Shown: piece after piece, positions 1 to 64,000 of the stretch
Layout: every line of letters begins with the position of its first letter
Numbering within the stretch: position 1 is the stretch's first letter
Source: Pelomyxa schiedti
Lineage: Eukaryota > Protista > Evosea
DNA: 64,000 nucleotides
Assembly (NCBI GenBank): GCA_020536535.1
Contig: JAHLWZ010000596.1
Coordinates: 37,369-101,368 of the forward strand
Direction: 5' to 3'
Translations under genes and position numbers: made by a program
Notes under the pieces: generated by a model
What the model was told of the DNA's origin: nothing
Seen by the model: the letters and a program-made list of their open reading frames with translations, nothing else
The model's database searches: none

Positions 1-764
1 CCGCGCATTTTCATGAGGTCGCCGCGGTGCTTTAGCCTAGAGAGCAACGACGCCCTCGCCCGTTCCGCGGAGGTGGCGGCCATGGACTTCCCGGTGATGT
101 GCAAGCGCGACCTGGCCTGTGGCTGCCTCGACTCCCACGTGATGGAAATCGTGCTGAGCAAAGAGGCTCTCCCAATGGTATCCACAAAGGCCCCCCTTCT
201 GGTCCAGGAATACATCAACCACGACTCTGTATTGACCAAGGTGTTTGCAATTGGGCCCCATGTCTTCACCCAGACTCGTCCTTCCCTTCCCAATTTCTCC
301 AACACCGCCATTGGAACCGGAACCGAGGGTGGAACCCAGCCGCTTGCACCACTTTTATTTGACAACACACGCCCTGCTGCACCACAGGTCGAGGAGTGGC
401 GTGCTAGCCCTGCTGCGAGGTGCATGCTTCCAGACTCCAAAGGTATTGTTCATCTTCATTGAATTGATTTACTGTATCCCCCGAACTGCCTAATGCTGAA
501 CAATTTGTGTTTTGGGGTAATCTAGGTAATGCAGCACTTCAGCAGGCTCTGCCACGTGCAATTGAGGTGATGGCACAACAGCTGAGCAAGATTCTAGGGG
601 GTGCTGCTCTATTCGGCTTTGATGTAGTCTGTGACTCTGCTGTCTCGCGTGCTGCTGTGATTGATGTGAATTACTTCCCCAGCTACAAAGTCCTTACAGC
701 CTCTCAATTCCTTGAGAATTTAGCTGATTTTGCCTTAACACAACTTGAAGAAAGAAACTTGTAA
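1..764 (+). CDS. ITPK1: Inositol-tetrakisphosphate 1-kinase / Ins(1,3,4)P3 5/6-kinase (ATP-grasp), 5'-truncated by the window edge; one intron at about 442-527
   Basis: ITPK1-family motifs FPVMCK..ACG..DSHVM, PLLVQEYINHD..LTKVFAIG, RPSLPN and, in the last exon, LFGFDVV...VIDVNYFPSYK. Confidence 0.9.
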
Positions 765-819
765 TTAGAAAGTGGGAAAAAAAGAAAGTTACATTGTATT
801 ATCACAGACAAAATTTATT

Positions 820-2406
820 TTAGCAAGAGCCCGTGTGTGCCCAATCCTTCATCAGCATATCAAGTGTTGCAATAAGATTTCTCAAACCTAAAGCAAATGG
901 TTGAGTGAAGTTAATGTTGTTGGTTGCATTACCACGCAGAACATCATCGTCACACACTTCCCCGGGTTTAAGTATATAAGTCTTGGCAAAATCTATTATT
1001 CGGGCATCTCCTTTGGGAGAATCACTGTCACTGTCATAGATCTTTGATTTTGGAAGTTAGTACATAAAGGTTACCTTTACAATAAATCCCAAAGATGGTT
1101 TACCGCCAACATGGAAACGGAGTACATCCTATAGTATGGAGAATCCTCAAGGCGCTTTGCAAGTGTTTTGAACTTCTCTATAAAAAGTGGCAACAAATCT
1201 AGCCTACGTGTGGTGCCGTTTTCAAAAAACTCTCCAAGACGATCCTGCTCAATATTAAGAAAATTATGTGAATTGCTTGGTATCCAGGTTACCTTGAGCT
1301 GTTCCATTGGGAGAACCCTGCCCACATATTTGTCCTGAAATCGGTAGGTGCTGGAAGCAGGCAAAAAGACCTGATTAAAATGGGTGAGCAGTAAGACTAG
1401 AATTCTGCTTGTGTACCAACATTCCACATATGCGGAAAGCCAGTGTAGAAGATGTAGAGTTGGCGCATTTGGCAATTTGCCTTTCCCTTTTTTCAAGAGA
1501 ACACTCGTCTCCATGCTGTCTTGTCCCTGCATAAGTTTAGTTAATTCTTTCACTTTTTCAATTAACGGCGAACCTAATTTTATATCTAATATTGAGGGGT
1601 GCTTATAGGCACTTGTAAGATCTGGATGTCACAAGTTACGAGAAAAAAAGGAATGCATCCAAAATAAAAAACCTTGAATGACCAGGAACGACTGAGGAAC
1701 TGAAACGAAGCAGCATAATTAGAAGTCAATAATCACAACTTGCAAACCTTCAATATTGCGGGGAGCATGGTGACTCTGCAATTCATCAGGACTTGGTGAA
1801 CTGGGAGAAGGGTGCGCGCTGGCCTCCGCATCGGGTAGTGATTGGGAACCGCAGATTGATGGTGATGTAGTAGTGGTAGGAATTTGTGTAGATGTTGATG
1901 TTGTAATAGAGGGCGAACTTTTCTCTATTGAGCTTGGAGGTACATTTGAATGAGACAGTGAATCGCTATCACTTGTTGCATCAACAGAGGCTCCAGACGA
2001 GGGCTTGTGCTTGCGACTCCAGATTAGGGACACTGAGGAGCCAGGGTTTTCAGGCAACAGAGACTTGTCCACAACCAGTGTGCCATAGCATTTTGGTACA
2101 GCAGGAATCATCTGAGAGTGCAGCTGAATGTGCTCATATATCCCCCGTTCTCTCGTGTTGAGAGGCTTGAAAATCCTACCATCCATAAGACATGTGAATA
2201 GAGAATTCTTAAAATACACAACACACAAAAAAAAAAAAAAAAAAAAAAAATAAATAAATAAAAAATAATGGGGGAAAAAAATAGTAGAAGACAAAGAACC
2301 AAAATGCCCATTCGTTCTATTACATTCCCGGGCTGGATAATATTTCAGTGTGGCCAGCCACTTGATACTGAAAAGCCCTCACAGGGAGTGCTATATTCGC
2401 CTCCAT
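820..2406 (-). CDS. Inositol polyphosphate kinase, IPK superfamily (IPMK/IP6K-like), multi-exon
   Basis: Spliced product has YQVAGH in exon 1, [29 protein letters not shown] (PxxxDxKxG signature), SVSMLAV, RIIDFAK and DDDVLRGLRNLI. Stop TAA at 820-822. Confidence 0.88.
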
Positions 2407-2543
2407 CGGTTCTGTACACAATGCCTCGAAGTGCATTTTTCGCGTGTTGATTTTTTATGCGTTTTTCTTAGCCACTTCTGGTACGACACTTGCCTCCGTC
2501 GCTTCGCCTCCCGCACGGATCAATCGATTGGCAGAAGAAATCA

Positions 2544-3748
2544 ATGACGAAATGGGTGTTCTCAGTCTCCAGTCGTTCATCAATTTGGAATTCCCCTTGC
2601 ATGCAGTGGGGCTCGTTACTATTTAATCCTCAGAACACTGGGCCACCACCACAAACAATTGCTTTGGATATGCTGTCCTTCACGTTGTTTGAAGTTGGGG
2701 CACCACAGGCACGAGATGAAGTGCTCTTAAAGTGCATGACACATTTGACACTATGGGACCTCTCTGCTGTGGCTCCTTTTGTTTCGAGGTTTCGTTTTAG
2801 TACTAGTTTCAATAAGGTTTCGTGGAGCTAAAGTAATTTAGGAGGTGGAGGAGATGTTCCTATAATGCTACCCCGTGGAGGTACTCTTTTAATTGAAATC
2901 GAATAGCCTACTAATATTATTACCATGCACGATACCTACTTAGAGTAGAGGCTGAGAAAAGAGGAATATCTCTCAAGCCAGGAGTAGGTGAGTTTTCACC
3001 CGGGGTGTGGAGGGAGGCTTTTCTAGAGAATATTGTTGCGGAATACCATGACAATGGCTTGCTTTTGACGCGGGCTGTGGCCAAACTTGAACGGCTTGTC
3101 TCTCTCAGTGGCTGCTCTTTACCTGTCGCTATGAATGCCTCCTGGAGGCAATTAATCCGTGATAGGTACTGTGTCACAGAATTGAATAGCCGCTCCGCAC
3201 ATGACAGATACCAGTGGCATTTGTGGGGCGATGCAGACCTGTGTATATACCGGTTCACGCCAGAGTGTACAGTGAGTTTTGAAGTAACCCCTATTCCAAA
3301 CAATGGAGTATTGAACTTGAGCATTAAACTACTCACTCTCTCTGATGTTTGTGCATTGGCAATACTGATCACCCATCGGCGGATTTTCACAACCAACCCT
3401 AGTCTCACCCAAATTATGGAATCCCTGAGCTTGTCAAGTATCACCACACAGTACCGCACCAAGTCCGACATACTATCTCGCTTTGGCGAAGAGACAGCCG
3501 AGATTGAAAGAAAAAAGGCGCTTATGGCCGCATACCAAGTTGACACCACCAAGAACAAAAGCAAGAAAAAGTCGTTGGTCTGGCTGGCGCACCAGCAAGT
3601 CACAGAAGAGGCCCCCGAACATGGTATGAATGACCTTATTTATGGGGTTCTCCAAGGAACCGGCGCCGTAGTTGATGACGGAAACACCCTCGTCCTCGTG
3701 TCCCAGACCTCTCGTTACTTCTACATCTTCTACTTCTGCACATCATGA
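2544..3748 (+). CDS. Hypothetical protein with a possible N-terminal F-box-like motif
   Basis: ORFs 2490-2831 and 3005-3748 appear to be joined by an intron. DEVLLKCMTHLTLWDLSAVAPFVSRF resembles the F-box pattern. The rest is unrecognised. Confidence 0.5.
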
Positions 3749-3836
3749 CGAGAAACAAAACTCTTTTTTTTCCCTCTGCGCCCTCCCCGGTCTCACGGGA
3801 CGCTTCCCGTTCAACAAATTAAATCGGCGAACCGCG

Positions 3837-4569
3837 ATGTACCACGAAAGGCAGGCAGGGGTGACTGGGGTTGGGACATGCGCCGTGTGCGCGTGCAACA
3901 ACCTGCTTCAGAACAGGTTCTTTGACAAGGCGTCGTTCGAGGCCATTTCGCAGGGGCTGCCCGAGTCGGGCCACAGCCTCTCCCTGATCGGCAAGCGCTA
4001 CTCGATCGGGTTCTACGACGCAAACGTGATCGTTGCTGCCCTGGAAATGGCAGGAATGCACTGCTCGTGGCACGACAGCAGGACACATTATATTTCCCCT
4101 GATGATATCTGCCAGTATTTTTTTTTTTTTTTTTTTTTTTTGCCCCTTTCCCCTCAACGCAGTATACGATGCAATAGAAAATGAATTAAATGTTCATAAA
4201 GAAGAAGTTATACTCAATGCTTTTTCTTCTTACTTGCCCTCAGTAACTTCAATACAATAACACAGTGATACACCGTTTAAGGAGGCTTCCGCAGCTGACT
4301 TTGTTGGGGTTGTTATCAATGTTGGATCGCCATCAGTGCAGTTCCAGGGGGTGTCATTCGGTGACTCAGGCAACGCCATACGGCAGGCAATGGGTATGGC
4401 GAAGCACTGGATATGCTCCAGGCCCCTGGATGGAACCTGGTTTGCATTTGACTCGACACACGCAAGCCCAGATTTAATCGGCACTGTGGAAGATGCTGCA
4501 GCATTTCTCACAGCTTGCCTTGCTTCTGAGGCAACCATCATCAAGGTATTCAGGTTGCACCAGCCGTGA
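3837..4569 (+). CDS. Josephin-domain deubiquitinase (JOSD/ataxin-3 family)
   Basis: MYHERQ...TCAVCACNNLLQ, GFYDANVIVAAL and KHWICSRPLDGTWFAFDS. Catalytic Cys, His and Asp positions are retained. Confidence 0.85.
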
Positions 4570-4630
4570 GTGAATGTGCAGAAACCCTGAAGTTTTCAAA
4601 ATGTATATTTTTTAGAAAAAGTGAAACCCT

Positions 4631-5881
4631 CTAAAAGATTCTATAAGAAAAGAAGAGGTTCCAGTAGTCAGTTTCTGTGTCCATTGTGAAACGAGGGTCC
4701 CACTTAACAGCAATATCACCAACACGAAAACCAGTTATGCCATCATGCAGCGTCCAACACATCCCCTTCTCAAACTTATTGTGTATTGTTGAAACTATAA
4801 GGCCTGATTCCTTGCAGGGTAGTGCCCTTGTGCACGGGACACAAAGTGTTGGTGATGAAAAGTTCCCTGTGTGATAAACCGCGAACTGTGGACTATCATG
4901 CATGGGCCTAGCAAATGCATGTTGGCAGTCTCCAATTGGTGTGATCTTTAAAAGATGCGGGTACTCGTAGACCTTTTGTGTTGTGACATCCACAAGCTCG
5001 ATATTAAGAATGGCATCCCTTAAAATGCCCAAGGAACCATCAGGCATCCACATCACTCCCGCTGTCTTTGTGCCGCCACAATCAAACTTCTTTGTGATCA
5101 CCAAATCTTGCTTCCTGAAGCTTTCATCCAAGTCCACAAGGGTTACAAAACTGGGTCCACCAATACTAAGTGGGGCATTTATCACAACAACGAGGTCATG
5201 GCTCCGAGGCCAGAGTAAGAGTTGCAACCTGCTGACTCTTTCTTCGAACCCAGCAAAGCACAGTGGTCCCGGTTGTTGTACAGTCGTTCTCACTCCACCG
5301 CCACCACCATCGCCCACAAATTTAGTGACATGCAGCAACCCATCAGTCGCAGTCCACGCCACAAACCACCTTCTATTGCACACGAAAATTGTGGGCTGCT
5401 CAACATGGCGTCGCAAACAGAACAGAGTCGGACCGCGGCTATTAACAGTCGAGCCGCTGCTCCAGTCCACAACCGAGAACTTGTTCTGCAGCCGGCCCCT
5501 GGCGAAAGTCATGTCACTTGTGAGCACTTCTGTGCCGTGGCCTGACACACACCCACGAAATCTGTGCCGATCAGACACCACCCAGTGGTGCCGGACCAGC
5601 CCCAGGGTCGGCGACACACCCACACACAGGAAGTAGTTCTCGCCCCTGGTGTCTTCGGTCTTGCCTACGACTGGCAGGCAGAACACCGCGACCCTCTCAG
5701 ATCTGAGCACCCACGACCGCGCCCAGTACCTCACCAGCGACGGGCACCGCGCCCACTGGACCAGCGACTGGCAGCAGAAGCTTCCAGCCAATCTCACGAC
5801 CGCGGCGCAACACATCGCCATTGCCTGCGACTCGGCCGTAGTGACCGCAGGAACGCGGGGCGCGGATTGGCGCGAGCCCAT
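4631..5881 (-). CDS. Intronless hypothetical protein, probably lineage-specific, with an MGSRQS N-myristoylation-like start
   Basis: Open frame of more than 400 codons. First ATG at 5881 gives MGxxxS. No recognisable domain. Confidence 0.65.
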   Translation of the reverse strand: MGSRQSAPRVPAVTTAESQAMAMCCAAVVRLAGSFCCQSLVQWARCPSLVRYWARSWVLRSERVAVFCLPVVGKTEDTRGENYFLCVGVSPTLGLVRHHWVVSDRHRFRGCVSGHGTEVLTSDMTFARGRLQNKFSVVDWSSGSTVNSRGPTLFCLRRHVEQPTIFVCNRRWFVAWTATDGLLHVTKFVGDGGGGGVRTTVQQPGPLCFAGFEERVSRLQLLLWPRSHDLVVVINAPLSIGGPSFVTLVDLDESFRKQDLVITKKFDCGGTKTAGVMWMPDGSLGILRDAILNIELVDVTTQKVYEYPHLLKITPIGDCQHAFARPMHDSPQFAVYHTGNFSSPTLCVPCTRALPCKESGLIVSTIHNKFEKGMCWTLHDGITGFRVGDIAVKWDPRFTMDTETDYWNLFFSYRIF

Positions 5882-6108
5882 AATTGGTCTTGTCTGTGTC
5901 ACTCAAAAGGGAGCAGTGCGCGAAAAAACAGATAACCGTGTCCGGCTCGGTGTTCCAAAAGAGACGCTTAGACGTATAGTGTGAAGAGCCGTCCCCGGCA
6001 CAGCACCGACGTCGGCAGGATTTCGCGAAACTCAAAGTGCCACGAAAAAACCAAGCGCTGAAAACCCGGAACGCCAAATCAAAAAAAAAAAAAGGTTTAT
6101 TGGCACTC

Positions 6109-8912
6109 ATGGGTACGCTCAAGGTCGACGTAATTGAGGCCGCAGATCTTATTGCTGCTGACAGCAACGGCAAGTCCGGTAAATAGTGCTGCCTCGTTTC
6201 TTTTTTCATAGTTGCTTTGTTGGTTGGGGGTGGCATTCCTTATTATATTCTCCCTCACGAGTGCACGTAGATCCGTATGTAACACTGGGCCTTGTTGTCG
6301 ATGATTCCGGCAAACTGGAGAAACAACACACCAAGATTATTTACAAAACACTGAATCCCACGGTTTGGACGTTAGTCTTGCTTCTTTGTCTAATGACGCA
6401 TTTTATGAAAAGTGGAATCAATCATTTACTTTTAATGTTGATTACAAGTCTCAAGGGTTCATCTTTCGTGTTTGGGTACAATTATCCTTTTTTTCTCTCC
6501 TAAGGGCTGCTGTTAAACAGTTCCTCAGGATCACGATATGGTAGGAACGAATGACCCACTTGGGCATGTTCTTATTGAACTTGCTTCTCTCCCAGATGAG
6601 GAACCGCAAGATATGTGGTTGACCTTGCAGGTTCCCAAGAACAATGATAATTCTTATGTTACACCTATTTTTTAGGAAGTTGAACATGGGCGTCTGCATG
6701 TTAAGATGTTGTGGACACCCAGTGCTGCAGCTCCCACTGGTTCCGCATCCAAAGGAAATATGGTTATGATGCTTCGAGACGAAACGAGGTTTATATTAGG
6801 AATGACAACATCAAGTCACTGTGATTTTTTTCAGGCGACTACGTGACGCCTACAAAGCCCTAGGAGGCAATCCTGCTGCAATCCCTGAAACTCCTCCAAA
6901 CGTCGAACGATTGATTTTGAATACTGAAGTACAAATGGAGGGCCTAACAAAGATCCAAAAGGAAGTTGTTGATACAACCAGTGAACGCCTGTCCCATCAA
7001 TTGCACTCAAATAGATCGCTGACCTGGGCGGAGGTTTCTACCGGACCCCCCTTTTTTTTCTCCTAAAGGTTTCCTTATTCTCCAGACATCACTAAAAACT
7101 GCCGTTTTTGGTACTGCTGGTGGGGCTGTTGACTGTCCCTCTGTGGAAATCCCCTTCTCCACACAGATGCCACCGGTTCCATTTGGTGCTCCAATGCGAG
7201 CTTATTTCTACGTTGGTGAAGGCTTTTTCAACTGCGGTATCTTGTAGTCAACTTTATGTGGCCTCTAAAGCAATTTAAGCATCATATGGTGTACTTCCTA
7301 TTTCAACTGTGGCATCTCTTAAAGCTTGGGAGGTCATTTCACCCTCACCTTTTTTTTTTGTTTTAACTCCATAACCACAGGAAATTATACATTCGGATCC
7401 TGTACTTTTCAGGCTCAAAACCTTCACAATAAGACTTGCTCCCTTAGTGTCAAAGGCAAGTTATGCTGTGAATTCTTTCTGCTCACATTTTGTTCCAGGT
7501 TACCACGTTTGTCCATTGTGACCCCAATGACTTCCAGTTTATCCTCAACCCAAATGCAGCAATGTCGGCTGTAATGAAGAGTATTACTTGGACTACTGGT
7601 GACCGTCTAGTTTACCTGAGCTGTGACACAGAGGCAAATAAAGCAATATATAACTGGGTCAAAGCACACCACCCTGTTGAAGTCATTGAGGTCTAATGGT
7701 TCACACACCTATATGCTTTCACACTTTAACAGATCCAAGTTCCACTGCCTACACCAACTGCCGGGATCGCTTTTCAACTGAAAACGGAGCTAGAGGCGTT
7801 GTTGGCAAGGTATCCTTCACTCTCCATTTATTGCCTTCATAGTGCGTCAGTGGTCCTGTACCTCGAATAGCTTCATTTTCGCATGTCTCTGCGGGGGGGT
7901 ACATTCTGCCAGCAAAGGAAATTGTTTCTGCTTTCCACAAGTACAAGGTAATTTCTCTAACTCAAAAGAAGACGATTGAAGAGGTTGGCTAGATCCCCGT
8001 ATGTATTGATGGTAGCCAAGCTGTGGGCCAATTTCCAATAGATATTAACACCCTAATGGCCGAGTATTACATAGGTCTATTTGAATATACTTCACCCTCA
8101 CATTTTAAACATTCTTTAGGCTCTTTGGATCGATGGTGCTACTGTCCTCTTGGGACTGCGTTCTTAGTGGCACAACCCCACTGCCAGCAAGGTCTCACAA
8201 CGCTCACTGTCTCCTACAATTATGGGCACGGCTACGAGCAGGAGTTTGCATACTATGGCCTGCAAGATTTTTCGAATTGGCTCTCTGTAGGCACTGGACT
8301 CCAGTTCGTCGAGAAGGGTATACCTTTGAAACCACTTCTATAATCTAAGTCCCTGCAGTTTGTGGAGGTTGGAGCAGGGTCTGGGACTACTGCGACCAAC
8401 TGGCTCATGACGCAGTTAAGCTTCTGAAGGAGCGATGGTTCCCCTCAGGTATCATTACGATTTAGAATAAAATGTAGTAACACTGGAGCCCAAAGAGGAA
8501 AAGCCACTCTCCTATCAGAAGCATTCGGCACACTATGGACGTATGCCAACAATTCCTCTTCCTGGTGGTGCCAATATGGACAGTGCTGTTGCAGCAGAAC
8601 TTACTGCTTACATGCTTCTCAAACATAACATTTCCGCACTCTTTTTGATTCTTCCAATACGGTGTGTCTGCTGCAACAATTCCAATCTGACCCCTCTTAA
8701 AACAAAAAAAAAGAGATGTGCCCACTCTGTGTGTGCGTCTGACCTTCCAGGTTTTCAACGACCTGTATGAAGTGGATGCCTTGGCCAATGCTATATCGGC
8801 CATTAATGGGAGATACAGGTATCTAACTCACTTCCCACAATTTGTACTCACACCCAACCCCAGAGAAATTCACGTACTCAACGAGATGCCCCCTGATGTA
8901 CTGTTGCCCTAA
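6109..8912 (+). CDS. C2-domain protein fused to an aminotransferase class-V (cysteine lyase / isopenicillin N epimerase-like) PLP fold; PLP lysine replaced by Arg
   Basis: Exons 1-5 give MGTLKVDVIEAADLIAADSNGKSDPYV...KTLNPTWNQSF...VWDHDMVGTNDPLG, a Ca2+-type C2 domain. Later exons give PFGAPMRAYF, FFNCASYG, IPVCIDGSQAVGQ, YYIGSLDRWCYCPLGTAFL and EFAYYGLQDFS. Confidence 0.8.
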
Positions 8913-9079
8913 ACCTCCACTTGGAAATAGCCAACAAAAGACACCCATTTTCCACAACACAAGACTTGAACAATGTTGAATTCTCCTTGCCCCGAAAACG
9001 ACACCAATTTTTCGCTATCACACTCAACGCACTGAATGGCTGTACGGTTCCACTGAACGTCCCCCCCGCTTCCTCGCAC

Positions 9080-10247
9080 ATGCATTTACACCTAAGGGTC
9101 GCCTGCGGCCGCCCCTTCCTTCTCTCCCTCCCTCCCCCTACACAGGCCACAGTGTCATCCACAGATAGTCTCGGCGAGCAGGAGCCCGAGCTGGTGGTGG
9201 ACAGGGAGGAATGCTCGCACCTGTTTTTTTTCCCCACCAACCCGCCGCTGCGGGACCCGCCGAGCCCACACGCCACTTTGGCGTGCATCCCTGGGTCCGA
9301 GGAGGGGATCACGCTGAGGTGCCAGCTCGTGGTGCCTGAATCTTGCAATGGCCACACTGTAATCTACTTCCACGGGAATGGCGAAGTGGCTACAAACTAC
9401 TCCCACGATGTACGGGTTTTTTTTTTTTTTTTTTTCTTTTTCACGATTTTTACTCATGAATGTGAATTGGATGTAGCCTGATCCCAGGTGCATTCGAGAG
9501 TTCTTCTTGAGTTTGGGATTGAGAATAATATTTTATGAATACCGAGCTTATGGCGGTAGTACAGGCAGGGACAAGGTGTTTCATTTCTTCTAACCCCAAG
9601 GCACGATTTCTTAACTTCCCTTGTTGTACAGCTATTTATAACAAAGACCTTGGAGGATGTCTCTACCATCATTTCCTCTTTCAGTCTCATCGAAAATAAG
9701 GTAAGTTTTTGCTTTTTCTGGATGGTATTTATACCTGTAGGTTTTCGTTTTCGGTCGCTCTTTGGGGTCTCTATTTGCAATAAGGATGGCCTCAAAGTAT
9801 CCTGCATTGGCAGGAGTGATTTTGGAGAGTGGTGTTGGGGATGTGGCGAGGTTGCTCCTCTCTTTTCCTCAATTTTCAACCAACAAACCTGCAGTGTTTG
9901 GGGTAAAACATTTGTCAAGAGAGGCATAGACCTGGACAAGCTTGCGGATGAGCAACGGAAATACATTAGGCAACAGGACATTGCCGGGTTCCCAGGTTTA
10001 CTCTGGAGGATACCCTAATAACCTTTCTCTGCTAATTAATACAAAAGGTCCTGTACTGATAATGCACACGAAAAATGACAAGATAGCTCCATTCTCACAA
10101 GCAGAGCTATTCTCTCAGTGGAGGCAAGATAACCCAAAAACAACCCTCGTGGCATTTCCCAGCGGGGGCCACAACGGAATTTATGAAAGTAACAGGCCTC
10201 AGTACAAAGAAGCACTCAGAAAATTTTTTACAGAAAACTCTACCTGA
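9080..10247 (+). CDS. Alpha/beta hydrolase (ABHD13/ABHD17-like); start uncertain
   Basis: VIYFHGNGE, YEYRAYGGSTG, the nucleophile elbow FGRSLG, GVILESG, IMHTKND and GGHN. Confidence 0.85.
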
Positions 10248-10341
10248 AAAAATAATGAAATCTTTCTTTCTCGAAATGTTCCGTACAAGAAACAAACAGA
10301 GACTAGTGTTGGCAAGAGAAACAGGTTTATTGCTTCTCGGC

Positions 10342-12504
10342 TCAGAAATTCTTGCAGAGGGGCATGGACGCAACAGAAGAGTGACGGTCTGACATGTATT
10401 TCGTTTTGATGGATTGGTAGCTGCTGGAATACTTCAGCACACACGCGTGTAATTTTCGAGCTACTGGAACGATGTCCTCCTCTGAGTATTTGGAGTAGTA
10501 CGCCAAGGTCGAGGTCTGTATTTGGGCAAATGTCAGACATTATAAGACCAGGAATTATAAAACAGTCTTGATAAAAGAAAAAAACTAACCCAATTCTGAA
10601 GATGGGTTGTCCGCCTTGTAAGGTACACTGCTGCGGCGGCGATTTGTGATGGGAGATAAGCTAACAGTGAGTAATCCATAGTGCTCATCTCCACAAGGTA
10701 TTTGGAGAATGTATGGCTCACAGGATCAGCCAAACTGGCTTTTGAATACCTCCGCAGGAAGAACAAGGGGCTGAGAACAGACAACTGGAAATGCAACCTA
10801 TCGAGTATAGTGCATTCACACTTGATTCACATTAACTGATTGTCGAGAACAAAATCAATATTCACCTTGAGAATTTGTGCACGGTCATATGCGTGGTCAG
10901 AGATATAGATGAGATCGCCAACTTCAACTGCGTAAATCTCCTCAAATTTGGAAGCAATCAGGATTGAAGTAATGCCAACAAGTTGCAACTCGGTTCTAAT
11001 TGAAATAGGTTTGTAAGGTCAAGGACAGTCAAGGCTGTGTACCTTGACACCATTACTTCTCCCAAATATTTATCAACAATGTAAACAGCCAAGAAGAAAG
11101 TCTCTGAAAGCAATTTAAATTTAATGCAAACCTCAGCCTAAGGAGAGGGTTAAAAAGAAAATCCCAGTTGGAGTGAAAGATACCATCCAGTCCACCAAGA
11201 TTTCTCGCATCTTCTCGTTCAATCTCATATTTTGTTCCTGTCGGTGATACATCTGCAAGTAACAGGCGTTAAGCCTTTCTTGGACCTAATTGGAGTTGGA
11301 AAAACAAAACAGGAGTAAAAGCACAAAGTTCACCTCTTTGTCTCGGCAGTTTTCAAACACTTCCCGCACATAATCGGTGACAAAAATTGGGTCACAATTA
11401 TCGCCCAAGTCAATGTCAACAACCGGATCTACGTAAGTAAGGTGCATCTCTTGCTCTGAGATCTGAACTCCCGTGTGGCTTTGGGCTTGTTGTTGTTGTT
11501 GTGGTTGCGGTTGTTGAGGAACTGGTGCAATTCCCGAAGGGGCAATAATCGGCGCTGCATGATTGACAGTTGCAACAGAAACGGCGTTCTGCGAATGGAC
11601 AGTGTTGTTTCGGTGGGAATTGTCAATCGACATTTGCTCCGATGGGAGAAGGGAGGGGTGAGCTTCGTCCTGTACTACTGATCGGTTGTTTTGTTGTGGT
11701 ATCCCACAATTGTTTGCCGAGACAAAGAGGTGAACTTTGTGCTTTTACTCCTGTTTTGTTTTTCCAACTCCAATTAGGTCCAAGAANNNNNNNNNNNNNN
11801 NNNNNNNNNNNNNNNNNNNNNNNNNNNNNNNNNNNNNNNNNNNNNNNNNNNNNNNNNNNNNNNNNNNNNNNNNNNNNNNNNNNNNNGGGATGAAGGTAAG
11901 TGGAAACCAGCGGTACAAAACAAAAAAAACGTACTGGTTTCTTGGCTGCTGGAGCAGACTCGCTTGTGAACCTGTACTCGGGGCCAGTGTAAACAAGAGG
12001 GCGCTTTGCTGCAATTGGTTGCTGCTGCTGATGCAATGTGTTGGTGACTGGAATCTGCTGCAACACAGTTTGCTGCTGTGCCCGTGGGGGCATCATCTGG
12101 ACTGGTGGGTGTGCGGGAAGCACTATCTGAACGTTGGGGATCACGGAGGGTTGTGAAGAGGTTTGCCGAACAACCATGGGGTTGGACTTGATGTGCATAG
12201 ATTTCTTGACCTCCAAACTGCGTGTGTTCTCATCCTGTTATATAGGGAAAAAAAAAAAAACCAGGGATGTCAAGGGACCAACTTTTTGTGTGGGGGAAAA
12301 AAAAAAAAGTGAAGCGAGCAATGCACCAGTGCTCAATAAACCCAGTCAAACACACAAAAACAAACTCGACCAAAAAAAAAACCCATTAGAGTTGATGCAA
12401 AAAAACCATCCAAAGGGGACAATAAAACGCGCAAGTACCTGCAGCACAGTGGGGCGCATGGTGATGGTCGTGTGGACTCTGGACGGTTGCGCTAAAACGT
12501 ACAT
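10342..12504 (-). CDS. Mitotic B-type cyclin, interrupted by the assembly gap
   Basis: Cyclin box across exons: MREILVDWM|AEVCIKFKLLSETFFLAVYIVDKYL, LQLVGITSILIASKFEEIY, PLFFLRRYSKA and YLPSQIAAAAVYL. Also DPIFVTDYVREVF. Confidence 0.9.
11715..11786. repeat. 72-bp inverted copy of 11277-11348 abutting the gap; likely an amplification or assembly chimera
   Basis: tgccgagacaaag...ggtccaagaa is the exact reverse complement of 11277-11348 and ends at the N run. Confidence 0.85.
11787..11886. other. Assembly gap (100 N)
   Basis: Run of exactly 100 N. Confidence 1.
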
Positions 12505-12923
12505 CTCGAACCGTATTCGCACTTCACTTGCTCGAGCCTTAATGCTTCCCCTCCCTACGAGTGAGCTGGATTCGAGTGATTGAATCCTTTGGTTTTTTCG
12601 GTATAATTAAAATGATTCTACTGAAAAACCATTTAGGTTTTTTTAAAAGGCGGGAGTATTTTTGGAGTTTGTACCTCTCGGTGGTGTACACCAACCAAGC
12701 CACAGTTCGGATTACCATGATAGTACAGCGATCTGTGTTCTATCTATTACCTCAGATTCTTTTTTTGTTGTAAGAAGGCTGGCCCCTGTTTGAACTCGCA
12801 CTAATGCCCACAACCGTCGTACACCCAACTGGTCAAGGGTGTTCTCCCGTGAATTAATAGTAAATTATGATTTTTTTGGGGTTTGGCCTTGTGGATCATA
12901 CTCAGAAGACTTTTGGACCCAAC

Positions 12924-13023
12924 TGTGCGGAGGTCGTGAAGAGGCGTGTGGAGAATTCTCTTTTATTATGTTCGGTCTGTGGCCTTAAAAGGACCCACAA
13001 TTAGTCACCATCACCTCAGCACA
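12924..13023 (-). repeat. 3' LTR of the TRIM (100 bp)
   Basis: TG...CA termini. Contains AATAAA on the minus strand. Identical to 13348-13447. Confidence 0.92.
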
Positions 13024-13024
13024 A

Positions 13025-13038
13025 CCTCCCACCTGCTC
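13025..13038 (-). promoter_or_regulatory. Polypurine tract GAGCAGGTGGGAGG
   Basis: Purine-rich run directly upstream of the 3' LTR on the minus strand, preceded by the hairpin TGTTGCG-AGGA-CGCAACA (13043-13060). Confidence 0.7.
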
Positions 13039-13332
13039 AAGATGTTGCGTCCTCGCAACACCACTCCACTCCCATAAGTGCCACTTGGCCTTCCCGCACA
13101 GCACATCCTTTCTGCTTTTGTTGATACTGTGACCTGCTGCGCGCCTCGATGGTTCTATTTTGACCACCCCTTTTGCCAGCCTGCCACCGCTCCTTGAGCC
13201 GTCTAGCGCACTGCACGAGCACCAAGCATCGCCGACTCAAGTAGAGCATGTCGCGCCACGCACTCATCAGAGCAGATGTCGTTCTTGACTCACCGTCGCA
13301 GGGGTTGATGTCGGAGAGATCATGAACTACCT

Positions 13333-13343
13333 CGATGCTACCA
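13333..13343 (-). promoter_or_regulatory. Primer-binding site TGGTAGCATCG (initiator tRNA-Met type)
   Basis: Starts with TGG. Complementary to a tRNA 3' end ...GCU-A-CCA, the acceptor end typical of eukaryotic initiator tRNA-Met. Confidence 0.75.
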
Positions 13344-13347
13344 TAAT

Positions 13348-13447
13348 TGTGCGGAGGTCGTGAAGAGGCGTGTGGAGAATTCTCTTTTATTATGTTCGGT
13401 CTGTGGCCTTAAAAGGACCCACAATTAGTCACCATCACCTCAGCACA
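13348..13447 (-). repeat. 5' LTR of the TRIM (100 bp)
   Basis: Identical to 12924-13023. Followed on the minus strand by the PBS after a 4-nt spacer. Confidence 0.92.
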
Positions 13448-13708
13448 CCAACCCAACTTATCCAGAAACACAACTCTGGTACAGTTTCCCGCATTCACTG
13501 AAGATGAGGTCTAACAACCCTTCATACCGCCAGTTCTGCGAGTTTGACGACAATGAGACTTTAATTCAGACAATCTTGTTCCTCTTCAGTTAAGGTTTCT
13601 GATTACAGATTTCGCGCAACGCCCAACAGGCAAAAAACCAAAATCATCACAAAAAGCAGCGGTTTTTCGCGTACTCCAGCTAACAGATTTTTCAATAACC
13701 CTTAACGC

Positions 13709-15370
13709 ATGACTGACAGCGCATCCACGGCATGGTCCTATCTGTTATCGTCGGTCGACGGATCTACGGAGGCCGCCAGCTCTCAAGCCAAGTTGCTCCT
13801 GCTGATAAACAAACTGGCCTCGTCAAACAGGATAACTGATGAGGAGAAAGCAAAGTTCAAAACGGCCGTGCTCGCCCTCGATGGGAGCAAGTCAGGTGGT
13901 GCTTTTTTTTTTTTTTTTTGTTCAATAGATATTACTATTTCGGAACGGCAGCTATGGTGTTATGATTAATCGTTGTTACAGCAGAATCGTGGGAAGCTGT
14001 AAAGGGCAGCATGCAGGGATTGTTGCAGGAATTGAAAGATATTGTTCTTACTCCGCCGTGGGTAGAACAGAGCTTCCAACAACAAAATCTCTTCCAGTCT
14101 CCACAGCAGTCTTTATTTCTAAATCAACAAGCCTCGTTATTTCCTTCTACACAGCAATCCTCTTTGTTTCCCTCTGCACAGCAGACCTCTTTGTTTCCCT
14201 CTCCACAACAATCCACTTCGTTTCCAACTCAACAGCAGTCATCTTTATTCCCATCTCAACAAACCTCTTTGTTTCCCTCTCCACAACAATCGTCTTTATT
14301 TCCGCCTGCGCAGACTGTTGCATGCACCCCGTCAACTCTCTTCCCGTCAACGCAGCCAAATACGTTTCAACAGCAACCTGTTCAGCAGTCACCAGGGATC
14401 GGTTTCCGAAGTGCGAATCCATTCCCCGTTGCCACCCAACCTCCCCCTGCTACAGGTATCTAGAACTTCTTGTAATTTTATTAAAGCTCGTCCCAGAGGA
14501 TACCCCCTCTCCTTCGTCGGCCACGGAGACTTATAAATGTCCATACTTGAATACTTCGGCTGAATCCTCCATTCCAACATTCAAGGTAGTGCTTGTGGGG
14601 GACGGTGGAGTGGGTCTGTACCCATTATTACGTAGTTTACATGTTAACTCTACAAAGGTAAATCCACATATTTCGAAAGACTAAGTGGTATTTTCTCTAC
14701 AATAGAATGACTCTTTCATCTGTTTTTAGAGGGCACCTTTCGCAAAGTGTATATTCCCACCCTGGGGGTTGAGGTTCGCCCCATTACTTTCAACACGAGC
14801 AACGGTCCCATTCGGTTTAACTGCTGGGTTCTTGCCCCTTTTAGTTGCGATTGTGTTAACCCCAACAGGATTGTGCTGGTCTAGAAAAGTTTGGCGGTCT
14901 GAGGGATGGTTACTTTATTGGTGTGTCCTCTCAAAACCACGTCCTCACTAAAAGGATTATAGGTGGCCATGCAGCAATGCTCTTCTTTGATCTTACCTCT
15001 CGGTTAACACTTCAAACTACGTCTCGATGGCACCACGACATTGTTCGAGTCTGTGAAGCAATACCCGCAGTGGTATATCCCTAACTTTCGAAATTCTCGT
15101 AAGTAAATGATTCTTCAATGTAGATGGTAGCTACAAAAACCGATATTCCCACCTACAGGAAGATTACAGAGGATGACATTATTGAGGATGCCGAGGTTAT
15201 TCCCCACATACTAAGCACCCGTTTTCAAATATTCCTTTTCCAAAAAGAAAAAGAATCTGCCGTATACTGAAATCAGCTCCAAGACACACACAAACCTCGA
15301 AGAGCCCTTCTTAATTCTCGCGAGAGCCCTCACACATAACCCCTCTCTCACTTTCGTTAGCCAGCCTTGA
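13709..15370 (+). CDS. Divergent Ran-like GTPase with a long N-terminal extension (helical region plus SLFP/Q repeats); Q69L-equivalent; no acidic tail
   Basis: Spliced G domain: [111 protein letters not shown]. Upstream exons join in frame through GT-AG introns. Confidence 0.85.
14080..14350 (+). repeat. Coding tandem repeat of about 27-30 nt units encoding (Q)QxSLFPS(x)
   Basis: Repeated tctttgtttccctct/tctttattcccatct units. The peptide has about 10 LF-core repeats. Confidence 0.85.
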
Positions 15371-15565
15371 CCGTCTTGTGTTTACCTTGTATCACTTTCA
15401 AAACAAACCTTGTCCCACATAACACTTCCGAAGCGAAAAAATTACCCGAAAAGCTGAAACGAAAAACAAAAAAAAACCCACCAAAGGCGACACGGTTGAT
15501 TTTTTTATTTTTTCTTTTGCCAGGCAACAAACACACCCGGACGTTCCTCGAGTTTATTTCCTCCT

Positions 15566-17972
15566 ATGGCAGCCAATCCCCCACCAGCTCACGCCCCACC
15601 GGTGGCACACCCCCCAGCTGCCCCATCAGCAATTGTAACGACTGAGGACGTAAAGAGGATCCCTTTTGGTCCTTCCGAAATTTCTGCAGACGAAATCGAG
15701 GTACATTGTGGGGCACACGATTTGCGTTTTTTTTTCCCCCCCCCTGCCTCGTGAGATTATTTGGAGGCTTTTCTACTAGTTATTTGACTCTGACATTTAT
15801 GTTGTTTGCAGTTTTTGTATGAACTGGGGCATGGTGGTTTTGGAAGTGTATGGGCAGGAACTTGCCGCAGACAAAATGTGGCTATTAAACGATTGCATGG
15901 TGAAAATCGACCTATAAGCAGGGACGACTTTGAGAAAGAAATGAAAATTATGAGGTGTGTATCCAATGCAGCGTTATATTTAATTTTAATCATTTCCATG
16001 CCAACTGTAGCATGCTTGCTCATGCCAATGTTTGCCAGTATCTGGGGTCGAGTAGACGTGGTCACGAGCTTCTTATTGTTATGGAATTACTTCCAAAGGG
16101 AGACTTAGCCTCTTTGATGCACAAGTATGTTGTCATCTTGCTTTTGGAGCAAGTAAAACTAAACAAGCGCAATTCTAACAGGGAGGAATTGTCTCTTCAC
16201 CTACGATTGAAAATGGCATGTGATGCAGCCCATGGATTAGTGTGGCTACACAAAAATAACCCAGTTATTCTTCACCGGTTTAACCATCTCTTCTTCTACA
16301 TCCTTGTTCATTTCAGAGGTCTAATGTTCTCATAGTGATTTAAAGACAAGCAACCTTCTTGTTGACGAGCATTATCGAGTCAAGCTGTGTGGTACGTACT
16401 CACAAAATTAAGCTCTAGATAGAATGTAACTTATCACAAAGACTTTGGCTTGTCTGGCCTGAAACCAGTCGGAAAGCACTTAGAATCAGGAAAAATTGGA
16501 ACGCCTGTTTACTCTGGTGTGTCTTGAACTGTAAGTTAATTCAGATTAATTGCCCTTAGCCCCTGAAATATACTTGCGCCAAGAAGAGTATTCAACCAAG
16601 GTTGGGAGATTTGTACTTTAATCCTTGGTTCATGGATTTAGGCTGATGTGTATTCATTTGGCATATGTCTATGGGAGATTGCCACCAAAGTAGAGCCATT
16701 CCCCCAAATTCAAACAGAGCAAGGTTTTAACATAAAGCACCAGAACACTCCTCTAATCCATTTCTTAACAAAAAGAATTCAAGATCATACTTCAGGCAGG
16801 AACACGACCAGATGTAACCAATATTTCTCCTCCATCCTTAGTAAGACTGATGCAAGATTGCTGGAAACCTGTATGCTACATAGTAGTGTTTGATCACTAA
16901 TTTTTTAAGAACCCTGCCGAACGACCAGACTTTGACGAAATCATCCAAAGGTTGTTAATTTTACATGCTCTATCTATTACTAAATTTAGTATCAGACTTG
17001 AAGCCATTTGCGTTGATTGTGTGGTCTTTGACCGGTGGGCCAATGAATTCTGGCTTACGTATGTAAATACTTGTATACTTTCTGTTTTCTCACTATTCTT
17101 TGTATAGACTTTTCCGAGGAAGGGTGTGTTCACTTTTCTTTTCCACTAAATATAATTGTTTTTAGGATACTGTTCCATGGACAGAGTTTTGGAATAGTTT
17201 TGCCATCTCGGCAGGAGTCCAAACGGGAGCCACCAAGCAAGCTTCATGCCTGCGTTTAATTTTATGTAATTTCCCCGTTTTTGTGTTCTATTTTCAAACC
17301 GACTTGCATCAGGTGGTCCAAACAAAAATCAAGTATCCATTGAAAATTGGGGAAGATTACTCTCGTCATTTGGTCCGGGAGATACAAATCTTCTAAGAAG
17401 AGTAAGAATATGGCCCTTTTCCGAAGCTAATTTTTATCAAATTAGGTTCATGATCTCTGTCAAGAACCATATTTCCATGGGGAAATAACAACCAAGGAAG
17501 CTGTTGATAAACTAGTGGGTTTGGAAAGTGGCTCTTTTCTCGTTCGATTCAGTCAGCAGCCTGGATTCTTTGCTATATCCCTCAAGGAAGCCGACGGCAG
17601 AATAACTCATTACAGGTAATACTACATTTACCTTTTCATTAAACTGATCCTATTTTTTCCACCCAGGGTGGAAATGGTGGGTTCCAGAGCAGTTTTAGAT
17701 GGAAATGCATATGACAGTGTCAGAGCACTTGTATGACTATTTTACGTTGCACTCTGAACTCATCAAAACAATCGATACAGGTCAGGGCATATGCTACAAT
17801 TCTGCATACCCCTTGCAAGGGCTCAATGTTTTCATCCATTTTTGTGGACAATGCCTCTTCTATGTACGCTGCAGACAAACTAAGTGCAGGTCCAAGTGCT
17901 ACACTCCTGTCAAGACCTGCTGAAGAAACACCTGCCAACACAACACCCACACCAACACCTTCCAAACACTGA
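15566..17972 (+). CDS. TKL-group dual-specificity kinase with C-terminal SH2 domain (Shk family)
   Basis: LGHGGFGSV, VAIK, HRDLKTSN (spliced), DFGLS, GTPVYSAPE and DVYSFGICLWE. SH2 region YFHGEI...GSFLVRFS..PGFFAIS. Tail PCKGSMFSSIF. Confidence 0.88.
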
Positions 17973-18020
17973 GTCCAAAAAAACTTGTAGCAACTTTATT
18001 TTGGTTTTTAAATACATGAA

Positions 18021-19130
18021 TTACGGCTTCTTTGCTTTCCCTTGTCGTACCAGTGCTTGTAGAAACTTTTTTACACCAAGGGGACCCTGTGCTGTTGGGT
18101 CCAGTTTAAATTCAATAAGCATTGACGCTACTTGTCCTTAAAAACCGATAAGCGAAAGTAGAAAAAGAAAGAGGGAAAAACCTGATCTTATTGCATATTG
18201 CAGGACATCCATGGTTTGCGCTAACTGAGGACTCCTGAGGAGCTCCCCTAGTCCCTTCAGGTTTCTTTCCTCTGTGTATGAATTAACTGAGAAGAATTAA
18301 TATACGATTCAATTACCTTCAGGGAGAAACTGATACAAAGCCTGTGCTATTTCTGGACGACGGGTCATAATATCGATTACCTGGGGAGCGGGAAACGAGG
18401 AGTTAGAAATGACAAGACATAATAAACACCCAGAGAGACAACAAAATTCCTCCGGCAAACCTTGGAAGGCACAACAACAGAAGTGAGTTCCAAGTCCTCC
18501 TCCAAAGCCATATCAGGTGGTAACTGTATAGCAGCAGCCAAACTCTGCAAAGCAGCCAAGTTCGCAGCATAGCTATTTGGGCCACCAGAAGAAGAAGAAG
18601 CCGGGGGCGCAACGCCAAGCAGAGCGTTCGTGAGTGCATCCTCAGGTGACAGCGAAAAAGGGGGAGGCATTGCCGGAGGGGGGCTGACGAGGGGGTCGGT
18701 CAGGGCACCCTGGAGCATGTGAATGTCTTCAGAGTCGCGCTCTGGCCGGTCTTGGTGCCAGAAAAAAAGCCTCTGGGTGCTCTTGGTCCAGCTGAGAACA
18801 AATGACCGGCGGCTGGGCACCGTTTTGACCTCAACTTCGCCTGGTAAGCATGTAGCCAGGTCCTCAATTTTGCCAGTCAAGGTGTCTCTCCAGCAAAGTT
18901 TCTTGTGGGAGCAGTCGGTCGGTGTTGCAACAATAACACACAAAAAACCAATGGTGCAAAACAAATTAAACTGTAACAAAGGGGGAAAAAAAAAATAGTC
19001 TTTCCAAGGAGAAGTGAAAATGTACAATGCTTATTGGGGTCCTTGTGACAAGCAACACCCCTTGTTTGGGATCAGGAACCACGTTGTTGGTGCCTGGGGC
19101 CTTGAACAGTCTCCCTGCCTTCACCTCCAT
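18021..19130 (-). CDS. RPN13: Proteasomal ubiquitin receptor Rpn13/ADRM1
   Basis: Pru domain MEVKAGRLF...VVPDPKQGVL...LCWRD...RSFVL...RLFFWHQD. C-terminal UCH37-binding-like region LRSPQLAQTMDVLQYAIRSG...GVKKFLQAL. Confidence 0.85.
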
Positions 19131-19779
19131 TTAGAAAAGGGCGAATAATTAGATTAGGAATTGGTGATGAGAAACTTGTTCCGCGAAACCCAGATTTTCT
19201 GTGTCGAAGTACGAAACCGAACAACAGGCCCGCCTCTTGGTGGGTGTTGTTGAGCAGATCGACGAGGGACTCGTGAGGCACTCGTCGCAACCCATCGTGG
19301 TTCTCGCCCGCAACACCAACAACATAACAGCATGCAACGACTGTTATCGATGCCGTACGAGCTGGGCTACTTCCTGACACCAACTCAGTCAAATGCGAAC
19401 AGGAAAGCACAGGGTCGGCTACGGCTGGGGATCGGGCTCGGACCAGTGAGCGGGACTCGGAGGGAGCCGCCACCCGCCCAGGCAGAGAGAACGGCCTAGC
19501 AGCAGCTACCGAATTGTGGGATTATAGACCGAGTGGGCGAGTACGTCAGCGCCGCCCGCGGGCGAGATTGATACCGCTGAGGCTTGCTCTTCGATGCTCG
19601 TTGTTGCCCGCGGCACTGCGAATTCTGAGCGGATACCGCCATTGATTGTGAGTTCCATGAAGTTTTATAGCTGTGGACTCACAACAACTCCAAGTAGGGG
19701 GAATGATTTCTTTGGGCTCTGCCTTTCACCGGCTCGGTGAAAACTGTGATTCGGCAGAAGTAACTATTTGGCAATGACA

Positions 19780-20225
19780 GGTATTTAATGACACTGCACT
19801 CCGCGTTTGTGATGACTGATGCGAGTTCCTTTCAGTTGGCTGTAAAGTAGCTCCTTCAGTCCACTATCGCACTTCCAGAATCACTACAACCACGAGTTGG
19901 ACCCAATGGCTTCGATTGTGTTATTATAGACCCACCATGGAAGAATAAAAGTGCCCACCGAGCACATGTTTACCGCACCCTGATGACAAGCTATCGGCAC
20001 TGCCCGTAGCCGGTCTGCTCATACCACACTCTCTTGTGGCAGTGTGGTAACAGGCTCTGGGAGTTCACTACCCAAACACTCTTTTCTCACTGCGGATTGT
20101 AGTACCTCCTTCGCGGAATTAGTATGCCCGGTGCCATCCCCCACAAGGAGCCCTACAACCAGTGGCCGTTGGAATTACCCCGTGCGGCGCTCCAACCTGG
20201 ACGAAGTGCTCCTCCAATCTCCCAT
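19780..20225 (+). pseudogene. Decayed MT-A70 family (METTL4-like) N6-adenine methyltransferase
   Basis: Collinear fragments in shifting frames: YLMTLHSAFVMTDAS, GFDCVIIDPPWKNKSAHR, LPVAGLL..SLVAVW, ELVCPVPS/PHKEPY, LEL...LQPG and DEVLLQ. Several frameshifts and deletions. Confidence 0.75.
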
Positions 20226-20650
20226 CTACTGCAGCACCACCCATCACCTCATGATCACTGGGTCTCACTTCAACAAACATCATTCCCAAGGGTTTACGGC
20301 AACAACTGTGACTACCCTAGTCAAGTTGTTGTCCCTTTGCTCAACGTCATTCCCCATTTGTAATGTCCACGTTACCTCATTTTGCCACTACAACCTCCAA
20401 GTTGGGTTCATCAGGAGGGCCAAATTGTTTCCAAACGAGAGGCAAGTACTGCTCACTAAGTCCAACACCGTGCCGACGAAACATAACGACATGGGGTCAT
20501 TTATAACAACAGAACTGCGTACCTCTGGGAGTAAAACTTTTTGGCGCCAAAATTTTCACCTTTTAAGGGAAAATTTTGAGGCAAAATTAACAATTAAAAA
20601 AAAAAGGAGGAACAACCAGCAAAGAAGAGGCGGCTAACAGACAGCAGTGC

Positions 20651-20811
20651 AGTGCATTTGGAGCGGTGGTGCATTTGGAGAGTGGTTGCAGTTTGGTAGC
20701 ATTTGGAGCGGCGCATTTGGGTGCATTTGGGAGCAGCAAGGCGCATTTGGGAGCATTTGGGGGAGCAAAGAGTGGGTGGTTTGGGAGCAAGCATTTTGGG
20801 AGCATCTGGGT
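20651..20811. repeat. Irregular cluster of GCATTTGG motifs (about 7 exact and 2 variant copies)
   Basis: Seen directly in non-coding DNA. Confidence 0.8.
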
Positions 20812-21201
20812 GGTGCAGGCATCATTTTTGGGGATAGTGGGGTGGGATACATAATATCATCCATTCTGCTGATAGATAATACAGGCGGGGGAAAATATTA
20901 TTAATTCCTCGTGCTCAGCACCACCCTCACTCAGTGAGGGTGAAGAGGTTCCCCTACAAGCCGCCTCTCTATTGCACAGAGAGGAGAGCGCTAAATGCCT
21001 GCTATCAGAGTCAATTAATTAAATTTGTGGTTAAAATTACGTCAAGCAATTTTTTCTATGAACACAGTATAAACTCGCCAACAGTGAATTTGGAGCTGTT
21101 TTACAGCTATGTGTTCCAGGTGTACCTCTCGTGGCGTATCACCAACCGACAAAAAAGCAGCGAACAACGATGAAAATTAATTTATTTTTGTACTAAGTTA
21201 C

Positions 21202-24200
21202 TTAGGACAACAGTGCTGCATGGGCAGAAATTGATTCATAGAACATCTCCTCAAGGACTGAGGAAGTTTCAATGGTGAGTCGCAGGTCATCAGAGTCCAC
21301 AAGTGCCACGTAGCCCTCGTGCCTGCGACGCACTGCGTAGCCCTCACTGTTGGATGTGATGCATGAGAAGTCAGTGGGCAAGAGTGACATGTATGCTGAA
21401 ACAAAGGCCTCATAGTTCTGGGGTGGAACAGCAGCTTGCGGAGGAGGTGTGGGTGAAGTTGTTGTGGTTGAGGATGTTGATGAATCATTGGACTTGGGCT
21501 GCTGGAGAGTGCTGCGTTGTGGGGATACACGGGAGAGCTCCGCGGGAGAGAGGAAGCGGAGAGGGAGAAGCTCGTGGGCACAATGAAGTGGGAGGGAGGT
21601 GAGGGTGCCTCCAGAGGGTGTGGTGTCGGATTTCATTTGAGTCATTGCCACGAGAGAAAAGTGCATGTATCTTGTATTTGGAGTGAAATCAGTTGGTCAT
21701 TGTTTCATTTAGTGGAGATACACTTACGTGTATAAGATGGGCAGTGGCGTTTTTATGCACTCATTTGGTGGGTAAAGAAGGGGTAAATACAACCCGGCCA
21801 AACCCCAGAATGACTAAGAAAGCTTTAACCGAAAATAAATAACTTGGCGGAGTTACCTTCTTGGAATAAATAATAATTGGCCTGGTTTTTTTTTAGGGAC
21901 TAAAGGTTAGCTGGGTTTGACTTGGTTTTTCCTCTACCTTCTCAATACATTTGCAAGTAGGAAAATATGATAATCACCAAGGTAATGCCTTGGATCACTG
22001 ATGCACTCGGTATCAAACATCCGAGTTCTTTCAATCTCTGCAGCAGCAATTTCCACACCATTAGCCTGTCTAAGAAATAAGTTGTTGCACATAGACTCTG
22101 CTATATTTGCACACAGTATTTGCTCACTTGCATAGCGTTCTGACAATTCTTTTTGGTATACTGGATGCTTTGCAAGAACCTGCAGGGAGTTTCTCAGAAT
22201 GTGGGTGGAGTCGACTACTCTCCATAAAGCCAGAGAAGCAGCATGACAGAGGCAATTTCCATCCCCTTCACTTAAACATTAGTTTTAACAGTTAAGAGTC
22301 CTGGCCCATTACCTAAGGTACGATAAATTACGTATTGTGGCAAAAAGTCGTCAGTTGGTATATTTTCACGTAATTCTGCCGTGAAAGCTTTATCAATTAT
22401 TCGATCTTGCACCATGACGCCTTCACGAGATTTGTCAGATTCCTTTGTTCTTACAATCCCAAAGCCTTTTGCCTTGAGAGCTTGATTTCAATCAGAAGAA
22501 AGCCAAGCCAACAAGCCAGAATGCTAAAAACTAACCTGGGAATAGTACTTTAGCCTCAGGTGATGCGAGCATGACAGTGCTGACATCACCCCTCACCGCT
22601 GCCGCCACTTCGTCACTGGCATCCTCCACAGTTATGGGAATGTTGTGAAGTGCCTTCTGCTCCTCAATTTCGCTCTGCTTCATTGACAACTCCATGGCAG
22701 AGTCGATTTCTAGTACGTTCGAGTTGTAATTTTTTAACATTTTGCGTTGCGTGCTGCCGTACGTGTTTGGTCTTCTCTGGACGCCAACAACGCTCGTTGT
22801 AATTCGTCGTCCTCGAGGGACGCCAGCGATGCCGCTAAAACACTGGCCAAATCCATAGATGATGTTTCAAAAAACTTTTGGCTTGGTTTAGGCAGTATTT
22901 TATTATTTAAAACTTACGAGGGATAACTGGTGGGGGCTTTTTGGGTGCTGTGGAAGGTGAATCGGGGGTGAACGAGGATTTGTTGTGGATTGAGTCTTTG
23001 GGGAGCCCGGGGGCTTCTTTGTGTGGTGGGTGATGTTGTTGTGGGGAAGCTGTGGGTGCGGACTGAAATTTGGTTGGTGGGGGAGGGGATGGTCTGTTGA
23101 GTGCAGGGTGGTGCGTGGATTCGGTGCCGTGGGTTTCAGGGAGTGTTGGGGAAGTTTTGGTGGAGTGGAATGTTTGTGGAGTGGCCGGGGATGGCGATGG
23201 CGATGGTGAAGATAACTTAGATGGTGGGGGCGGAGGTTGCTTTACTGGAGCTCCGGGTGCTCTCGTTGTTGGACTGGTTGACGTCGAAGCTGTTGTTGTT
23301 GTTGACGAACTTGCTGGGGTGCTACCGAGGGGACGCTGTGATTCTTTGGGTGTCGGTGGTGTAGCGTACGAGTGGGGGGATGGGTGGTTCGCAGGTGGAG
23401 CCGCATGGGAATGTGGCTGTGGCGGTGTGGGTTGTGCCGGTGGAAGAGGAGGTGGTGGAGTAGACCCAGAGGAAGATAATGAGCTGCTTGATAGATCATC
23501 GGCTTCCACCTCATTACCGCCCTCATGGGTTCCGCCAACACGGTTCCCAATTTTGTGCGCTTGTTGAATGGCAGCCTTTCTTGCTTTGGAAGCTTTGTGG
23601 GCAGTACTACGGGCTGCTTTATTGAGGAATTTAACAGCACTCGCTTTGCTTGGAATGTGTGAAGTGGGAGAATCGGAAAGCTCTGAAGAGTCATCAGAGG
23701 AGGAAGGGTCAGCAGCAAGGTTATCAGTTGAAACATCTAACCCCTTGTAAAGTGAGTGACATCTGGAAATTACTCACGATATTGACCTTAAATAGCATAG
23801 TAAAGTGCTCAAGCATGAAGGTCATAAGCTCATTTGCATAGTTGGAATCTTCCAGCATTACAGAAATATCACCTCCAGCAGGTCGGAGAATGTTGGGTCC
23901 AAAGACTTCGTTGAAGGTTATTTATTTTTTAATGCACAACAAAATACCAATTGCAAGGTTGGCTGCTTTCATTTTATTCTCATTTGAATGAGAAGCCACT
24001 CTTGTGAGGAAAGAAACTAAATACTTCAACAGTATGAGGTTTTGCCTAGTGTGCCAGGTTGGAGCTTCAAGTTTCATAAAGAATAGTACGCACTTGGGAA
24101 TGAACTGAAAAACTTGCCGAATTTTGTTTGCTTTGAGCTCAACATCAGGCACAGCTGGGGAAAGTGAGAATTATAATCTACAGTATAATGGAGTAAACCT

Positions 24201-24702
24201 ATAGCTGCAATAAACATATCGTACTGCAAAGTGTTGGTTCATTAAAATGAAGAAGCTTGCTTACCATATCAAACGTCAGTAGGGCTTCAGGAAGTTCCCT
24301 TCGAATATTTAGAGGGGTTTTCGCATTTTTATTGAAGCCAACCTAAACCATAATTTAAGTAGCCCAGCAACAGCATGAGGGTCACAAGGCGCCAGAGCTG
24401 ACAGGTCGGGGGTCTCCCCTCTGTCATAACGCGCTTTCATATCTAAGACCAAATTTTGATTGCCACTCTGCCGAAACAGCCCCTCCAACTGGGGGAAAGG
24501 GAAAAAAAAAGATGGGGTTTAGAAACGTAAGGAGTAACAAGGGGTAACATACTTCCAGGAAATTTTTGCCTGGCGTTTCCAAGTATTCTACACACTGGCT
24601 TACAATTGGAGGTATGGCATTGTTGGCTTTCAAGGGGCGGCCAAAGACAAGGTTTTTGTGCTTCTTCGACGTTCTCAAAGAAGAAGACGCCGACGAACTC
24701 AT
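21202..24702 (-). CDS. RhoGAP - Pro/Ser/Thr-rich linker - UIM(s) - A20/OTUD7-type OTU deubiquitinase fusion
   Basis: RhoGAP: VFGRPL..IPPIVSQCVEYL, EGLFRQSG, DPHAVAGLLKLWFRELPE, NKMKAANLAIVFGPNIL. UIM: EDDELQRALLASRED. OTU: RTLGDGNCLCHAASLALW, HIFLLANVLRRPIIIYS, AGLYLPLLYPPNECIKTPLPILY, MHFSLV. Confidence 0.82.
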
Positions 24703-25883
24703 CTTACTTTGCGCCCAGCTTAAATAGAGTCGTTACTGGTCAGCACCACCCACTCACTCTTTTTACGTTTCTCTTTTTCCTTGTGGCCATCAATTCGAGA
24801 TCTGCTGTACAACTGAGGGCTCCCATTCGCTCAGGGAAACCACTGTCAATGCGAAAGCATGGCACGTGTGCCGACAAAGCAAAATCTGCTTGACACGTGA
24901 CATTCGATCCCAAAACAGAAGACGCTACGAAATGGTTGTTTGATTTCACTAAAAAAAAAGAATGTACGGGGGGCGGCCACGTGTGTCGTGGTGGGAATGG
25001 GCCAAGGGGATGGTGTGGGGAGGACTAGATTTCTTCACTCTTTTGTGCGTTAGATCTTGTTGTATATACTCACGCTGACTCTTTTTTTCCCCCCCCACTA
25101 GCTTCCAGACTTTGATTGGTGTATGCAACTGACTTATGCCATGCCATGCCTTTAACGCATTTTAGCCACTTTCGTCTGGCACTATAGATAACGTGCGAAA
25201 AGTTGGAGGAGGCACGGGAGGAACAGGGCCAAATTCTAGAGGACCTGGGCCAGGAAAAAAACCAATGGGGAGAATTAACAGTGCTAGTATGTTGACACTC
25301 ACGTTTGGGGTGCTTATGCAATTTTACCATCTTAGGTGCTATGGACTGCTCAATGGCTGGGGGAGGATGAGGGCGTAGATAGACACGAAGCCTTGTAAAG
25401 TAAATGTATGCGTACATTACCTTTTTAAAGTACCATTTTCTGAATTCTCCTTACCAAACACACAGTTTGACTTCCGCTTCGTGTCTCGCCGTCCGTCTGT
25501 GGTGATAAAGTGCATGGAGGTGATCCCATAACACGTCAATCCACTTGTGGGCTGTGTTCTTGGGTGAATGTGCACCACATCCCCACATAATGCCAAAAGT
25601 TTTCCTTAAATTTCTGGTGAAAAAAAATGCTTTTCTTTCTCTTCCTCCATTGTATAAAAAGTTCTGTTCTGAACGAAAAAAAAAAGTGGTATACTTCTCG
25701 ATTTTGCGTGTCATCCTTGCGCAGGGGCCATGCTAATCTTCTCTGTATTGTTCCAATTTTAACGGATGACCTGGTTTCCCAGGCTCCAAAGAAAAACCAC
25801 TCCTTTTGGGCTTTTTAAGGTCGAAAAAGTCTGTCCACAAAAATTATGGGTTCGGGAAAAACCGGAAAGTCCTGTTTCGCCAA

Positions 25884-27910
25884 ATGGGAGCCACAAACGG
25901 CAAGGGTGCTTCTGTGGGTGGAGGGGCTGACTATGACGACTATGATGAACGGGTCTTCTATGTGTCGGGCAAGAAGAACCCCTTGTACTACGTTTCCGTG
26001 CGCGATGCCAGCAACTCACTGAGCGGGCCCATTGATATGTTCGAGGATGTTCACCCAACAGGCGACAGGGCCGCCCTATCTTCGCTCCGAGAGTACCTCG
26101 AGGCCCACGGCTCCTCGTCCTCGTCGTCATCCTCATCCTCCTCCTCCTCTTCCGAGTGCCGTACGGTTAAGAGACTGACACAAGCAGTTGTCAAGTCGTG
26201 CCCGACGCCCGCAGATTGCTACTGCGTGATGGCCGAGTGGGCGACGCCCGTGGTGCTGGCGGCCAAGGCGCGGCGGGCCGACCTCGTGGAGTGCATGGGC
26301 GCGGTGGTCGCCGGCCGCTTCGGCGCCGCCACCGCGCGCGCCATCTTCCGCCACGGCGGCGGGCCGGGCGGCGAGACTGCGCTCAAGATCGCGGCGCACC
26401 GCGGGGACGCGGACACCGCGAGGGCCCTGCTGAGATACGGGGGGTTCGGCGCGGACTCTGCCGCGGCCGTGGAGGTGGCCGCGGGCGAGGGCAGGGTGGA
26501 GGTCCTGCGGTGCCTGCTGGAGCGCGGGGGGAAGGCGCCCGTGGGCGCGTTCTACATGGTGTGCGAGGCGCTGGACAGGAGGACCGAGGGGGCCAAGGAG
26601 TGCCTGGCGGTGCTGGCCAGGGCCGAGCCGGCCTGCCTCCCTGCCGCGCTGCTGTACTCTTGTGGGCTGCCGGAGCTGTATGCCCTGGATTCCGTGGTGC
26701 AGCTGGGCGTGCCTTTGAGTGACTTGGAGCCGCCGGGATCAACTTGCAAGGTTGGAAGCAAGGAGCTGGAGGCTCTGTGCAAGTCCAACGCCAAGTGGGT
26801 GCACCGGAAAATCGAAATCGTCATTGGACTCGGTGCGGACGTGACTTCTGAGGGCTGTATGAGACTCCTTCTCTCCGCTATTGCTAACTGTGCTTCTGAC
26901 GACTGGGCGACTGCTGCCGAATTTCTTATGGGTAAGATGGGACTTGGTGGGGAATTCTCTGTCGCGGTACTAAAATCCAAGGCGGCAACCGCCTTGGAGT
27001 ACGCATTCCTCCAAGGATTCCCGAGTTGCGCTTTGGGGTGGCTAATATCCAGAGGGGCAAAGGTAACCTCATTTTGTATTATCAGAGCTGTCGAACAAAT
27101 CACTGAAGACACACTCGACGTGTTAATAAAACAAGGGCATATTGATGTCAATTCATCTGTACCTTCAAAAGCATGGGGAGAGTGCTGTCTGCTGCGATAC
27201 GCTTTCCTAGCTAACCGACCCAAATCTGCTCTCCTATTGGTTGCAAATGGTGCAACTCTACCAGACCCACTTCCTAGTGAAAATGACTGGGTACCAGCCA
27301 CATGTGCCCTTCTTTGTGCTAGTGGCAAGTATGCAGCAAGCACATTCCCTACTTTCCTACAAACTTTTCCCCGAGCTGTTAACAGCCTCACCAAATCCCT
27401 CATTTCAGATTGGTACATCACCCCGCTCTTCATCGCCTCGGTTCAAGGTGTTTCAACCAATGTGAAGACACTCTTGAAATGCAGAGCTGATACCAACTTT
27501 GCGTGGAGCGAAAGGCCGAACCTCACAGCCCTGACTGGAATTCTTAAAGACTTCCACAAAATCAAGCATGTTCCCATTCTGGAGCTATTACTGCACTCTG
27601 GGGCCAAACTCCACGACGTCAGCGTACCCGGTGCCGAGGAATTATGGGCTTCCCTGGAAACAAAGCACCTCTTTCAGGTACCCTTCTGTTTTATAAACAC
27701 TTGAACGAGAAAGAACTAACACCAATCAAAATGAAGTTTTATGCATGGTACCGCGTTGCAATTACAGTGTGTGTGAGCAGGACAAAGCGTTGTGGTGGAT
27801 CATGTTGTCTGGCGGTGTTAACGGAAGAAATGGTGCTTTGTGTGATCAAAATGCTGCAAAGAGATAGTGCTGGCTGGGATTGTAAAACTACTTTTCTTGT
27901 ACTTCAATAG
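25884..27910 (+). CDS. Ankyrin-repeat protein
   Basis: ETALKIAAHRGDADTARALLRYG, AAGEGRVEVLRCLLERG and TPLFIASVQG..NVKTLLKCRADTN. One large exon plus a short terminal exon. Confidence 0.8.
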
Positions 27911-27924
27911 AAACTCTGTACACA

Positions 27925-30900
27925 TCAAGCAAAGTAGTGGATGTTGGTTGCCCGTCCCTCAAGTAAAGCTTGCATCTGAGCCTCATCAAACAGGTGCTTG
28001 TAGAGGTGCCAAGTGGATCCTTGGTGTGTGTGCCAAAACTGTTGTAAAGCGGCTTTGGCAGAGGTAATTGTAAAGGTAGGCTCTGAGCTTGATGCGATAT
28101 CTGCTAGAAGAGAAACAAGTCGAGGGGCATACGGGGGAACTGAATATGGACAGGTTGCCAGTAGGGCACATAGACCAAGAACGCCACCTGGGTAACGTGT
28201 TACTTTATTGGAGTTGTGGCTCTTCCATACCATGTCTTGCCTCTGGAGAAGTACCGGTTGTAGCCTCTTTAAGGAATCGTGAAGCTAGGGCATCAAGGCC
28301 AGTTGGGGCAGACATATCATAGGGTGTATTTACAATTGGGCACTGCAGTAAAGACCCAAGTGATTGGCTCGCCATATTTCGGACTTCGATCTGTGGGGAC
28401 TTAAACTTTGGTACTTGCAGTTTCACATAGTTACCGTATTATGGGACAACATTGAGATGACGAAATCAAACCTGTAAAAGTGAGTTTGACAGAAGAATAA
28501 ACCCATACAATTCAGATGCATCAGTAGGACTCAAACAAAAGGCAAAATTGTAGCCAAGGATCTGTATAAAAGGAAGAGCACAGTTGTGGATGTGCCATTT
28601 AACTCCCGGGGCTCCAGTAATGGACCTAACGTACCCCAACACCTGCGCAAATGGAAAAGCTTTGTGTGGGAGAATTGCCTACGTGCAGGTAAGTTAGAAG
28701 AGGATATATCTTTCCATGCCTCCGCAATCGTGGCAAGAAGCTGTCTGGCTTCCTTGGAAGTCTCTGGGTTTTCAGCAGTAGCCAAAGAGAATACTGTACC
28801 CAGAACAAATTGCATACTTGGTGCTAACGAAATAATCCATCCAGATTGGATTGTGTGAGTCCTGTTAATTCGTGAATTGCAAAGCCTCTTTAGGCAGTAA
28901 ATACACAAATCCCAGAAAGCCTCTTCCTATTGTATCCTGATCTTCCTGGCGGCCGGAAGTAATAGACTGGAATTCCGTCATAAGTGAAGCCAGAATACTG
29001 TTGTATAAATCTGGAACTACGCATATTAATTAGAGTTTCACTTCACTCTTAACACACTTTGCTGGCATTTTGAGAGGAGAGATGCAATAAACTTTCCAGC
29101 GTCTCTTCTGATAACATCATACTCGCTACTCAGAAGGGATACCACGCCTGAATTAGCAAATTGATTGTATACAATTCCCGTGTGAACTTCTGCTAAAAAC
29201 GCAGTTGCACATTTGGTACTGTTTGCAACTTGAAGAGATTTTGAAGTACTCCTAGATGCTACAGAGTGCGCGAGCATAGTTTCAACTACGCCAGCCACAA
29301 TTTGTTGTTGGTTTGAGTTGGTATGGTGTATCCCATAACGTAAAGCAGTGCACCAATGTTCCACTGTTGTCATAGGTGCATTGGTGAGGCATTCAATTAC
29401 TATTTTTGTCCATGCTCTTATATGTGGTCCGCCTTCTGTACTCTTCATTCCTGCTCGCAAGCAACCTGCTGTAACTTCCGCACAAATACACGCTAGTCCT
29501 TCAGCTTCTTCACTTCCAGCAGAGGTATTTACTTCAATCAGAAGTGTATTAACACAATTCAGGCAAATTTGCTGGAGTTCGCCGTTGCGTTGGACAGATC
29601 TCTTGAAGAAATCCGCGATTACAAAATTAAAGAGTGGGGATGCAATAGCAGGCCGGAACTGTGATTGAAGACGTAAAACAAGTCGTGGAGACAACAAGGA
29701 AGCCAATTGGTGTTCGATGGGCTCTGTTGACAAAAGAGAGAACAAGGCTTGTAAATCTCCAAACATTGTTCCCATTCCAGGCCTTTTTCTTCCTTCATTG
29801 GCATTGCTCTCACGTATTTGTTGAGCGCGGTCACTGGCCATTTGTTTAAGAAGGGAGGTGATGTCACTACATGAAGTATGTAGTGGTGAAATGTGCTTAC
29901 TATATGCGTGTGCAGAGGTAATAGCGATACTGCGTACAGGTGGGAATGGCGATGTGAGGGCCAGCCACAAATACTCCGGTACCTCAGGTGAAGCAAAGGG
30001 TAACCCAAATCGCCTCATTTCTAGGGCAACAGCGGTCAGGAAAGAGACACATAATAAGTCATGCCGCCAATGGCTTTTTGGAGAGGAAGTTATTGTTGTC
30101 AGAATCTTTCCCAGGGCAACTTGGTCTTCTTCGTGCCTCTGCAAGAGAGTACTATAACCACGTTGTGTGTCCTCATCCAAATGACGCAATGCACTGCAGG
30201 TGCTGGGAAGTGAGGGGCCAACCCAGGTTCGATTTGGAGTGGGTTGAGGTTGAACCATGGGTGGCTGGAAAGAATTCAGAAGAGCTCCAAAGAAGGTGAA
30301 AAGAGTGATTTGCAATTTCTGTCCTTCCAAGATTCCTACAGCTGTGCATAGTGCTCTGATGACAAGAAAGAACATTTCCCACCGAGACATTATACGTCGG
30401 CGCAGAGGTGGCGACAATAGCAACATAGCAGCCCCCCTTAAAGCTCCTTCATGCTCCTCCATACTGGAGAAGGTTGTTGATGAGTTCACGACATTTAACA
30501 CTTCAGGCAACATGGAGTCATCTACCAGCTCTGGATGTTGTTTTGCACCAATTACCAGCGCCCAGAAGGCTGGCGTCCGAATTGTGGAGAAGGGGGAGCA
30601 TAGTAATTTCACTAAGTGTGTGATAAGATCAGCAACAAGAGCGTCATGTGACCCCGCTGTTTGGCAGGCCTGTTTAACTCGTTGCAGATGATGTGAATAC
30701 GCCTGTATTACTGTTACATATTGTAAATTGAAACGAGCGAAGGTGCCTTCATAATCGCGAAAGTTCGGCATCGATGTTTACCACCAGGAGTCTTCCATTT
30801 CTTTAGAATCATGAATTGCTGTGTTCGAACTGCTCTATGCTCTTGAAAAATGGCACTTCCAAGTGCAGCTTGTGCCACAAGGGCCGCCGTTTCTAAAACT

Positions 30901-33824
30901 GTAACTTCACCTTCCCCAACACCAACAGATCCAATATGCAAGAAAAGACTACACAATATTTCAGCAGACTCCTTACGTAGATTTCGAGTTATCGTTTGTG
31001 CACCACAGAATATGTAGGGATGTGTGAGACTTGCGAGGCCCTGGAAATTAGATATACGACCGAGAGTTGGGCTGGCGGCAATGGGTAGCAGTATAGAGCT
31101 AGCTCCATCTAAAATGCTCCTATATAAAATGAGGAAAGGGGAAACTAGAGAGGTAGGAACTTGATAATTCTTAGGGATGATACGAGAGAAGCAGAAATCT
31201 GAGACCCCCGCTTCTTGTTGTTTATTACACTTATGATATTTGCTGCAGCACTATTAAAGAATTGTGTGATAATTTCCCCCACAAGATTCATCTCCTCTAA
31301 AGAGGGCTCATGCCATACAACTCCATTTCTCAGTATTCGGCAAGGTAGAAAAGCCAACTCACGCCATAACTGAGTGTTGGCAAAGGGGGGAACAGTCCCT
31401 TCAGCCCAAGAAACTTCCTGAGTAGGGCGGTATTCGAGAGGATATGTGGAACAGACACCCTGGAGTATTTTATTCATTGCAAGAGCAGTGGCCTTAGAAA
31501 TAACTAGATTCTCACTTGAATATGCAGATTTAAGGATTTCCATTATCTGCTTCCAACTTTGAAGCACGTATCCTGCACTGGATGAACAAGTAGCCCCTAA
31601 GACACCCAAAAACCATTCTACTTCAGGTGCCTCCTCAGTGTGCTCAGCCAAGTGGCCATCGCATAGTAAATTGGAATGACAAATTTTGATGAAGTATGGT
31701 AGAGCAACGCTAGGGTTTGCAAGGGTACAACAGGAAACAATAATTTCCACATATTCTATTGCATCTATCGCTATCGTGTTCTCTACAAACCGGCCAACTC
31801 TGCGCATAAGTTGAACATACACATGTGGTGGTACCAGTGAAAACAAAATACTAAACAGTGCCTTCAGAAGTGATGCAAATAATTTGTGAGTCCACTTGGT
31901 ATCTTTGCCTTCAGGGCTTTCAAGACTTTTCACAGTGTCCAAAACTTTATCTAAGACAATGCTTGGGAATTGTGACATGTGTTTGAAGTCGGTTCCAAAG
32001 GACTCTCTTGAGTTATCTGCAAGTATGGGAACTATTGTGCATATACGATAGTAGAGCTTGAGGGCTGCTATTGTGGTATCCAAGTCATTGGGATTAATGC
32101 AATTTGGAAGGGTATTCTGAAGGATGCGGTACAAGTGCTTTGAGCCAGCGTCTTCCAAGGTTAGCAGTGGGTGAATAAATGCTGCTACAGCATCGATGGC
32201 ACAGCGTCGATAATGAGGATGTTCCGCCGTGTTTTCTGATACGTCTTCTGGGCTAAGGGCACTGTAGATTCGTGGGAGTACTAACTCAAAAACGGTGTGT
32301 GGTGCTATATATGCTAGATGCATAAGAGATGCACAGGCCTGTACTGATACAGGTGTAGAATGCACGAAAATTGAGGGAAGTAAAGCATTAGAAACAAGTG
32401 ACATAATAAGAGGCGATCCTTCCCCGATGGCACATGACGTGCAAGTCGTATTAGAATCATCAACAGAGTTTGACTCACATTGAACCAGGTATCTACACAG
32501 TGAATTGGAAAAAGTCTGCAGCTGAGCCACCCAAAAGCCAGTGTTTGAGGGCTGGTAGTACGAACTCAAACTTGCCAGAAAGCGACATGCATAAGACTCG
32601 CCAACATTCCCACTAATTGCTGCTGAGGCTACAAGCTTAGCAGCAGATTTAGCGTGTTTTTGGTGCTGACTGGAGAACAGTAAGATTTTTTGTGCGTGAG
32701 GCAGACCCTGTCTTTTTATACGAGGTAAGGGTGTTCCTGCTACACTCATTCCAAAGAGAAAGGAAAGTCTTGAAAATAAGAAGTCCAGATGAGATACAAT
32801 GCAAGCGGGTTTATGCTTGGCAATACGCCCAATAAGATTGATAAAGGCCTCATTCCAGTGTTTATTATTTTGGACAAGTGACCATATCCTGATATAGTCT
32901 GGCAATAGATCACCAGTTTGAGTTGATGGAGTGAATAGTGCAAGTAGAACTCCGGCCCGAAGACACACTGGACAATCGCCTGGTGGAAGTACAGGTTCTA
33001 TCAAGGAATGACAACTCGTAAAGGTAGTAAGAATTTCTGAAGGGGAACTGGGAGGAAAAAAGGGTCTACAACGAAGAACGAGTTGATACAAGGTACCTTG
33101 GAAGCAGTTAATATTGATATTGAGGGTTGTAAATATAATGACCTGGCTGAATTTTGGAGAGTTTATTTGAAGAACCAATTCGGAAGGTGGGGTAATCCAG
33201 CTCCCGTACAAGCAGGTCATATAGAGGTCTCCAATCTAGCTGCAAACTGTTTTTCTCCTCCGCCACACCACCTTTTTTGTTCTTCAACTCTTTCAGGTGT
33301 TGAAGGACACGGCACAGAGGAGCTGCACATTCATAGGCAATCCCACTCGGAACGGTATCGCATTTCCCAGCATTGCATATGAGGCTGTATATCTCACGGA
33401 CCACGAAAGTGAGAGCCTCTTCTTTACTCTTTAAACGCGACGCCTCATCTGGATCAATCGAGGGCCTACTGGGGCACTTGTGGTACTTGTGGCCAAGCCA
33501 CTTAGAAAGCTCCCTCAAGAAAAAAGGAACTCCACGCTGCACAGGGAAAAAAATTTCAGGTAAGAAGAAGAACAAGAAGCAAAAGCTAAAGGATACCAAA
33601 ATATCCCCGATAGTGAGACTGTATTGTAAGCCGTTCATGATCGTCCTAAGACCTTCTTCACCTTCACCAGCTCTCACTGCGGCGTAACTAGGCGGCAAAA
33701 ACTTGCCAACTCCACCCATCTCCATCTCTGCTTGAGGTGGCGCCGCCGTTGGTGCCAAAGTCTTAACTGCAGCCGTAACTTCCGTCGTTGTTGGCGTGAT
33801 ATTCACGTTGTCCGTTGACGCCAT
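27925..33824 (-). CDS. PSME4: Proteasome activator PA200/Blm10
   Basis: LQLDWRPLYDLL, SYYQPSNTGFW, INPNDLDTT, GGVLGLCALLATCPYSVP and FWHTHQ. C-terminal HbYX-like end HYFA*. Long HEAT-like exons. Confidence 0.88.
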
Positions 33825-34107
33825 CCCCAAAAGTGCTCGTGTCTATTGGGTAGTGGAGATCGGTTTTTTTTTTTTTTTTTTTTGATTAATTTATGAAAAA
33901 ATTTCCACGTTTGTTCCACCGACCGTCAATTGGGTGTTGCAGGGAACTACTGCCGGACAACAAATTGTTAGCGGCCGAAATGCACCTCTGCGTCAGCATC
34001 AGATTGGAAAAATCAAAAAAGGAACGTATACACAGGGAAACAAATGGTTTCGTTTGGTTGGTTTCTGATTAGTTACTGGGGAAGGTGATACAGCAATGGG
34101 GGATGTT

Positions 34108-37100
34108 CTACGGCACAAGGGCCACGAGGCTGGCCAATTCGGATTTGTACCTTTCCAGGAATTGTGGTCGCACTTTCTTCAGTTGACCATTGAGGAGCTT
34201 GGAGTGAACGTCCCATCTGTCGTGCACAATTCTTACACAGTGAGGTACTTCATGTGGCTGCAGGCCAGTATCCTTGGCCGCCTGCTGGATGGTTGCAAGA
34301 ACTGCCGCGGTGTCCTTCTCCACATCACCGGAAGATACAAATGTCGGCGGTACAGTTACAAGTGCCACAGGGAGAGAGAGAGAAGGTTGACTGTACAAAA
34401 ATCTGGAGTCGGAGTAAGTTATCTTGTGGGCGAGGGTGGAGGTCAACTAGGTACACACATTTGTTCCAGTACATTGGAACATCTTCCTTCGTATAACGCC
34501 TCTAGCTTGGATGGGAACAAGAGTTTGCCTCCGCCAACTGTCGTGACTGCAGCTACTCGCTCTAGTAAATGAAGTACTCCTTGGTCATCAATCGTGCCCA
34601 AGTCACCAGTATGATAAAATCCATCCTGCTAAGATAAGAAAATGAAGAGGTGATGGCGGATGAAACCTTAAAACATTCTAGAGTTTTTACGGGGTCCTTA
34701 TAGTAACCAGATGACATTGCAGGACACTTTACAACTACTTCTCCTCGCGGGAATGGCTTATCGTGGGTAGTTATTCCGAGATGTGGTAAGTCAACCAATT
34801 TAAGTGTAACGCCTGTAGAGGTACAAAGTTACTGAAAGAAAGGGGGAAAAAAATCCGACTACCAGGCATAGGTTTCCCGTCCTCAGTTATTGCACCACAT
34901 TCTGTAGCTCCATAAGACTCATGAAACGAAACTTCTGGTCCAAACAATCCCTTTGCCCATTGCATAACCTCAGGACTAGTTGCCGCACCACCAGTAATCA
35001 CAAAATGCAGCCGATCCCCGAAAAGAGATGAAATAGCCTAATTGATGTGAGACCCTTAGAACCATATTCTAATACCTTTTTAGTATTTCTTATTGTATCC
35101 TCTCCTGCTGGGGAAGCCTCTGCAAGTAATCTGGTACTATATAAATAATACAGGCCGTTCCAAATCTACACAGGCGAAGGGAGAAAAGTAAATGTGTGAC
35201 CAATGGTAAGATAAACTCTCAACCTTAGGAGGACAAGCCATGGCAGTGGGCCTTAGCTGGGAGACTTCTTGGAATAAACCTTCAACAAAGTGTGAAGAGG
35301 TCGTGGAAGTTTCCAGTTGCCCATCCTTCTTAGCTTGTTCGTGGTCTTCCCAATTTCTATGGGCATACTCCGAAAAACCGACTCGTCCACCATTACAAAA
35401 GAACTCCCACACTTTCATTCGATCACTGGAATGGCTGAGAGCAATGTAGGACGGTGTGATGAGAGGTTCGACAAATACAGGATTACATGTTATATCATTC
35501 CAGAAAGTGTTGCAGCTCACCATAACTTACGGGTTAAGTTAGGTCTCAAAAAGATTGCATGAATGACAAACCTGCTTTTGGACCGGCTGTGGAACCTGAT
35601 GTAAATAGTAATGTGTAGATATCACTTGGTCCACCTTCTGGCTGTTTGTCAGGACTCTCAAGTTCCGATGCAGTACTTCCCGTCCCCATCTTCATAACGT
35701 CTAAAAACCCATGCAAAGAGAAGGAACTAGTGGAAGGGGCCACAACTCCTTGTAAGTCAGGGAAGACTATAATGTGCCGGATGGAAGACCCCATTGCAGC
35801 AAAAATCATTTTGTCCAGTAAATCGCGGGAACACACAACGGCAGAGAGATCCGCTTTTGTTGCCAGTACGACCATTTGATCTGGTTCAAAAGTTGTGTGC
35901 ATACCAACAGGGCGTAGTCCCGCCAGGGCACAAGCAAAGTCCGTAAGAATCCATTCATAGCAATTGGGACCACAGATCCCCACAAAAGAGGACCTTGAAA
36001 CAAGACAACGCAATCCCCGAGCAAGATGCTGTGCAATGGAAACAGCGGATGAATAGGTGATCCATTTATATCCATCTCTTTCTCTAATTCCTCCTTCTAA
36101 GCAAATCCCAGGAACCTGGAAAAGGCAACTTCGCTCAGCTCGATTTCTGGGCATCCCAAGACATAACCTATCAGCATATTGAACTCCACAGTTAACAACA
36201 ACGCTGGCCAGTGAGTGAGGCATCCCACAAGGCACAACTTTATCTCTGAGCCATACAATGTGAGCGTTCTCTCTTGCCATTTCATGTAACACAATGTGTT
36301 TGTCAAGTTGAGTAAGTTCATCTGTGAGCCACGTCCATCCTCTGTTTCTTGCCAAAATTCCACAGTGATTCAACTCAGATAAAAGAGTATGACATGCAGA
36401 GCAGTGATTTATATTTTGGCATTCAAGACAATGGAAACGTTCAACACCTTCTCCTTCAGCACCCCACTCTATTAAGTCGCCACATGTGCAACACCATACC
36501 TGCCAATTTGGAAAGCCTGGTCCCTCAGGAAGAACTCCTTTATCTCTTAGGCTGGCAGGAGGCAACAAAATTCCACCAGCAGTAATTTGGTAAGGAATAC
36601 TGACACCCACCTTTTGTGCTGCTTGCTTCAGAGCATCAATTGACGAATTTAGACGTGCCATCAAGGAAGTTATAACAGGGTCAGAAGTTTCTTTTACCCG
36701 GGTAAAATTCTGATATTTCTCTTTCATTGCCTGCTTCATTTGCACAAACGCAGAGAATGCTTCAGACACATATTGGTGCAGTGAATTAGAGCCTCCTTCG
36801 CCATTTAGAATCAACTCCCCCCCTGGTGTACGGAAAAGTGATGAAACTGCTGAGACAGCTTCTCTTGTTTTTATCAAACTTGCTTCCTTCTCTTTTAGAA
36901 TCTCAGCTTTGGCTGACCACTCTAATTCCGCCTTGCTCCTTGCTCGCTCCTCTCGTTGAGATCTGAATTGCATTGCTAATTCTACTATTGGCTCGTAAAG
37001 TGCATTCAATTGAACTGCATCCTGCTTGCACACGCAAACGAATTTATAGTCAATATAGTCTTCAACTTGTACCGGCTTTAAGGCTGAAATCCTGGCATAC

Positions 37101-39368
37101 TCCGCTTCAAAGAGTGGTTTGAGATTCTTTTGTAATACACTCCGTCGGATTTTGCCAGTAGGTGACAGCTCTCCACTTTCTATTGACCACCTCTTTGTGC
37201 AAATGACTATTCCTATTGGGATTTCGGCTTTGGATAACCCCCTGCTTGCTGCTACATCTCGGATACTCGAGAGAATGTCATAGTATAAACTGGAGTCTGG
37301 CCCAACATCAGTAGGTAAGGCTGAATCCGAGATATTGGGAACAACAGCGGCAATAATGCCAGACTCCGAGCGGTCAGAGTAAATTAGTACATTGCCGACC
37401 AGAGGGGAAGAGCAATAGACCTCCTCAAGCATGGAAGCACTCATCCAGACACTTCTTCCATTTAAGTAAATTTCGGCAAGACTTCCTTTACGATCAATAA
37501 TATGCAGTAACCCTTGTGAATCAATCATTCCAATATCTTTTTTTTTTGTGAAAAAAAGAGAAAAGTTTTGGTGTGTTGCTTACCATTTGTGTGATACCAA
37601 CCAGCCTTGAATGCCCTTTCACTTTCTACTCTGGAACGCTCCCCCCAGTAAGATATTGGGGTGTGCTTTGAACGCACCAGTATTTCACCACGTGGATGAG
37701 GCTTGTCAGTTGTATGATAACCCATATCAGGTACGTCAAGAAGTTTTACGTCAATGCCATCACAAATTACACCATTGGCGGAAATTCCAGGCACCTCTGA
37801 TAATGTCATTAGATGAGACAACAAAGGAAGGTTGTACCAGTTGTGCCATAGCTGTTTATGACAGTGCAACCAAAACAATCTCTCATGAAGGAAAGTACTT
37901 GATCACTGATACTGGCCCCACCAGTTCCCACAATTGATAATTCTCCTCCAAGTTTTTTTGCATGTTCTGATAAAGCAGTCTGTCGAACGGATGCCATGAA
38001 TGGGGTTAATGAAGCATTTGCCGCCACACACAGAGTTTGTAGGATTTCCCCCCAAAATTTGTCTCCAACTAGTTTTGATATCCCTGTCAGGCTCGCATTT
38101 GAAGCCTCACTAGGACTAAGTTGTTGTAGCATATACCCCACTGAAGCACGCATTTGATTTGAAATAGATACTTCAACAGCTTTCAAGAAATCGGAGTAAA
38201 ACCTAAAAGGCCTTAACTACACTTCGAGATTCCTAGCACTTACCTATTCCAGAAGTGTGGCATTCTGTAAAAAGTCAGATGTGGGGAGAAAAAGTCAAGT
38301 TTCTTACGCTGTAAAAATGCGAGGTTTTATCTGCTGCAAGTCGCTAAGCAGGTCCTCATATTCCGATCTGGCAAACCCTAAACAGTTTTAGAAGAAGCAG
38401 TAACTACTGAGAACAAACCTATTTGACCACCAGCAAAAGTCATTTGCCACACCACATTCCTATCCATGCCGTGCGCCAGAGCAGAATAAGATACGCCTAC
38501 TTTCCTTGGCCCCAAACGTGACATTCCGCCCTTCCAAGAGTCCTCAAGCCACCGTTGCTTGCTGATTGCAAGACCTTTAGGTATACCACTAGTGCCACTG
38601 GAATAGATAATGGTATAGGGGGATTCACGAGGAACTAGTGATTTGTTAGTTGCTTTTGAGTGATGAACTGAAACAAACCATAGGATAAGAATTTTGGAGT
38701 GCCATATCCTGAGTTTGAGGTGCAGGTGTGAGACCTGTGTTTGACGGAGTCTACAAGAGACATATACTCGATTACTTGTGCTGTTCTTGAGGCATCTCCA
38801 CATTTCAGAGGATTGTCATGTGGCATTATCACTATGAACTTGAGTGTAGGACACTTCTGAGAGGCTTCCAAAAATATGTGAACCATAGATGGGTCAACTA
38901 TAATACAATTAACTGCCGACTCAGAAATAACCCCTTCAACTTCTTCCTGTGGCCTGCACAATACAAGAGATGATAAGGGATTACTTAGAATTCTATTGAA
39001 AAAGTCGCTTACCACGACGGATGAAATCCAACAGAGGTGTAGTCATTGAAGGTGCAAGCAAAATCTGTCAGACACCACTCAGGTCGATTTGGGCCACAAA
39101 TTCCAACTACGCCACATTCTCCCAGCAGCTCTCTAAGTCCACATGCTTGTGTTTTGAAAATAAATCAGTTTTCGTCAACCAACACTAATGGAAGAGAGCA
39201 AAAAGGCCACGCACCCAGGTGCCTAACAGCAAGAGCAACATCACGGTATGACACCCAGTGGTAGATCCCGGTTGAATGACTTCTAGATCCAAACAGTGGC
39301 GCATCCCCAAAACTAGTCAATGCACCCCCCAGCGCTCCAACGAGATTTTCATTGTTGGTTGTGCTCAT
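34108..39368 (-). CDS. Tandem double AMP-binding (long-chain acyl-CoA synthetase / CAR-A-like) protein with an internal ZZ-type zinc finger
   Basis: Domain 1: YSSGTSGIPKG, YGTT, GYHTTDKPHPRGEIL, IIDRK, SPTGKIRR. Linker: CCTC...RFHCLECQNINHCSACH. Domain 2: FTSGSTAGPKA, YGATECG, DKPFPRGEV, YHTGD, GQLKKVR. Exon 35546-37528 spans the junction without a stop. Confidence 0.85.
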
Positions 39369-39572
39369 TTTCTTGGTTTTTGTCTTTTGGTTGGTTTAAT
39401 TTGCTTGTCAGTGTCGATTTTTTTTTGTTGTTTTTCCATGCCCGTCGATCGCTTTTGTTGGTTTTTTTTTTTTCGAATTGGAGTAATTACGGTAATGAGA
39501 GGGGAATTTATCGATCAAATGGTGTCGCGCCTGTTGGTTTGTTGCTTGAGCGAAACGAGTTTCTCATTTAAA

Positions 39573-41918
39573 TCAAGGCAGTTGGTTTTGGTTTTGCTGT
39601 GGATTGAGCAAGTTCTCCAACGACGAATGTGAGAGTGGTGTCGTGGTGGGGTTTGCCGTCGACGAGGAGGACATGGGCGCGGGGCTGTGCTGTGGCGCCA
39701 TTGGCGCAAGTGGTGCCAGTGGTGCAATTGGCGGAATTTGAGAAGCTGATGACGGCGCCGAAATCAACGACGCGAAGCCGGGCGCGAGAAGTTGGCCTAG
39801 CAGCGCGCTGGTATTGGAACCGGGACTGAGGTTGAGGCCGAGGCCGAGAGTGAGATTGAGATTGGTTGGTAGCTCGTAGGATGTCGGGGTTACTGGGCTT
39901 GTTGTGGTGACTGCTGCTGCTCCTGATCCTGCTCCTGCTCCTGCACCGGACGAAGACGACGGCGAAGGCGACGCCGACGTTGATGTTCTGGGGTGCTTGG
40001 GCGTTCGTGGAATACTTGCCGAGTATGTTGTTGCTGTGTTGAAATCCTGCTGGGCTGGAGGAGAGCAATTTGCGTTGGAAGCTGGCTGTCTTTTCCTACT
40101 TCTGGGAGTCTGCTGGGTTGTGTCTTGCTTCTGGGCACGTTTGGCCTCTGTGTTTTGTGAGTTGAGTTTTGTTTTGGTTGGATATATATCTATTAATATA
40201 TTAGTTTGGGATTGGCTGGCAAATGTTTGGAGTGGCATCTGTACTTGAGGCGACACTTTGAACTGCGCGGGATTGTAAAACAAATGACGATGAGTGGAGA
40301 ACTGTGCCAGGCTGCAATTCGACAACAAGTGTTAATGCTGTGTGAAGGTGATCCCTATGGAAAGCGAAAGTCAACAAGAAAAACCATACAGAGCTTAATT
40401 TACCTGGATGAGGAACAGTTGGATTTACAATCATCGAAAATGAATACTTCCATTGGAGTCGGTACGCCATTTAAAACGTGAACTGGATGGAAGGGTGACT
40501 GAGCTGATACACCTATAGACACTACTTTTCTGTTTGGTGAACATTGTGCGCAGTTTTCCACCTCTGTTGTGATGCATTTTAAGTAGGCATATTTGTGTCC
40601 AAAATAATGGCAGTACAAGGCCCACCTTCATCGGAATTCTCTCTGCAGCATCTAGCGTTCAAACCAGCTACAAGGATATCATCACATGACAAAGCGAGAT
40701 GTTGTCTTAGATGAGGATCGATTTTGACTATCATCTAGAATGAAATTAATCTTCGGCACGAAACGGAAACTGGGCAGCAACCTGAAACCGTTTGTGCTTA
40801 AAAATCTTACACGTGGATAGGAGTAGCTCAAGGGATTTGTCCCCTGAACCCAAAATTGATGGAGGTGAAGTGGTTGGTGGGGAAGTAAGATGTTTCTTCT
40901 TCTGCCCCATTTCTGGGCTTTCATTATGAAATAGTGCTTTGTGCAGTGGTTGCCCATCTGATTCCCAAATCAAATTATGTGGTTGTCTGTGAATCACTGA
41001 ACCCAAAGTGGGCCCCTGCGCATTCTGTGGAGATGATGTTGCTGGTGCTGATGATGCCGCTGCTGTATTTATGAGTGCATTTTGCGAAATTAGTTGCTGT
41101 ACCAAGTGTTGCTGCAAAACGTGTTGTTGCAGAAGCAGTAATTGCTGCTGCTGCTGATCAGCGGGGCTGCCATTGGCGCCCGCGCCCAACAGTGCTGGTT
41201 GCTTCTGAAAAAGTGAGTGTAGCTGCAGCAGGGCTTGAACCTGCGGTGTGTTGAGTGGAGGAGGTGGTGACTGCGATGTTGCCAAACCAGAACCTCCAGC
41301 TGATGAAGAGGATGGGGAAGTGTTTGAGTTTGCTGGTAGGATTCCTTGTGTTTGCTGTTGTTGCTGGTCCTGTTCTTGCTGTTGGTGCATTATCTTTTGT
41401 TCAATAGTTGGTGGAGCTGTGATAGGCAAAAGAGGGGGTGGTGGAAGAAAAGGGAGTGCGGAAGTTGGGGTCTGACTCTGACTCGGGTTGGATTGCTGAT
41501 TCTGAAGGCTCTGTTTTACTTCAAAAAGAGCCTGGAGGAGAACTTCCTGAGTCTGACGAAAGGCATCCGAGGATGGAAAATCAGCCGGTTCTTCTTTGGG
41601 TTGGTCTTGAGGAGAACTTTGATAGGCAGTGGGGGATTCCTTTTTTTGTGAGTCGAAGTGGAAGCAAAGTGGCAGAATGCCAGAGTCGTGAAAAGATAAA
41701 GACCAGCAAAAACAAAAAAAAGTCTGAGATGGGAGACGACGAACAAAAGGGTGTGGGTACCATTGGATTTTTTTTGTGCGCCAAGTTGGGGGCTGGGGGG
41801 AGTGGGATTTTGCCCCTGAGAGGTGGGGGTTTTTTAAAATTGTGTTTTTGGCTGACATACCTCCTCTGGCAAAGGGGCCTCTTTCTTTACTGAACGAGAC
41901 ATCAATCATTAAAAACAC
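39573..41918 (-). CDS. Q/P/S-rich protein with a conserved Cys/His domain (putative transcription factor), paralog A; start uncertain
   Basis: Spliced core: STCKIFKHKRFQ|MIVKID...CDDILVAGLNARCCRE|ENCAQCSPNRKVVSIGVSAQSPF...FDDCKSNCSSSR|DHLHTAL...FVLQSRAVQS. Poly-Q flanks and a basic RSRKR stretch. Confidence 0.7.
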
Positions 41919-42755
41919 AAAAGCAGCAGATGGTGCACCCTGTTCCTTTATCTTTTTTCCCTCCCTTTGTTTTTTTTAATTATTTATTGTTTGTGCTTTT
42001 TGATCAATCGGGACTGGCTTGTGTGCACCACGGGCAAGTGATCAATAAAAAAAACCAAAATGTTCCACAGGCAAAAGAGAACTCCAGGCCGAAGAACAAA
42101 AATGAAAATTTCCATTCCCTTTTGCTTACTTGAAGTTGCGATTTATCCAAGGCTTAGCGGAAACGTAACTTCGCTTTATTTACCTCCCCGGCTTTCTGCC
42201 CTCTGGCTGTAGATTTCCGATCTCCCGTACTCGGGTGGCCCTCACCACCCTCCGTATTTCGTTGTTCTGCCGCCGCCGGGCCAGAACTGAAGAGCCAAGG
42301 GAGGGCAGGGAACTATCATCTCCGGAGTTGATGTAAGCGAAAATTCGATTGACGCAGCCATTCTTTGAGGTGCGGGTGTTGATGGCTTACTTTTTTGGTG
42401 TTAGCGGACGTTTTTTTTTAGTCCTTGGTTGCCTCGATGACTCCCAGAATCCCTGAGACACAAGTGGGGCAATGTGAATTGAGTTCTAGATTGTCCCTAC
42501 GCAGGTAAGTTGCGCAGCACTGGCTGCACTTCAGGGCTTCTTTGTTGTGGTCCAAAACGAAAAAGTCCTGTTGAGGGTCATGTGAATGTTTTAGTTATTG
42601 TATGTTACAGCATCTTTTATGTATTCACGCGAGTTACATGATTTTCGGGAGGTACCTGGAAATCAAAGTGCAGAGGATCACCGCACGTGCTGCATTCCCG
42701 AGCGAATGAAGATGTGGGGAATTTACAATGGAAGCAGGCATGTATTTGAGTTTCC

Positions 42756-45323
42756 TTAATGGTCATTTGTTTCAGCTTCTCCTCCTCCTGAGCCTTTTTT
42801 TATTATTATTGGCGTGGTGCCATAGAAATGTGGGGCTTTTCTTACCAATAAACTTTCCAGATACTCAGTGTCTGGTGGGTGAATGGTGAGAAGTGATTTT
42901 ATCCAGGGTATCGAGCATGTTGGGTTGTTTGCCTCAACATTGTAATAGATACAAATACGTAAAGAGGCTGCTCTATGTGCAAGGCGAAGGGGTACACCTG
43001 CATAACAAATGATGTTAATAAAGTCACTCATCCAAGTTGTTTACCTGCTAGTAGGTGAGAAAGGAGAGAAATCGCCTCCAGATCAAGGGGGGAATTTGCC
43101 CTAATCTCGTGTATTTTTTGAAGTAGTTGGAGTGCTACTTTGTATGAGACACACTGTAATCTTTCCTCTGGACAGTTTTCACTTGCTTTTGATAAGCACA
43201 TTACTTCTAAGGTGTAGGCTTCGGAACCAACTCACCAAGGAGTTCCAGTGCATGTTGCACATTAGCAAGTCCCTTGGAGTAATCTGCACATTCCATGCAG
43301 TGCATTGCCTCTCGGAGGGAATCCGAAGCCTATTGGGACTTAACATTCTGTTGACTGTGTAATGGAAACCTGAAAAAGAGGAGCTTTCGAACTTTCAGCT
43401 TGAAGCGAATCAAACTAAGATTTTAGGGGTTATTTGTTAAAAATAATATCACACTTCTACCTGACCAAATCCAGGCTCCGACGACGTCAGCTGTGGTGAG
43501 GGTGAAACAGAGTTGGATGGGAGAGGAGAGCTAGAATGCATTTCAGTTATCATCACTGAATTGAGGTGGGAAAAAAAACTATTAATGAGAAGAAAAATAC
43601 TTGACTGAGGCCTTCTTCTACGAGAGGGTTGTGCTCCAACAGTTCTTCTGGAAGAATTTAAGATTCCTAGAGAGCAAAATAAAAAGGGAACTTGAAAGAC
43701 AGCTGTGAGGTGAATTCTGCCAGGACTTTCTTATTTGCTTCTTCCTCTTTCGCATCAATTAGTGATGTAGCAGATATTACAATATTGATTGGCTGAGGTT
43801 TCCTTGTTATATGTTAGACCCTCATTTAACTGGATTATTGTACTTGTCATCTTCATCGTCACTGAAATCTAAAAATAGTTAAGTTATTGGGAGGGGGAAA
43901 AAACAAAGTACAAGGAAGACACACCCATGGCAGATATAGAGACGTGTGATGCTGAGTCACTGTCATCTAACTCGCGGCGTGTACTGGAAGGTTTACTTCC
44001 AGCTGTTGATTTCTCACTATCTGCTTTTTCTCCTTCAGCTAATGGATTGGTCCTGAACGCAATGAAATAGAATTAGAGGTACGGTGAATGATGACTATTC
44101 ATACGGAAATTGCTTGCTTATTCTTTTTCTTGCAGCTATTTTGTGTAAGTCAAGATGTCACAAAAGGGGAAAATACTTTCAGTTGGCTTTGTGGGTGCTG
44201 GTGAAGCTGAACTTGGTGTATTTGAAGGTACAGGAGATGGTGATGGACTAACATTTGTGCTTGAAGTAGTTGGAGAGGCTCCAGAGACAACAGGTGTTGA
44301 AGATGGTGAAGGTGGCGTGGATTTGACAAATGCGTTTTTGATGAGGGCATTAATCATGGATTGAAGTTCGAGCCATTCTGGCGGATTTTGTGAAGTCCAT
44401 TTATCGAAGTCATGCCATGAAAAACCATTTTTGTCCTTTAAATCCGCTCTGGCGAATATTTGATCCACCTGTATTGTAACGGTTTAGCTGCAAAAGAAAT
44501 TTAAAGAGGATAAGGGGGACAAAGGCATGCCCTCAAATTAACAGCTGGTTTATCCCAAGATTCAATAAAACTGCGCTCGTCATCTGAAAGGGACAAAGTG
44601 AGCCACGTTGCCATATCTTCCTTGGAAATAGTGCCATCGCCATTCACGTCAATCATTCCAAAAATAACTGCCAGGAATTACCCCCAAGTTAGTCCGAGTG
44701 GCCCACCAATTACAAGCTCATTGCCACAATTACAAGCCAATACAGTCATCCCACAATCCCAAAAGTTGGTACATACTCTTTGGCCTCTCCTTCACCGCCG
44801 TCCGGTCCTGCATGCACATGCACGCGACGCCGGCCACAAAGTCGCTGGCCCCGACCCTCGGCCCCTCCTTCTTGGCCGACGCCGCGGCGGCCGAGGAGGA
44901 GCCGCCGCTCCCGGGCGGGGCCGCGGGGGCGCCGCCGCCCGACGACGTGGACGCGGACGAGGTGGCCGCGAACATGGAGCACAGGCGGCCCGCGATGGCG
45001 AGCCCGCAGTCGCCCCCCGAGACCCCGAACGCATAGTTGGCCAGCTGCTCCGCCGTGAACGTGGGGTCGCTGCCCGCCACGGCCCTGTGCACCTGCTCGT
45101 ACCGCTGGAGCTCGTTGGGCTCGACTGTCCATGGCCATCGAGAAGAGGGTTAGTGGTGTGTGTGGGGTCATGAAAACAGGCAGCCAAGAACATGGGCAAA
45201 CACTTTAAAAAAAAAAAACTGTGCGTAGTGGCGGCGTCACGGCCATTGAGGCACTCGAAAACGTGGTTGTGGTTGGGTGACCTTACGCTTTTTAACGAGT
45301 TTCTTGCTCGCCTTTGACCCCAT
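42756..45323 (-). CDS. N-myristoylated EF-hand protein (NCS/calcineurin-B-like N-terminus) with a long uncharacterised C-terminal region
   Basis: Exon 1 is MGSKASKKLVKK. EF loop DVNGDGTISKED, then VDQIFARADLKDKNGFSWHDF. Downstream exon linkage is less certain. Confidence 0.65.
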
Positions 45324-45672
45324 GAAATCAAAAAAGTTTATGATAAGAAGGAAGCGAAAAAAATCTCATCACTGGCTCTCCTCTGTTGGTGGGGGCGGTC
45401 TATGGTCTGTTTTCTTTTGGTGATTGTGGACAACCAAGCGGTCGGTGTCTGACGAAAGGCTGGCAGGGGAATTTGTGCGGTTTTCACGTTTACACTACAA
45501 AAAGGGCAGCTCGGCTCGGCAGCCCTGGGGGCTCTGATTGATGAGCGTATGGTTAGGGGGAGAGACCCTTTGAAGCTCAACGACAGATCCCAAGGTGTGT
45601 GGCCAAGCCGCCCCGAAATTAATGGCTGCATAGAACATCTTTTCTAAGGAACGTCGAATCCCTCATACGTAA

Positions 45673-48093
45673 TTATGGGTTTCTTTTTTTAGCTGGGCTT
45701 TTTCTTGGGTACTTTGGTGCTGGTTCTGTTGGTGTTTCGTTTTCTTGTGTGTTGTCTGGTGTGAATTCCTCCAATTCCGCTAGCTCCGAGGGTCCCACTG
45801 CGCGGTCAGTTGCGTTTGCTTTTGCATCAATTTCTAGCCAACCCAGGAGTCTCTTGCTCAGATGCACATTGGAAGCAATGAACTTTTTAGCGGGTATGTC
45901 TGTGAAGCCCCAACACCGTGCAATGTTTCTGGGGTTTACTTTGTTGTAGGCGAGTGATACGCTATCATCGACGTCGTCAGGGCGCGCCGGGCTAGTAGCA
46001 GCGCTTCGTCGTTTGTAGTTCAGGTTTCGGTTGTGCTTCCACTTGGTGCATACGACGATACTCAGGTGAGTCAGGAGCGGTAAAACAGCCATGTTTTGCA
46101 TTGCTTTTAGGTAGCTTGCGATTTGTATTTGCCGAGAAGTGGTGAGCTGCGTTGTGGTGGAGAAGGGTTTGATATCTACTTGGCGCGACGTAAACTCTTT
46201 AAGTATTACTTCTTCACCATGCTGTATCATGAGTAGTGAGGTAGAGGTGCCTTGTTGTATTTCAATCTCAGTGGTTTGCATGGGAGAGGGACATTTCACT
46301 CTTGCGTTGTAATCCTTGAATGTGTGCGGAAGGGTGTAGTGAATGAAAAGGGAAACGGACTTCGGGTTGAAGAAAGTCGACACAAGTGGATAAGTAGCAA
46401 TTAAAACTCCTCTCTCAAGTGTAGAGAACTTCGTGTAGGAATGCAAGGGTACCAGGGAATTTATTGCTGTCACTGTGGAAGGAGGTAAGGCAAACTGGAG
46501 CAGGCGAGTGAAAAAAGGAATCTCTGTTTCGGACTCCAAGAAGAGAATTACTCTACTATGTTGTGAGCTTTTTTCTAGTATGGCTATCAAAGTCATAATC
46601 TTTTCTTCTGGTGGCAGAACAATATACGTCTGTAACACCATGTCTTCTAACGTGGGATTTGGCATTATTTTGAAGTACAATTCCCTTCTCATCGGAATAT
46701 CGCGGATTCTTTGCATGGGTGCACTTTTTGTTTCACACACAAGGATTGTCTGATGAGGTACTGGTAGTGCACGGGTAATCTCCAACAGAATGTGTTTTTC
46801 TGTTGGAGACAACTTTTCCATATCGTAAATTACTGCCAACCGTGCATTTCCCAGTTTCCATGGATGTGCACCTCGGCAAATGCATCTAGAAATAGTATAT
46901 GGGGTTCCAATCAAAATATTTGCATGAAGTAGCCTGTGTTGATTTTTTTCCCACTCTACTTTTTTATTTTTGCGTAGTATCTCCATATGTGTGTTGCAAG
47001 TAGATACCTTGTGCTCACACAACACTGTGGTGATGTTGTGGAAAAACAAAAGCTGGTCACACAGCTTCTTTGTTTTCGCGGCCTCTTCAGCAGAAGGGAG
47101 AATCAGCACCGCGCACTGTCCCCTTGCCGAAGGAAGATTCTTGGACAAATGTTCCACCACCGGAATCAGGAATGCCAGCTTTCTCCCACTGTAGCGTGGA
47201 GCGTACATAACCACATCACGCCCCTCCAGCATGGAAGGAATACACTCACTCTGCGCCCTAGTCATGTGCGTAAGCCTGAGGCGGTGCTGTAAAGCTTTCT
47301 TGGTTTGCTCTGACAGCTCCAAAGAGCTCCATGGCACCGGAGCCGCGCTTTCCCCGGTGGTGGAGCTCGACGAGGCCACCACGCGCTGCCGGGTCGGTTT
47401 CATCTTCTTAACTCCTGCTACTGAACTTGGTGGCTTGGGAGCTTTCGAATCGCTGCCGCCGGCATCGCTATCAGAATCGTCGTCGGCAGCGGCATGATTT
47501 CCGGGGCTTGTTGGTGAGCTGGTCTTGCCCTTTACGGTGGTGGAAGATGTCGATGTAGATGTAATTGCGGTTGTGTCTGTGGCTGTGGCTGCTGCTGCTG
47601 CTGCCGTGGGTATATGCGGCCTCCCTTCCGCACCGTCGCTCTCCACATCGTCGCCTTCCTCGTCCTCCGCCGCCCCACTCTCACTCTCGCTCTCGCTCTC
47701 CCTCCCGTCACTCGACTCCGCGTCGCTCTCTACCTCGCTTTCAACGTCCTCCTCTTCTACTTCCTCCGCGTCTTCCTCTTCCTCTTCCTCGTAGGCGTCA
47801 TCTTCGCCGTAGTAGTCGTGGTCACCGCCCACATTGTTGTGGCCTCCCACCGCGCCGTAGCTCCCCTCCTCGCCATCGTCGTCCCCCGGTCCTTTGGCCC
47901 CGCCCCCGCGCCGCGCCCGAGTCTCGGTTTCTTCCTCCTCCTGCCCTCCATCCTCGTGGTAGTCATCGCCTTCGCCCACCTCTGTGTCTCCCCTGCCCAC
48001 CTCCACATCTTCTTCGCCTTCCTCTTCGTCCTGCTTGCCCTCCCAGGGACTAATTTTGGGCTGCTCGCAGAGCAATGCCAGCAGCCTGTCCAT
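45673..48093 (-). CDS. Intronless DEAD-box helicase-like protein (Has1/DDX18-like) with degenerate catalytic motifs and an acidic N-terminus
   Basis: Q-motif region MTRAQSECIPSMLEGRDVV, APRYSGRKLAFLIP, ILIGTP, QTYIVLPPEEK and RVILF. Motifs I, II, III, V and VI are all altered. Confidence 0.8.
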   Translation of the reverse strand: MDRLLALLCEQPKISPWEGKQDEEEGEEDVEVGRGDTEVGEGDDYHEDGGQEEEETETRARRGGGAKGPGDDDGEEGSYGAVGGHNNVGGDHDYYGEDDAYEEEEEEDAEEVEEEDVESEVESDAESSDGRESESESESGAAEDEEGDDVESDGAEGRPHIPTAAAAAATATDTTAITSTSTSSTTVKGKTSSPTSPGNHAAADDDSDSDAGGSDSKAPKPPSSVAGVKKMKPTRQRVVASSSSTTGESAAPVPWSSLELSEQTKKALQHRLRLTHMTRAQSECIPSMLEGRDVVMYAPRYSGRKLAFLIPVVEHLSKNLPSARGQCAVLILPSAEEAAKTKKLCDQLLFFHNITTVLCEHKVSTCNTHMEILRKNKKVEWEKNQHRLLHANILIGTPYTISRCICRGAHPWKLGNARLAVIYDMEKLSPTEKHILLEITRALPVPHQTILVCETKSAPMQRIRDIPMRRELYFKIMPNPTLEDMVLQTYIVLPPEEKIMTLIAILEKSSQHSRVILFLESETEIPFFTRLLQFALPPSTVTAINSLVPLHSYTKFSTLERGVLIATYPLVSTFFNPKSVSLFIHYTLPHTFKDYNARVKCPSPMQTTEIEIQQGTSTSLLMIQHGEEVILKEFTSRQVDIKPFSTTTQLTTSRQIQIASYLKAMQNMAVLPLLTHLSIVVCTKWKHNRNLNYKRRSAATSPARPDDVDDSVSLAYNKVNPRNIARCWGFTDIPAKKFIASNVHLSKRLLGWLEIDAKANATDRAVGPSELAELEEFTPDNTQENETPTEPAPKYPRKSPAKKRNP

Positions 48094-48206
48094 CGCCACG
48101 CCGATTGAGACGCGTTTTAATTTTAATAGAGTTGCCGAAGGGCAACTGCACCCACGGTGGCGCTTTAGAAAAACAGTAGCTATTGTTTTTCTATTTAAAG
48201 TATATT

Positions 48207-51200
48207 TTACCACCGGAATAAGCGCCTGGACTTCTCAGTCTTAGCACTAAATCTTGATATTGCGCTGCCGCTTGAGTACGCGTCCAAAAACGTCTTCAGG
48301 TTGTTTGAGGTCACCTTCATGTAATTCCTGAATAATGTGGTTTTGTGCTCATCCAAAACATCTTTTTTTGCCTCCTCGAGCTGGTCGGCCAAGTGTTCTG
48401 TTGCCCTGGCATTGCTTTAGTTGTGTCTTTTGTCCTTCGAGGGTACACACTTCTCTAGATCTTCCTGCATAAATTCAAATAATAGCTTTTCCTTTGCATC
48501 TTGGAGGAAGAATCCAAAGACATAGGTGAACTGTGTTGTGTAAGAAAAGCAAACTCTATCTGTATTACCTTTAATATTTGCCTACAATCATCTAATAAAT
48601 TGACCGCTTCAATCAGAAAATTGCCTGACAGAGTGGTAAGACTGGGTCTGTTTAGACTGTTGGTCCCTCTCCACTATTTACCTTTGCGATTTATGAGTTC
48701 GTACGCAGGCAAAAGTGAAGCCTTGATAGATGTCACTTTCTCCGGAAGTGCTTTTTGAGCATTTCCATGGTGCTCGAATCTTAGTGACGGTAAAAAAAAA
48801 AAAAATATTCCTTCCAAAAAGGAACACATTGGTCTTACCGTGTGAAATAGTGAATGTACCGATCTTTGGAAAAGAGTTAGGTAGTAATGCGGACAAACTT
48901 ACATACGAATATCGGGATCTGCTTTTTTATTTGCCCATTCATCGTGTTTTTTAACATCCTTTTTAACAGAGAAAGTTGGTAATCAGTTGAAACAGTGAAA
49001 ACAGACATATCGATTACAAGAGAAATAGCCCCCTGTATGCGAGCCATGTGTGGACCTAGTAAAATGAAAAACCTAGGCTGAGTATGTGGCCTCTTACCAG
49101 GGAGCTTTACACATCCAACAAAATTCGTGCTGGAAGTAACATTAGAACGCACCAACAGAAGCATACACACTTTACACGCAATACATGTCATGTGCATGCA
49201 TCCTAGGATTGTGTTAGTGCCAATAAGAAAAATAGTTCTATACCTTCATTTTTCTCAATGAATGCATTGCACTCTGCGGATATTATTTTTAGTGTTTTTA
49301 GGGTGTAAACTGATTAATACTTGGGCAAGCCTTTGTGTGCTCTCTCAACCAATTCGCAATCGTAGCATCACTACCCCCTTTCTTCTTCCATTCTGATAAC
49401 TAATACGTGTTGTTCTTGGAGGGAAAAAAAAATCAGCTCTACATTGTCACATGTTGCAGGACTATGCATTTCCTCACGGCAATGAAAACTGTTTCAAATG
49501 TTATGCAGTGTAAAAAGCCACATCAACATACCACATTCTCCAACCACATAAACAGGTGAGATCAAGTGGTTTCGGAACGGAATCTCCTGCATAATATATG
49601 GCCCATTTGCAAGACTGTGGATTTGAACACCACACTGCTTTTCTTGGATTGCATTAGTGAAAATATCAACACCAAAATCCTGACTTATTATTGTCAATAA
49701 AAGCCTTCAAAAAAAACCATTGGTATCTTTGGTAGTCTGTCTGGTTCAGGAATTTCTGAAAGGCACTTATATCTACAGTTATTTTGCAATTTGGTGCCAT
49801 GCACCTAGGTTTAGGTGACTTAAAGAATGGAGGAAGAATAAAATCCACGTTGTAAATATGCAAGTTGGCCCGTCTTCAAGTTTTGTTCGTAAATGAGAAG
49901 CCCAGCAGTCGTAACAATAGAAGTGCTTACAACCAAGTGCAAACATTTGTGAGGGTGGATAGTCACAACCACAAACTGGACAGTCCAAATTTGGTCCCGT
50001 TTCTGTAGGAGGGGAAATGGAAGCCACAGACGAGGAAGAATTTTGTGACATATCGTGGTTTGTGGAACTGTTAGTACTAGTGGACGAAGCTGTGGTTGGT
50101 GGAGACACTGTTTGTGGGATGGCCGCTGCGGATGACGATGTGGTGGAACTTGCATTGGTTGTGATAGATGTTATTGTACTAGTGGTTGAGGTTGTTGCGG
50201 AGGGTGTGGTACTGGTTGAATTAGTAGAAGTAGCAGTATCTGTGGATTGCTCGGGGACAGGGTGGGCTGCAGCTGCAGCTGTGCGGTATCTGAGGGCAAG
50301 ATCGTCTGGAAGAGCGCCTTCCAGAATAGATTCCACAACTTACATGCAAAAGTTAACAGAAGGAATGAAGAAGTTAGTTAATTACCTAAATCCACGTCAT
50401 GATTGAAATGCAACAAACAATCCGAAACGAATGATGAATCTGAGGCTACCTCTGGGAACTGGTTTCTTATATAATCAATATCGATTGCTTGAGAAACCTG
50501 TTATGCTTTTTTTAACCTTTTACCCTTTTGTAGGATTGGTGAGTATAACATACTTCATCTTGGCAGCTATTTCTATCTTCAAATAACATTGCAATAGCTT
50601 CTTCAAGGGTTGAAGTTCGGGTAAGAGCAATAGTGGAAACCTGAAGATTCCAGTCTTGAACAAAAGGGGAGAAAAAAATGGCATACCCCTGGAAAGAAAC
50701 CCATATCACGTAACATCTGCAGGTGTTCCTGGTTTACTTTGGGTAAGGCAATCGGTTTTGCTGCTGGCGCAGGAGGGAGAGGGGCAGGGCTATCAGTGTC
50801 TGACCAATCAGAATCAGTATCGGGTATCTCTGCCCTGGGAGGTGGGTCAGCTGCACTTCTACGAATGTCTTGCAATCTCTGCCGCAGAGTCTCAATAAGA
50901 CTATTCATCTCTAGTGGCGGGGCAGGGCTTGTGATGGGAGGTGGATTTGGTGTTGCATCTAAAGAGGAAAAGAGAAGGTTTTCTGGGACATTGGGAGGCA
51001 TGCTTGCTGTAACGAGAAGTTACTACAAAGAACAACGACAGAGATAGGTGCTGTGGGAAGTGGAATGAATAAGCGCACTGGGGTTTATTCCAGCTGTAGC
51101 AAACACGTCATCACTATTGTCATAGAATTTATCAACAAGTACGCTTCTCTCCCATCTAAATTGTTGAAGGAGGACGCCAGAGACTGGAAGGGTTACACCA

Positions 51201-51823
51201 AGAACACTGGCTACATCTGTTATTCATATGTTAGAGTGGTGTAGCGAATTGGATGAAAACCTTTCATAACTACTTTCTGTAAGAGAAGGATTTCCTCTTT
51301 ACTTAATACTTTTAAGGGTTCGGGCCCAGGTAAGGGCTTCAAATCTACAATACCGTGAGGGAGGGAAAATGGCAAAGCTCATACCAGCCAAGAGAGCAGG
51401 AGGGAGCGAGAGCTGTGGTGGCGGGTCGTCTCCGTCATCATATATGTCAGGATCTGGGTCATAAAACTCACCAACGGAGGTCTTCAAGGGGTTAACATCG
51501 TCTGGGTCGTAGTTGTCGTCACCTTTCAGGTTAATTAGTAAAGAACTCACCCTATTAACACAATGTACCAGCGCCGTCAACACTACTAGTTGACACTTTC
51601 AATCCAGTAGGTTCTGGGGCAGGGACCACTTCAACATCTTTCCCTTTACTGCCTATGCCACTGGAAACAACAAGGTCTTTCCTTTTGATACTGCCAGATC
51701 CCCTAAGGCCCTTCCTGCAACGTGACGAACGTCAGTTGGATCTCCAGCCAACAACAACAAAGAAATCACATCATCAAATGGCATGTTCTCGTACCCACGT
51801 GACGTTGGCTGCTGTTGTCCCAT
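48207..51823 (-). CDS. Ariadne-like RBR E3 ubiquitin ligase with N-terminal UBA/CUE-like elements
   Basis: RING1 CPVCGC...GCKHFYCYDCW...CMAPNC, IBR CFHCREEMHSPATC, RING2 [27 protein letters not shown], and UBA-like HLQMLRDMGF. Confidence 0.85.
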
Positions 51824-52092
51824 CTTGGTTTTTTTTTATTTGTGTAGTTTTTTTGTCTTTTTTGTTCGCAATCAAGCCATTCACTTCACAGCAAGAAAAA
51901 AAATGGCAGCATTGGTGCATCTAGCAGATCCGCCGGGGAACTAAGTTGTTACTGGATTCCCCCACAATCTTGGGGTTGACGCTTCACATTCGTAGTTAAA
52001 GAGCTGGTCATCAGAGGTTTTCTGAGGGTGATTGGAGATCTTGTGAGAGGAATTCCTGCCTTTTTTCATTTCTTTTGGTGTTTGACGGGGCG

Positions 52093-54519
52093 ATGAGCGG
52101 CGACAATTCGTCTACAACAGCGATGAGCAGTACGGGCGTAGATCTTCTTGGCGGGTTGGGCGCTGTTGTTCCCACGACTTCGCGTGAAACGGAGCCGACT
52201 GTCCCTGTATCGCAACCATTTGTCGATCTGATCTCGCCCGCGCCTAGTGCCGAGGTCTCGAAACCGCCGGCCATTCTTGACGGCACCACGGAAAGCGCTA
52301 CCGAAACCACCAAAAGCGAAAAATTGGACGACGACGCCAAAGGCGCGGAGGGGTTTGCTGCCGCCCAACCCTCAGGAAACTCAGCGAGTTCGCTTTTTGA
52401 CACAAGTGGCGACTGGTTCGCACCTTCGACGTTTTCGTTCAATCAAAGCACTCCTGCCGCGGCACCGGCGGCGGACCTTTTTTTTGGCAACACTCGGCCC
52501 ACTACTACTGCTGCTTCTACTATGTTTGACATCAGCGGCGCTGAACCGGCCAAGGAAACTCAGCAGCAAGAAACACTCAATAAGATTCTAAGTGAGGCTA
52601 ATGAGCTTCGTGCATCAGCAGAGGAGTCATCACGCGAAATCGCGCGACTTCGGGAGGAGTGTCATGCAGCACGGGACGCTGCAACTCGTGCCGCCGATAT
52701 TGCCAAAGTGACATTATCCAAGGCGGAATCTTCGGCAATGGAATTGGTTTCATTGCGGGCAAAGCTAGCAACCGCTGAAGCCTCAGGTTCTGTAAAATGT
52801 ACACAACTCAAGGTTAGTAGCTACCTGGCAGACAATGTTTGGTCTTCTGAAACCTTTTGTCCTTATTTTCCCTTAAGAGTGAACTTGAGCAATTACGAAA
52901 AGCTTCTGCAATCGGGGATTTAGTTTTGCGTGCAATTTACTCTATTTCTACTCCGCGTTTTCTTTCGCAGCCGTCGTGCCCCTACTTTCCTCACACATCA
53001 CAAGTTATATTAGATTATGTGCACTCATTGGAGAGCGAGTCATCAATGCCCACTTTCGAAGGGGTAATCGAGGCACTCAAGATTGTGTCTAAGGTGCATA
53101 CTTTACTTCATTATTTGTGTAAATGAGCTTCTTGAAGACGCAATCATCAAATCCAGAAATGTCTGTATACTGGATTGTTTCAATGTGGTACATTCTAAAC
53201 GCACTGTTGAAAGAAACTCCGGATCCACCGTATGTAATGGTTTTTATACCATTCATTATTAAGCAAACAAACAGAATGAAGCCAAGTGACTATCTCCAGG
53301 AGCCATCACCCAGCAATCCCATACCCACTACCACAAATGGCAGTTCTGCTGGAAGTTCTGGAGCTGGCAGTCGTGCAAACAGTACGAGCAGTGGAACTGG
53401 AGCAAATTCGGCCATTAGTTCCCCACCTTCCCCAAGTTTATGCAAGAATGACTCTGGCATGAACTGGTTCTTGATTCAGCTTAATAAAGCTATATCCGAT
53501 GCCTTCACACTAATTATGAAACGGGTACAACAGGTTTGTGGGTTAATTAGTAATCTATTCCTAAATACTTCAAGTTGTTGAAACCAATGCTTGTTCCAGC
53601 ATTTCTTGAGCAGCAAGCCCCACAACCAGGGCCAGCAACTCCCAAGAAGTCTACGGGACAACCTCCACAACGGTAGAGCTTTTTCCTCTCCTCGTCTCAC
53701 TTGCACAGTGTGCATCATCCGTCGGAGGTAATCGAAGTTATGGTTGATACGCTAAAGCAGCTCGATGCTGGTCACATGCCCCAAAATTTGTGCAACCAGT
53801 TTTTCTCTCAACTCTGTCACTGGATCAATGCCATTCTTTTCAATAAACTCGTCTGCTTTCCGCATTTATGTATGCCTTTGCCCAACAAGCCAACAATTCA
53901 TTTCATTCCATTCAGGCACTTGTGGTAATGGAATACAAGTTAAACTTGGGCTGTCAATGATTGAAGACTTTCTTTCTAAAACATCTTACCTTTCTACTGC
54001 GAAGTATGTCCCTTCTATTCTTTCGATTCTATGTCTTACTCACTCAGGGAATACTTAGAACATACCCGACAGGTGAGGCTGACGGATTTCTCTTTTGGGC
54101 TTTTCCCATCCTAATACAACCCTCACGTTTAGGCTTGCAATTTGTTTTTTATGGATAAAAGCATTTTACTGGATCAAGGCAGTCTTACATCCATTTTTGG
54201 ATGTCTCAACGTTTGCCAGATTACGCTACTAGTGCAATCTTTTAAACCGGATATGTAAGCTGTTGCCTGTCAATAAGAAATCCTCTGAATCCCGCACAGG
54301 TTTTCTCCTGTACCGGTTGACCCAAAGATTCTTGTAGCGCTAAAAAAATACCAAGACCAAAGCCTTCCCCTGATGCTGGACCCCGACCTATTCATTATCC
54401 CACACCCCACACCACCACCCTCTGCCCCCACTCCCAGTCCCTCTGCACCCAGCACTTCCTCCACAACAAATCCTCCCAACAGCACAACTCCAAACACTGC
54501 CACAACTTCCACAGACTAA
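52093..54519 (+). CDS. Coiled-coil plus Dilute (DIL) domain protein without a myosin motor
   Basis: QFFSQLCHWINAILFNKL, CTCGNGIQVKLGLSMIEDFL, LEHTRQACNL and CLNVCQITLLVQSFKPD match the DIL pattern. Confidence 0.8.
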
Positions 54520-54646
54520 GCCACCAAACAATTCACTGTAATTTGAAAGGCCTTTCAACGTGTTGAAAAACAGTCAGAAAAACCAACTTCGTGGTGTTTA
54601 TGTTCTTTACAAATGAGTAAATACAGCCGTTAAGTGGTGAACGCTG

Positions 54647-56087
54647 CTACAATTTGTAGTACGTTGGGTTGGTCGTTGAGCACCTACCGAGTTTCGGCGG
54701 TTTGGGGTTGCTTAGCTGTATTGAGGGTGGTGAATTCTCTGGAGTTGCTTTTTTCCGCTTTCCTAGCCCTGTGGCATATGAGCCATCACTCTTCTTCTTT
54801 TCTGATGTGGGTGTTAGACAGCAGTTGACTACTATGCGGCACTTACTTTTGCAGAGGCTCTGCACTGCCCGGGCTTGAAGAACAAAAGATTGTGTTCGTA
54901 AGCATGTGCCTGGGTGCAGTTCGACTACCATAGATAGAGAAGTGTGAAGATGGTCTCTGAGGACAGCACGTATCAGTGATTAATGTGGGAGTGGCAACTA
55001 TAAAACCTGGATGAGGAACAATTTGACTTGCAATCATCAAACACAAATACATTCATTGCCGTATCCCCAACCACTGTTTGTTCGGGTTGAAAGGGTGATT
55101 GTGCTGAAACACCAATGGTAACAAGCTTTCGGCCCGGACCACACATCTGACACGAGTCAATCTCTGCATTTGAGTTAGACCCTAGATAGGGAAATTAGCT
55201 CCCACCTTCATTTGAAGTCTCTCTACAGCACTTTGCATTGAGGCCGGCAATAAGTATATCATCACAAGATAGTAAAAGCTGCTGCATCAGTGGAACAGCA
55301 ATTTTGATAACCAGCTGCATCACGGATGAGAAAAATAGGATACAGAGTTAGTGGTTACCTGAAATTTTTTATGTCTGAAAATTTTATAGGTTGAAAGAGT
55401 GATTTCCATCTGCGATTGAGCAGGGTCCAGTACCTCCACTGCAGCTGAGGACATATTCCTCAACGGTCTAACAAGTGAAGGCTGACGTGTATGAGAGGTT
55501 GCATGATTTGTGTGAGGTTGTTCCCTGTGCGGCACTGAAGAAGTGGATGCTGGTCTCTGGGACGGAATTGCCAACTCCAGGTGTTGCATTGGAACAATAG
55601 AGTCCAATTTTGTCGTGGGTGGGAGTGCGAAGCTGGGAGTTATCTGCCGTCCTGTGAGCAGTTGAACCTGAATCTGTAATAGCAACTGTTTGATGGCCAC
55701 GGTGTCTGTCTCTTGAACCGCGCGAACGGATGCACTTGGCAACTGTAGTTCTTTGAGGGCTTGCCTCAGTTGGTCATTGTTGCGAGAGAAATCTGCACCC
55801 AGTTCGGCGACTGCTACCTGTGTGGGAACACGAATTGTCAGAGACTGTTGTCAACAACATGTCCAGGAGAGTGGAGCAACTCACTTGAGTGGAGCTTGAC
55901 ATCAGAGGTTTTGGTTTTTTGTGTTTTTGAAATTAAGAAGTGCTTTTTCCTTGGTTTGGTTAAGAGGCAATTTGGTTAAGTTTGCATGGGTTGGCCCGAA
56001 GTTCAACCTCCCCTCTGCATCTTCAATGTCCGACTGTTGAGCATCGATCCAATCTTGGGATTTTACCGGAAAATATATCAACTGCAA
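54647..56087 (-). CDS. Paralog B of the Cys/His-domain putative transcription factor; both ends uncertain
   Basis: STYKIFRHKKFQ|LVIKI...SCDDILIAGLNAKCCRE|DSCQMCGPGRKLVTIGVSAQSPF...FDDCKSNCSSSR|DHLHTSL...FVLQARAVQS, with the same intron positions as paralog A. Confidence 0.7.
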
Positions 56088-56679
56088 CTCTCGCGTAGCC
56101 TTATGAGGATGTGTCGTTGACTGTCAGTTCACAAAAAAGTCCCTTGCGGAGAATGTGATTTCTGCTTTCTTTTATTCTGCAGGGAAAGGGAAATGCCGGT
56201 GATGCTGGCATAAAAGACAACTTCCCAAGAGGGTTCTAAATGCACACCCCTGAACTGGAGAGTTATTTTGGACACTTTCACATGGTTCCTTCCAGGAGCA
56301 TGTTCCCTGAACGAGTGCAACCTCTTGTGCGCTCACGATGGGGAAATGAATGATGTTTCAATGTCAATTGCCTCAGTGTTTGTTCGGGGCACCTACGGTC
56401 ATCAGACACGCGTGGGGAGCTGGTCTCAGTCGAGTGGATGATGGTAAAAAAAGTACATGTGGAAAAGGGCCAGCCAATGGGGATGGCCTTCAGGTTTGCT
56501 ATGGGCTCTCTACAAGGAAAAGTATTGGAGGAGGACCGCTTTCATTGTGCCCTTTAACATCTGAACCACTGGTTGCCTTCTCTCCATTTTTTTCCTTTCA
56601 TTTCTTATTTTTTTTCTTTCTTTCCATTACAGGTGGGGACATGGGTGAGGAGGCAGTAGGAATGAAAAGATAGCAGACC

Positions 56680-57468
56680 TCAGGGTTTGTGCAACCTAGC
56701 AACACGCAAGTAAAACGGCCACCTCACGCATAGTTTTTGGTCCCTTGTTGGTCCCCAGACTGGTTCCAGAGCAGAAATAAGCCTTGGAATCGGGTCGGCG
56801 CCCGAATTCTTGCGCTTGTACTCGCCAATGCACGACCACGACGATATGGAGCCGGCCAGGTGGTCCATGTCCAGCTGCAGCGACAAAAAGAACTCGGGGG
56901 CCTCGACCTCGTCCTTGAACGGGAACGGTATGGTCCTGTACTTCTCGTCCACCCACTTCCTCTCAGGAGGCCAGTACGGCGCCATCTCCTCGACGAAGCC
57001 CAGGACGGCGCGCGTGGCCGCCTCGTTGCCGACGACGCAGGGCAGGTAGTACGTCCAGGCCGCGAAGACCGCGCCGTCCTTGGCCAGCCTCAGGACCTCT
57101 GGGTAGAACTCGTCGAAGTTGAACCAGTGCATGGCCTGGGCGCACACGACGGCGTCGGCGCACGAGTCCTCCAGGCCGGTGCGCTCGGCGCGGGCGACGA
57201 CGTAGCGGACGCGCTCGTGGGGCCGGGCCTGCGACACCTGGGCCTGGCTGGGGTCGACGCCCACGACGGCGGCGAAGTGGGCCGCCAGGGGCACCGAGGC
57301 CTGCCCGCTGCCGCAGCCGCAGTCGACGACGAGGTTCCGGCGGGCCGCGGGAAGCAGCGAGGCCACCCAGGCCACGAGCTCCCCGGGGGTGTCGGGGCGG
57401 TACGCCGCGTAGTTGGTGGATACTGCCGAGAAGTAGTTCTTGAACGCGGCTGGCGCCTCACTGGACAT
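56680..57468 (-). CDS. Class I SAM-dependent methyltransferase (Methyltransf_11-like), intronless
   Basis: YAAYRP, VDCGCGSGQA (motif I), GVDPS, AQAMHWF and YWPPERKWVDEKYRTIPFPF. Confidence 0.9.
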   Translation of the reverse strand: MSSEAPAAFKNYFSAVSTNYAAYRPDTPGELVAWVASLLPAARRNLVVDCGCGSGQASVPLAAHFAAVVGVDPSQAQVSQARPHERVRYVVARAERTGLEDSCADAVVCAQAMHWFNFDEFYPEVLRLAKDGAVFAAWTYYLPCVVGNEAATRAVLGFVEEMAPYWPPERKWVDEKYRTIPFPFKDEVEAPEFFLSLQLDMDHLAGSISSWSCIGEYKRKNSGADPIPRLISALEPVWGPTRDQKLCVRWPFYLRVARLHKP

Positions 57469-57753
57469 TCTTTCTTCTGTAGAAGAATTTACATTTTTGG
57501 CCAATCGTCGATCAAAGGAAGAATGGCATTTGGGTACCTCAGGTGCTTCCTTCCATCGGATTTCCAGTGGGATACGGGACGCACATGTGAGTCATCTGTG
57601 ATGTGGCAGAGTCGGGGCTGGCCTGTTCGCTTCGCGTGGAATCCTTCTTTGAAGGGAGCTTTTCCCGAACGGATCTTGGCAATCAAACGGGCACAGCGAA
57701 ATGAGAAGACAAAAAACAATACAAAAAAAAATACAAACAAACCAATAAACGAG

Positions 57754-60700
57754 ATGGCGACCAGTTCGTCGCCGCCGTTTTCGTCAGTGGTAGACAACGG
57801 ATCTCACGAGGGATCTGTGCCGAACGACGAGTTTGTGGATGGTCTTGTCCTGCCGCCTCATATACTGGCCGAACTGCAGAAGGTATGGTTTTTTTTTCCC
57901 CTATTCTTCTTTTCCCCCTCCAAAAACTTGAAGACAGTTGGGCGTGCAATTCAATGTGGCTAACACTTGCGTAGCTTGTTCTTCCTGGCGGAGTTAATAG
58001 TGTTGCTCCCGGAGTCAGTGAATTTTTGTGGGGGGTTTGCAAAGCTTTTTTATTGAGAGAAACTAGTCTGCATTTGTGTGACTGCGTGCTGAGGGTTTTG
58101 GATAGCACCGGCAGTACAGCAGCCTTCTTGTCTCACACCATCACTACAGAGATTCAAGACACAAGTTACCTTCTATTTTTAATAAATACAATAATGAAGG
58201 AGCCTTACTGCTTTCTAACACTCTCAGTCAGGTTCTGCCCACACTCTTTTCCGTAGCAATTGTGTTGCCACCAGGCTATTATCGCAGTACTTCAAAATGC
58301 GTGGGGCAGCTTATCTGAAACACTGCCTGTCACATACGATAGCTTCCCTGCAATCAGAACCCAGTCTCGAGGTTTAGCTTTCTCGTGGATATTGGTCCTG
58401 TTACCAAGGGTACCTAGGTTGATGTTGTGAAACTGCAACAAGCTGCTAGTTCCAATGGCAATGCAAATTCTCCTTCCACTCCTCCTGTGGATATGTCATT
58501 TTGGGAATCCAAAGCAAAAGAGAACGCTTTACGGGTTGTGCAGCTATCTCAGCGTCTCTTTGATCACATTTGCAGTTCTGTGGATCAATGTCCAATGTGA
58601 GCACAAGCCCTCCTGTACTGTACAGCAAAGTTCATTTTTATTTTTTCAGGAGTTTCCGTTTGCTTTTTGCCCATGCAAAACAACAAGTTCAACACAGATT
58701 CCCCGCTGCTGCCTCACTTGTTGTTGGAGGTTTTATTTTTTTGCGGTTTTTGTGCCCTGCTATTGTTGCCCCTGAGGGACATGGACTTCTCTCTGGTATC
58801 ATCTTATTCACGTGCCTTGTGGATTGAAACTATTTCATTGCAGGATCTATAGCGCCTGCAATGAGGCGCAATCTCGTTTTAATAAGCAAGCTTATGCAAA
58901 CATTGGCAAATGGGGTTACAGAAGGGCTTGTATCTCACCCAGTATTTACAGCATTTTTGACAATAAACGCGGAAGCTTGTTCCTCCTTTTATACAAACCT
59001 TACCGTATGCTAAACCCTTCCTCTTGTGAAGTTTTTCTCATTCCAAAAGAATGTTGTCCCAGACACCAAGAACACTGCACCCACAGTGACAGTGTATGCG
59101 ACAATGACTGACGATTTGGCATATATTTTTACTAAAGTACTGAAAAACTTTGAACTGTTTAATGAAAGTACAAAAGAGTTTGTGGTATGTGCATTAATCA
59201 TGTCCATAAAATAGATAACTTTCTCCCAAGGAAATGAGAAAACAAGTTCAAGAGCTTGTGAATTCTGCCACTACACTGGAAAAAGGAAATAATTTCTTAA
59301 CGAGACTCTTCAAAAAGGCTACCAAAGCAGCAACCGTTCCAGGTGGTTCCCAGGGAAGCTCTGCACCTTCGTCAACAGAAGAAATGTTAAAGAAGGTATC
59401 TACCATTTGTTTCAGACTTGTTTTCCTTATTAAATTCTTTCCAGGAAATAATGTCCAAGTTGGAAGAACTTACCCAAGTGGCACACATAAATGCTGAGAA
59501 TGAAAGCCAGTCCAAATTAAAAGTCTTATTTTTAATGCATAAAAAGAAACTGAAAACATCCTTAGAAAATGCAACAAGAAATTGAGCAACTGAAAAAAGA
59601 ACTGCAGATTGAGAAAGAGCTGCGTCTAAAGCTTGCTAAAGAAGTTGATAAGAAGCACATAATACCACAAGTACCACGGTTATTCTCCAAAGGAATTTCG
59701 ACTTCAACAGCCGTCGAAGCTGTTACAAAATTCGAGCCTGCCTCTTATAAGGTTTCCAACTTCCTCCTTACCAACCATAACCTTGTATTGCAGGAGCTGG
59801 TAAATAGTGCTAGTCTCCTTTCACAAAGGACTCAAATTACAACTCCACCCGAATTTGCTGAAGCACTATCAATAATGTTACAAAAGCCACAACCTCCACA
59901 ACCTCCACCTCTTGTGCTCGTTCCATCTCAAAATCAAATCCATCTTCAAAACTCTGTGAAGCAGTTTCAAGTACCTCCCCTATTTCCCAAATTTCTCTGA
60001 TTTACATAGGATTTAAATATGCTTGTTGATGTTGCATTTCAAAGAATTGAAGGTTTGCTACTGAGACTGGACGAGTCTACTATCATTTACCGCTCCATCA
60101 TTCTTGCCATTGGTACTGTGATGAAAGATCTAACTAAGGTACATGATTTTTGTTCTCAATAGACTTCATTCCTAAACTTGCCTCAGATTACCGCTCTTCC
60201 ACTCGCGGAGCACTTCGAACCTACCCCGGTGGCTGCTTTGCAGTCGGCAGCAATTGGGCCGGTCACACCAGAGCAAGTGGAGCATCTTATGTAACTACCA
60301 ATTTCACAGTAGTTTTAAAGGTTAAGACGCTCTAACTCAGGAAGATAGCTGCAAGAGTACTTGGCCAATGCCGGGAATACCTAATGAACATATTTCCCCA
60401 AGATATTACCTTGCAGATATTACCATCTTTGAGCACAAGAGTTTTGTGTATTAACAATGTACTACTACCTTTTTGAAAAGAATCCTCTCACTCTACCCCA
60501 TAGATGCTTGACTCCTGTTGTGTAGCTATTGGCTATACTGTTGTGCAGCCAACCCTTAACTTTCCTTCCATCAACCGCAATTCCCAGCCTCTGTCTGAGA
60601 TGGCTTCCACCGTACCCCCAACCTCTACCTCTCCCACTCTGTGCTCCCCACCACCAACATCAACACAAACACCAACATTACCCACCCAACTGCCAACACA

Positions 60701-60968
60701 GCAACCGGTTCTACAGCCAGCTCCCAGTCCACCTCTTTTGCCACCAACCACCGCCCCTCTCCCACCTCCACAAACAGCAGCACCAGCACCACCCAACGCA
60801 GCACCCTTACCACAAACACAAACAGCCGCACCCACTTCCACATCAGCCACATACACAGTTCCCCCTTCCTCTACAGCACCAAGTAATAGACAACCAGCAC
60901 GCCCCCAGGCAGTAGCCCCAGTACCAACCCAGACATTCATCACTGCAACACCCCAAAGACGGGGCTGA
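57754..60968 (+). CDS. RasGAP-domain protein with a coiled coil and Pro/Thr-rich tail
   Basis: Arginine finger TLFRSN..ATRLL, GAAYLKHCL, VGGFIFLRFLCPAIVAP and RNLVLISKLMQTLAN. Confidence 0.85.
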
Positions 60969-61556
60969 GGCAACTTTTCACCCCCCAGACCGTACAGCGG
61001 CTTTTGTATTTATTGACAAGTAATATACAGTAACTGTGTAACCGTACTAGTACAACCTCAGAACCCCCCGAGAAGCTCTAGAGCACCATTGGCTGAATAA
61101 AAAAAACACGGAGACCTCCGATCCTGAGCACGGTCACGAAAAGGACCGCGTTCCGGTCTGTTGATTGTTTTCTTCAGCCAATTAAAAACCCAAGTTTTTT
61201 TTTGAGTTGAGGGCACCTGATCCTGATGACTCAATAGAGCACTCGCATCAAAAAGCGCCAAGGTTTTTTTATTGCGCCAGCTTGTTTTCTTAATCGCAGT
61301 CATTTTGACTTCACCTCGCGGTCCATGTAGCTGCACTTTCCGCTTTTAGTCGCCGACCAAAACAAATGTTGATTTTCGACGAAAAAATGGCGCAATAACA
61401 AACCTTGGCGCTTTTTGCTCCGCATGCTCTACAATAATATCGGAGTGAGATGGCACTGCGGTGAGGTGGATGTTTGGTGGTGCTGTTACACGAAAACCCC
61501 TTCACATCCACGCAGAAAGTCAAGTGAGAGGTTAGTCGTAAAAAAACCTAGGTGGC

Positions 61557-61870
61557 GTTAAGGGAAGAGCTGTTGGCAATGGGGGGACGGTAGGGAATCG
61601 GGGCACGGAACCACAGTCCGACCCCTTGCCTTCTGCCCAATCTCCATCTTCCTGGTAAGTTTCGCGAATTTTATTTTTAAGACACTTTTCCAGTGGGGGA
61701 ACAAATCGTGGGACCAGAGTTCGTGTGGTGCGGGCCTGCGAGCAGAAACAAAAAAGTCAGGAGTAAAAAATACCTGTGAAATGTTAGGGGAAGAGCTGCT
61801 GGCAATGGGGGGATGGCAGGTCTTCCGGGGGAGTTACCACATCCGGCCCCTGACATCTGCCCAATCTCCA
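61557..61870. repeat. Diverged direct duplication of about 90 bp (61557-61646 and 61783-61870)
   Basis: Both copies share gggaagagctg(t/c)tggcaatgggggga and tctgcccaatctcca. Confidence 0.7.
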
Positions 61871-61981
61871 CTCTCCCTCGGCAAACTTGGGTTTCTTCAA
61901 ATTAAAAGACCGGGTTTTTTGTGGTGACATAAATTGTGGGAAGAACGTGTTCACACTTGTGCTTGTAGATTTCTGTGAAGG

Positions 61982-64000
61982 CTACAGTGTGTGGTGGACA
62001 GGATTGCGTCTGGGGGTCTTGGGATGGTTCCCTCTTGGGGCATCAGGCACATACAGATAAACGTCAGGCTTTCTTCTTGTTGGGCTAGAAGGTGACTGTG
62101 GACGGGGGCATTGAGGGTCAAAGTCTGTTTCTGGTTCCTTGACTCTTCTCTTAGTAGGAAGAGTTGGCCTGGGACTTGGGATGGTTTTACTGGGTTTGAC
62201 GGCCACTATCTCAGTGACAGCCTCGTGTTGTGAGGGAGGAACAGTCACACGGTGACGAGAACCGCCGCACGGACGAAGACAAGGCACTGACGAAGGAGTG
62301 GGTCTGAGGTTTACAGTGCTTACCGGCTCAATGTTTCCTCCGCTTCTGTGAACCACCTGATCAGTCGGAACATTGGCACCATCACCTTGGATAGACTGTG
62401 ACAAGTCAATTTGAGGCATTGTACATCTGAGATACATTGATGCTTTGTGGTGAAATGTGTCCACTCCAAGTCGATCAGGGTGCTTCACAAGGATAGTCTC
62501 GCTACCTTGTTGCAGAAACTCAAGGAGAATAGGCCTCATGGTTTCATCTGTGCAGACATCCAAAAGCCACTGAAAAAGGGATGGGCGCTCCTTTGGATCA
62601 ATGCTAAAATATTTCCCTGACACGCTCAGATCCACGAGCACAGCCTCCGCGAGCATCTGTACCGTCAAAGTGTTTTCTACATACTCGGCAGCAGATACAG
62701 CAAGTTGGGAATTGATGGCACCCAGCAGGAAAAGGGTGACAGGCCACACAGTGGCACTATGTGGTACCTTGTAGTAAAGTACCTGCTCCACGACAAGAGC
62801 ACCGAGCCGTTGGGCCAACGGTGTCAGAACCTCCTGCAATGCAATAATATGCTTATGGAGCTTTCTGTATCCAATGGCAAAGCCGTCCGTACCTCCCTTT
62901 TTGCTGGATTCAGGCCTCAGCTTTAAAATAGTTTCAAACAGGTGGGTTGGATCCTGAAGAGCATCCCAGCAAAAGAGGTCATTGAAGTGTAGCCACAGGA
63001 GCACCTCTCCCCTGCACCCCTTCTGAATCAGCTTCACAATGGCAGTATCCATCTTGAATGTCTCTGTACCGCCAGGTTGTTGGGTGGCTTTACCCTCAGC
63101 TCTCAGAAAAGGAAGCAATCCCACAGCAGCTGTAACTTTTTGCTGGGGCTGGGGTGAGTAATGGCGAGTTGCGTTCTTGTCCTCAAATATGGCATATGTA
63201 CTCCTAGGAAGACCAATGAAGTCCTCAAATAGCATATGAAAGTGCCCTGAGCGTTTAGGTGTCAGAGTATCGACAAGCAACTCTGAGAGCAACTCTCCCT
63301 TTAGTTCGGCCTTAAAATCCGGCTGCACACTAATTAATTGAAATACAGCGCCGTTATTCGCCTGGCACACGGATTCGAGTATCAATTTAACAGTCCAGCT
63401 GGGCAGTGGTCCATCGGCAACCTTTTGAAACCGAGCGAACAGCTCCGAAAAAATTTCCACAGCCTCTTTACTGGTCGGGTACCTGGCGAGGTTACACAGC
63501 AGGTTGGGGAGGTTTCGGTTAATCTCCTCATCTCCATCACGGAATTCTCGACTGAGAATAATTTTCAGGGTCACCCACATCTGGGCGAGAGACGCCGCCA
63601 GGGCTCTTGTAGATTTGTCAAAAGGTGGCCATTTGTGCGCTGTGAATTCTGAAGGGAACGGCATCTCATCCCATCGCGTCGGGGTGGAGGCAACAAGATC
63701 CAACATCGCGTTGCAGGCCAGTTTGAAGTTTTTCTCCGACGTGCAGGCGGCCTTCAAAAGAGGTGGTGGCCCAGTCGCATGATCCCCTTTTCCTTTTGCA
63801 ACAGCACAACGAAACTGGAAGTCGTGAGCTTCAGCACTCCTCTTTTGAAGGCCGCCTGCACGTCGGAGAAAAACTGCCTTCCAGTTTCGGAATGGGTTCC
63901 AGAGAGTGAGATAAGAGCAGTTGTACCACCACCTCAAGTTAAATTTCAGTAGTGAATTCACTGTCTTTGTTTTTTCCCCTCATCATTCTCAGGACTGCAG
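61982..64000 (-). CDS. Large hypothetical protein; 5' part probably lies outside the window
   Basis: Open frame of about 650 codons with a helical core and Pro-rich tail. No domain recognised. Confidence 0.65.

Follow-up and report, generated by a model that had tools for sequence, protein, structure and literature searches.

A gene of Pelomyxa schiedti encodes a protein of 420 amino acids in which FG-type phenylalanine repeats are joined to a domain derived from the small GTPase Ran. The gene has nine exons and occupies positions 13709-15370 on the forward strand of the window, by which the whole analysed stretch of 64,000 nucleotides is meant. As judged from its sequence, the protein is a real new domain architecture and a natural, predictably GTPase-dead derivative of Ran. 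The reading preferred here, to which a probability of roughly 0.45 is given, is that of an expressed FG-repeat/Ran fusion that would serve as a GTP-fixed, non-cycling docking module at or near the nuclear pore.

Gene structure and expression

The nine exons form an unbroken frame across eight GT-AG introns, and translation of the model ends in a single stop. The features of the gene are as follows.

Exon 1, 13709-13895, forward strand: ATG at 13709 and the beginning of the N-terminal helical domain
Intron 1, 13896-13981, forward strand: 86 nt, GT..AG; skipped in an RNA contig of set X3, junction set from the contig letters
Exon 2, 13982-14455, forward strand: remainder of the N-terminal domain, then Gln/Ser/Pro-rich SLFP repeats
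Intron 2, 14456-14496, forward strand: 41 nt, GT..AG, phase 1; connects the repeats to the Ran-like domain in frame
Exon 3, 14497-14613, forward strand: linker, beta-1 and the first P-loop residues (GDGGVG)
Intron 3, 14614-14657, forward strand: 44 nt, Ran position 22, phase 1; joint seen in RNA
Exon 4, 14658-14687, forward strand: 30 nt, remainder of the P-loop (KST), then helix alpha-1; RNA contig piece of set X4 at 14657-14686
Intron 4, 14688-14729, forward strand: 42 nt, Ran position 32, phase 1; joint seen in RNA
Exon 5, 14730-14827, forward strand: 98 nt, switch I (Tyr39, Thr42, PTLGVEV), beta-2 and beta-3 to Trp64; seen in RNA
Intron 5, 14828-14868, forward strand: 41 nt, Ran position 64, phase 0; seen in RNA
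Exon 6, 14869-14920, forward strand: switch II; CTA at 14881-14883 encodes Leu307
Intron 6, 14921-14962, forward strand: 42 nt, in frame without a stop, about Ran position 82, phase 1; seen in RNA
Exon 7, 14963-15072, forward strand: beta-4 and alpha-3; seen in RNA
Intron 7, 15073-15123, forward strand: 51 nt, Ran position 118, phase 0; seen in RNA
Exon 8, 15124-15195, forward strand: G4 TKTD (15133-15144); the loop equivalent to the basic patch of Ran is acidic
Intron 8, 15196-15247, forward strand: 52 nt, Ran position 140, phase 0; seen in RNA
Exon 9, 15248-15370, forward strand: G5 (SSK), alpha-5, end at Ran position 180, TGA at 15368-15370

All eight splice junctions are present in the RNA contigs, which retain none of the introns; the gene is therefore transcribed and spliced. 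All of the RNA evidence is from a single sample in a single study. The in-frame joint between the repeats and the Ran-like domain occurs in contigs of both RNA sets, X3 and X4, at 14452>14494 (cut +3), with 119 nt on the shorter side. Between 13500 and 15600, the window was compared with two sets of DNA contigs and two of RNA contigs, and no letter differed. We infer that the gene starts at the ATG at 13709, just 5' of which a TAA stands in frame at 13703; the RNA contigs do not reach the first 153 nt, and one of them spans 13862-13895 and joins exon 1 to exon 2. The 3' untranslated region measures at least 45 nt, with RNA contigs extending to 15404 and 15415. An intron 4 donor at 14685, suggested by homology, was discarded, since the RNA contigs show 14688; exon 4 is therefore 30 nt long and the length of helix alpha-1 agrees exactly with that in Ran. 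A stand-alone gene starting beside G1 was likewise discarded, there being no in-frame ATG from the upstream stop context to G1.

The first-pass annotation had taken 14575-15370 for the whole gene of a Ran paralog, a span that covers only the C-terminal domain of the 420-aa protein; the supposedly free Ran is thus part of a longer FG-repeat protein. What it had read within that span stands. The codon CTA at 14881-14883 is identical in the DNA and RNA contigs and places leucine (Leu307) at the site of Ran Gln69. The motif G4 is TKTD (15133-15144), G1 (GDGGVGKST) and the switch-I motif PTLGVEV are both intact in the spliced reading, and the early stop, TGA at 15368-15370, follows the residue aligned to Ran Pro180. 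It had proposed mapping raw reads and RNA-seq to verify the CTA codon and the splice junctions; in the DNA and RNA contigs no letter differs, and the introns are absent from the RNA contigs.

N-terminal domain and phenylalanine repeats

The protein consists of three parts. The N-terminal helical domain comprises about 90 aa; it is followed by some ten SLFP repeat units, about 130 aa in all, and by the Ran-derived G domain at about residues 240-420. At the DNA level the repeats form an array at 14125-14303 with a period of 27 nt and 6.6 copies (TRF). The repeat region contains 14 phenylalanines spaced 8-9 aa apart; 93 of its 140 residues are Gln, Ser, Pro or Thr, and 4 of the 140 are charged. 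The uncharged Q/S/T/P-rich spacers and the LF core every 8-9 residues resemble those of the GLFG/SLFG nucleoporins (Nup98/Nup100/Nup116). Unlike these, most units of the window protein have no glycine after the phenylalanine, and the protein has no autoproteolytic or other anchoring domain. Exon 2 matched no Pfam family at E values up to 1, Nucleoporin_FG (PF13634) included; the N-terminal domain is without a Pfam match, and no pore-anchoring domain is recognisable in the protein.

The organism has a Nup98 homologue of its own on contig C825 (PF04096, E 8e-32). Its open reading frames, putatively a single gene, contain SLFG, SLFP, SLFN and SLFA units that flank a GLEBS-like motif upstream of the autoproteolytic domain. 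A second nucleoporin reference, Nsp1_C (PF05064), gave zero matches in the genome. FG repeats and a Ran-cycle module are found on one polypeptide in RanBP2/Nup358 and Nup50/Nup2; these proteins bind Ran, whereas the window protein carries the Ran fold itself.

The Ran-like domain

The origin of the C-terminal domain is evident from exon 5, for which all 44 matching PDB sequences were Ran/Gsp1 (best E 9.5e-10); the best matches were truncated Ran chains of 170-182 aa. Pfam assigned the read-through of exons 6-7 to Ras (E 1.4e-4), and exon-by-exon searches gave weak Ras matches only. The highest identity to canonical Rans is 55%, to an Archamoeba Ran. Ran is a free protein of about 215 aa, whereas the domain described here is part of the 420-aa protein and has neither Ran's C-terminal switch helix nor its acidic tail of the DEDDDL type.

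Conservation within the domain is highest in switch I, switch II and alpha-3, which in Ran constitute the partner-binding face. The TLGVEV effector motif, Tyr39, Thr42 and the alpha-3 motif WH.D.VRVC are kept as in Ran/Gsp1, and switch II retains 13 of 16 invariant columns, with DCAGLE in place of the DTAGQE of Ran. Over the whole domain, 43 of the 116 columns that are invariant in canonical Rans are changed (37%). In a hand count, residues contacting the nucleotide were kept in 13 of 16 columns, against 60 of 99 other invariant columns, so a preferential retention is not convincing.

In G4, TKTD keeps the Lys and Asp of the NKVD of Ran and replaces Asn with Thr. Rho-family GTPases use TKxD; from the sequence, guanine-nucleotide binding is thus plausible despite this change, and the threonine could lower nucleotide affinity. 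The most conspicuous alteration concerns the basic patch, which has turned acidic (K132T, K134D, F138E, H139D, R140E), Lys-Lys 141-142 alone being kept. The K37/K38-region, R106, K159 and K167 positions are altered as well. The basic patch of Ran reportedly matters for the binding of importin-beta and CRM1, a result attributed to Nilsson et al. 2001.

According to published measurements, RanQ69L does not hydrolyse GTP, and the nucleotide preference of Ran 1-179 is shifted about 1000-fold towards GTP (PMC8607414), in agreement with the earlier description of both features as activating. The window domain carries the same substitution as the laboratory RanQ69L and nearly the same truncation point as Ran 1-179/180 (deltaC). 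Unlike these constructs, it is natural, fused to repeats and changed at many further surface positions, notably in the basic patch.

The Ran family of Pelomyxa schiedti

P. schiedti is an anaerobic amoeba. Canonical Ran is encoded at five or six loci of its genome, which also has at least six divergent Ran-like genes. The canonical Rans, whose presence elsewhere in the genome the first-pass annotation had proposed to verify, have the C-terminal helix and EDEDL, DDDDL or EEDI tails. Ran-binding domains are encoded too, and a canonical Ran system is therefore present. With at least six divergent members beyond the canonical genes, the Ran-derived family is unusually large, and no description of it was found in the searchable literature.

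A paralog of the window gene on contig C582 has the same three-part architecture, with true FSFG repeats. The two N-terminal domains match in BLASTP (E 2e-5), and the Ran-like domains are 36% identical (E 1.5e-29). All six intron positions of the window Ran domain are common to C582 (22, 32, 64, 79-82, 118, 140-141), the repeat/Ran junction splits the same Glu codon in both genes, and C582 also has an equivalent of intron 1 and a 30-nt exon. The gene model of C582 includes a putative last intron of the GC-AG type and a putative acidic tail. None of the window introns (22, 32, 64, about 82, 118, 140) coincides with those of the canonical Pelomyxa Ran (25, 41, 71, 112, 170). Since architecture and intron positions are common to C582 and none of the positions is canonical, the lineage is old, maintained and not decaying; the window gene and its paralog form an old fused Ran-like lineage with an intron pattern of its own. 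The Ran-like gene on contig C381 probably belongs to this lineage as well.

In the approximately unbiased (AU) test, a position of the window domain within the canonical Pelomyxa Ran clade was rejected (p 0.012). Monophyly of the window and C582 domains was not rejected (p 0.11), and the free tree leaves them apart. In each of the first two Ran trees no branch was longer than that of the window domain, which measured 1.19 changes per column in one and 1.09 in the other.

Nor are the two activating changes unique to the window gene. Four of the six divergent Pelomyxa Ran-likes have another residue in place of the catalytic Gln, with Ser, Val and Thr in those other than the window gene, and Leu recurs at this site in an unrelated protist family. 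The decay of switch II is stronger in the sister genes, reading DIPGT with a deletion in C582 and DMPGVA in C381.

Similar proteins in other protists

FG repeats are joined to Ran-like domains in four other protist proteins (P0029, P0036, P0140 and P0141). The set P0007/P0151/P0159/P0163/P0168, as well as P0029, P0036 and P0140, share three features with the window protein: the N-terminus is extended, Phe-rich motifs are present, and the Ran-like domain has no C-terminal switch; no description of any of them was found in the searchable literature. The Gln69 site is occupied by Leu in P0159 and P0163, as in the window, and by Glu in P0168. P0140 ends at the same position as the window domain and has T24S, R140E and K167A in common with it; its homologs are all canonical Rans. 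The compared proteins keep the basic patch FHRKKNL, whereas that of the window domain is acidic.

BLASTP and phmmer found no match between the window N-terminal domain and that of the P0007/P0029 type. Against the P0007-type family its profile score ranked fourth among 2001 shuffles and hhalign gave P 0.01 with a probability of 4%, results that are suggestive but not significant. The window domain grouped with the P0007/P0151/P0159/P0163/P0168 clade weakly (63/80) and in one tree only, and in two larger trees it was unresolved or placed elsewhere, so that no placement with any compared protist Ran-like protein is stable. An exhaustive HMMER search of 1.84 billion representative proteins, with the exon 6/intron 6/exon 7 read-through as the query, revealed no ortholog outside Pelomyxa; the closest matches were ordinary Rans, and DCAGLE did not occur. 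In the literature, no paper was found on FG repeats joined to Ran-like domains or on natural Q69L paralogs of Ran.

Proposed role and alternative explanations

The Ran-like domain probably serves as a fixed docking module rather than as a functional switch or an "always-on" Ran in free form. Sequence and published Ran biochemistry together suggest that it would still bind guanine nucleotide, because the G1, G2 and G3 residues, the Lys and Asp of G4 and the G5 residues are kept, and that it would be unable to hydrolyse GTP, because Gln69 is Leu. In the absence of the autoinhibitory C-terminal switch, the domain should be locked in a conformation of the GTP type. Lacking the tail, it should not respond to RanBP1, and probably not to RCC1 and RanGAP either. 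With less certainty, the acidic patch and the many changed surface positions suggest that it would not be a general substitute for RanGTP. The Phe repeats and the G domain together may then hold one or a few transport receptors, or a partner resembling a Ran effector, at or near the pore. Nucleotide-binding, non-cycling domains are known elsewhere in the Ras superfamily: Rnd1-3 and RhoH are regulated by expression or location. Unlike the window protein, they belong to the Rho family, are membrane-targeted and have no FG repeats.

The first-pass annotation had proposed an evolved constitutive RanGTP mimic rather than decay. The second half of this proposal holds, given the intact spliced frame and the C582 paralog; the mimic itself is only partly supported. 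With the basic patch acidic and 43 of 116 invariant columns changed, it cannot be taken for granted that the domain imitates RanGTP faithfully in its dealings with karyopherins, and these same changes may mean that karyopherin binding has been lost altogether.

It is conceivable, if rather improbable, that the protein is a Ran-derived pseudo-GTPase with a role outside nuclear transport, its Q/S/P/F-rich region being a disordered or condensate-forming linker and its G domain a scaffold for some other partner. The length of its branch and the 37% of changed invariant columns would suit such a role, as would the even more decayed switch II of C582 and C381 and the lack of a Pfam match to FG or anchoring domains. 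However, the segments best kept are those that form the partner-binding face in Ran, and the recurrence of FG-type repeats with Ran-like domains across several lineages is hard to explain without a link to transport.

A general RanGTP mimic tethered to the pore is unlikely. Such a protein would bind importin-beta-family receptors as broadly as RanQ69L-deltaC and, with its SLFP repeats fixing it in the FG phase, would free import cargo or dock exportins independently of the soluble gradient. Leu at the Gln69 site and truncation at Ran position 180, as in the laboratory constructs, are consistent with this, and so are the nearly unchanged switch II (13 of 16 columns), repeats of the organism's own Nup98 type and the fusions in P0029, P0036, P0140 and P0141. 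Yet the patch is acidic and the K37/K38-region, R106, K159 and K167 positions are altered; moreover, a protein that captured karyopherins broadly and could not release them should poison transport, as RanQ69L does in experiments.

A decaying transcribed pseudogene is very improbable. It would fit the loss of catalytic residue, tail and basic patch, the long branch and the search that revealed no ortholog, but the frame of 420 codons is unbroken across nine exons, the eight canonical introns are correctly spliced in RNA, nucleotide-binding residues are kept and C582 has kept the architecture despite deep divergence. A separate Ran paralog, about 175 aa long and acting as soluble constitutive RanGTP, is already contradicted and has almost no probability left, for although the Ran-like domain by itself seems to lack nothing between beta-1 and alpha-5, the RNA contigs join it in frame to the repeat exon, and both the fusion and the split codon recur in C582.

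A wider reading, doubtful at present, goes beyond this gene. Pelomyxa and, independently, several other protists would have evolved nucleoporin-like proteins with a permanently GTP-shaped Ran module, placed in or at the pore by FG-type repeats. Receptors would be docked or unloaded there without a soluble RanGTP gradient, RanGAP or RCC1, which would amount to a hard-wired, spatially fixed Ran signal. The repeated loss of the Gln would be its signature, with Leu in the window protein, P0159 and P0163 and Ser, Val and Thr in the Pelomyxa paralogs.

Significance

RanQ69L and tail-less Ran are laboratory tools. The window protein is natural and expressed, combines both features and adds phenylalanine repeats of the pore type, a combination which suggests that evolution has made a building block of a non-cycling Ran fold. 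Should the module bind no transport receptor, it would illustrate cleanly how a small GTPase becomes a pseudo-GTPase scaffold. Should it bind one, this would be the first case of a Ran signal fixed to a place and not set by a gradient, and it would be relevant to the organisation of transport in giant multinucleate amoebae and in the protists with similar fusions.

Structure and expression of the gene

After removal of the GT-AG introns, the open frame at 14575-15370 of the window encodes a Ran-type G domain. When the PDB was searched with exon 5 alone, 44 distinct sequences were matched, every one being Ran or Gsp1 (best E 9.5e-10). The features listed by the first-pass annotation (a leucine codon CTA at the catalytic site, TKTD, an early stop, intact G1 and switch I) are all present in the sequence.

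Motifs of the Ran-like domain
G1, + strand, spliced translation: GDGGVGKST
Switch I, spliced translation: Tyr39, Thr42 and PTLGVEV all present
14881-14883, + strand: switch II, CTA, leucine at the Gln69 position, motif DCAGLE
15133-15144, + strand: G4, TKTD
G5, spliced translation: SSK
15368-15370, + strand: stop codon TGA, immediately past the residue aligned to Ran Pro180

Database, family and PDB searches of the window protein were carried out exon by exon, and the joined 420-aa translation was the input to local alignments, trees and the column-by-column check of conservation. The sequence-read evidence comes from one study, in which the stretch occurs in four runs, two of DNA type and two of single-cell RNA-seq; the assembly may have been built from the DNA-type runs, and the RNA represents one sample. 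From 13500 to 15600, no letter differs from the window in any of the runs. Two RNA contigs of 1144 and 1148 nt lack any intron and are therefore derived from spliced RNA, not from DNA contamination. These contigs read CTA and not CAA at 14881-14883, confirm transcription of the gene and fix all of its junctions; as assembled contigs, they are blind to transcript ends and levels.

Introns placed by the RNA contigs, + strand
Introns 1-4: 13896-13981, 14456-14496, 14614-14657, 14688-14729
Introns 5-8: 14828-14868, 14921-14962, 15073-15123, 15196-15247

The donor at 14688 replaced the homology-guided first choice for the fourth intron, and with it the length match to Ran helix alpha-1 becomes exact.

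The first-pass annotation had placed the gene at 14575-15370. Its domain content stands, but its extent does not, since the RNA shows a larger gene of 420 aa. There is no ATG in frame ahead of G1 in the window sequence, and the RNA contigs splice the Ran-like part in frame to an upstream Gln/Ser/Pro-rich exon of SLFP repeats through a phase-1 intron within a Glu codon, which rules out a stand-alone Ran-like gene. The repeat exon is itself spliced to a first exon in the RNA contigs. An in-frame TAA at 13703 precedes ATG 13709, which we infer to be the start codon, as RNA contig coverage of the coding sequence begins only after 153 nt. The nine-exon model gives 420 aa with one stop and has Leu307 as the Gln69 equivalent.

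Cyclin-box-like ORF pieces at 10200-12220 on the minus strand mark a cyclin-like gene, which is interrupted at ~11790-11900 by an assembly gap (a stretch of N). The next gene downstream, at 15566-16400 on the plus strand, has a Pro/Ala-rich N-terminus followed by a protein-kinase domain (glycine-loop motif, then VAIK).

Canonical and divergent Ran genes of P. schiedti

The published P. schiedti assembly comprises 5337 scaffolds and 52.4 Mb; its genes have an average of 7.4 introns, and 1.6% of the introns are of the GC-AG type (PMC8887013). Canonical Ran, sought elsewhere in this genome, was found at five or six tailed, Gln-bearing loci, a count that may include haplotypes. The encoded proteins have DTAGQE, NKVD, the C-terminal helix and EDEDL, DDDDL or EEDI tails, and cluster with Mastigamoeba Ran in the tree (support 94/93). 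Ran-binding domains were found in the genome as well, so the window gene exists alongside a normal Ran system.

Divergent Ran-like genes were collected by a profile search of the genome, and their exons were then placed with a small protein-to-genome spliced aligner validated on the window, so that the paralog models are predictions from homology-guided splicing.

Divergent Ran-like genes on other contigs of the genome
C662 (L008, minus strand, ~1831-866): GDINTGKT P-loop, DTVGSE catalytic site, NKAD, C-terminal helix, weakly acidic tail
C99 (L022): Gln retained, strongly diverged
C1114 (L023): Gln retained, strongly diverged
C381 (L021:2333-3170): DMPGVA at switch II; C-terminal helix and LPDEDDD tail retained
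C582 (~68520-70050; L024:1522-3047): GESGVGKT, DIPGT, three-residue deletion in switch II

Ran-domain intron positions, human Ran numbering
Window: 22, 32, 64, 82, 118, 140
C582: 22, 32, 64, 79, 118, 141, plus 170
C381, in common with the window: 22, ~30, 142
Canonical Ran genes, C662, C99 and C1114: 25, 41, 71, 112, 170

The catalytic Gln is absent in four of the six divergent copies, the window copy included. The Ran-derived gene family of P. schiedti is thus unusually large. The free-standing C662 copy has the gene structure of canonical Ran, and its nesting among the Pelomyxa Rans in the tree marks it as a young duplicate that lost its catalytic residues.

A true paralog of the window gene lies on C582. 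It has the plan of an N-domain (the part before the Phe repeats), true FSFG/SFSFG repeats and then a Ran-like domain. The N-terminal domains of the two genes are homologous (27% identity over 73 aa, E 2e-5), the Ran-like domains share 36% identity (E 1.5e-29), and the split Glu codon at the repeat/Ran junction is common to both. None of the six Ran-domain intron positions of the window gene coincides with a canonical one, and all six are matched in C582. The last C582 intron is an uncertain, proposed GC-AG intron; if it is real, a long acidic tail follows. In the AU tests, a position of the window domain within the canonical clade of Pelomyxa was rejected (p 0.012, for a group named after the tree had been seen and with a long branch), and monophyly of the window and C582 domains was not rejected (p 0.11), the unconstrained tree instead pairing C582 with C381. 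Taken together, the fused architecture is old, both copies having kept open frames and gene structure across deep divergence. This argues against decay, as the first-pass annotation had held.

Phenylalanine repeats

Residues 93-232 of the window protein contain 14 Phe spaced by 8-9 residues, ~10 of them within (S/T)(S/L)LFP(S/P) units. Gln, Ser, Pro and Thr make up 93 of these 140 residues, and only four are charged. In the DNA, the repeat has a 27-nt period and 6.6 copies with 73% matches, and is therefore not a recent expansion. The Pfam Nucleoporin_FG model did not match the window repeat exon.

A Nup98 homologue lies on contig C825 (L019:1753-4667), its autoproteolytic domain being recognized with E 8e-32 (PF04096). 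A PSLFG block, a GLEBS-like motif (..SFEELRWDY..) and a mixed SLFG/SLFP/SLFN/SLFA/SLFS block lie upstream in this order, and these ORFs and the domain are presumed to form one gene. It contains SLFP units, so SLFP would be a repeat form used by P. schiedti in a real FG nucleoporin. Two more PF04096 loci are found on C646 and C179.

Relatives outside Pelomyxa

An exhaustive representative search with window:14869-15072 (exons 6 and 7 read through the in-frame 42-nt intron between them) returned neither a close ortholog nor another DCAGLE. Phe-rich repeats joined to Ran-like domains were found by it in proteins P0029, P0036, P0140 and P0141/P0137/P0049. P0029 (L011) consists of an N-domain, FxF/FG repeats, a tail-less Ran-like domain and then a canonical tailed Ran. 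P0036, with Ran, SLFG repeats and a Ran-like domain, is likewise a tandem protein, and the oomycete Saprolegnia has tandem Ran-Ran proteins (P0158, P0160) in which a tail-less Ran-like domain precedes a tailed Ran of canonical type.

The annotated P0140 covers just the final exon of a longer gene (L010:2459-3726, GCA_049309645.1), whose upstream exons code for FG repeats separated by charged spacers (LVFGF, NAFG, FNFG, IFSF, TFSFG). A B-box zinc-finger ORF immediately precedes these exons. The Ran-like domains of P0140 and the window end at the same position and share T24S, R140E and K167A, whereas P0140 retains Gln69 and NKVD.

A search with P0007 revealed a protist protein family (P0007, P0151, P0159, P0163, P0168; loci L009, L012-L015, L025) whose members share a conserved helical domain at the N-terminus, a Ran-like domain that lacks the C-terminal switch, an acidic stretch and a PSAF...FSF tail. 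The genes are intronless and lie on gene-dense eukaryotic contigs from several metagenomes. The catalytic site is Gln in P0007 and P0151, Leu in P0159 and P0163, and Glu in P0168.

The phylogeny places the window domain outside the Pelomyxa canonical clade but gives it no stable partner: it grouped weakly with P0007 and P0029, then was unresolved, then joined P0140 at 95/88. Neither N-domain tests nor trees showed membership in the P0007, P0029 or P0140 groups. Two points hold: Leu at the Ran catalytic site has more than one natural origin, and Ran-like domains repeatedly occur beside FG-type repeats.

Predicted biochemistry and function

Compared with 89 distinct canonical Rans, the window domain keeps 73 of 116 columns with an invariance of at least 95%. 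Nucleotide and Mg binding are plausible, since the P-loop Gly/Lys (with Ser for Thr24), Thr42, Asp65, Gly68, Lys123, Asp125, Ser150 and Lys152 are kept. Conservation is highest in switch II (13/16 invariant columns), alpha-3 (7/8) and beta-2/beta-3 (6/7). Gln69 and Asn122 are lost, as is the basic loop (K132T, K134D, F138E, H139D, R140E and a two-residue insertion), with further changes near G5 and alpha-5 (Y147T, N154H, Y155T, K159E, K167A).

The tail of Ran packs on the G domain, and RanBP1-type binding needs it (for the tail, see PMC4905271). GTP hydrolysis is abolished in RanQ69L, and the GTP/GDP preference is ~103 for Ran 1-179 versus 0.11 for the wild type (PMC8607414). From these data and the role of the tail, the window domain should be nucleotide-bound, non-hydrolysing, GTP-type in shape and RanBP1-insensitive.

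In Ran the basic patch is the docking site of the acidic tail, and in the window domain its acidic replacement goes hand in hand with the absence of that tail. Nilsson et al. are said to have reported in 2001 that the patch is important for importin-beta and CRM1 binding, a surface that the acidic change would remove. The RanGTP mimic proposed by the first-pass annotation survives as a predicted non-hydrolysing, GTP-shaped domain, and faithful mimicry is disfavoured by the acidic patch.

By sequence the window domain is a Ran derivative, but the protein lacks four defining features of Ran, namely the catalytic Gln, the C-terminal switch and tail, the basic patch and the free-protein state. It resembles FG nucleoporins in repeat make-up while lacking a recognisable anchoring domain, and naturally GTPase-deficient Rho proteins and other pseudo-GTPases offer a conceptual likeness. 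In the searchable literature, which is incomplete, neither a Ran-like domain fused to FG repeats nor a natural Q69L Ran paralog was found described; one preprint mentions giant-virus Ran-like genes, which are not such fusions. A karyopherin trap that bound receptors generally and without release would be expected to be harmful. Because of this, and because the basic-patch surface is lost, we favour a reading in which the window domain would act in P. schiedti as a specialised fixed docking module rather than as a faithful mimic of RanGTP.

Follow-up and report, generated by a model that had tools for sequence, protein, structure and literature searches.

As a rule, Ran is one very highly conserved switch that diffuses freely, and in model cells the replacement of its Gln69 by Leu turns it into a dominant poison. 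The 'pseudoGTPases' Rnd1-3/RhoE and RhoH bind GTP but do not hydrolyse it, and they are controlled by expression and localisation and not by cycling. Ran's C-terminal tail is auto-inhibitory and is needed for RanBP1/2 (PMC8607414). Nup98-type FG phases stay transport-selective with SLFG and even with GLFS motifs, require charge depletion and become more cohesive when their spacers are shorter (Ng et al., doi 10.1101/2022.10.14.512266). In addition, Nup358/RanBP2, Nup50/Nup2, RanBP3/Yrb2 and Nup153 are FG-repeat proteins with Ran-binding modules (PMC4866044, PMC3045386).

The locus described here lies at 13709-15370 on the + strand of the window, the whole 64,000-nucleotide stretch of DNA that was analysed. 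As read from the sequence, it fits a single gene of nine exons and 420 codons, 1263 nt in total (Table 1). The explanation favored here, with a probability of about 0.4, is that it encodes one 420-aa lineage-specific Ran paralogue consisting of a helical head, an LFP repeat arm, an S/T/P linker and a Ran core, which would be locked on and held in an FG-type phase.

Table 1. Exons of the Ran-like gene and the two introns upstream of its G domain; positions are those of the window.
Feature	Position	Strand	Content
Exon 1	13709..13895	+	ATG, 62 codons and 1 base; three predicted head helices
Intron 1	13896..13981	+	86 nt, GT-AG, phase 1, T17 tract
Exon 2	13982..14455	+	First ~30 codons, fourth predicted helix; from ~14074, charge-free Q/S/T/P region with 14 Phe
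Intron 2	14456..14496	+	41 nt, GT-AG, phase 1; junction that creates the predicted fusion
Exon 3	14497..14613	+	S/T/P-rich linker, Ran strand beta1, first half of P-loop ([12 protein letters not shown])
Exon 4	14658..14687	+	30-nt mini-exon, (G)KSTYFERLS(E); introns on either side GT-AG, 44 and 42 nt
Exon 5	14730..14827	+	Switch I and strands beta2-beta3; Ran 33-64
Exon 6	14869..14920	+	G3/switch [19 protein letters not shown]; Leu codon CTA at 14881-14883, the Ran Gln69 position
Exon 7	14963..15072	+	Equivalent of Ran 85-118
Exon 8	15124..15195	+	G4 TKTD (15133-15144, Thr codon ACA), then acidic segment; position set by flanks
Exon 9	15248..15370	+	Equivalent of Ran 141-180, G5 motif SSK; TGA stop at 15368-15370

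The exon-intron structure is regular. All eight introns are GT-AG, with introns 2-8 being 41-52 nt long, and six of them (introns 3-8) were validated by the colinearity of the flanking exons with Ran in the PDB. Specifically, intron 6 (14921-14962) coincides exactly with a 14-residue gap in the Ran alignment, and exon 8 was placed from its neighbors, exon 7 ending at Ran 118 and exon 9 beginning at Ran 141. Codon scores in frame are above zero for nearly every exon. At the 5' end, the ATG is preceded two codons upstream by a stop, and exon 1 scores +0.18 bits in frame versus -0.56 and -0.33 out of frame, while the GC content of intron 1 is 0.31 versus 0.54 and 0.48 in the flanking exons. Searches, family scans and folds of the product were all run exon by exon. 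The downstream neighbor is a kinase gene starting at 15566, and the window also holds a DEAD-box ORF, for which a word search yielded a single weak match.

The core of the tandem array within exon 2 is at 14128-14303, where Tandem Repeats Finder reported a 27-nt unit in 6.6 copies (score 170); it also reported a 78-nt unit in 2.2 copies (score 225). Because none of the three + frames is interrupted within the array, openness alone proves nothing about which of them is coding. However, seven aligned repeat units vary at eight of nine third codon positions and at only two of nine second positions (permutation P = 0.011 for the third-position enrichment), and differing codon pairs are synonymous in 65 of 120 cases in the Q/S/L/F/P frame, compared to 19 of 104 and 9 of 110 in the other two. 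That the units differ mainly at synonymous sites of this frame indicates that the peptide is under selection. A 240-aa ORF with a hydrophobic, Cys-rich N-terminus (13962-14684) overlaps the array, and it was rejected as the true frame by the synonymous-site test, which indicates that it is a by-product. This test is the only one to favor the repeat frame over that of the 240-aa ORF, since codon usage, at 0.06 versus 0.21 bits, does not.

Read in frame 13984+3n, the repeat peptide comprises residues 31-157 of exon 2 and is composed largely of six residues (Q29 S22 P21 F14 T12 L10). The Phe residues are spaced 6-14 residues apart, mostly 8-9, with cores of LFP, LFQ, LFL and SFP; there are six exact SLFP, seven LFP and twelve [LSTN]F[PQL] motifs. 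When the peptide was shuffled 20,000 times, no shuffle contained seven LFP or six SLFP, and the highest number of LFP was three. The preliminary description had counted about ten SLFP-type repeats in a charge-free background. A periodic Q/S/T/P array is indeed present, but it holds 12-14 Phe motifs of which only 6-7 are true S/T-LFP, and one of its 127 residues, an Arg, is charged. The arm is predicted to be intrinsically disordered: single-sequence AlphaFold2 modeling of exon 2 gave one helix at residues 3-21 and then no secondary structure (pLDDT ~50).

The same modeling of exon 1 gave three helices, at residues 4-14, 22-38 and 44-59 (mean pLDDT 66.6). Together with the helix in exon 2, these form a head of ~85 aa and agree with the short helical N-terminal domain proposed earlier. 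The head has no Pfam family and no Foldseek match at E<2. A Pfam match to PACT_coil_coil (E 0.16) and the Foldseek matches at E>=2 were discarded as meaningless.

The reality of the fusion depends on intron 2. Exon 3 does not contain an ATG in its coding frame, the frame of exon 2 meets a stop two codons past the donor of intron 2, and phase-1 splicing of this intron restores the frame of exon 3, in agreement with the GT-AG link between repeats and G domain that had been described. In size, intron 2 belongs with the homology-validated introns 3-8, and its GC content is 0.34 versus 0.48 and 0.51 in the exons on either side. Beyond the junction, the linker in exon 3 scores +0.11 bits in frame versus -0.37 and -0.35 out of frame, and the last 17 residues of the exon match the N-terminus of Ras/Ran. 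The repeat exon, helical head, phase-1 intron and Ran-type G domain of the preliminary description are thus all present, and the view that they fit one gene is supported by the sequence. The Ran/repeat fusion itself is predicted from sequence logic.

The locus might instead yield two products, a repeat protein from exons 1-2 and a separate Ran-like protein from an internal promoter. On retention of intron 2 the repeat protein would end at an in-frame TAG (14461-14463), and splicing at a nearer alternative acceptor, the AG at 14485-14486, would likewise lead to an early stop. One candidate start for the Ran-like protein is an ATG near 14321 that shares its frame with the 240-aa ORF, which is open into exon 3, and toward the end of exon 2 codon scores do not tell the frames apart (-0.03 versus 0.02). 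Nevertheless, an arrangement of this kind seems improbable, given that it is the repeat frame and not that of the 240-aa ORF which has the synonymous-site signature, that the F/Q/P style persists in the repeat frame through the tail of exon 2, and that intron 2 resembles the other introns in both size and GC. Overlapping coding regions on the same strand are also rare in eukaryotes, and the product of an internal start would be Cys-rich and would cross AT-rich, intron-like sequence.

The second half of the gene encodes a G domain of the Ran type. Exons 5, 6-7 and 9 matched only Ran/Gsp1 in the PDB at E 1e-7 to 7e-14, with all others at E>=0.07. The best match for exon 5, which retains the equivalents of Tyr39 and Thr42, was 20/32 identical (E 9.5e-10), and that for exon 9 was 23/40 identical (E 8.6e-08), the next family being Rab7 at E 0.07. 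A per-exon Pfam scan of the domain gave weak Ras matches only. The P-loop reads GDGGVG|KST across the junction of exons 3 and 4 and agrees with GxxxxGK[ST], a motif that in Ran itself is GDGGTGKT. Exon 4, whose counterpart in Ran we take to be GKTTFVKRHLT, supplies the K-S-T, so that the P-loop is intact; the 30-nt exon was absent from the first reading, and it rules out a degenerate P-loop without Lys. In G3, DCAGLE stands in place of the DTAGQE of Ran, with Leu at the position of Gln69 and the catalytic Gln therefore absent. The difference amounts to a single base (CTA versus CAA). In G4, TKTD replaces NKxD, with the Asn absent and the Lys and Asp kept. In Rac/Rho, however, TKxD occurs naturally and is functional as the G4 motif (PMC2575402), and TKTD for this reason does not argue against guanine binding. 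Overall, the nucleotide-binding motifs are kept (GDGGVGKS, switch I Thr, DxxG, TKxD and SSK).

Other parts of the domain depart further from Ran. It ends at about Ran residue 180, without the C-terminal linker, helix or acidic DEDDDL tail, and no further Ran-like coding sequence was found between the stop in exon 9 and the kinase gene. Exon 8, the equivalent of Ran 119-140, contains seven acidic and three basic residues and had no Ran match in the PDB. The basic surface around Ran 127-142, which includes HRKK, is not kept: HR reads AE, with just KK remaining at the beginning of exon 9, and the equivalent of Arg106 reads His. Because the segment is acidic and unrecognisable, and because of the changes at HR and Arg106, the domain may have lost or retargeted its binding to importin-beta-type receptors, RCC1 or RanGAP. 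Switch I and switch II, the main elements that contact karyopherins and NTF2, are well conserved. The earlier assignment to Ran stands in that the domain is closest to Ran/Gsp1, but the domain differs by more than a Gln-to-Leu change, with TKTD, the missing C-terminal extension and a charge-reversed alpha4 segment.

The joint loss of several hallmark Ran features raises the question of whether the gene is a Ran duplicate that is decaying or has no function, in which the Gln, tail and basic patch disappeared by degeneration and the upstream exons were joined by chance or by the model. No orthologue was found that could show conservation, which is in keeping with such a relic. On the other hand, the nine open exons, the eight intact GT-AG introns, the intactness of every nucleotide-binding motif (one of them split over a 30-nt exon), the purifying selection in the repeats and the positive in-frame codon scores of nearly all exons make degeneration very improbable.

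Relatives of the N-terminal part were sought in several collections. A word search with exon 2 gave no match at E<=0.01. A HMMER search of 1.84e9 cluster representatives with exon 2 gave 30 matches at E<1e-3, all of them over the periodic part only and all to unrelated tandem-repeat proteins, each with a different domain (G-alpha, Tudor, MIF4G, cuticle proteins and others). None of the 30 was a Ras-type GTPase or a nucleoporin, and there was no self-match among the representatives. For the part in exon 3, a word search through the stop-free 240-aa ORF gave four candidates, none significant. Scans of JGI metagenomes with exons 2 and 1 revealed no relatives, nor did a scan of viral contigs with exons 6-7 give a match. 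Exact look-ups of ORFs from the window gave no record, and as the host is absent from the databases, the lack of relatives of the N-terminal part says little. Within the 64-kb window, no other LFP protein or paralogue was found; a P/T/Q-rich ORF near 60561-60932 is a mere compositional echo of the repeat. The earlier remark that no Ran of this architecture is known was examined from the N-terminal side. A literature search on Ran paralogues with extensions or FG repeats found nothing relevant.

These searches bear on whether the fusion, if real, belongs to the nuclear pore. The pore-tethered RanGTP device of the preliminary description survives insofar as the gene parts fit one gene; what does not accord with it is that exon 2 contains no FG dipeptide, that the exon-by-exon Pfam scan matched no nucleoporin family at E<=1, and that the partner surface of Ran is changed. 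The same protein could have another role, the Q/S/P/F repeat being a low-complexity region of a generic type, self-associating or a spacer, that protist proteins commonly contain, and the Ran-like domain having new partners elsewhere; the spindle, the basal body or ciliary gate and a complex specific to the lineage are examples. In addition to the missing FG and nucleoporin signatures, the unrelated nature of the 30 matches to exon 2, the acidic alpha4 segment without a Ran match and an identity to Ran of only ~50-62% in the best, recognisable exons would all be compatible with this. However, LF cores that are regularly spaced, an almost complete lack of charged residues and a peptide under selection are more specific than expected of a neutral poly-Q tract, and both switches are well conserved, so that a role away from the pore is possible but rather unlikely.

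Under the favored explanation, a locked-on Ran paralogue held in an FG-type phase, the individual parts can be assigned tentative functions. We infer a GTP-locked state for the Ran-like domain. This idea fits because Leu occupies the position of the catalytic Gln, because the closest structures are truncations of Gsp1 Q71L, and because the auto-inhibitory tail is missing. Without the tail, GTP loading should need no exchange factor, and RanBP1-type domains would presumably be unable to handle the domain; without the Gln, no GTP hydrolysis would be expected, whether or not RanGAP is present. With both absent, the module would be non-cycling and permanently 'on'. The repeat arm would most likely let the protein partition into, or stay held in, an FG-type phase, either the nuclear pore or a condensate of like chemistry, and the helical head may serve for anchoring or oligomerisation. 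Within that phase, the protein would offer a stationary RanGTP-like site to partners of the beta-karyopherin type. By analogy with Nup98, it is physically reasonable to regard the arm as FG-like, and a pore-tethered, GTP-locked Ran is, judging from its predicted parts, physically plausible. About 12 motifs are few for autonomous phase separation, and no test of a motif with Pro after the Phe was found in the literature consulted. A more specific proposal, that a Ran paralogue permanently in the GTP state is hard-wired into the FG-type phase of the pore, so that part of import-complex disassembly, or of export-complex assembly, would take place on a stationary site and not through the soluble Ran gradient, is doubtful and would be an unlikely outcome. 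If it were true, the protein would correspond in nature to the RanQ69L deltaC reagent, with a cohesive non-FG (LFP) repeat as its tether. More generally, a natural Ran paralogue that combines the Gln-to-Leu change, the missing tail and a cohesive arm like that of a nucleoporin would show that evolution is able to make Ran a fixed landmark and that an FG-like code of Leu-Phe-Pro repeats may exist in nature, and research on nuclear transport and condensates would gain a new natural test case. If instead the fusion is unexpressed or the Ran partners have been lost, the gene would be a lineage-specific oddity only.

When compared with known systems, the Ran-like protein shares with Ran/Gsp1/Spi1 the P-loop GDGGxGK[ST], switch I YxxTxGVEV, switch [12 protein letters not shown] and the C-terminal core KKNLxY..S.K...N.E.PFL.LAR. 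It differs in having Leu for Gln, TKTD for NKxD and no DEDDDL tail, in an equivalent of Ran 119-140 that is two residues longer, and in ~250 more N-terminal residues, where Ran has about ten before beta1. The engineered RanQ69L/Gsp1Q71L truncations (for example PDB 3icq, 2x19, 8f19 and 3wyg) are the top structure matches for exons 6-7. The Gsp1 Q71L constructs rank first because of the shared DxAGLE (DTAGLE in the constructs), and like the Ran-like protein the truncated constructs end at about residue 180. They are, however, point mutants of normal Ran that bind karyopherins tightly, while the Ran-like protein has many more substitutions on the partner surface and a long N-terminal arm.

As read from its sequence, the G domain also shares with Rnd1-3/RhoE and RhoH the combination of a replaced catalytic Gln and retained nucleotide-binding motifs. 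These proteins belong to the Rho subfamily and, to our knowledge, none of them is a Ran paralogue or carries FG-like repeats. With the GLFG/SLFG domains of Nup98/Nup100/Nup116, the arm shares predicted disorder, charge-depleted Q/S/T-rich spacers and a Leu-Phe core at regular short intervals. The comparison extends to the tested variants SLFG, GLFS and GLFA and to the NIFN repeats of the micronuclear Nup98 of Tetrahymena. According to the literature, a selective phase does not strictly need Gly after the Phe. Nonetheless, the residue in that position is Gly, Ser or Ala in Nup98-type domains and Pro in the arm, and Nup98 possesses ~50 motifs in ~12-residue repeats compared to ~12 motifs in 9-residue repeats. 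The Ran-like protein also lacks the autoproteolytic domain of Nup98 or any other nucleoporin anchor domain. Finally, Nup358/RanBP2, Nup50/Nup2, RanBP3/Yrb2 and Nup153 are alike in placing the chemistry of the Ran cycle beside FG repeats. In contrast, while these proteins tether a Ran-binding domain, in the present case it would be the Ran-type GTPase that is itself tethered.

The Ran-like gene of Pelomyxa schiedti was built by hand on the forward strand, from 13709 to 15370, as nine exons with GT-AG at every junction. The exons sum to 1263 nt, equivalent to 420 codons plus TGA, and are separated by introns of 86, 41, 44, 42, 41, 42, 51, and 52 nt, in that order. The preliminary description had outlined this gene correctly overall but without exon 4, a mini-exon encoding K-S-T-Y-F-E-R-L-S. 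Read as an exon, this stretch supplies K-S-T and leaves the P-loop GDGGVG/KST intact. Because exon 4, which carries the P-loop Lys-Ser-Thr, starts with a GT resembling a splice donor, a gene model made automatically or by eye could pass over it and score the GTPase as P-loop-dead. Retention of intron 6 (14921-14962) would add 14 residues just past switch II and keep the reading frame.

Exons of the Ran-like GTPase gene (window coordinates)
Feature	Position	Strand	Remark
E1	13709-13895	+	hand-built gene model
E2	13982-14455	+	hand-built gene model
E3	14497-14613	+	hand-built gene model
E4	14658-14687	+	hand-built gene model; 30 nt
E5	14730-14827	+	hand-built gene model
E6	14869-14920	+	hand-built gene model
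E7	14963-15072	+	hand-built gene model
E8	15124-15195	+	hand-built gene model
E9	15248-15370	+	hand-built gene model

The G domain was compared exon by exon with solved structures. Exon 5 matched Ran 33-64 (E 9.5e-10, 20 of 32 residues identical), exon 7 matched Ran 85-118, and exon 9 matched Ran 141-180 (E 8.6e-08, 23 of 40 identical), with the next family, Rab7, at E 0.07. Since intron 6 is short (42 nt), in frame, and stop-free, exons 6-7 could be searched as a single reference, and in their alignment (E 7e-14) a 14-residue gap falls exactly on this intron. The top matches for exons 6-7 were engineered Gsp1 Q71L truncations, which rank best because the window reads DCAGLE, with Leu (codon CTA, 14881-14883) at the position of the Ran catalytic Gln. 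Judged from these alignments, the predicted G domain belongs to the Ran family by descent.

Several features that define Ran fail here, namely the catalytic Gln, the Asn of NKxD, the C-terminal switch, the basic patch, and the short N-terminus, and the accurate label is therefore a divergent Ran paralogue rather than "Ran." The G4 motif, NKxD in Ran, reads TKTD here, and SSK replaces the SAK of Ran. TKxD is the usual G4 motif of Rac (PMC2575402), so TKTD is no argument against guanine binding. The protein ends at about Ran residue 180 and so has neither the linker nor the C-terminal helix nor the acidic tail. In Ran, this tail is auto-inhibitory, tilts the protein toward GDP, and is required for RanBP1/2 (PMC8607414). 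Exon 8, which stands in place of Ran 119-140, gave no Ran match among the solved structures. It encodes seven acidic and three basic residues, while the corresponding segment is strongly basic in Ran, and the HR of Ran HRKK reads AE. The reversed charge and the AE suggest that some canonical partners may have been lost or replaced. Beside these departures, switches I and II are well conserved. The reading of the gene as a decaying Ran duplicate, ranked fourth of four, is improbable.

The repeat arm, the LFP region of exon 2, contains a 27-nt unit present 6.6 times at 14128-14303 (Tandem Repeats Finder). The 127 residues past the helical part include 14 Phe, mostly spaced by 8-9 residues, and a single charged residue. 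Motif counts for this region were 6 for exact SLFP, 7 for LFP, 12 for x-F-[P/Q/L], and 0 for the FG dipeptide, and none of 20,000 shuffles of the repeat peptide approached the SLFP/LFP counts. Because no stop interrupts the array in any of the three forward frames, one of which is a 240-aa ORF that continues into exon 3, the frames were tested against each other. Among seven aligned repeat units, 8 of 9 third codon positions are variable, compared to 2 of 9 second positions. Differing codon pairs are synonymous in 65 of 120 cases in the Q/S/L/F/P frame, compared to 19 of 104 and 9 of 110 in the others. This pattern is the signature of selection on the Q/S/L/F/P peptide. Codon usage alone does not decide between the frames for the repeat part; it supports the proposed frame of exon 1.

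The synonymous-site test rules out the 240-aa ORF (13962-14684) as the true frame. This ORF, which starts with ATG and is unbroken into exon 3, might be mistaken in annotation for the GTPase's first exon. Elsewhere, a P/T/Q/A-rich open frame at 60561-60932 (+) resembles exon 2 weakly and in composition alone (tblastn E 1.6e-4, composition correction off) and lacks the Phe repeats.

The head and repeats of exons 1-2 are probably fused with the Ran-like G domain in one gene, at roughly three chances in four on the predicted exon structure. About 27 codons of S/T/P-rich linker precede strand beta1 in exon 3, and their codon usage gives a coding signature in the proposed frame. The exon 2 frame reaches a stop two codons past the donor, and the exon 1 ATG is preceded, two codons upstream, by another stop. 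Two products with no fusion, the third-ranked reading, are left as an option by a nearer acceptor at 14485-14486, which would yield a repeat-only product, and by an internal ATG near 14321 in another frame, from which translation of a separate Ran-like product could conceivably begin. Exon 3 has no in-frame ATG, and intron 2 (GT-AG, 41 nt, GC 0.34 vs. 0.48 and 0.51 in its flanks) is in the size class of six homology-validated introns. Separate products are unlikely.

AlphaFold2 without an alignment predicted three helices in exon 1 (pLDDT 66.6), one more where exon 2 begins, and no structure for the repeats, in agreement with the helical N-terminal domain proposed in the preliminary description. 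Neither Pfam nor Foldseek recognized this head. No relatives were found by a word search with exon 2 or by two metagenome scans with the N-terminal part. HMMER with exon 2 against 1.84 billion cluster representatives gave 30 weak matches, none of them a Ras-type GTPase or a nucleoporin; they were periodic matches to unrelated tandem-repeat proteins of 30 different architectures, and the query's own protein was not among them. Exact look-ups found none of five window ORFs on record, and a conserved DEAD-box helicase ORF had a single weak match in the word search. The source lineage thus seems absent from protein collections, and the missing relatives say little about the age or spread of the gene. 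The search for relatives covered the N-terminal side; the G-domain exons each encode 40 residues or fewer. Literature searches, which were shallow, turned up no earlier account of a Ran built this way.

The window, with about 45% GC and compact housekeeping genes, is a piece of the nuclear DNA of an intron-rich eukaryote whose genome is very compact. Only about 195 nt separate the GTPase stop codon from the start of a tyrosine-kinase-like Ser/Thr kinase gene (15566 to about 17000, +; introns of 50-110 nt). Just upstream of the Ran-like gene are two copies of a 122-nt direct repeat (12921-13042 and 13345-13466; 93% identical, 424 nt apart), the second ending 243 nt before the ATG; candidates are a promoter element, a small mobile element, or a segmental duplication. 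A full-length U6 spliceosomal snRNA gene (25680-25785, -; Rfam RF00026, 102.6 bits) lies directly upstream of an ankyrin-repeat ORF. Two genes are proteasome-related, with an Rpn13 Pru domain (18380-19027, -) and a PSME4/Blm10 HEAT region (31148-33220, -). No Pfam family was found for the long ORFs 29041-30771, 61985-63961, 4634-5902, 40749-41918, and 56737-57960.

As read from the sequence, the predicted protein has intact nucleotide-binding motifs, lacks the catalytic Gln and C-terminal switch, and carries upstream a selected, disordered, charge-free repeat with LF cores. The G domain may be a Ran-like module that is GTP-biased and does not cycle, and it would owe an affinity for FG-type phases to the repeat arm. 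The case for this affinity being physically plausible is drawn from Ng et al. (doi 10.1101/2022.10.14.512266), in which Nup98-type phases require charge depletion and balanced hydrophobicity, not the FG dipeptide itself, receptor-selective phases are retained with SLFG and even GLFS motifs, and cohesion rises with shorter spacers. Non-FG cores have a natural precedent in the NIFN repeats of Tetrahymena micronuclear Nup98. A GTP-locked Ran-like domain held in such a phase, at the pore or elsewhere, ranks first of four readings, with a probability of about 40%. The motifs, about 12, are few, which weighs against a simple "tethered RanGTP" picture, and the Pro after Phe may do so too. The same fused protein might instead have a role outside nuclear transport, a possible reading that ranks second.

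The Ran-like fusion, which rests on one predicted gene model from one organism, is an intriguing case in nuclear-transport and condensate biology. Its nearest functional analogies are the laboratory RanQ69L deltaC reagents, naturally hydrolysis-deficient GTPases such as Rnd and RhoH, and the FG proteins bearing Ran-binding domains, RanBP2, Nup50/Nup2, and RanBP3. While the repeat arm belongs to none of the FG nucleoporin families by the tests available, on paper it works like the cohesive FG domains.

What the first reader, a model, noticed from the sequence alone, without database searches (positions are those of the whole stretch)
21202..24702. RhoGAP-UIM-A20-type OTU deubiquitinase in one polypeptide
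Seen: the OTU domain is split over exons too small for the ORF track. It includes RTLGDGNCLCHAAS (catalytic Cys codon at 22252-22254), HIFLLANVLRRPIII, GLYLPL and MHFSLV (His codon at 21661-21663). A canonical UIM EDDELQRALLASRED lies at about 22771-22814, followed by a second UIM-like IDSAMELSMKQ. The N-terminal RhoGAP keeps its arginine finger (GLFRQSG). Established: these motifs define the A20/Cezanne/TRABID/VCPIP1 OTU subfamily, and Rho/Rac levels and signalling are ubiquitin-controlled. Inference: a bifunctional enzyme that couples Rho-family inactivation to ubiquitin-chain removal. I do not recognise this architecture from characterised proteins.
Basis: partly seen in the sequence, partly recalled or inferred. 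Interest (0 to 1): 0.8.

Follow-up and report, generated by a model that had tools for sequence, protein, structure and literature searches.

The report
RhoGAP fused to A20-like deubiquitinase
In the anaerobic amoeba Pelomyxa schiedti, one annotated gene joins an intact Rho-GTPase "off-switch" domain, through a long floppy linker and two ubiquitin-binding motifs, to an intact A20/Cezanne-type ubiquitin-removing protease; I found this combination nowhere else, and no RNA evidence yet shows the two halves are made as one protein.

Summary
The locus (window 24702-21202, minus strand) lies in the Pelomyxa schiedti genome. It is already in GenBank as one 915-aa protein, auto-named "Rho GTPase-activating protein 22" (P0070). 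P0070 maps exactly onto 16 exons with 15 GT-AG introns.

- **RhoGAP (residues 31-180):** 148 bits in Pfam, with R56, K95 and N168 intact.
- **Linker:** about 275 residues, rich in Pro, Ser and Thr.
- **UIMs:** a motif-perfect UIM and a second UIM-like core, both below the Pfam cut-off.
- **OTU:** an A20-like domain by sequence and predicted fold. The only solved relatives by sequence are Cezanne, A20, TRABID and VCPIP1. The triad is D602/C633/H763. Modelled ubiquitin places Gly75/76 on Cys/His.

The join itself is not proven. A TAA at 22907 sits where a RhoGAP-only paralogue stops. An in-frame ATG lies 48 nt downstream. Seven in-frame GT-AG pairs could bridge the gap, and I obtained no RNA evidence. 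I put the fusion at about 0.6.

None of the 120 best database relatives or 80 metagenomic OTU loci carries a RhoGAP. The scan's earlier notes do not hold this architecture, but they do hold other RhoGAP-linker-X fusions in this genome. This is a new domain combination of known parts and moderately interesting.

The parts
21202..24702 (-). Whole gene as annotated in GenBank (P0070, 915 aa). It has 16 exons: 24702-24553, 24488-24343, 24298-24265, 24223-24199, 24154-24094, 24045-23948, 23905-23787, 23743-22914, 22842-22763, 22709-22536, 22480-22313, 22265-22115, 22069-21938, 21881-21857, 21813-21728, 21670-21205. The stop TAA is at 21204-21202.
   Evidence: Exact codon-by-codon mapping of P0070 onto the window, with 15 GT-AG introns of 41-71 nt. 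P0070's longest contig is 101368 bases, which is this contig.
23880..24612 (-). RhoGAP domain, residues 31-180, spread over exons 1-7. Arg finger R56 is at 24473-24471, K95 at 24356-24354 and N168 at 23960-23958.
   Evidence: Pfam PF00620 at 148.5 bits covering 1-146 of 148 positions. PDB sequence matches to N-chimaerin (2.1e-29) and p50RhoGAP (6.3e-29), with the finger Arg and the NLA(I/V)VFGPN Asn aligned. Codons.
24199..24223 (-). 25-nt mini-exon encoding YDMFIAAI inside the RhoGAP domain.
   Evidence: Part of P0070. It aligns to chimaerin YPKFIESA. The same peptide is present in the C761 paralogue.
22916..23743 (-). Linker, residues 212-487: 20% Pro, 18% Ser, 10% Thr, with PPPP, PPPPP, PPPP and PPP runs. 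It opens with a conserved basic stretch at about residues 243-280.
   Evidence: Composition. No Pfam hit. It aligns end to end with the tail of the RhoGAP-only paralogue.
22843..22913 (-). The intron that makes the fusion in the GenBank model (71 nt, gtttta..ggccag). It contains the in-frame TAA (22909-22907), an AATAAA just after it, and the in-frame ATG at 22856-22854.
   Evidence: Six other in-frame GT-AG pairs exist, for example 22917-22835 (gtaagt..ttttag) and 22927-22875 (53 nt).
22770..22814 (-). UIM 1, EDDELQRALLASRED, residues 498-512.
   Evidence: Matches the acidic-Phi-xx-A-xxx-S-xx-acidic UIM consensus. Pfam UIM scores 15.5 bits, E 0.016, below the 21-bit cut-off.
22675..22707 (-). 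UIM-like motif 2, IDSAMELSMKQ, residues 516-526. Its core is I-xx-A-xxx-S, with the Ala 14 residues after that of UIM 1.
   Evidence: Read from the sequence only. No Pfam hit.
21550..22430 (-). A20-like OTU protease core, residues about 590-800. D602 is at 22394-22392, catalytic C633 at 22254-22252 and H763 at 21663-21661.
   Evidence: Pfam OTU at 44.6 bits. PDB sequence hits only to OTUD7B (1.4e-22), A20 (4e-14), TRABID (1e-12) and VCPIP1 (1.6e-3), with D602 aligned to A20 Asp70. AlphaFold model pLDDT 77.5, above 90 in the core. Top Foldseek hits are Cezanne, A20 and TRABID. In the ubiquitin docking model, Gly75/76 touch C633 and H763.
21205..21549 (-). C-terminal tail, residues 801-915: a Ser/Thr/Pro-rich insert followed by about 70 residues that look folded.
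   Evidence: No Pfam family. Its resemblance to the C-terminal strands of the A20 OTU domain is from memory and was not tested.

Best explanation
A native, intron-rich Pelomyxa schiedti gene encodes one multidomain protein of about 915 aa.

From N to C terminus it carries:
- a catalytically competent RhoGAP;
- a disordered Pro/Ser/Thr-rich linker of about 275 residues with polyproline runs;
- a UIM plus a UIM-like motif on what is probably one helix;
- an A20-like OTU cysteine protease.

Likely mechanism: the RhoGAP supplies its arginine finger to GTP-bound Rho/Rac and switches it off. The UIMs hold ubiquitin or ubiquitin chains next to the OTU domain, which cuts the isopeptide bond using Cys633, His763 and Asp602.

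The gene looks like a lineage-specific join of a complete RhoGAP-plus-tail gene to a downstream UIM-OTU gene. The old stop codon and the old start codon are now removed within one short intron.

Shown here: the domain identities, the intact catalytic residues, the A20-type fold, a canonical modelled ubiquitin pose, and that GenBank annotates a single product.

Inferred: that the fused mRNA is really made, and that the two activities act on the same site or substrate.
For: - **Annotation:** P0070, 'Rho GTPase-activating protein 22 [Pelomyxa schiedti]', carries PF00620 and PF02338. It maps exactly onto the window with 15 GT-AG introns. The annotators used Augustus refined by PASA/EVM with their own RNA-seq.
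- **Signs of transcript guidance:** the model holds two 25-nt exons and two stop-free in-frame introns. One of those introns is confirmed by stop codons at the same place in the paralogue. The fusing intron uses the weak donor gtttta rather than gtaagt 4 nt upstream. An ab initio predictor would be unlikely to choose that, so it hints at transcript guidance. This is my inference.
- **Spacing:** only 48 nt separate TAA 22907 from ATG 22856, and that stretch has intron-like GC of 0.31 against 0.49 for exons.
- **RhoGAP:** 1e-29 to chimaerin and p50RhoGAP, with R56, K95 and N168 kept.
- **OTU:** only A20-like solved relatives by sequence and these lead the fold search. D602, C633 and H763 align to A20 D70, C103 and H256.
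- **Ubiquitin docking:** Complex prediction with the amoeba's own ubiquitin scored 0.66 against a best control of 0.00. That mark was reached by 51 of 78 solved complexes and 2 of 108 mismatched pairs. The runs agree in at least 81% of contacts and partner pLDDT is at least 85. Ubiquitin residues 70-76 sit on C633 and H763.
- **Context:** earlier notes of this scan report other RhoGAP-linker-X fusions in this genome, one with spliced-transcript support (not checked by me).
Against: - **No RNA evidence:** the one RNA run held about 10% of the sampled words but laid nothing. The other three runs gave unspliced contigs colinear with the genome (no joints), evidently DNA although their kind is not on record.
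- **Homologous stop:** the RhoGAP ORF ends at TAA 22907. The close paralogue on contig C761 has the same RhoGAP and Pro-rich tail, aligns end to end, and stops 3 codons after the same PPP(V)IP motif with no UIM or OTU behind it. A complete RhoGAP-only product is therefore the ancestral state and may still be made.
- **Signals for two genes:** AATAAA follows that stop directly. An AT-rich TATA-like stretch and an in-frame ATG (MDLASVLAASLASLEDDELQ...) follow.
- **Bridging is uninformative:** seven in-frame GT-AG pairs can bridge the gap, so an in-frame intron is expected by chance.
- **No fused orthologue:** none found anywhere.
- **The docking pass may reflect memory** of the solved A20-ubiquitin and Cezanne-ubiquitin complexes.
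Confidence: 0.6

Rival explanations
1. These are two separate neighbouring genes that the automatic annotation merged. The first is a RhoGAP with a Pro-rich tail of about 510 aa, ending ...PPVIPRKF at TAA 22907. The second is a UIM-OTU deubiquitinase of about 430 aa, starting at ATG 22856. Their transcripts would abut or overlap, as happens in compact amoebal genomes.
For: - The stop lies at the position homologous to the stop of the RhoGAP-only paralogue, and the two tails align end to end.
- AATAAA follows the stop directly, and similar signals follow three other stops in this genome.
- There is an in-frame ATG with an AT-rich stretch upstream.
- Both halves have stand-alone paralogues: the OTU-only P0001 of 319 aa, and the C761 RhoGAP.
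- In-frame GT-AG bridges are expected by chance; seven are present.
- No fused orthologue exists and no RNA support was obtained.
Against: - A 48-nt gap would have to hold both a 3' end and a promoter. The genome averages about 2.6 kb per gene: 52.4 Mb and 19,876 genes.
- The GenBank pipeline had transcript data and kept one gene. It chose a junction that an ab initio scorer would not favour.
- RhoGAP-linker-X fusions recur in this genome according to earlier notes.
Confidence: 0.33
2. Both products are made. The fusing intron is sometimes retained or alternatively spliced, giving a RhoGAP-only protein that stops at 22907 as well as the RhoGAP-UIM-OTU fusion. This is a sub-case of the best explanation.
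For: - The retained intron has an immediate in-frame TAA at the ancestral stop position.
- It is the longest intron of the gene and uses weak splice sites.
- Several competing in-frame junctions exist.
Against: Nothing speaks for or against it directly, because no RNA data could be laid on the locus.
Confidence: 0.2
3. One or both catalytic domains are inactive scaffolds, so the protein is not a bifunctional enzyme.
For: - Dead RhoGAP domains are reported elsewhere in this genome by earlier notes (not checked by me).
- The Pelomyxa OTUs sit on long branches in the tree.
Against: - RhoGAP R56, K95 and N168 are all present.
- The OTU triad D602, C633 and H763 is present.
- All 19 invariant columns of the 43-sequence OTU alignment are kept.
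- Ubiquitin's C-terminus is modelled at the active site.
Confidence: 0.07

Closest known systems
A20-like OTU deubiquitinases: OTUD7B/Cezanne, TNFAIP3/A20, ZRANB1/TRABID, VCPIP1
   Same: These are the only solved structures hit by sequence (1.4e-22 to 1.6e-3) and the best hits by fold. The GDGNC Cys loop, LANVLRRPI, YLPL and HF His motifs are the same. The acidic residue lies upstream of the Cys, as with A20 Asp70. A ubiquitin-binding element sits N-terminal to the OTU, as in Cezanne (UBA) and TRABID (NZF, ankyrin); that comparison is from my own knowledge.
   Different: There is no A20-type zinc finger, UBA or NZF; UIMs take their place. A RhoGAP sits at the N terminus. The two Pelomyxa OTUs form their own long branch outside the animal groups (SH-aLRT 97, quick tree only). 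Identity to animal members is about 30-38%.
UIM-bearing OTU deubiquitinases OTUD1 and OTUD5/DUBA (from my own knowledge, not tested here)
   Same: A UIM next to an OTU domain helps bind ubiquitin chains.
   Different: They belong to a different OTU subfamily, their UIM is C-terminal, and they have no GAP domain. OTUD3 and DUBA match the model only weakly by fold (E about 1e-6).
USP6/TRE17: TBC (Rab-GAP-like) domain plus USP deubiquitinase (from my own knowledge)
   Same: It is the best-known case of a small-GTPase GAP-type domain and a deubiquitinase in one polypeptide.
   Different: The GAP family differs (TBC, not RhoGAP), the protease fold differs (USP, not OTU), and it is hominoid-specific. 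It is not a homologue.
Canonical RhoGAPs: p50RhoGAP/ARHGAP1, chimaerins, ARHGAP22 (the GenBank name)
   Same: The full domain is present with the arginine finger, Lys and Asn, at about 1e-29 to the solved structures.
   Different: None of these carries an OTU or a UIM. The ARHGAP22 name is an automatic best-hit label and hides the C-terminal half.
Other RhoGAP-linker-X proteins of Pelomyxa schiedti
   Same: The layout is the same: a RhoGAP-type domain, a long Pro-rich tether, then a C-terminal signalling module.
   Different: In those proteins the RhoGAP is reported as dead and the partner is Ras, a RhoGEF, a kinase or a kinesin. Here the GAP is intact and the partner is a deubiquitinase. I did not check those notes.

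Membership tests
RhoGAP (PF00620) | Profile match over the whole domain above the curated cut-off | tested here: met
   148.5 bits against a 24.5-bit cut-off, covering positions 1-146 of 148.
RhoGAP (PF00620) | Catalytic arginine finger, plus the conserved Lys and Asn (p50RhoGAP R85, K122, N194) | tested here: met
   R56, K95 and N168 align to the p50RhoGAP and chimaerin residues.
RhoGAP (PF00620) | Stimulates GTP hydrolysis by a Rho-family GTPase | not testable with these tools
   This needs a biochemical assay.
A20-like OTU subfamily (within PF02338) | OTU profile match above the cut-off | tested here: met
   44.6 bits against 23.3 on P0070. Exon 10 alone gives 22.4 bits.
A20-like OTU subfamily (within PF02338) | Closest to A20, Cezanne, TRABID and VCPIP1 rather than to OTUD, otubain or viral OTUs | tested here: met
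   All 12 PDB sequence hits are these four proteins. Foldseek gives about 6e-15 to 3e-13 for Cezanne, A20 and TRABID and 2.9e-7 for VCPIP1, against 1e-6 or worse for other OTUs.
A20-like OTU subfamily (within PF02338) | Catalytic Cys and His, with the acidic residue upstream of the Cys | tested here: met
   C633, H763 and D602 align to A20 C103, H256 and D70. Cys and His are invariant columns of the 43-sequence alignment.
A20-like OTU subfamily (within PF02338) | Accessory domains of the animal members (zf-A20, UBA, NZF/ankyrin) | tested here: not met
   Pfam finds only RhoGAP and OTU on P0070. The animal relatives carry PF01754, PF28552 or PF00641. These accessory domains do not define the catalytic family.
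A20-like OTU subfamily (within PF02338) | Binds ubiquitin with its C-terminus in the active site, and cleaves chains | tested here: inconclusive
   The docking model scored 0.66 against a best control of 0.00, a mark reached by 51 of 78 solved complexes and 2 of 108 mismatched pairs. Ubiquitin G75/G76 touch C633 and H763. This may be memory of solved complexes. Cleavage was not tested.
UIM (PF02809) | Motif acidic(4)-Phi-xx-Ala-xxx-Ser-xx-acidic, and a profile match | tested here: inconclusive
   EDDELQRALLASRED fits every motif position, but Pfam gives 15.5 bits against a 21-bit cut-off. The second motif has only the Phi-xx-A-xxx-S core.
Single-chain RhoGAP-OTU fusion | Both domains on one mRNA and one protein | tested here: inconclusive
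   It is annotated as one gene. No RNA contig could be laid on it. A stop and an ATG lie between the two halves.

The most novel reading that the evidence does not exclude
A natural single-chain enzyme in which an active RhoGAP and an active A20-type deubiquitinase are tethered together. The same molecule that switches off a Rho/Rac GTPase would also strip ubiquitin from that GTPase, its regulators, or ubiquitin-marked cargo held by the tandem UIMs, for example at phagocytic or endocytic actin sites. That would be a hard-wired link between Rho signalling and ubiquitin editing, and I know of no such link in any characterised protein.
Probability: 0.25. Interest if true: 0.65.

Novelty: new variant of a known kind. 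Interest (0 to 1): 0.42.

Why it matters
Rho-family GTPases are known to be controlled by ubiquitination. In studied organisms the GAPs and the deubiquitinases are separate proteins that have to find each other. A natural fusion would be genetic evidence that the two activities belong to one pathway. It would also name a candidate substrate neighbourhood for an A20-type deubiquitinase outside animals. The locus further shows that A20-like OTUs, best known from animal immune signalling, exist as a small family in an anaerobic amoeba. If the join is only an annotation artefact, the value is practical: a GenBank model would need splitting, and its name hides a deubiquitinase.

Tried and rejected
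- **My own gene model:** my first 13-exon model was wrong at three places: a missed 25-nt exon and two in-frame introns. I replaced it with the GenBank model after exact mapping.
- I redid the mapping from coordinates and stored files only.
- **Joined model:** I sent no joined spliced model to any search tool. Exons were searched by reference, and after that the database protein P0070 was used by id.
- **RNA evidence:** The look-up of sequencing runs gave one RNA run with 10% of the words. Read laying laid nothing from it and only unspliced, genome-colinear contigs from the other three.
- **Word search with exon 8:** no candidates.
- **Representative search with exon 10:** only 3 hits, one of them the OTU-only paralogue P0001. 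P0070 itself was not returned.
- **The look-up of encoding contigs:** tried on a neighbouring ORF and on P0001 to read the local annotation. Own-genome records are withheld.
- **ESM Atlas with P0070:** no usable hit.
- **Metagenome scans:** with P0070, no relative. With the OTU alignment, 80 loci, none with a RhoGAP or the UIM stretch by tblastn at E<=1. Many of those contigs are short, so this is weak negative evidence.
- **Literature:** no paper combines RhoGAP and OTU in one protein. The DUB evolution paper did not settle how A20-like OTUs are distributed in Amoebozoa.
- **Promoter and poly(A) comparison of four genes:** not decisive.
- **In-frame GT-AG bridging as evidence for the fusion:** rejected, because seven such pairs exist.
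- **Plus-strand ORFs across the linker** (for example 23070-23567): I read these as antisense artefacts of the Pro-rich low-complexity coding sequence.
Full report
**Source and setting.** The window is G000:C596:37369-101368 of a 52,367,397-base assembly in 5337 contigs. Those figures match the published Pelomyxa schiedti genome: 52.4 Mb, 5337 scaffolds, 19,876 predicted proteins, 7.43 introns per gene and 98.4% GT-AG introns (PMC8887013). Earlier notes of this scan name the same organism. The finding lies on the minus strand of an ordinary region for this genome, with GC about 0.47.

**Checking the observation.** I first built a 13-exon, all-GT-AG model by hand and searched it exon by exon by reference. 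I sent no joined spliced sequence to any search tool. RhoGAP scores over its cut-off on two separate exons (33.1 and 34.1 bits). OTU scores 22.4 bits on the Cys-loop exon alone. UIM scores 15.5 bits against a 21-bit cut-off on the 23-residue exon.

**The gene is already annotated as one protein.** A word search seeded with the OTU region of a distant relative returned P0070. This is 915 aa, carries Pfam RhoGAP and OTU, is named 'Rho GTPase-activating protein 22 [Pelomyxa schiedti]' by NCBI, and has a longest contig of 101368 bases, which is this contig. A script that walks the genome codon by codon and allows only GT-AG jumps reproduces P0070 exactly. It gives 16 exons from 24702 to 21205, 15 introns of 41-71 nt, and a TAA stop.

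The GenBank model differs from mine at four places:
- a 25-nt exon encoding YDMFIAAI;
- a 48-nt in-frame intron inside the RhoGAP;
- a 45-nt in-frame intron inside the OTU;
- the exact fusing junction, 22913-22843 in GenBank against my 22917-22835.

The first two GenBank choices are better than mine. They restore a gap-free alignment to chimaerin and p50RhoGAP. They are also mirrored in a paralogue, where the intron position carries stop codons and the mini-exon peptide is present.

**What the parts are.**
- **RhoGAP:** on P0070 it covers residues 31-180 at 148.5 bits. The best solved relatives are N-chimaerin (2.1e-29) and p50RhoGAP (6.3e-29). The arginine finger R56, K95 and N168 are all in place.
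- **Linker:** residues 212-487 are 20% Pro, 18% Ser and 10% Thr, with four runs of three to five prolines and no family match.
- **UIMs:** residues 498-512 (EDDELQRALLASRED) fit every position of the UIM consensus. Residues 516-526 carry a second Phi-xx-A-xxx-S core, with its Ala 14 residues after the first. Both stay below Pfam's threshold, which is usual for so short a motif, so I call them probable.
- **OTU:** it scores 44.6 bits in Pfam. By sequence, the only solved structures it matches are OTUD7B/Cezanne (1.4e-22), A20 (about 1e-13), TRABID (1.1e-12) and VCPIP1 (1.6e-3), which together make up the A20-like subfamily. D602, C633 and H763 align to A20 Asp70, Cys103 and His256.
- **Predicted fold:** an AlphaFold model built on a 43-sequence alignment has mean pLDDT 77.5, above 90 across the core. 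Foldseek ranks Cezanne, A20 and TRABID first (6e-15 to 3e-13), VCPIP1 at 2.9e-7, and other OTUs at 1e-6 or worse.
- **Ubiquitin docking:** I docked the amoeba's own ubiquitin, taken from a polyubiquitin locus. The score was 0.66 against a best control of 0.00. That mark was reached by 51 of 78 solved complexes and 2 of 108 mismatched pairs. The runs agree in at least 81% of contacts and partner pLDDT is at least 85. The Ile44 patch and residues 70-76 of ubiquitin lie on the OTU, with Gly75/76 touching C633 and H763. Because A20-ubiquitin and Cezanne-ubiquitin complexes are solved, this shows likeness rather than proving binding.

**Is it really one gene?** This is the weak point of the finding.

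Evidence for two genes:
- The linker ORF runs into TAA at 22909-22907.
- AATAAA follows that stop at once.
- An in-frame ATG at 22856 could start a UIM-OTU protein.
- A close RhoGAP paralogue on contig C761 (62-76% identical exons) has the same Pro-rich tail. The tail aligns end to end with ours and stops three codons after the same PPP(V)IP motif. Nothing UIM-like or OTU-like lies downstream of it.
- The OTU half also has a stand-alone paralogue, P0001 (319 aa, contig C627). The two Pelomyxa OTUs are each other's closest relatives (SH-aLRT 97, quick tree).

So both halves existed as complete genes, and the stop at 22907 is the ancestral RhoGAP stop. Seven different in-frame GT-AG pairs could bridge the gap, so the existence of an in-frame intron is no evidence for the fusion.

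RNA data did not help. The single RNA run holds about a tenth of the sampled words but laid no contig. The three other runs gave only unspliced contigs colinear with the genome.

Evidence for the fusion:
- The gap is only 48 nt in a genome that averages about 2.6 kb per gene, and its GC is intron-like (0.31).
- The annotators refined Augustus models with PASA/EVM and their own transcriptome.
- The model shows several features that ab initio prediction rarely produces: two 25-nt exons, two stop-free in-frame introns, and a fusing donor (gtttta) that scores far below the gtaagt four bases upstream when judged against this gene's other 14 donors. That last point is my own reasoning.
- Earlier notes report several RhoGAP-linker-X fusions in this genome, one with spliced transcripts (not checked by me).

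Weighing these, I put a real fused mRNA at about 0.6 and two merged genes at about 0.33. Within the fused case, a RhoGAP-only isoform made by intron retention is a live possibility.

**Is the architecture known elsewhere?**
- Among proteins of 503-1601 aa that share words with this OTU domain, 250 scored E<=1e-3. In the best 120, only P0070 carries a RhoGAP. The rest are OTU plus zf-A20, Cezanne-type, or OTU plus kinase.
- A full HMMER pass of the Cys-loop exon over 1.84 billion cluster representatives found only three hits and no close orthologue.
- Two metagenome scans gave no close relative, and then 80 A20-like OTU loci, none with a RhoGAP or this UIM stretch.
- Full-text searches found no paper describing a RhoGAP-OTU protein.
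- Limits: the word index, the length window, the unseen 130 weaker hits and the short metagenomic contigs all leave room for missed cases.

**Verdict.** The single-polypeptide reading equals the existing GenBank model but remains unproven. The functional coupling is conjecture. The closest known things are the animal A20-like OTUs for the protease and ordinary RhoGAPs for the N terminus. The nearest analogue of a GAP-type domain joined to a deubiquitinase is the unrelated TBC-USP protein USP6, which I cite from my own knowledge. I rate it a new variant of known kinds and of moderate interest.

Noticed in passing
window 25806-27704 (+): An uninterrupted 632-codon ORF (606 aa from the first ATG at 25884) with ankyrin repeats (Ank_2, 3e-12). 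It sits in a block of GC 0.56 against about 0.45 around it. It is unusual for being intronless in a genome with about 7 introns per gene.
   Followed up: partly
L008 (G000:C761) about 4565-2694, minus strand: A close paralogue of the RhoGAP half with the same exon layout and Pro-rich tail, but ending in TGA with no UIM or OTU downstream. It marks the ancestral end of the RhoGAP gene.
   Followed up: yes
L007 (G000:C627) about 1040-2307, plus strand; protein P0001: A stand-alone 319-aa A20-like OTU paralogue without UIMs or a RhoGAP. An eIF5A-like gene lies upstream on the other strand.
   Followed up: partly
window about 23650-23540 (-), P0070 residues about 243-280: A basic stretch just after the RhoGAP domain (SKASAVKFLNKAAR...KIGN) is about 90% identical to the paralogue, more conserved than the GAP domain itself. 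It may be a membrane-binding or partner-binding helix.
   Followed up: no
window 20652-20768: Short degenerate tandem repeats (periods 10, 17 and 30; GCATTTGGGA-like) about 450 nt beyond the gene's stop codon.
   Followed up: no
The subfamily may therefore be much wider than animals, although I did not determine which organisms the contigs come from.
   Followed up: no
P0029, P0043, P0047 (database proteins): Some relatives combine an A20-like OTU with a C-terminal protein kinase domain, which is another unusual OTU fusion.
   Followed up: no
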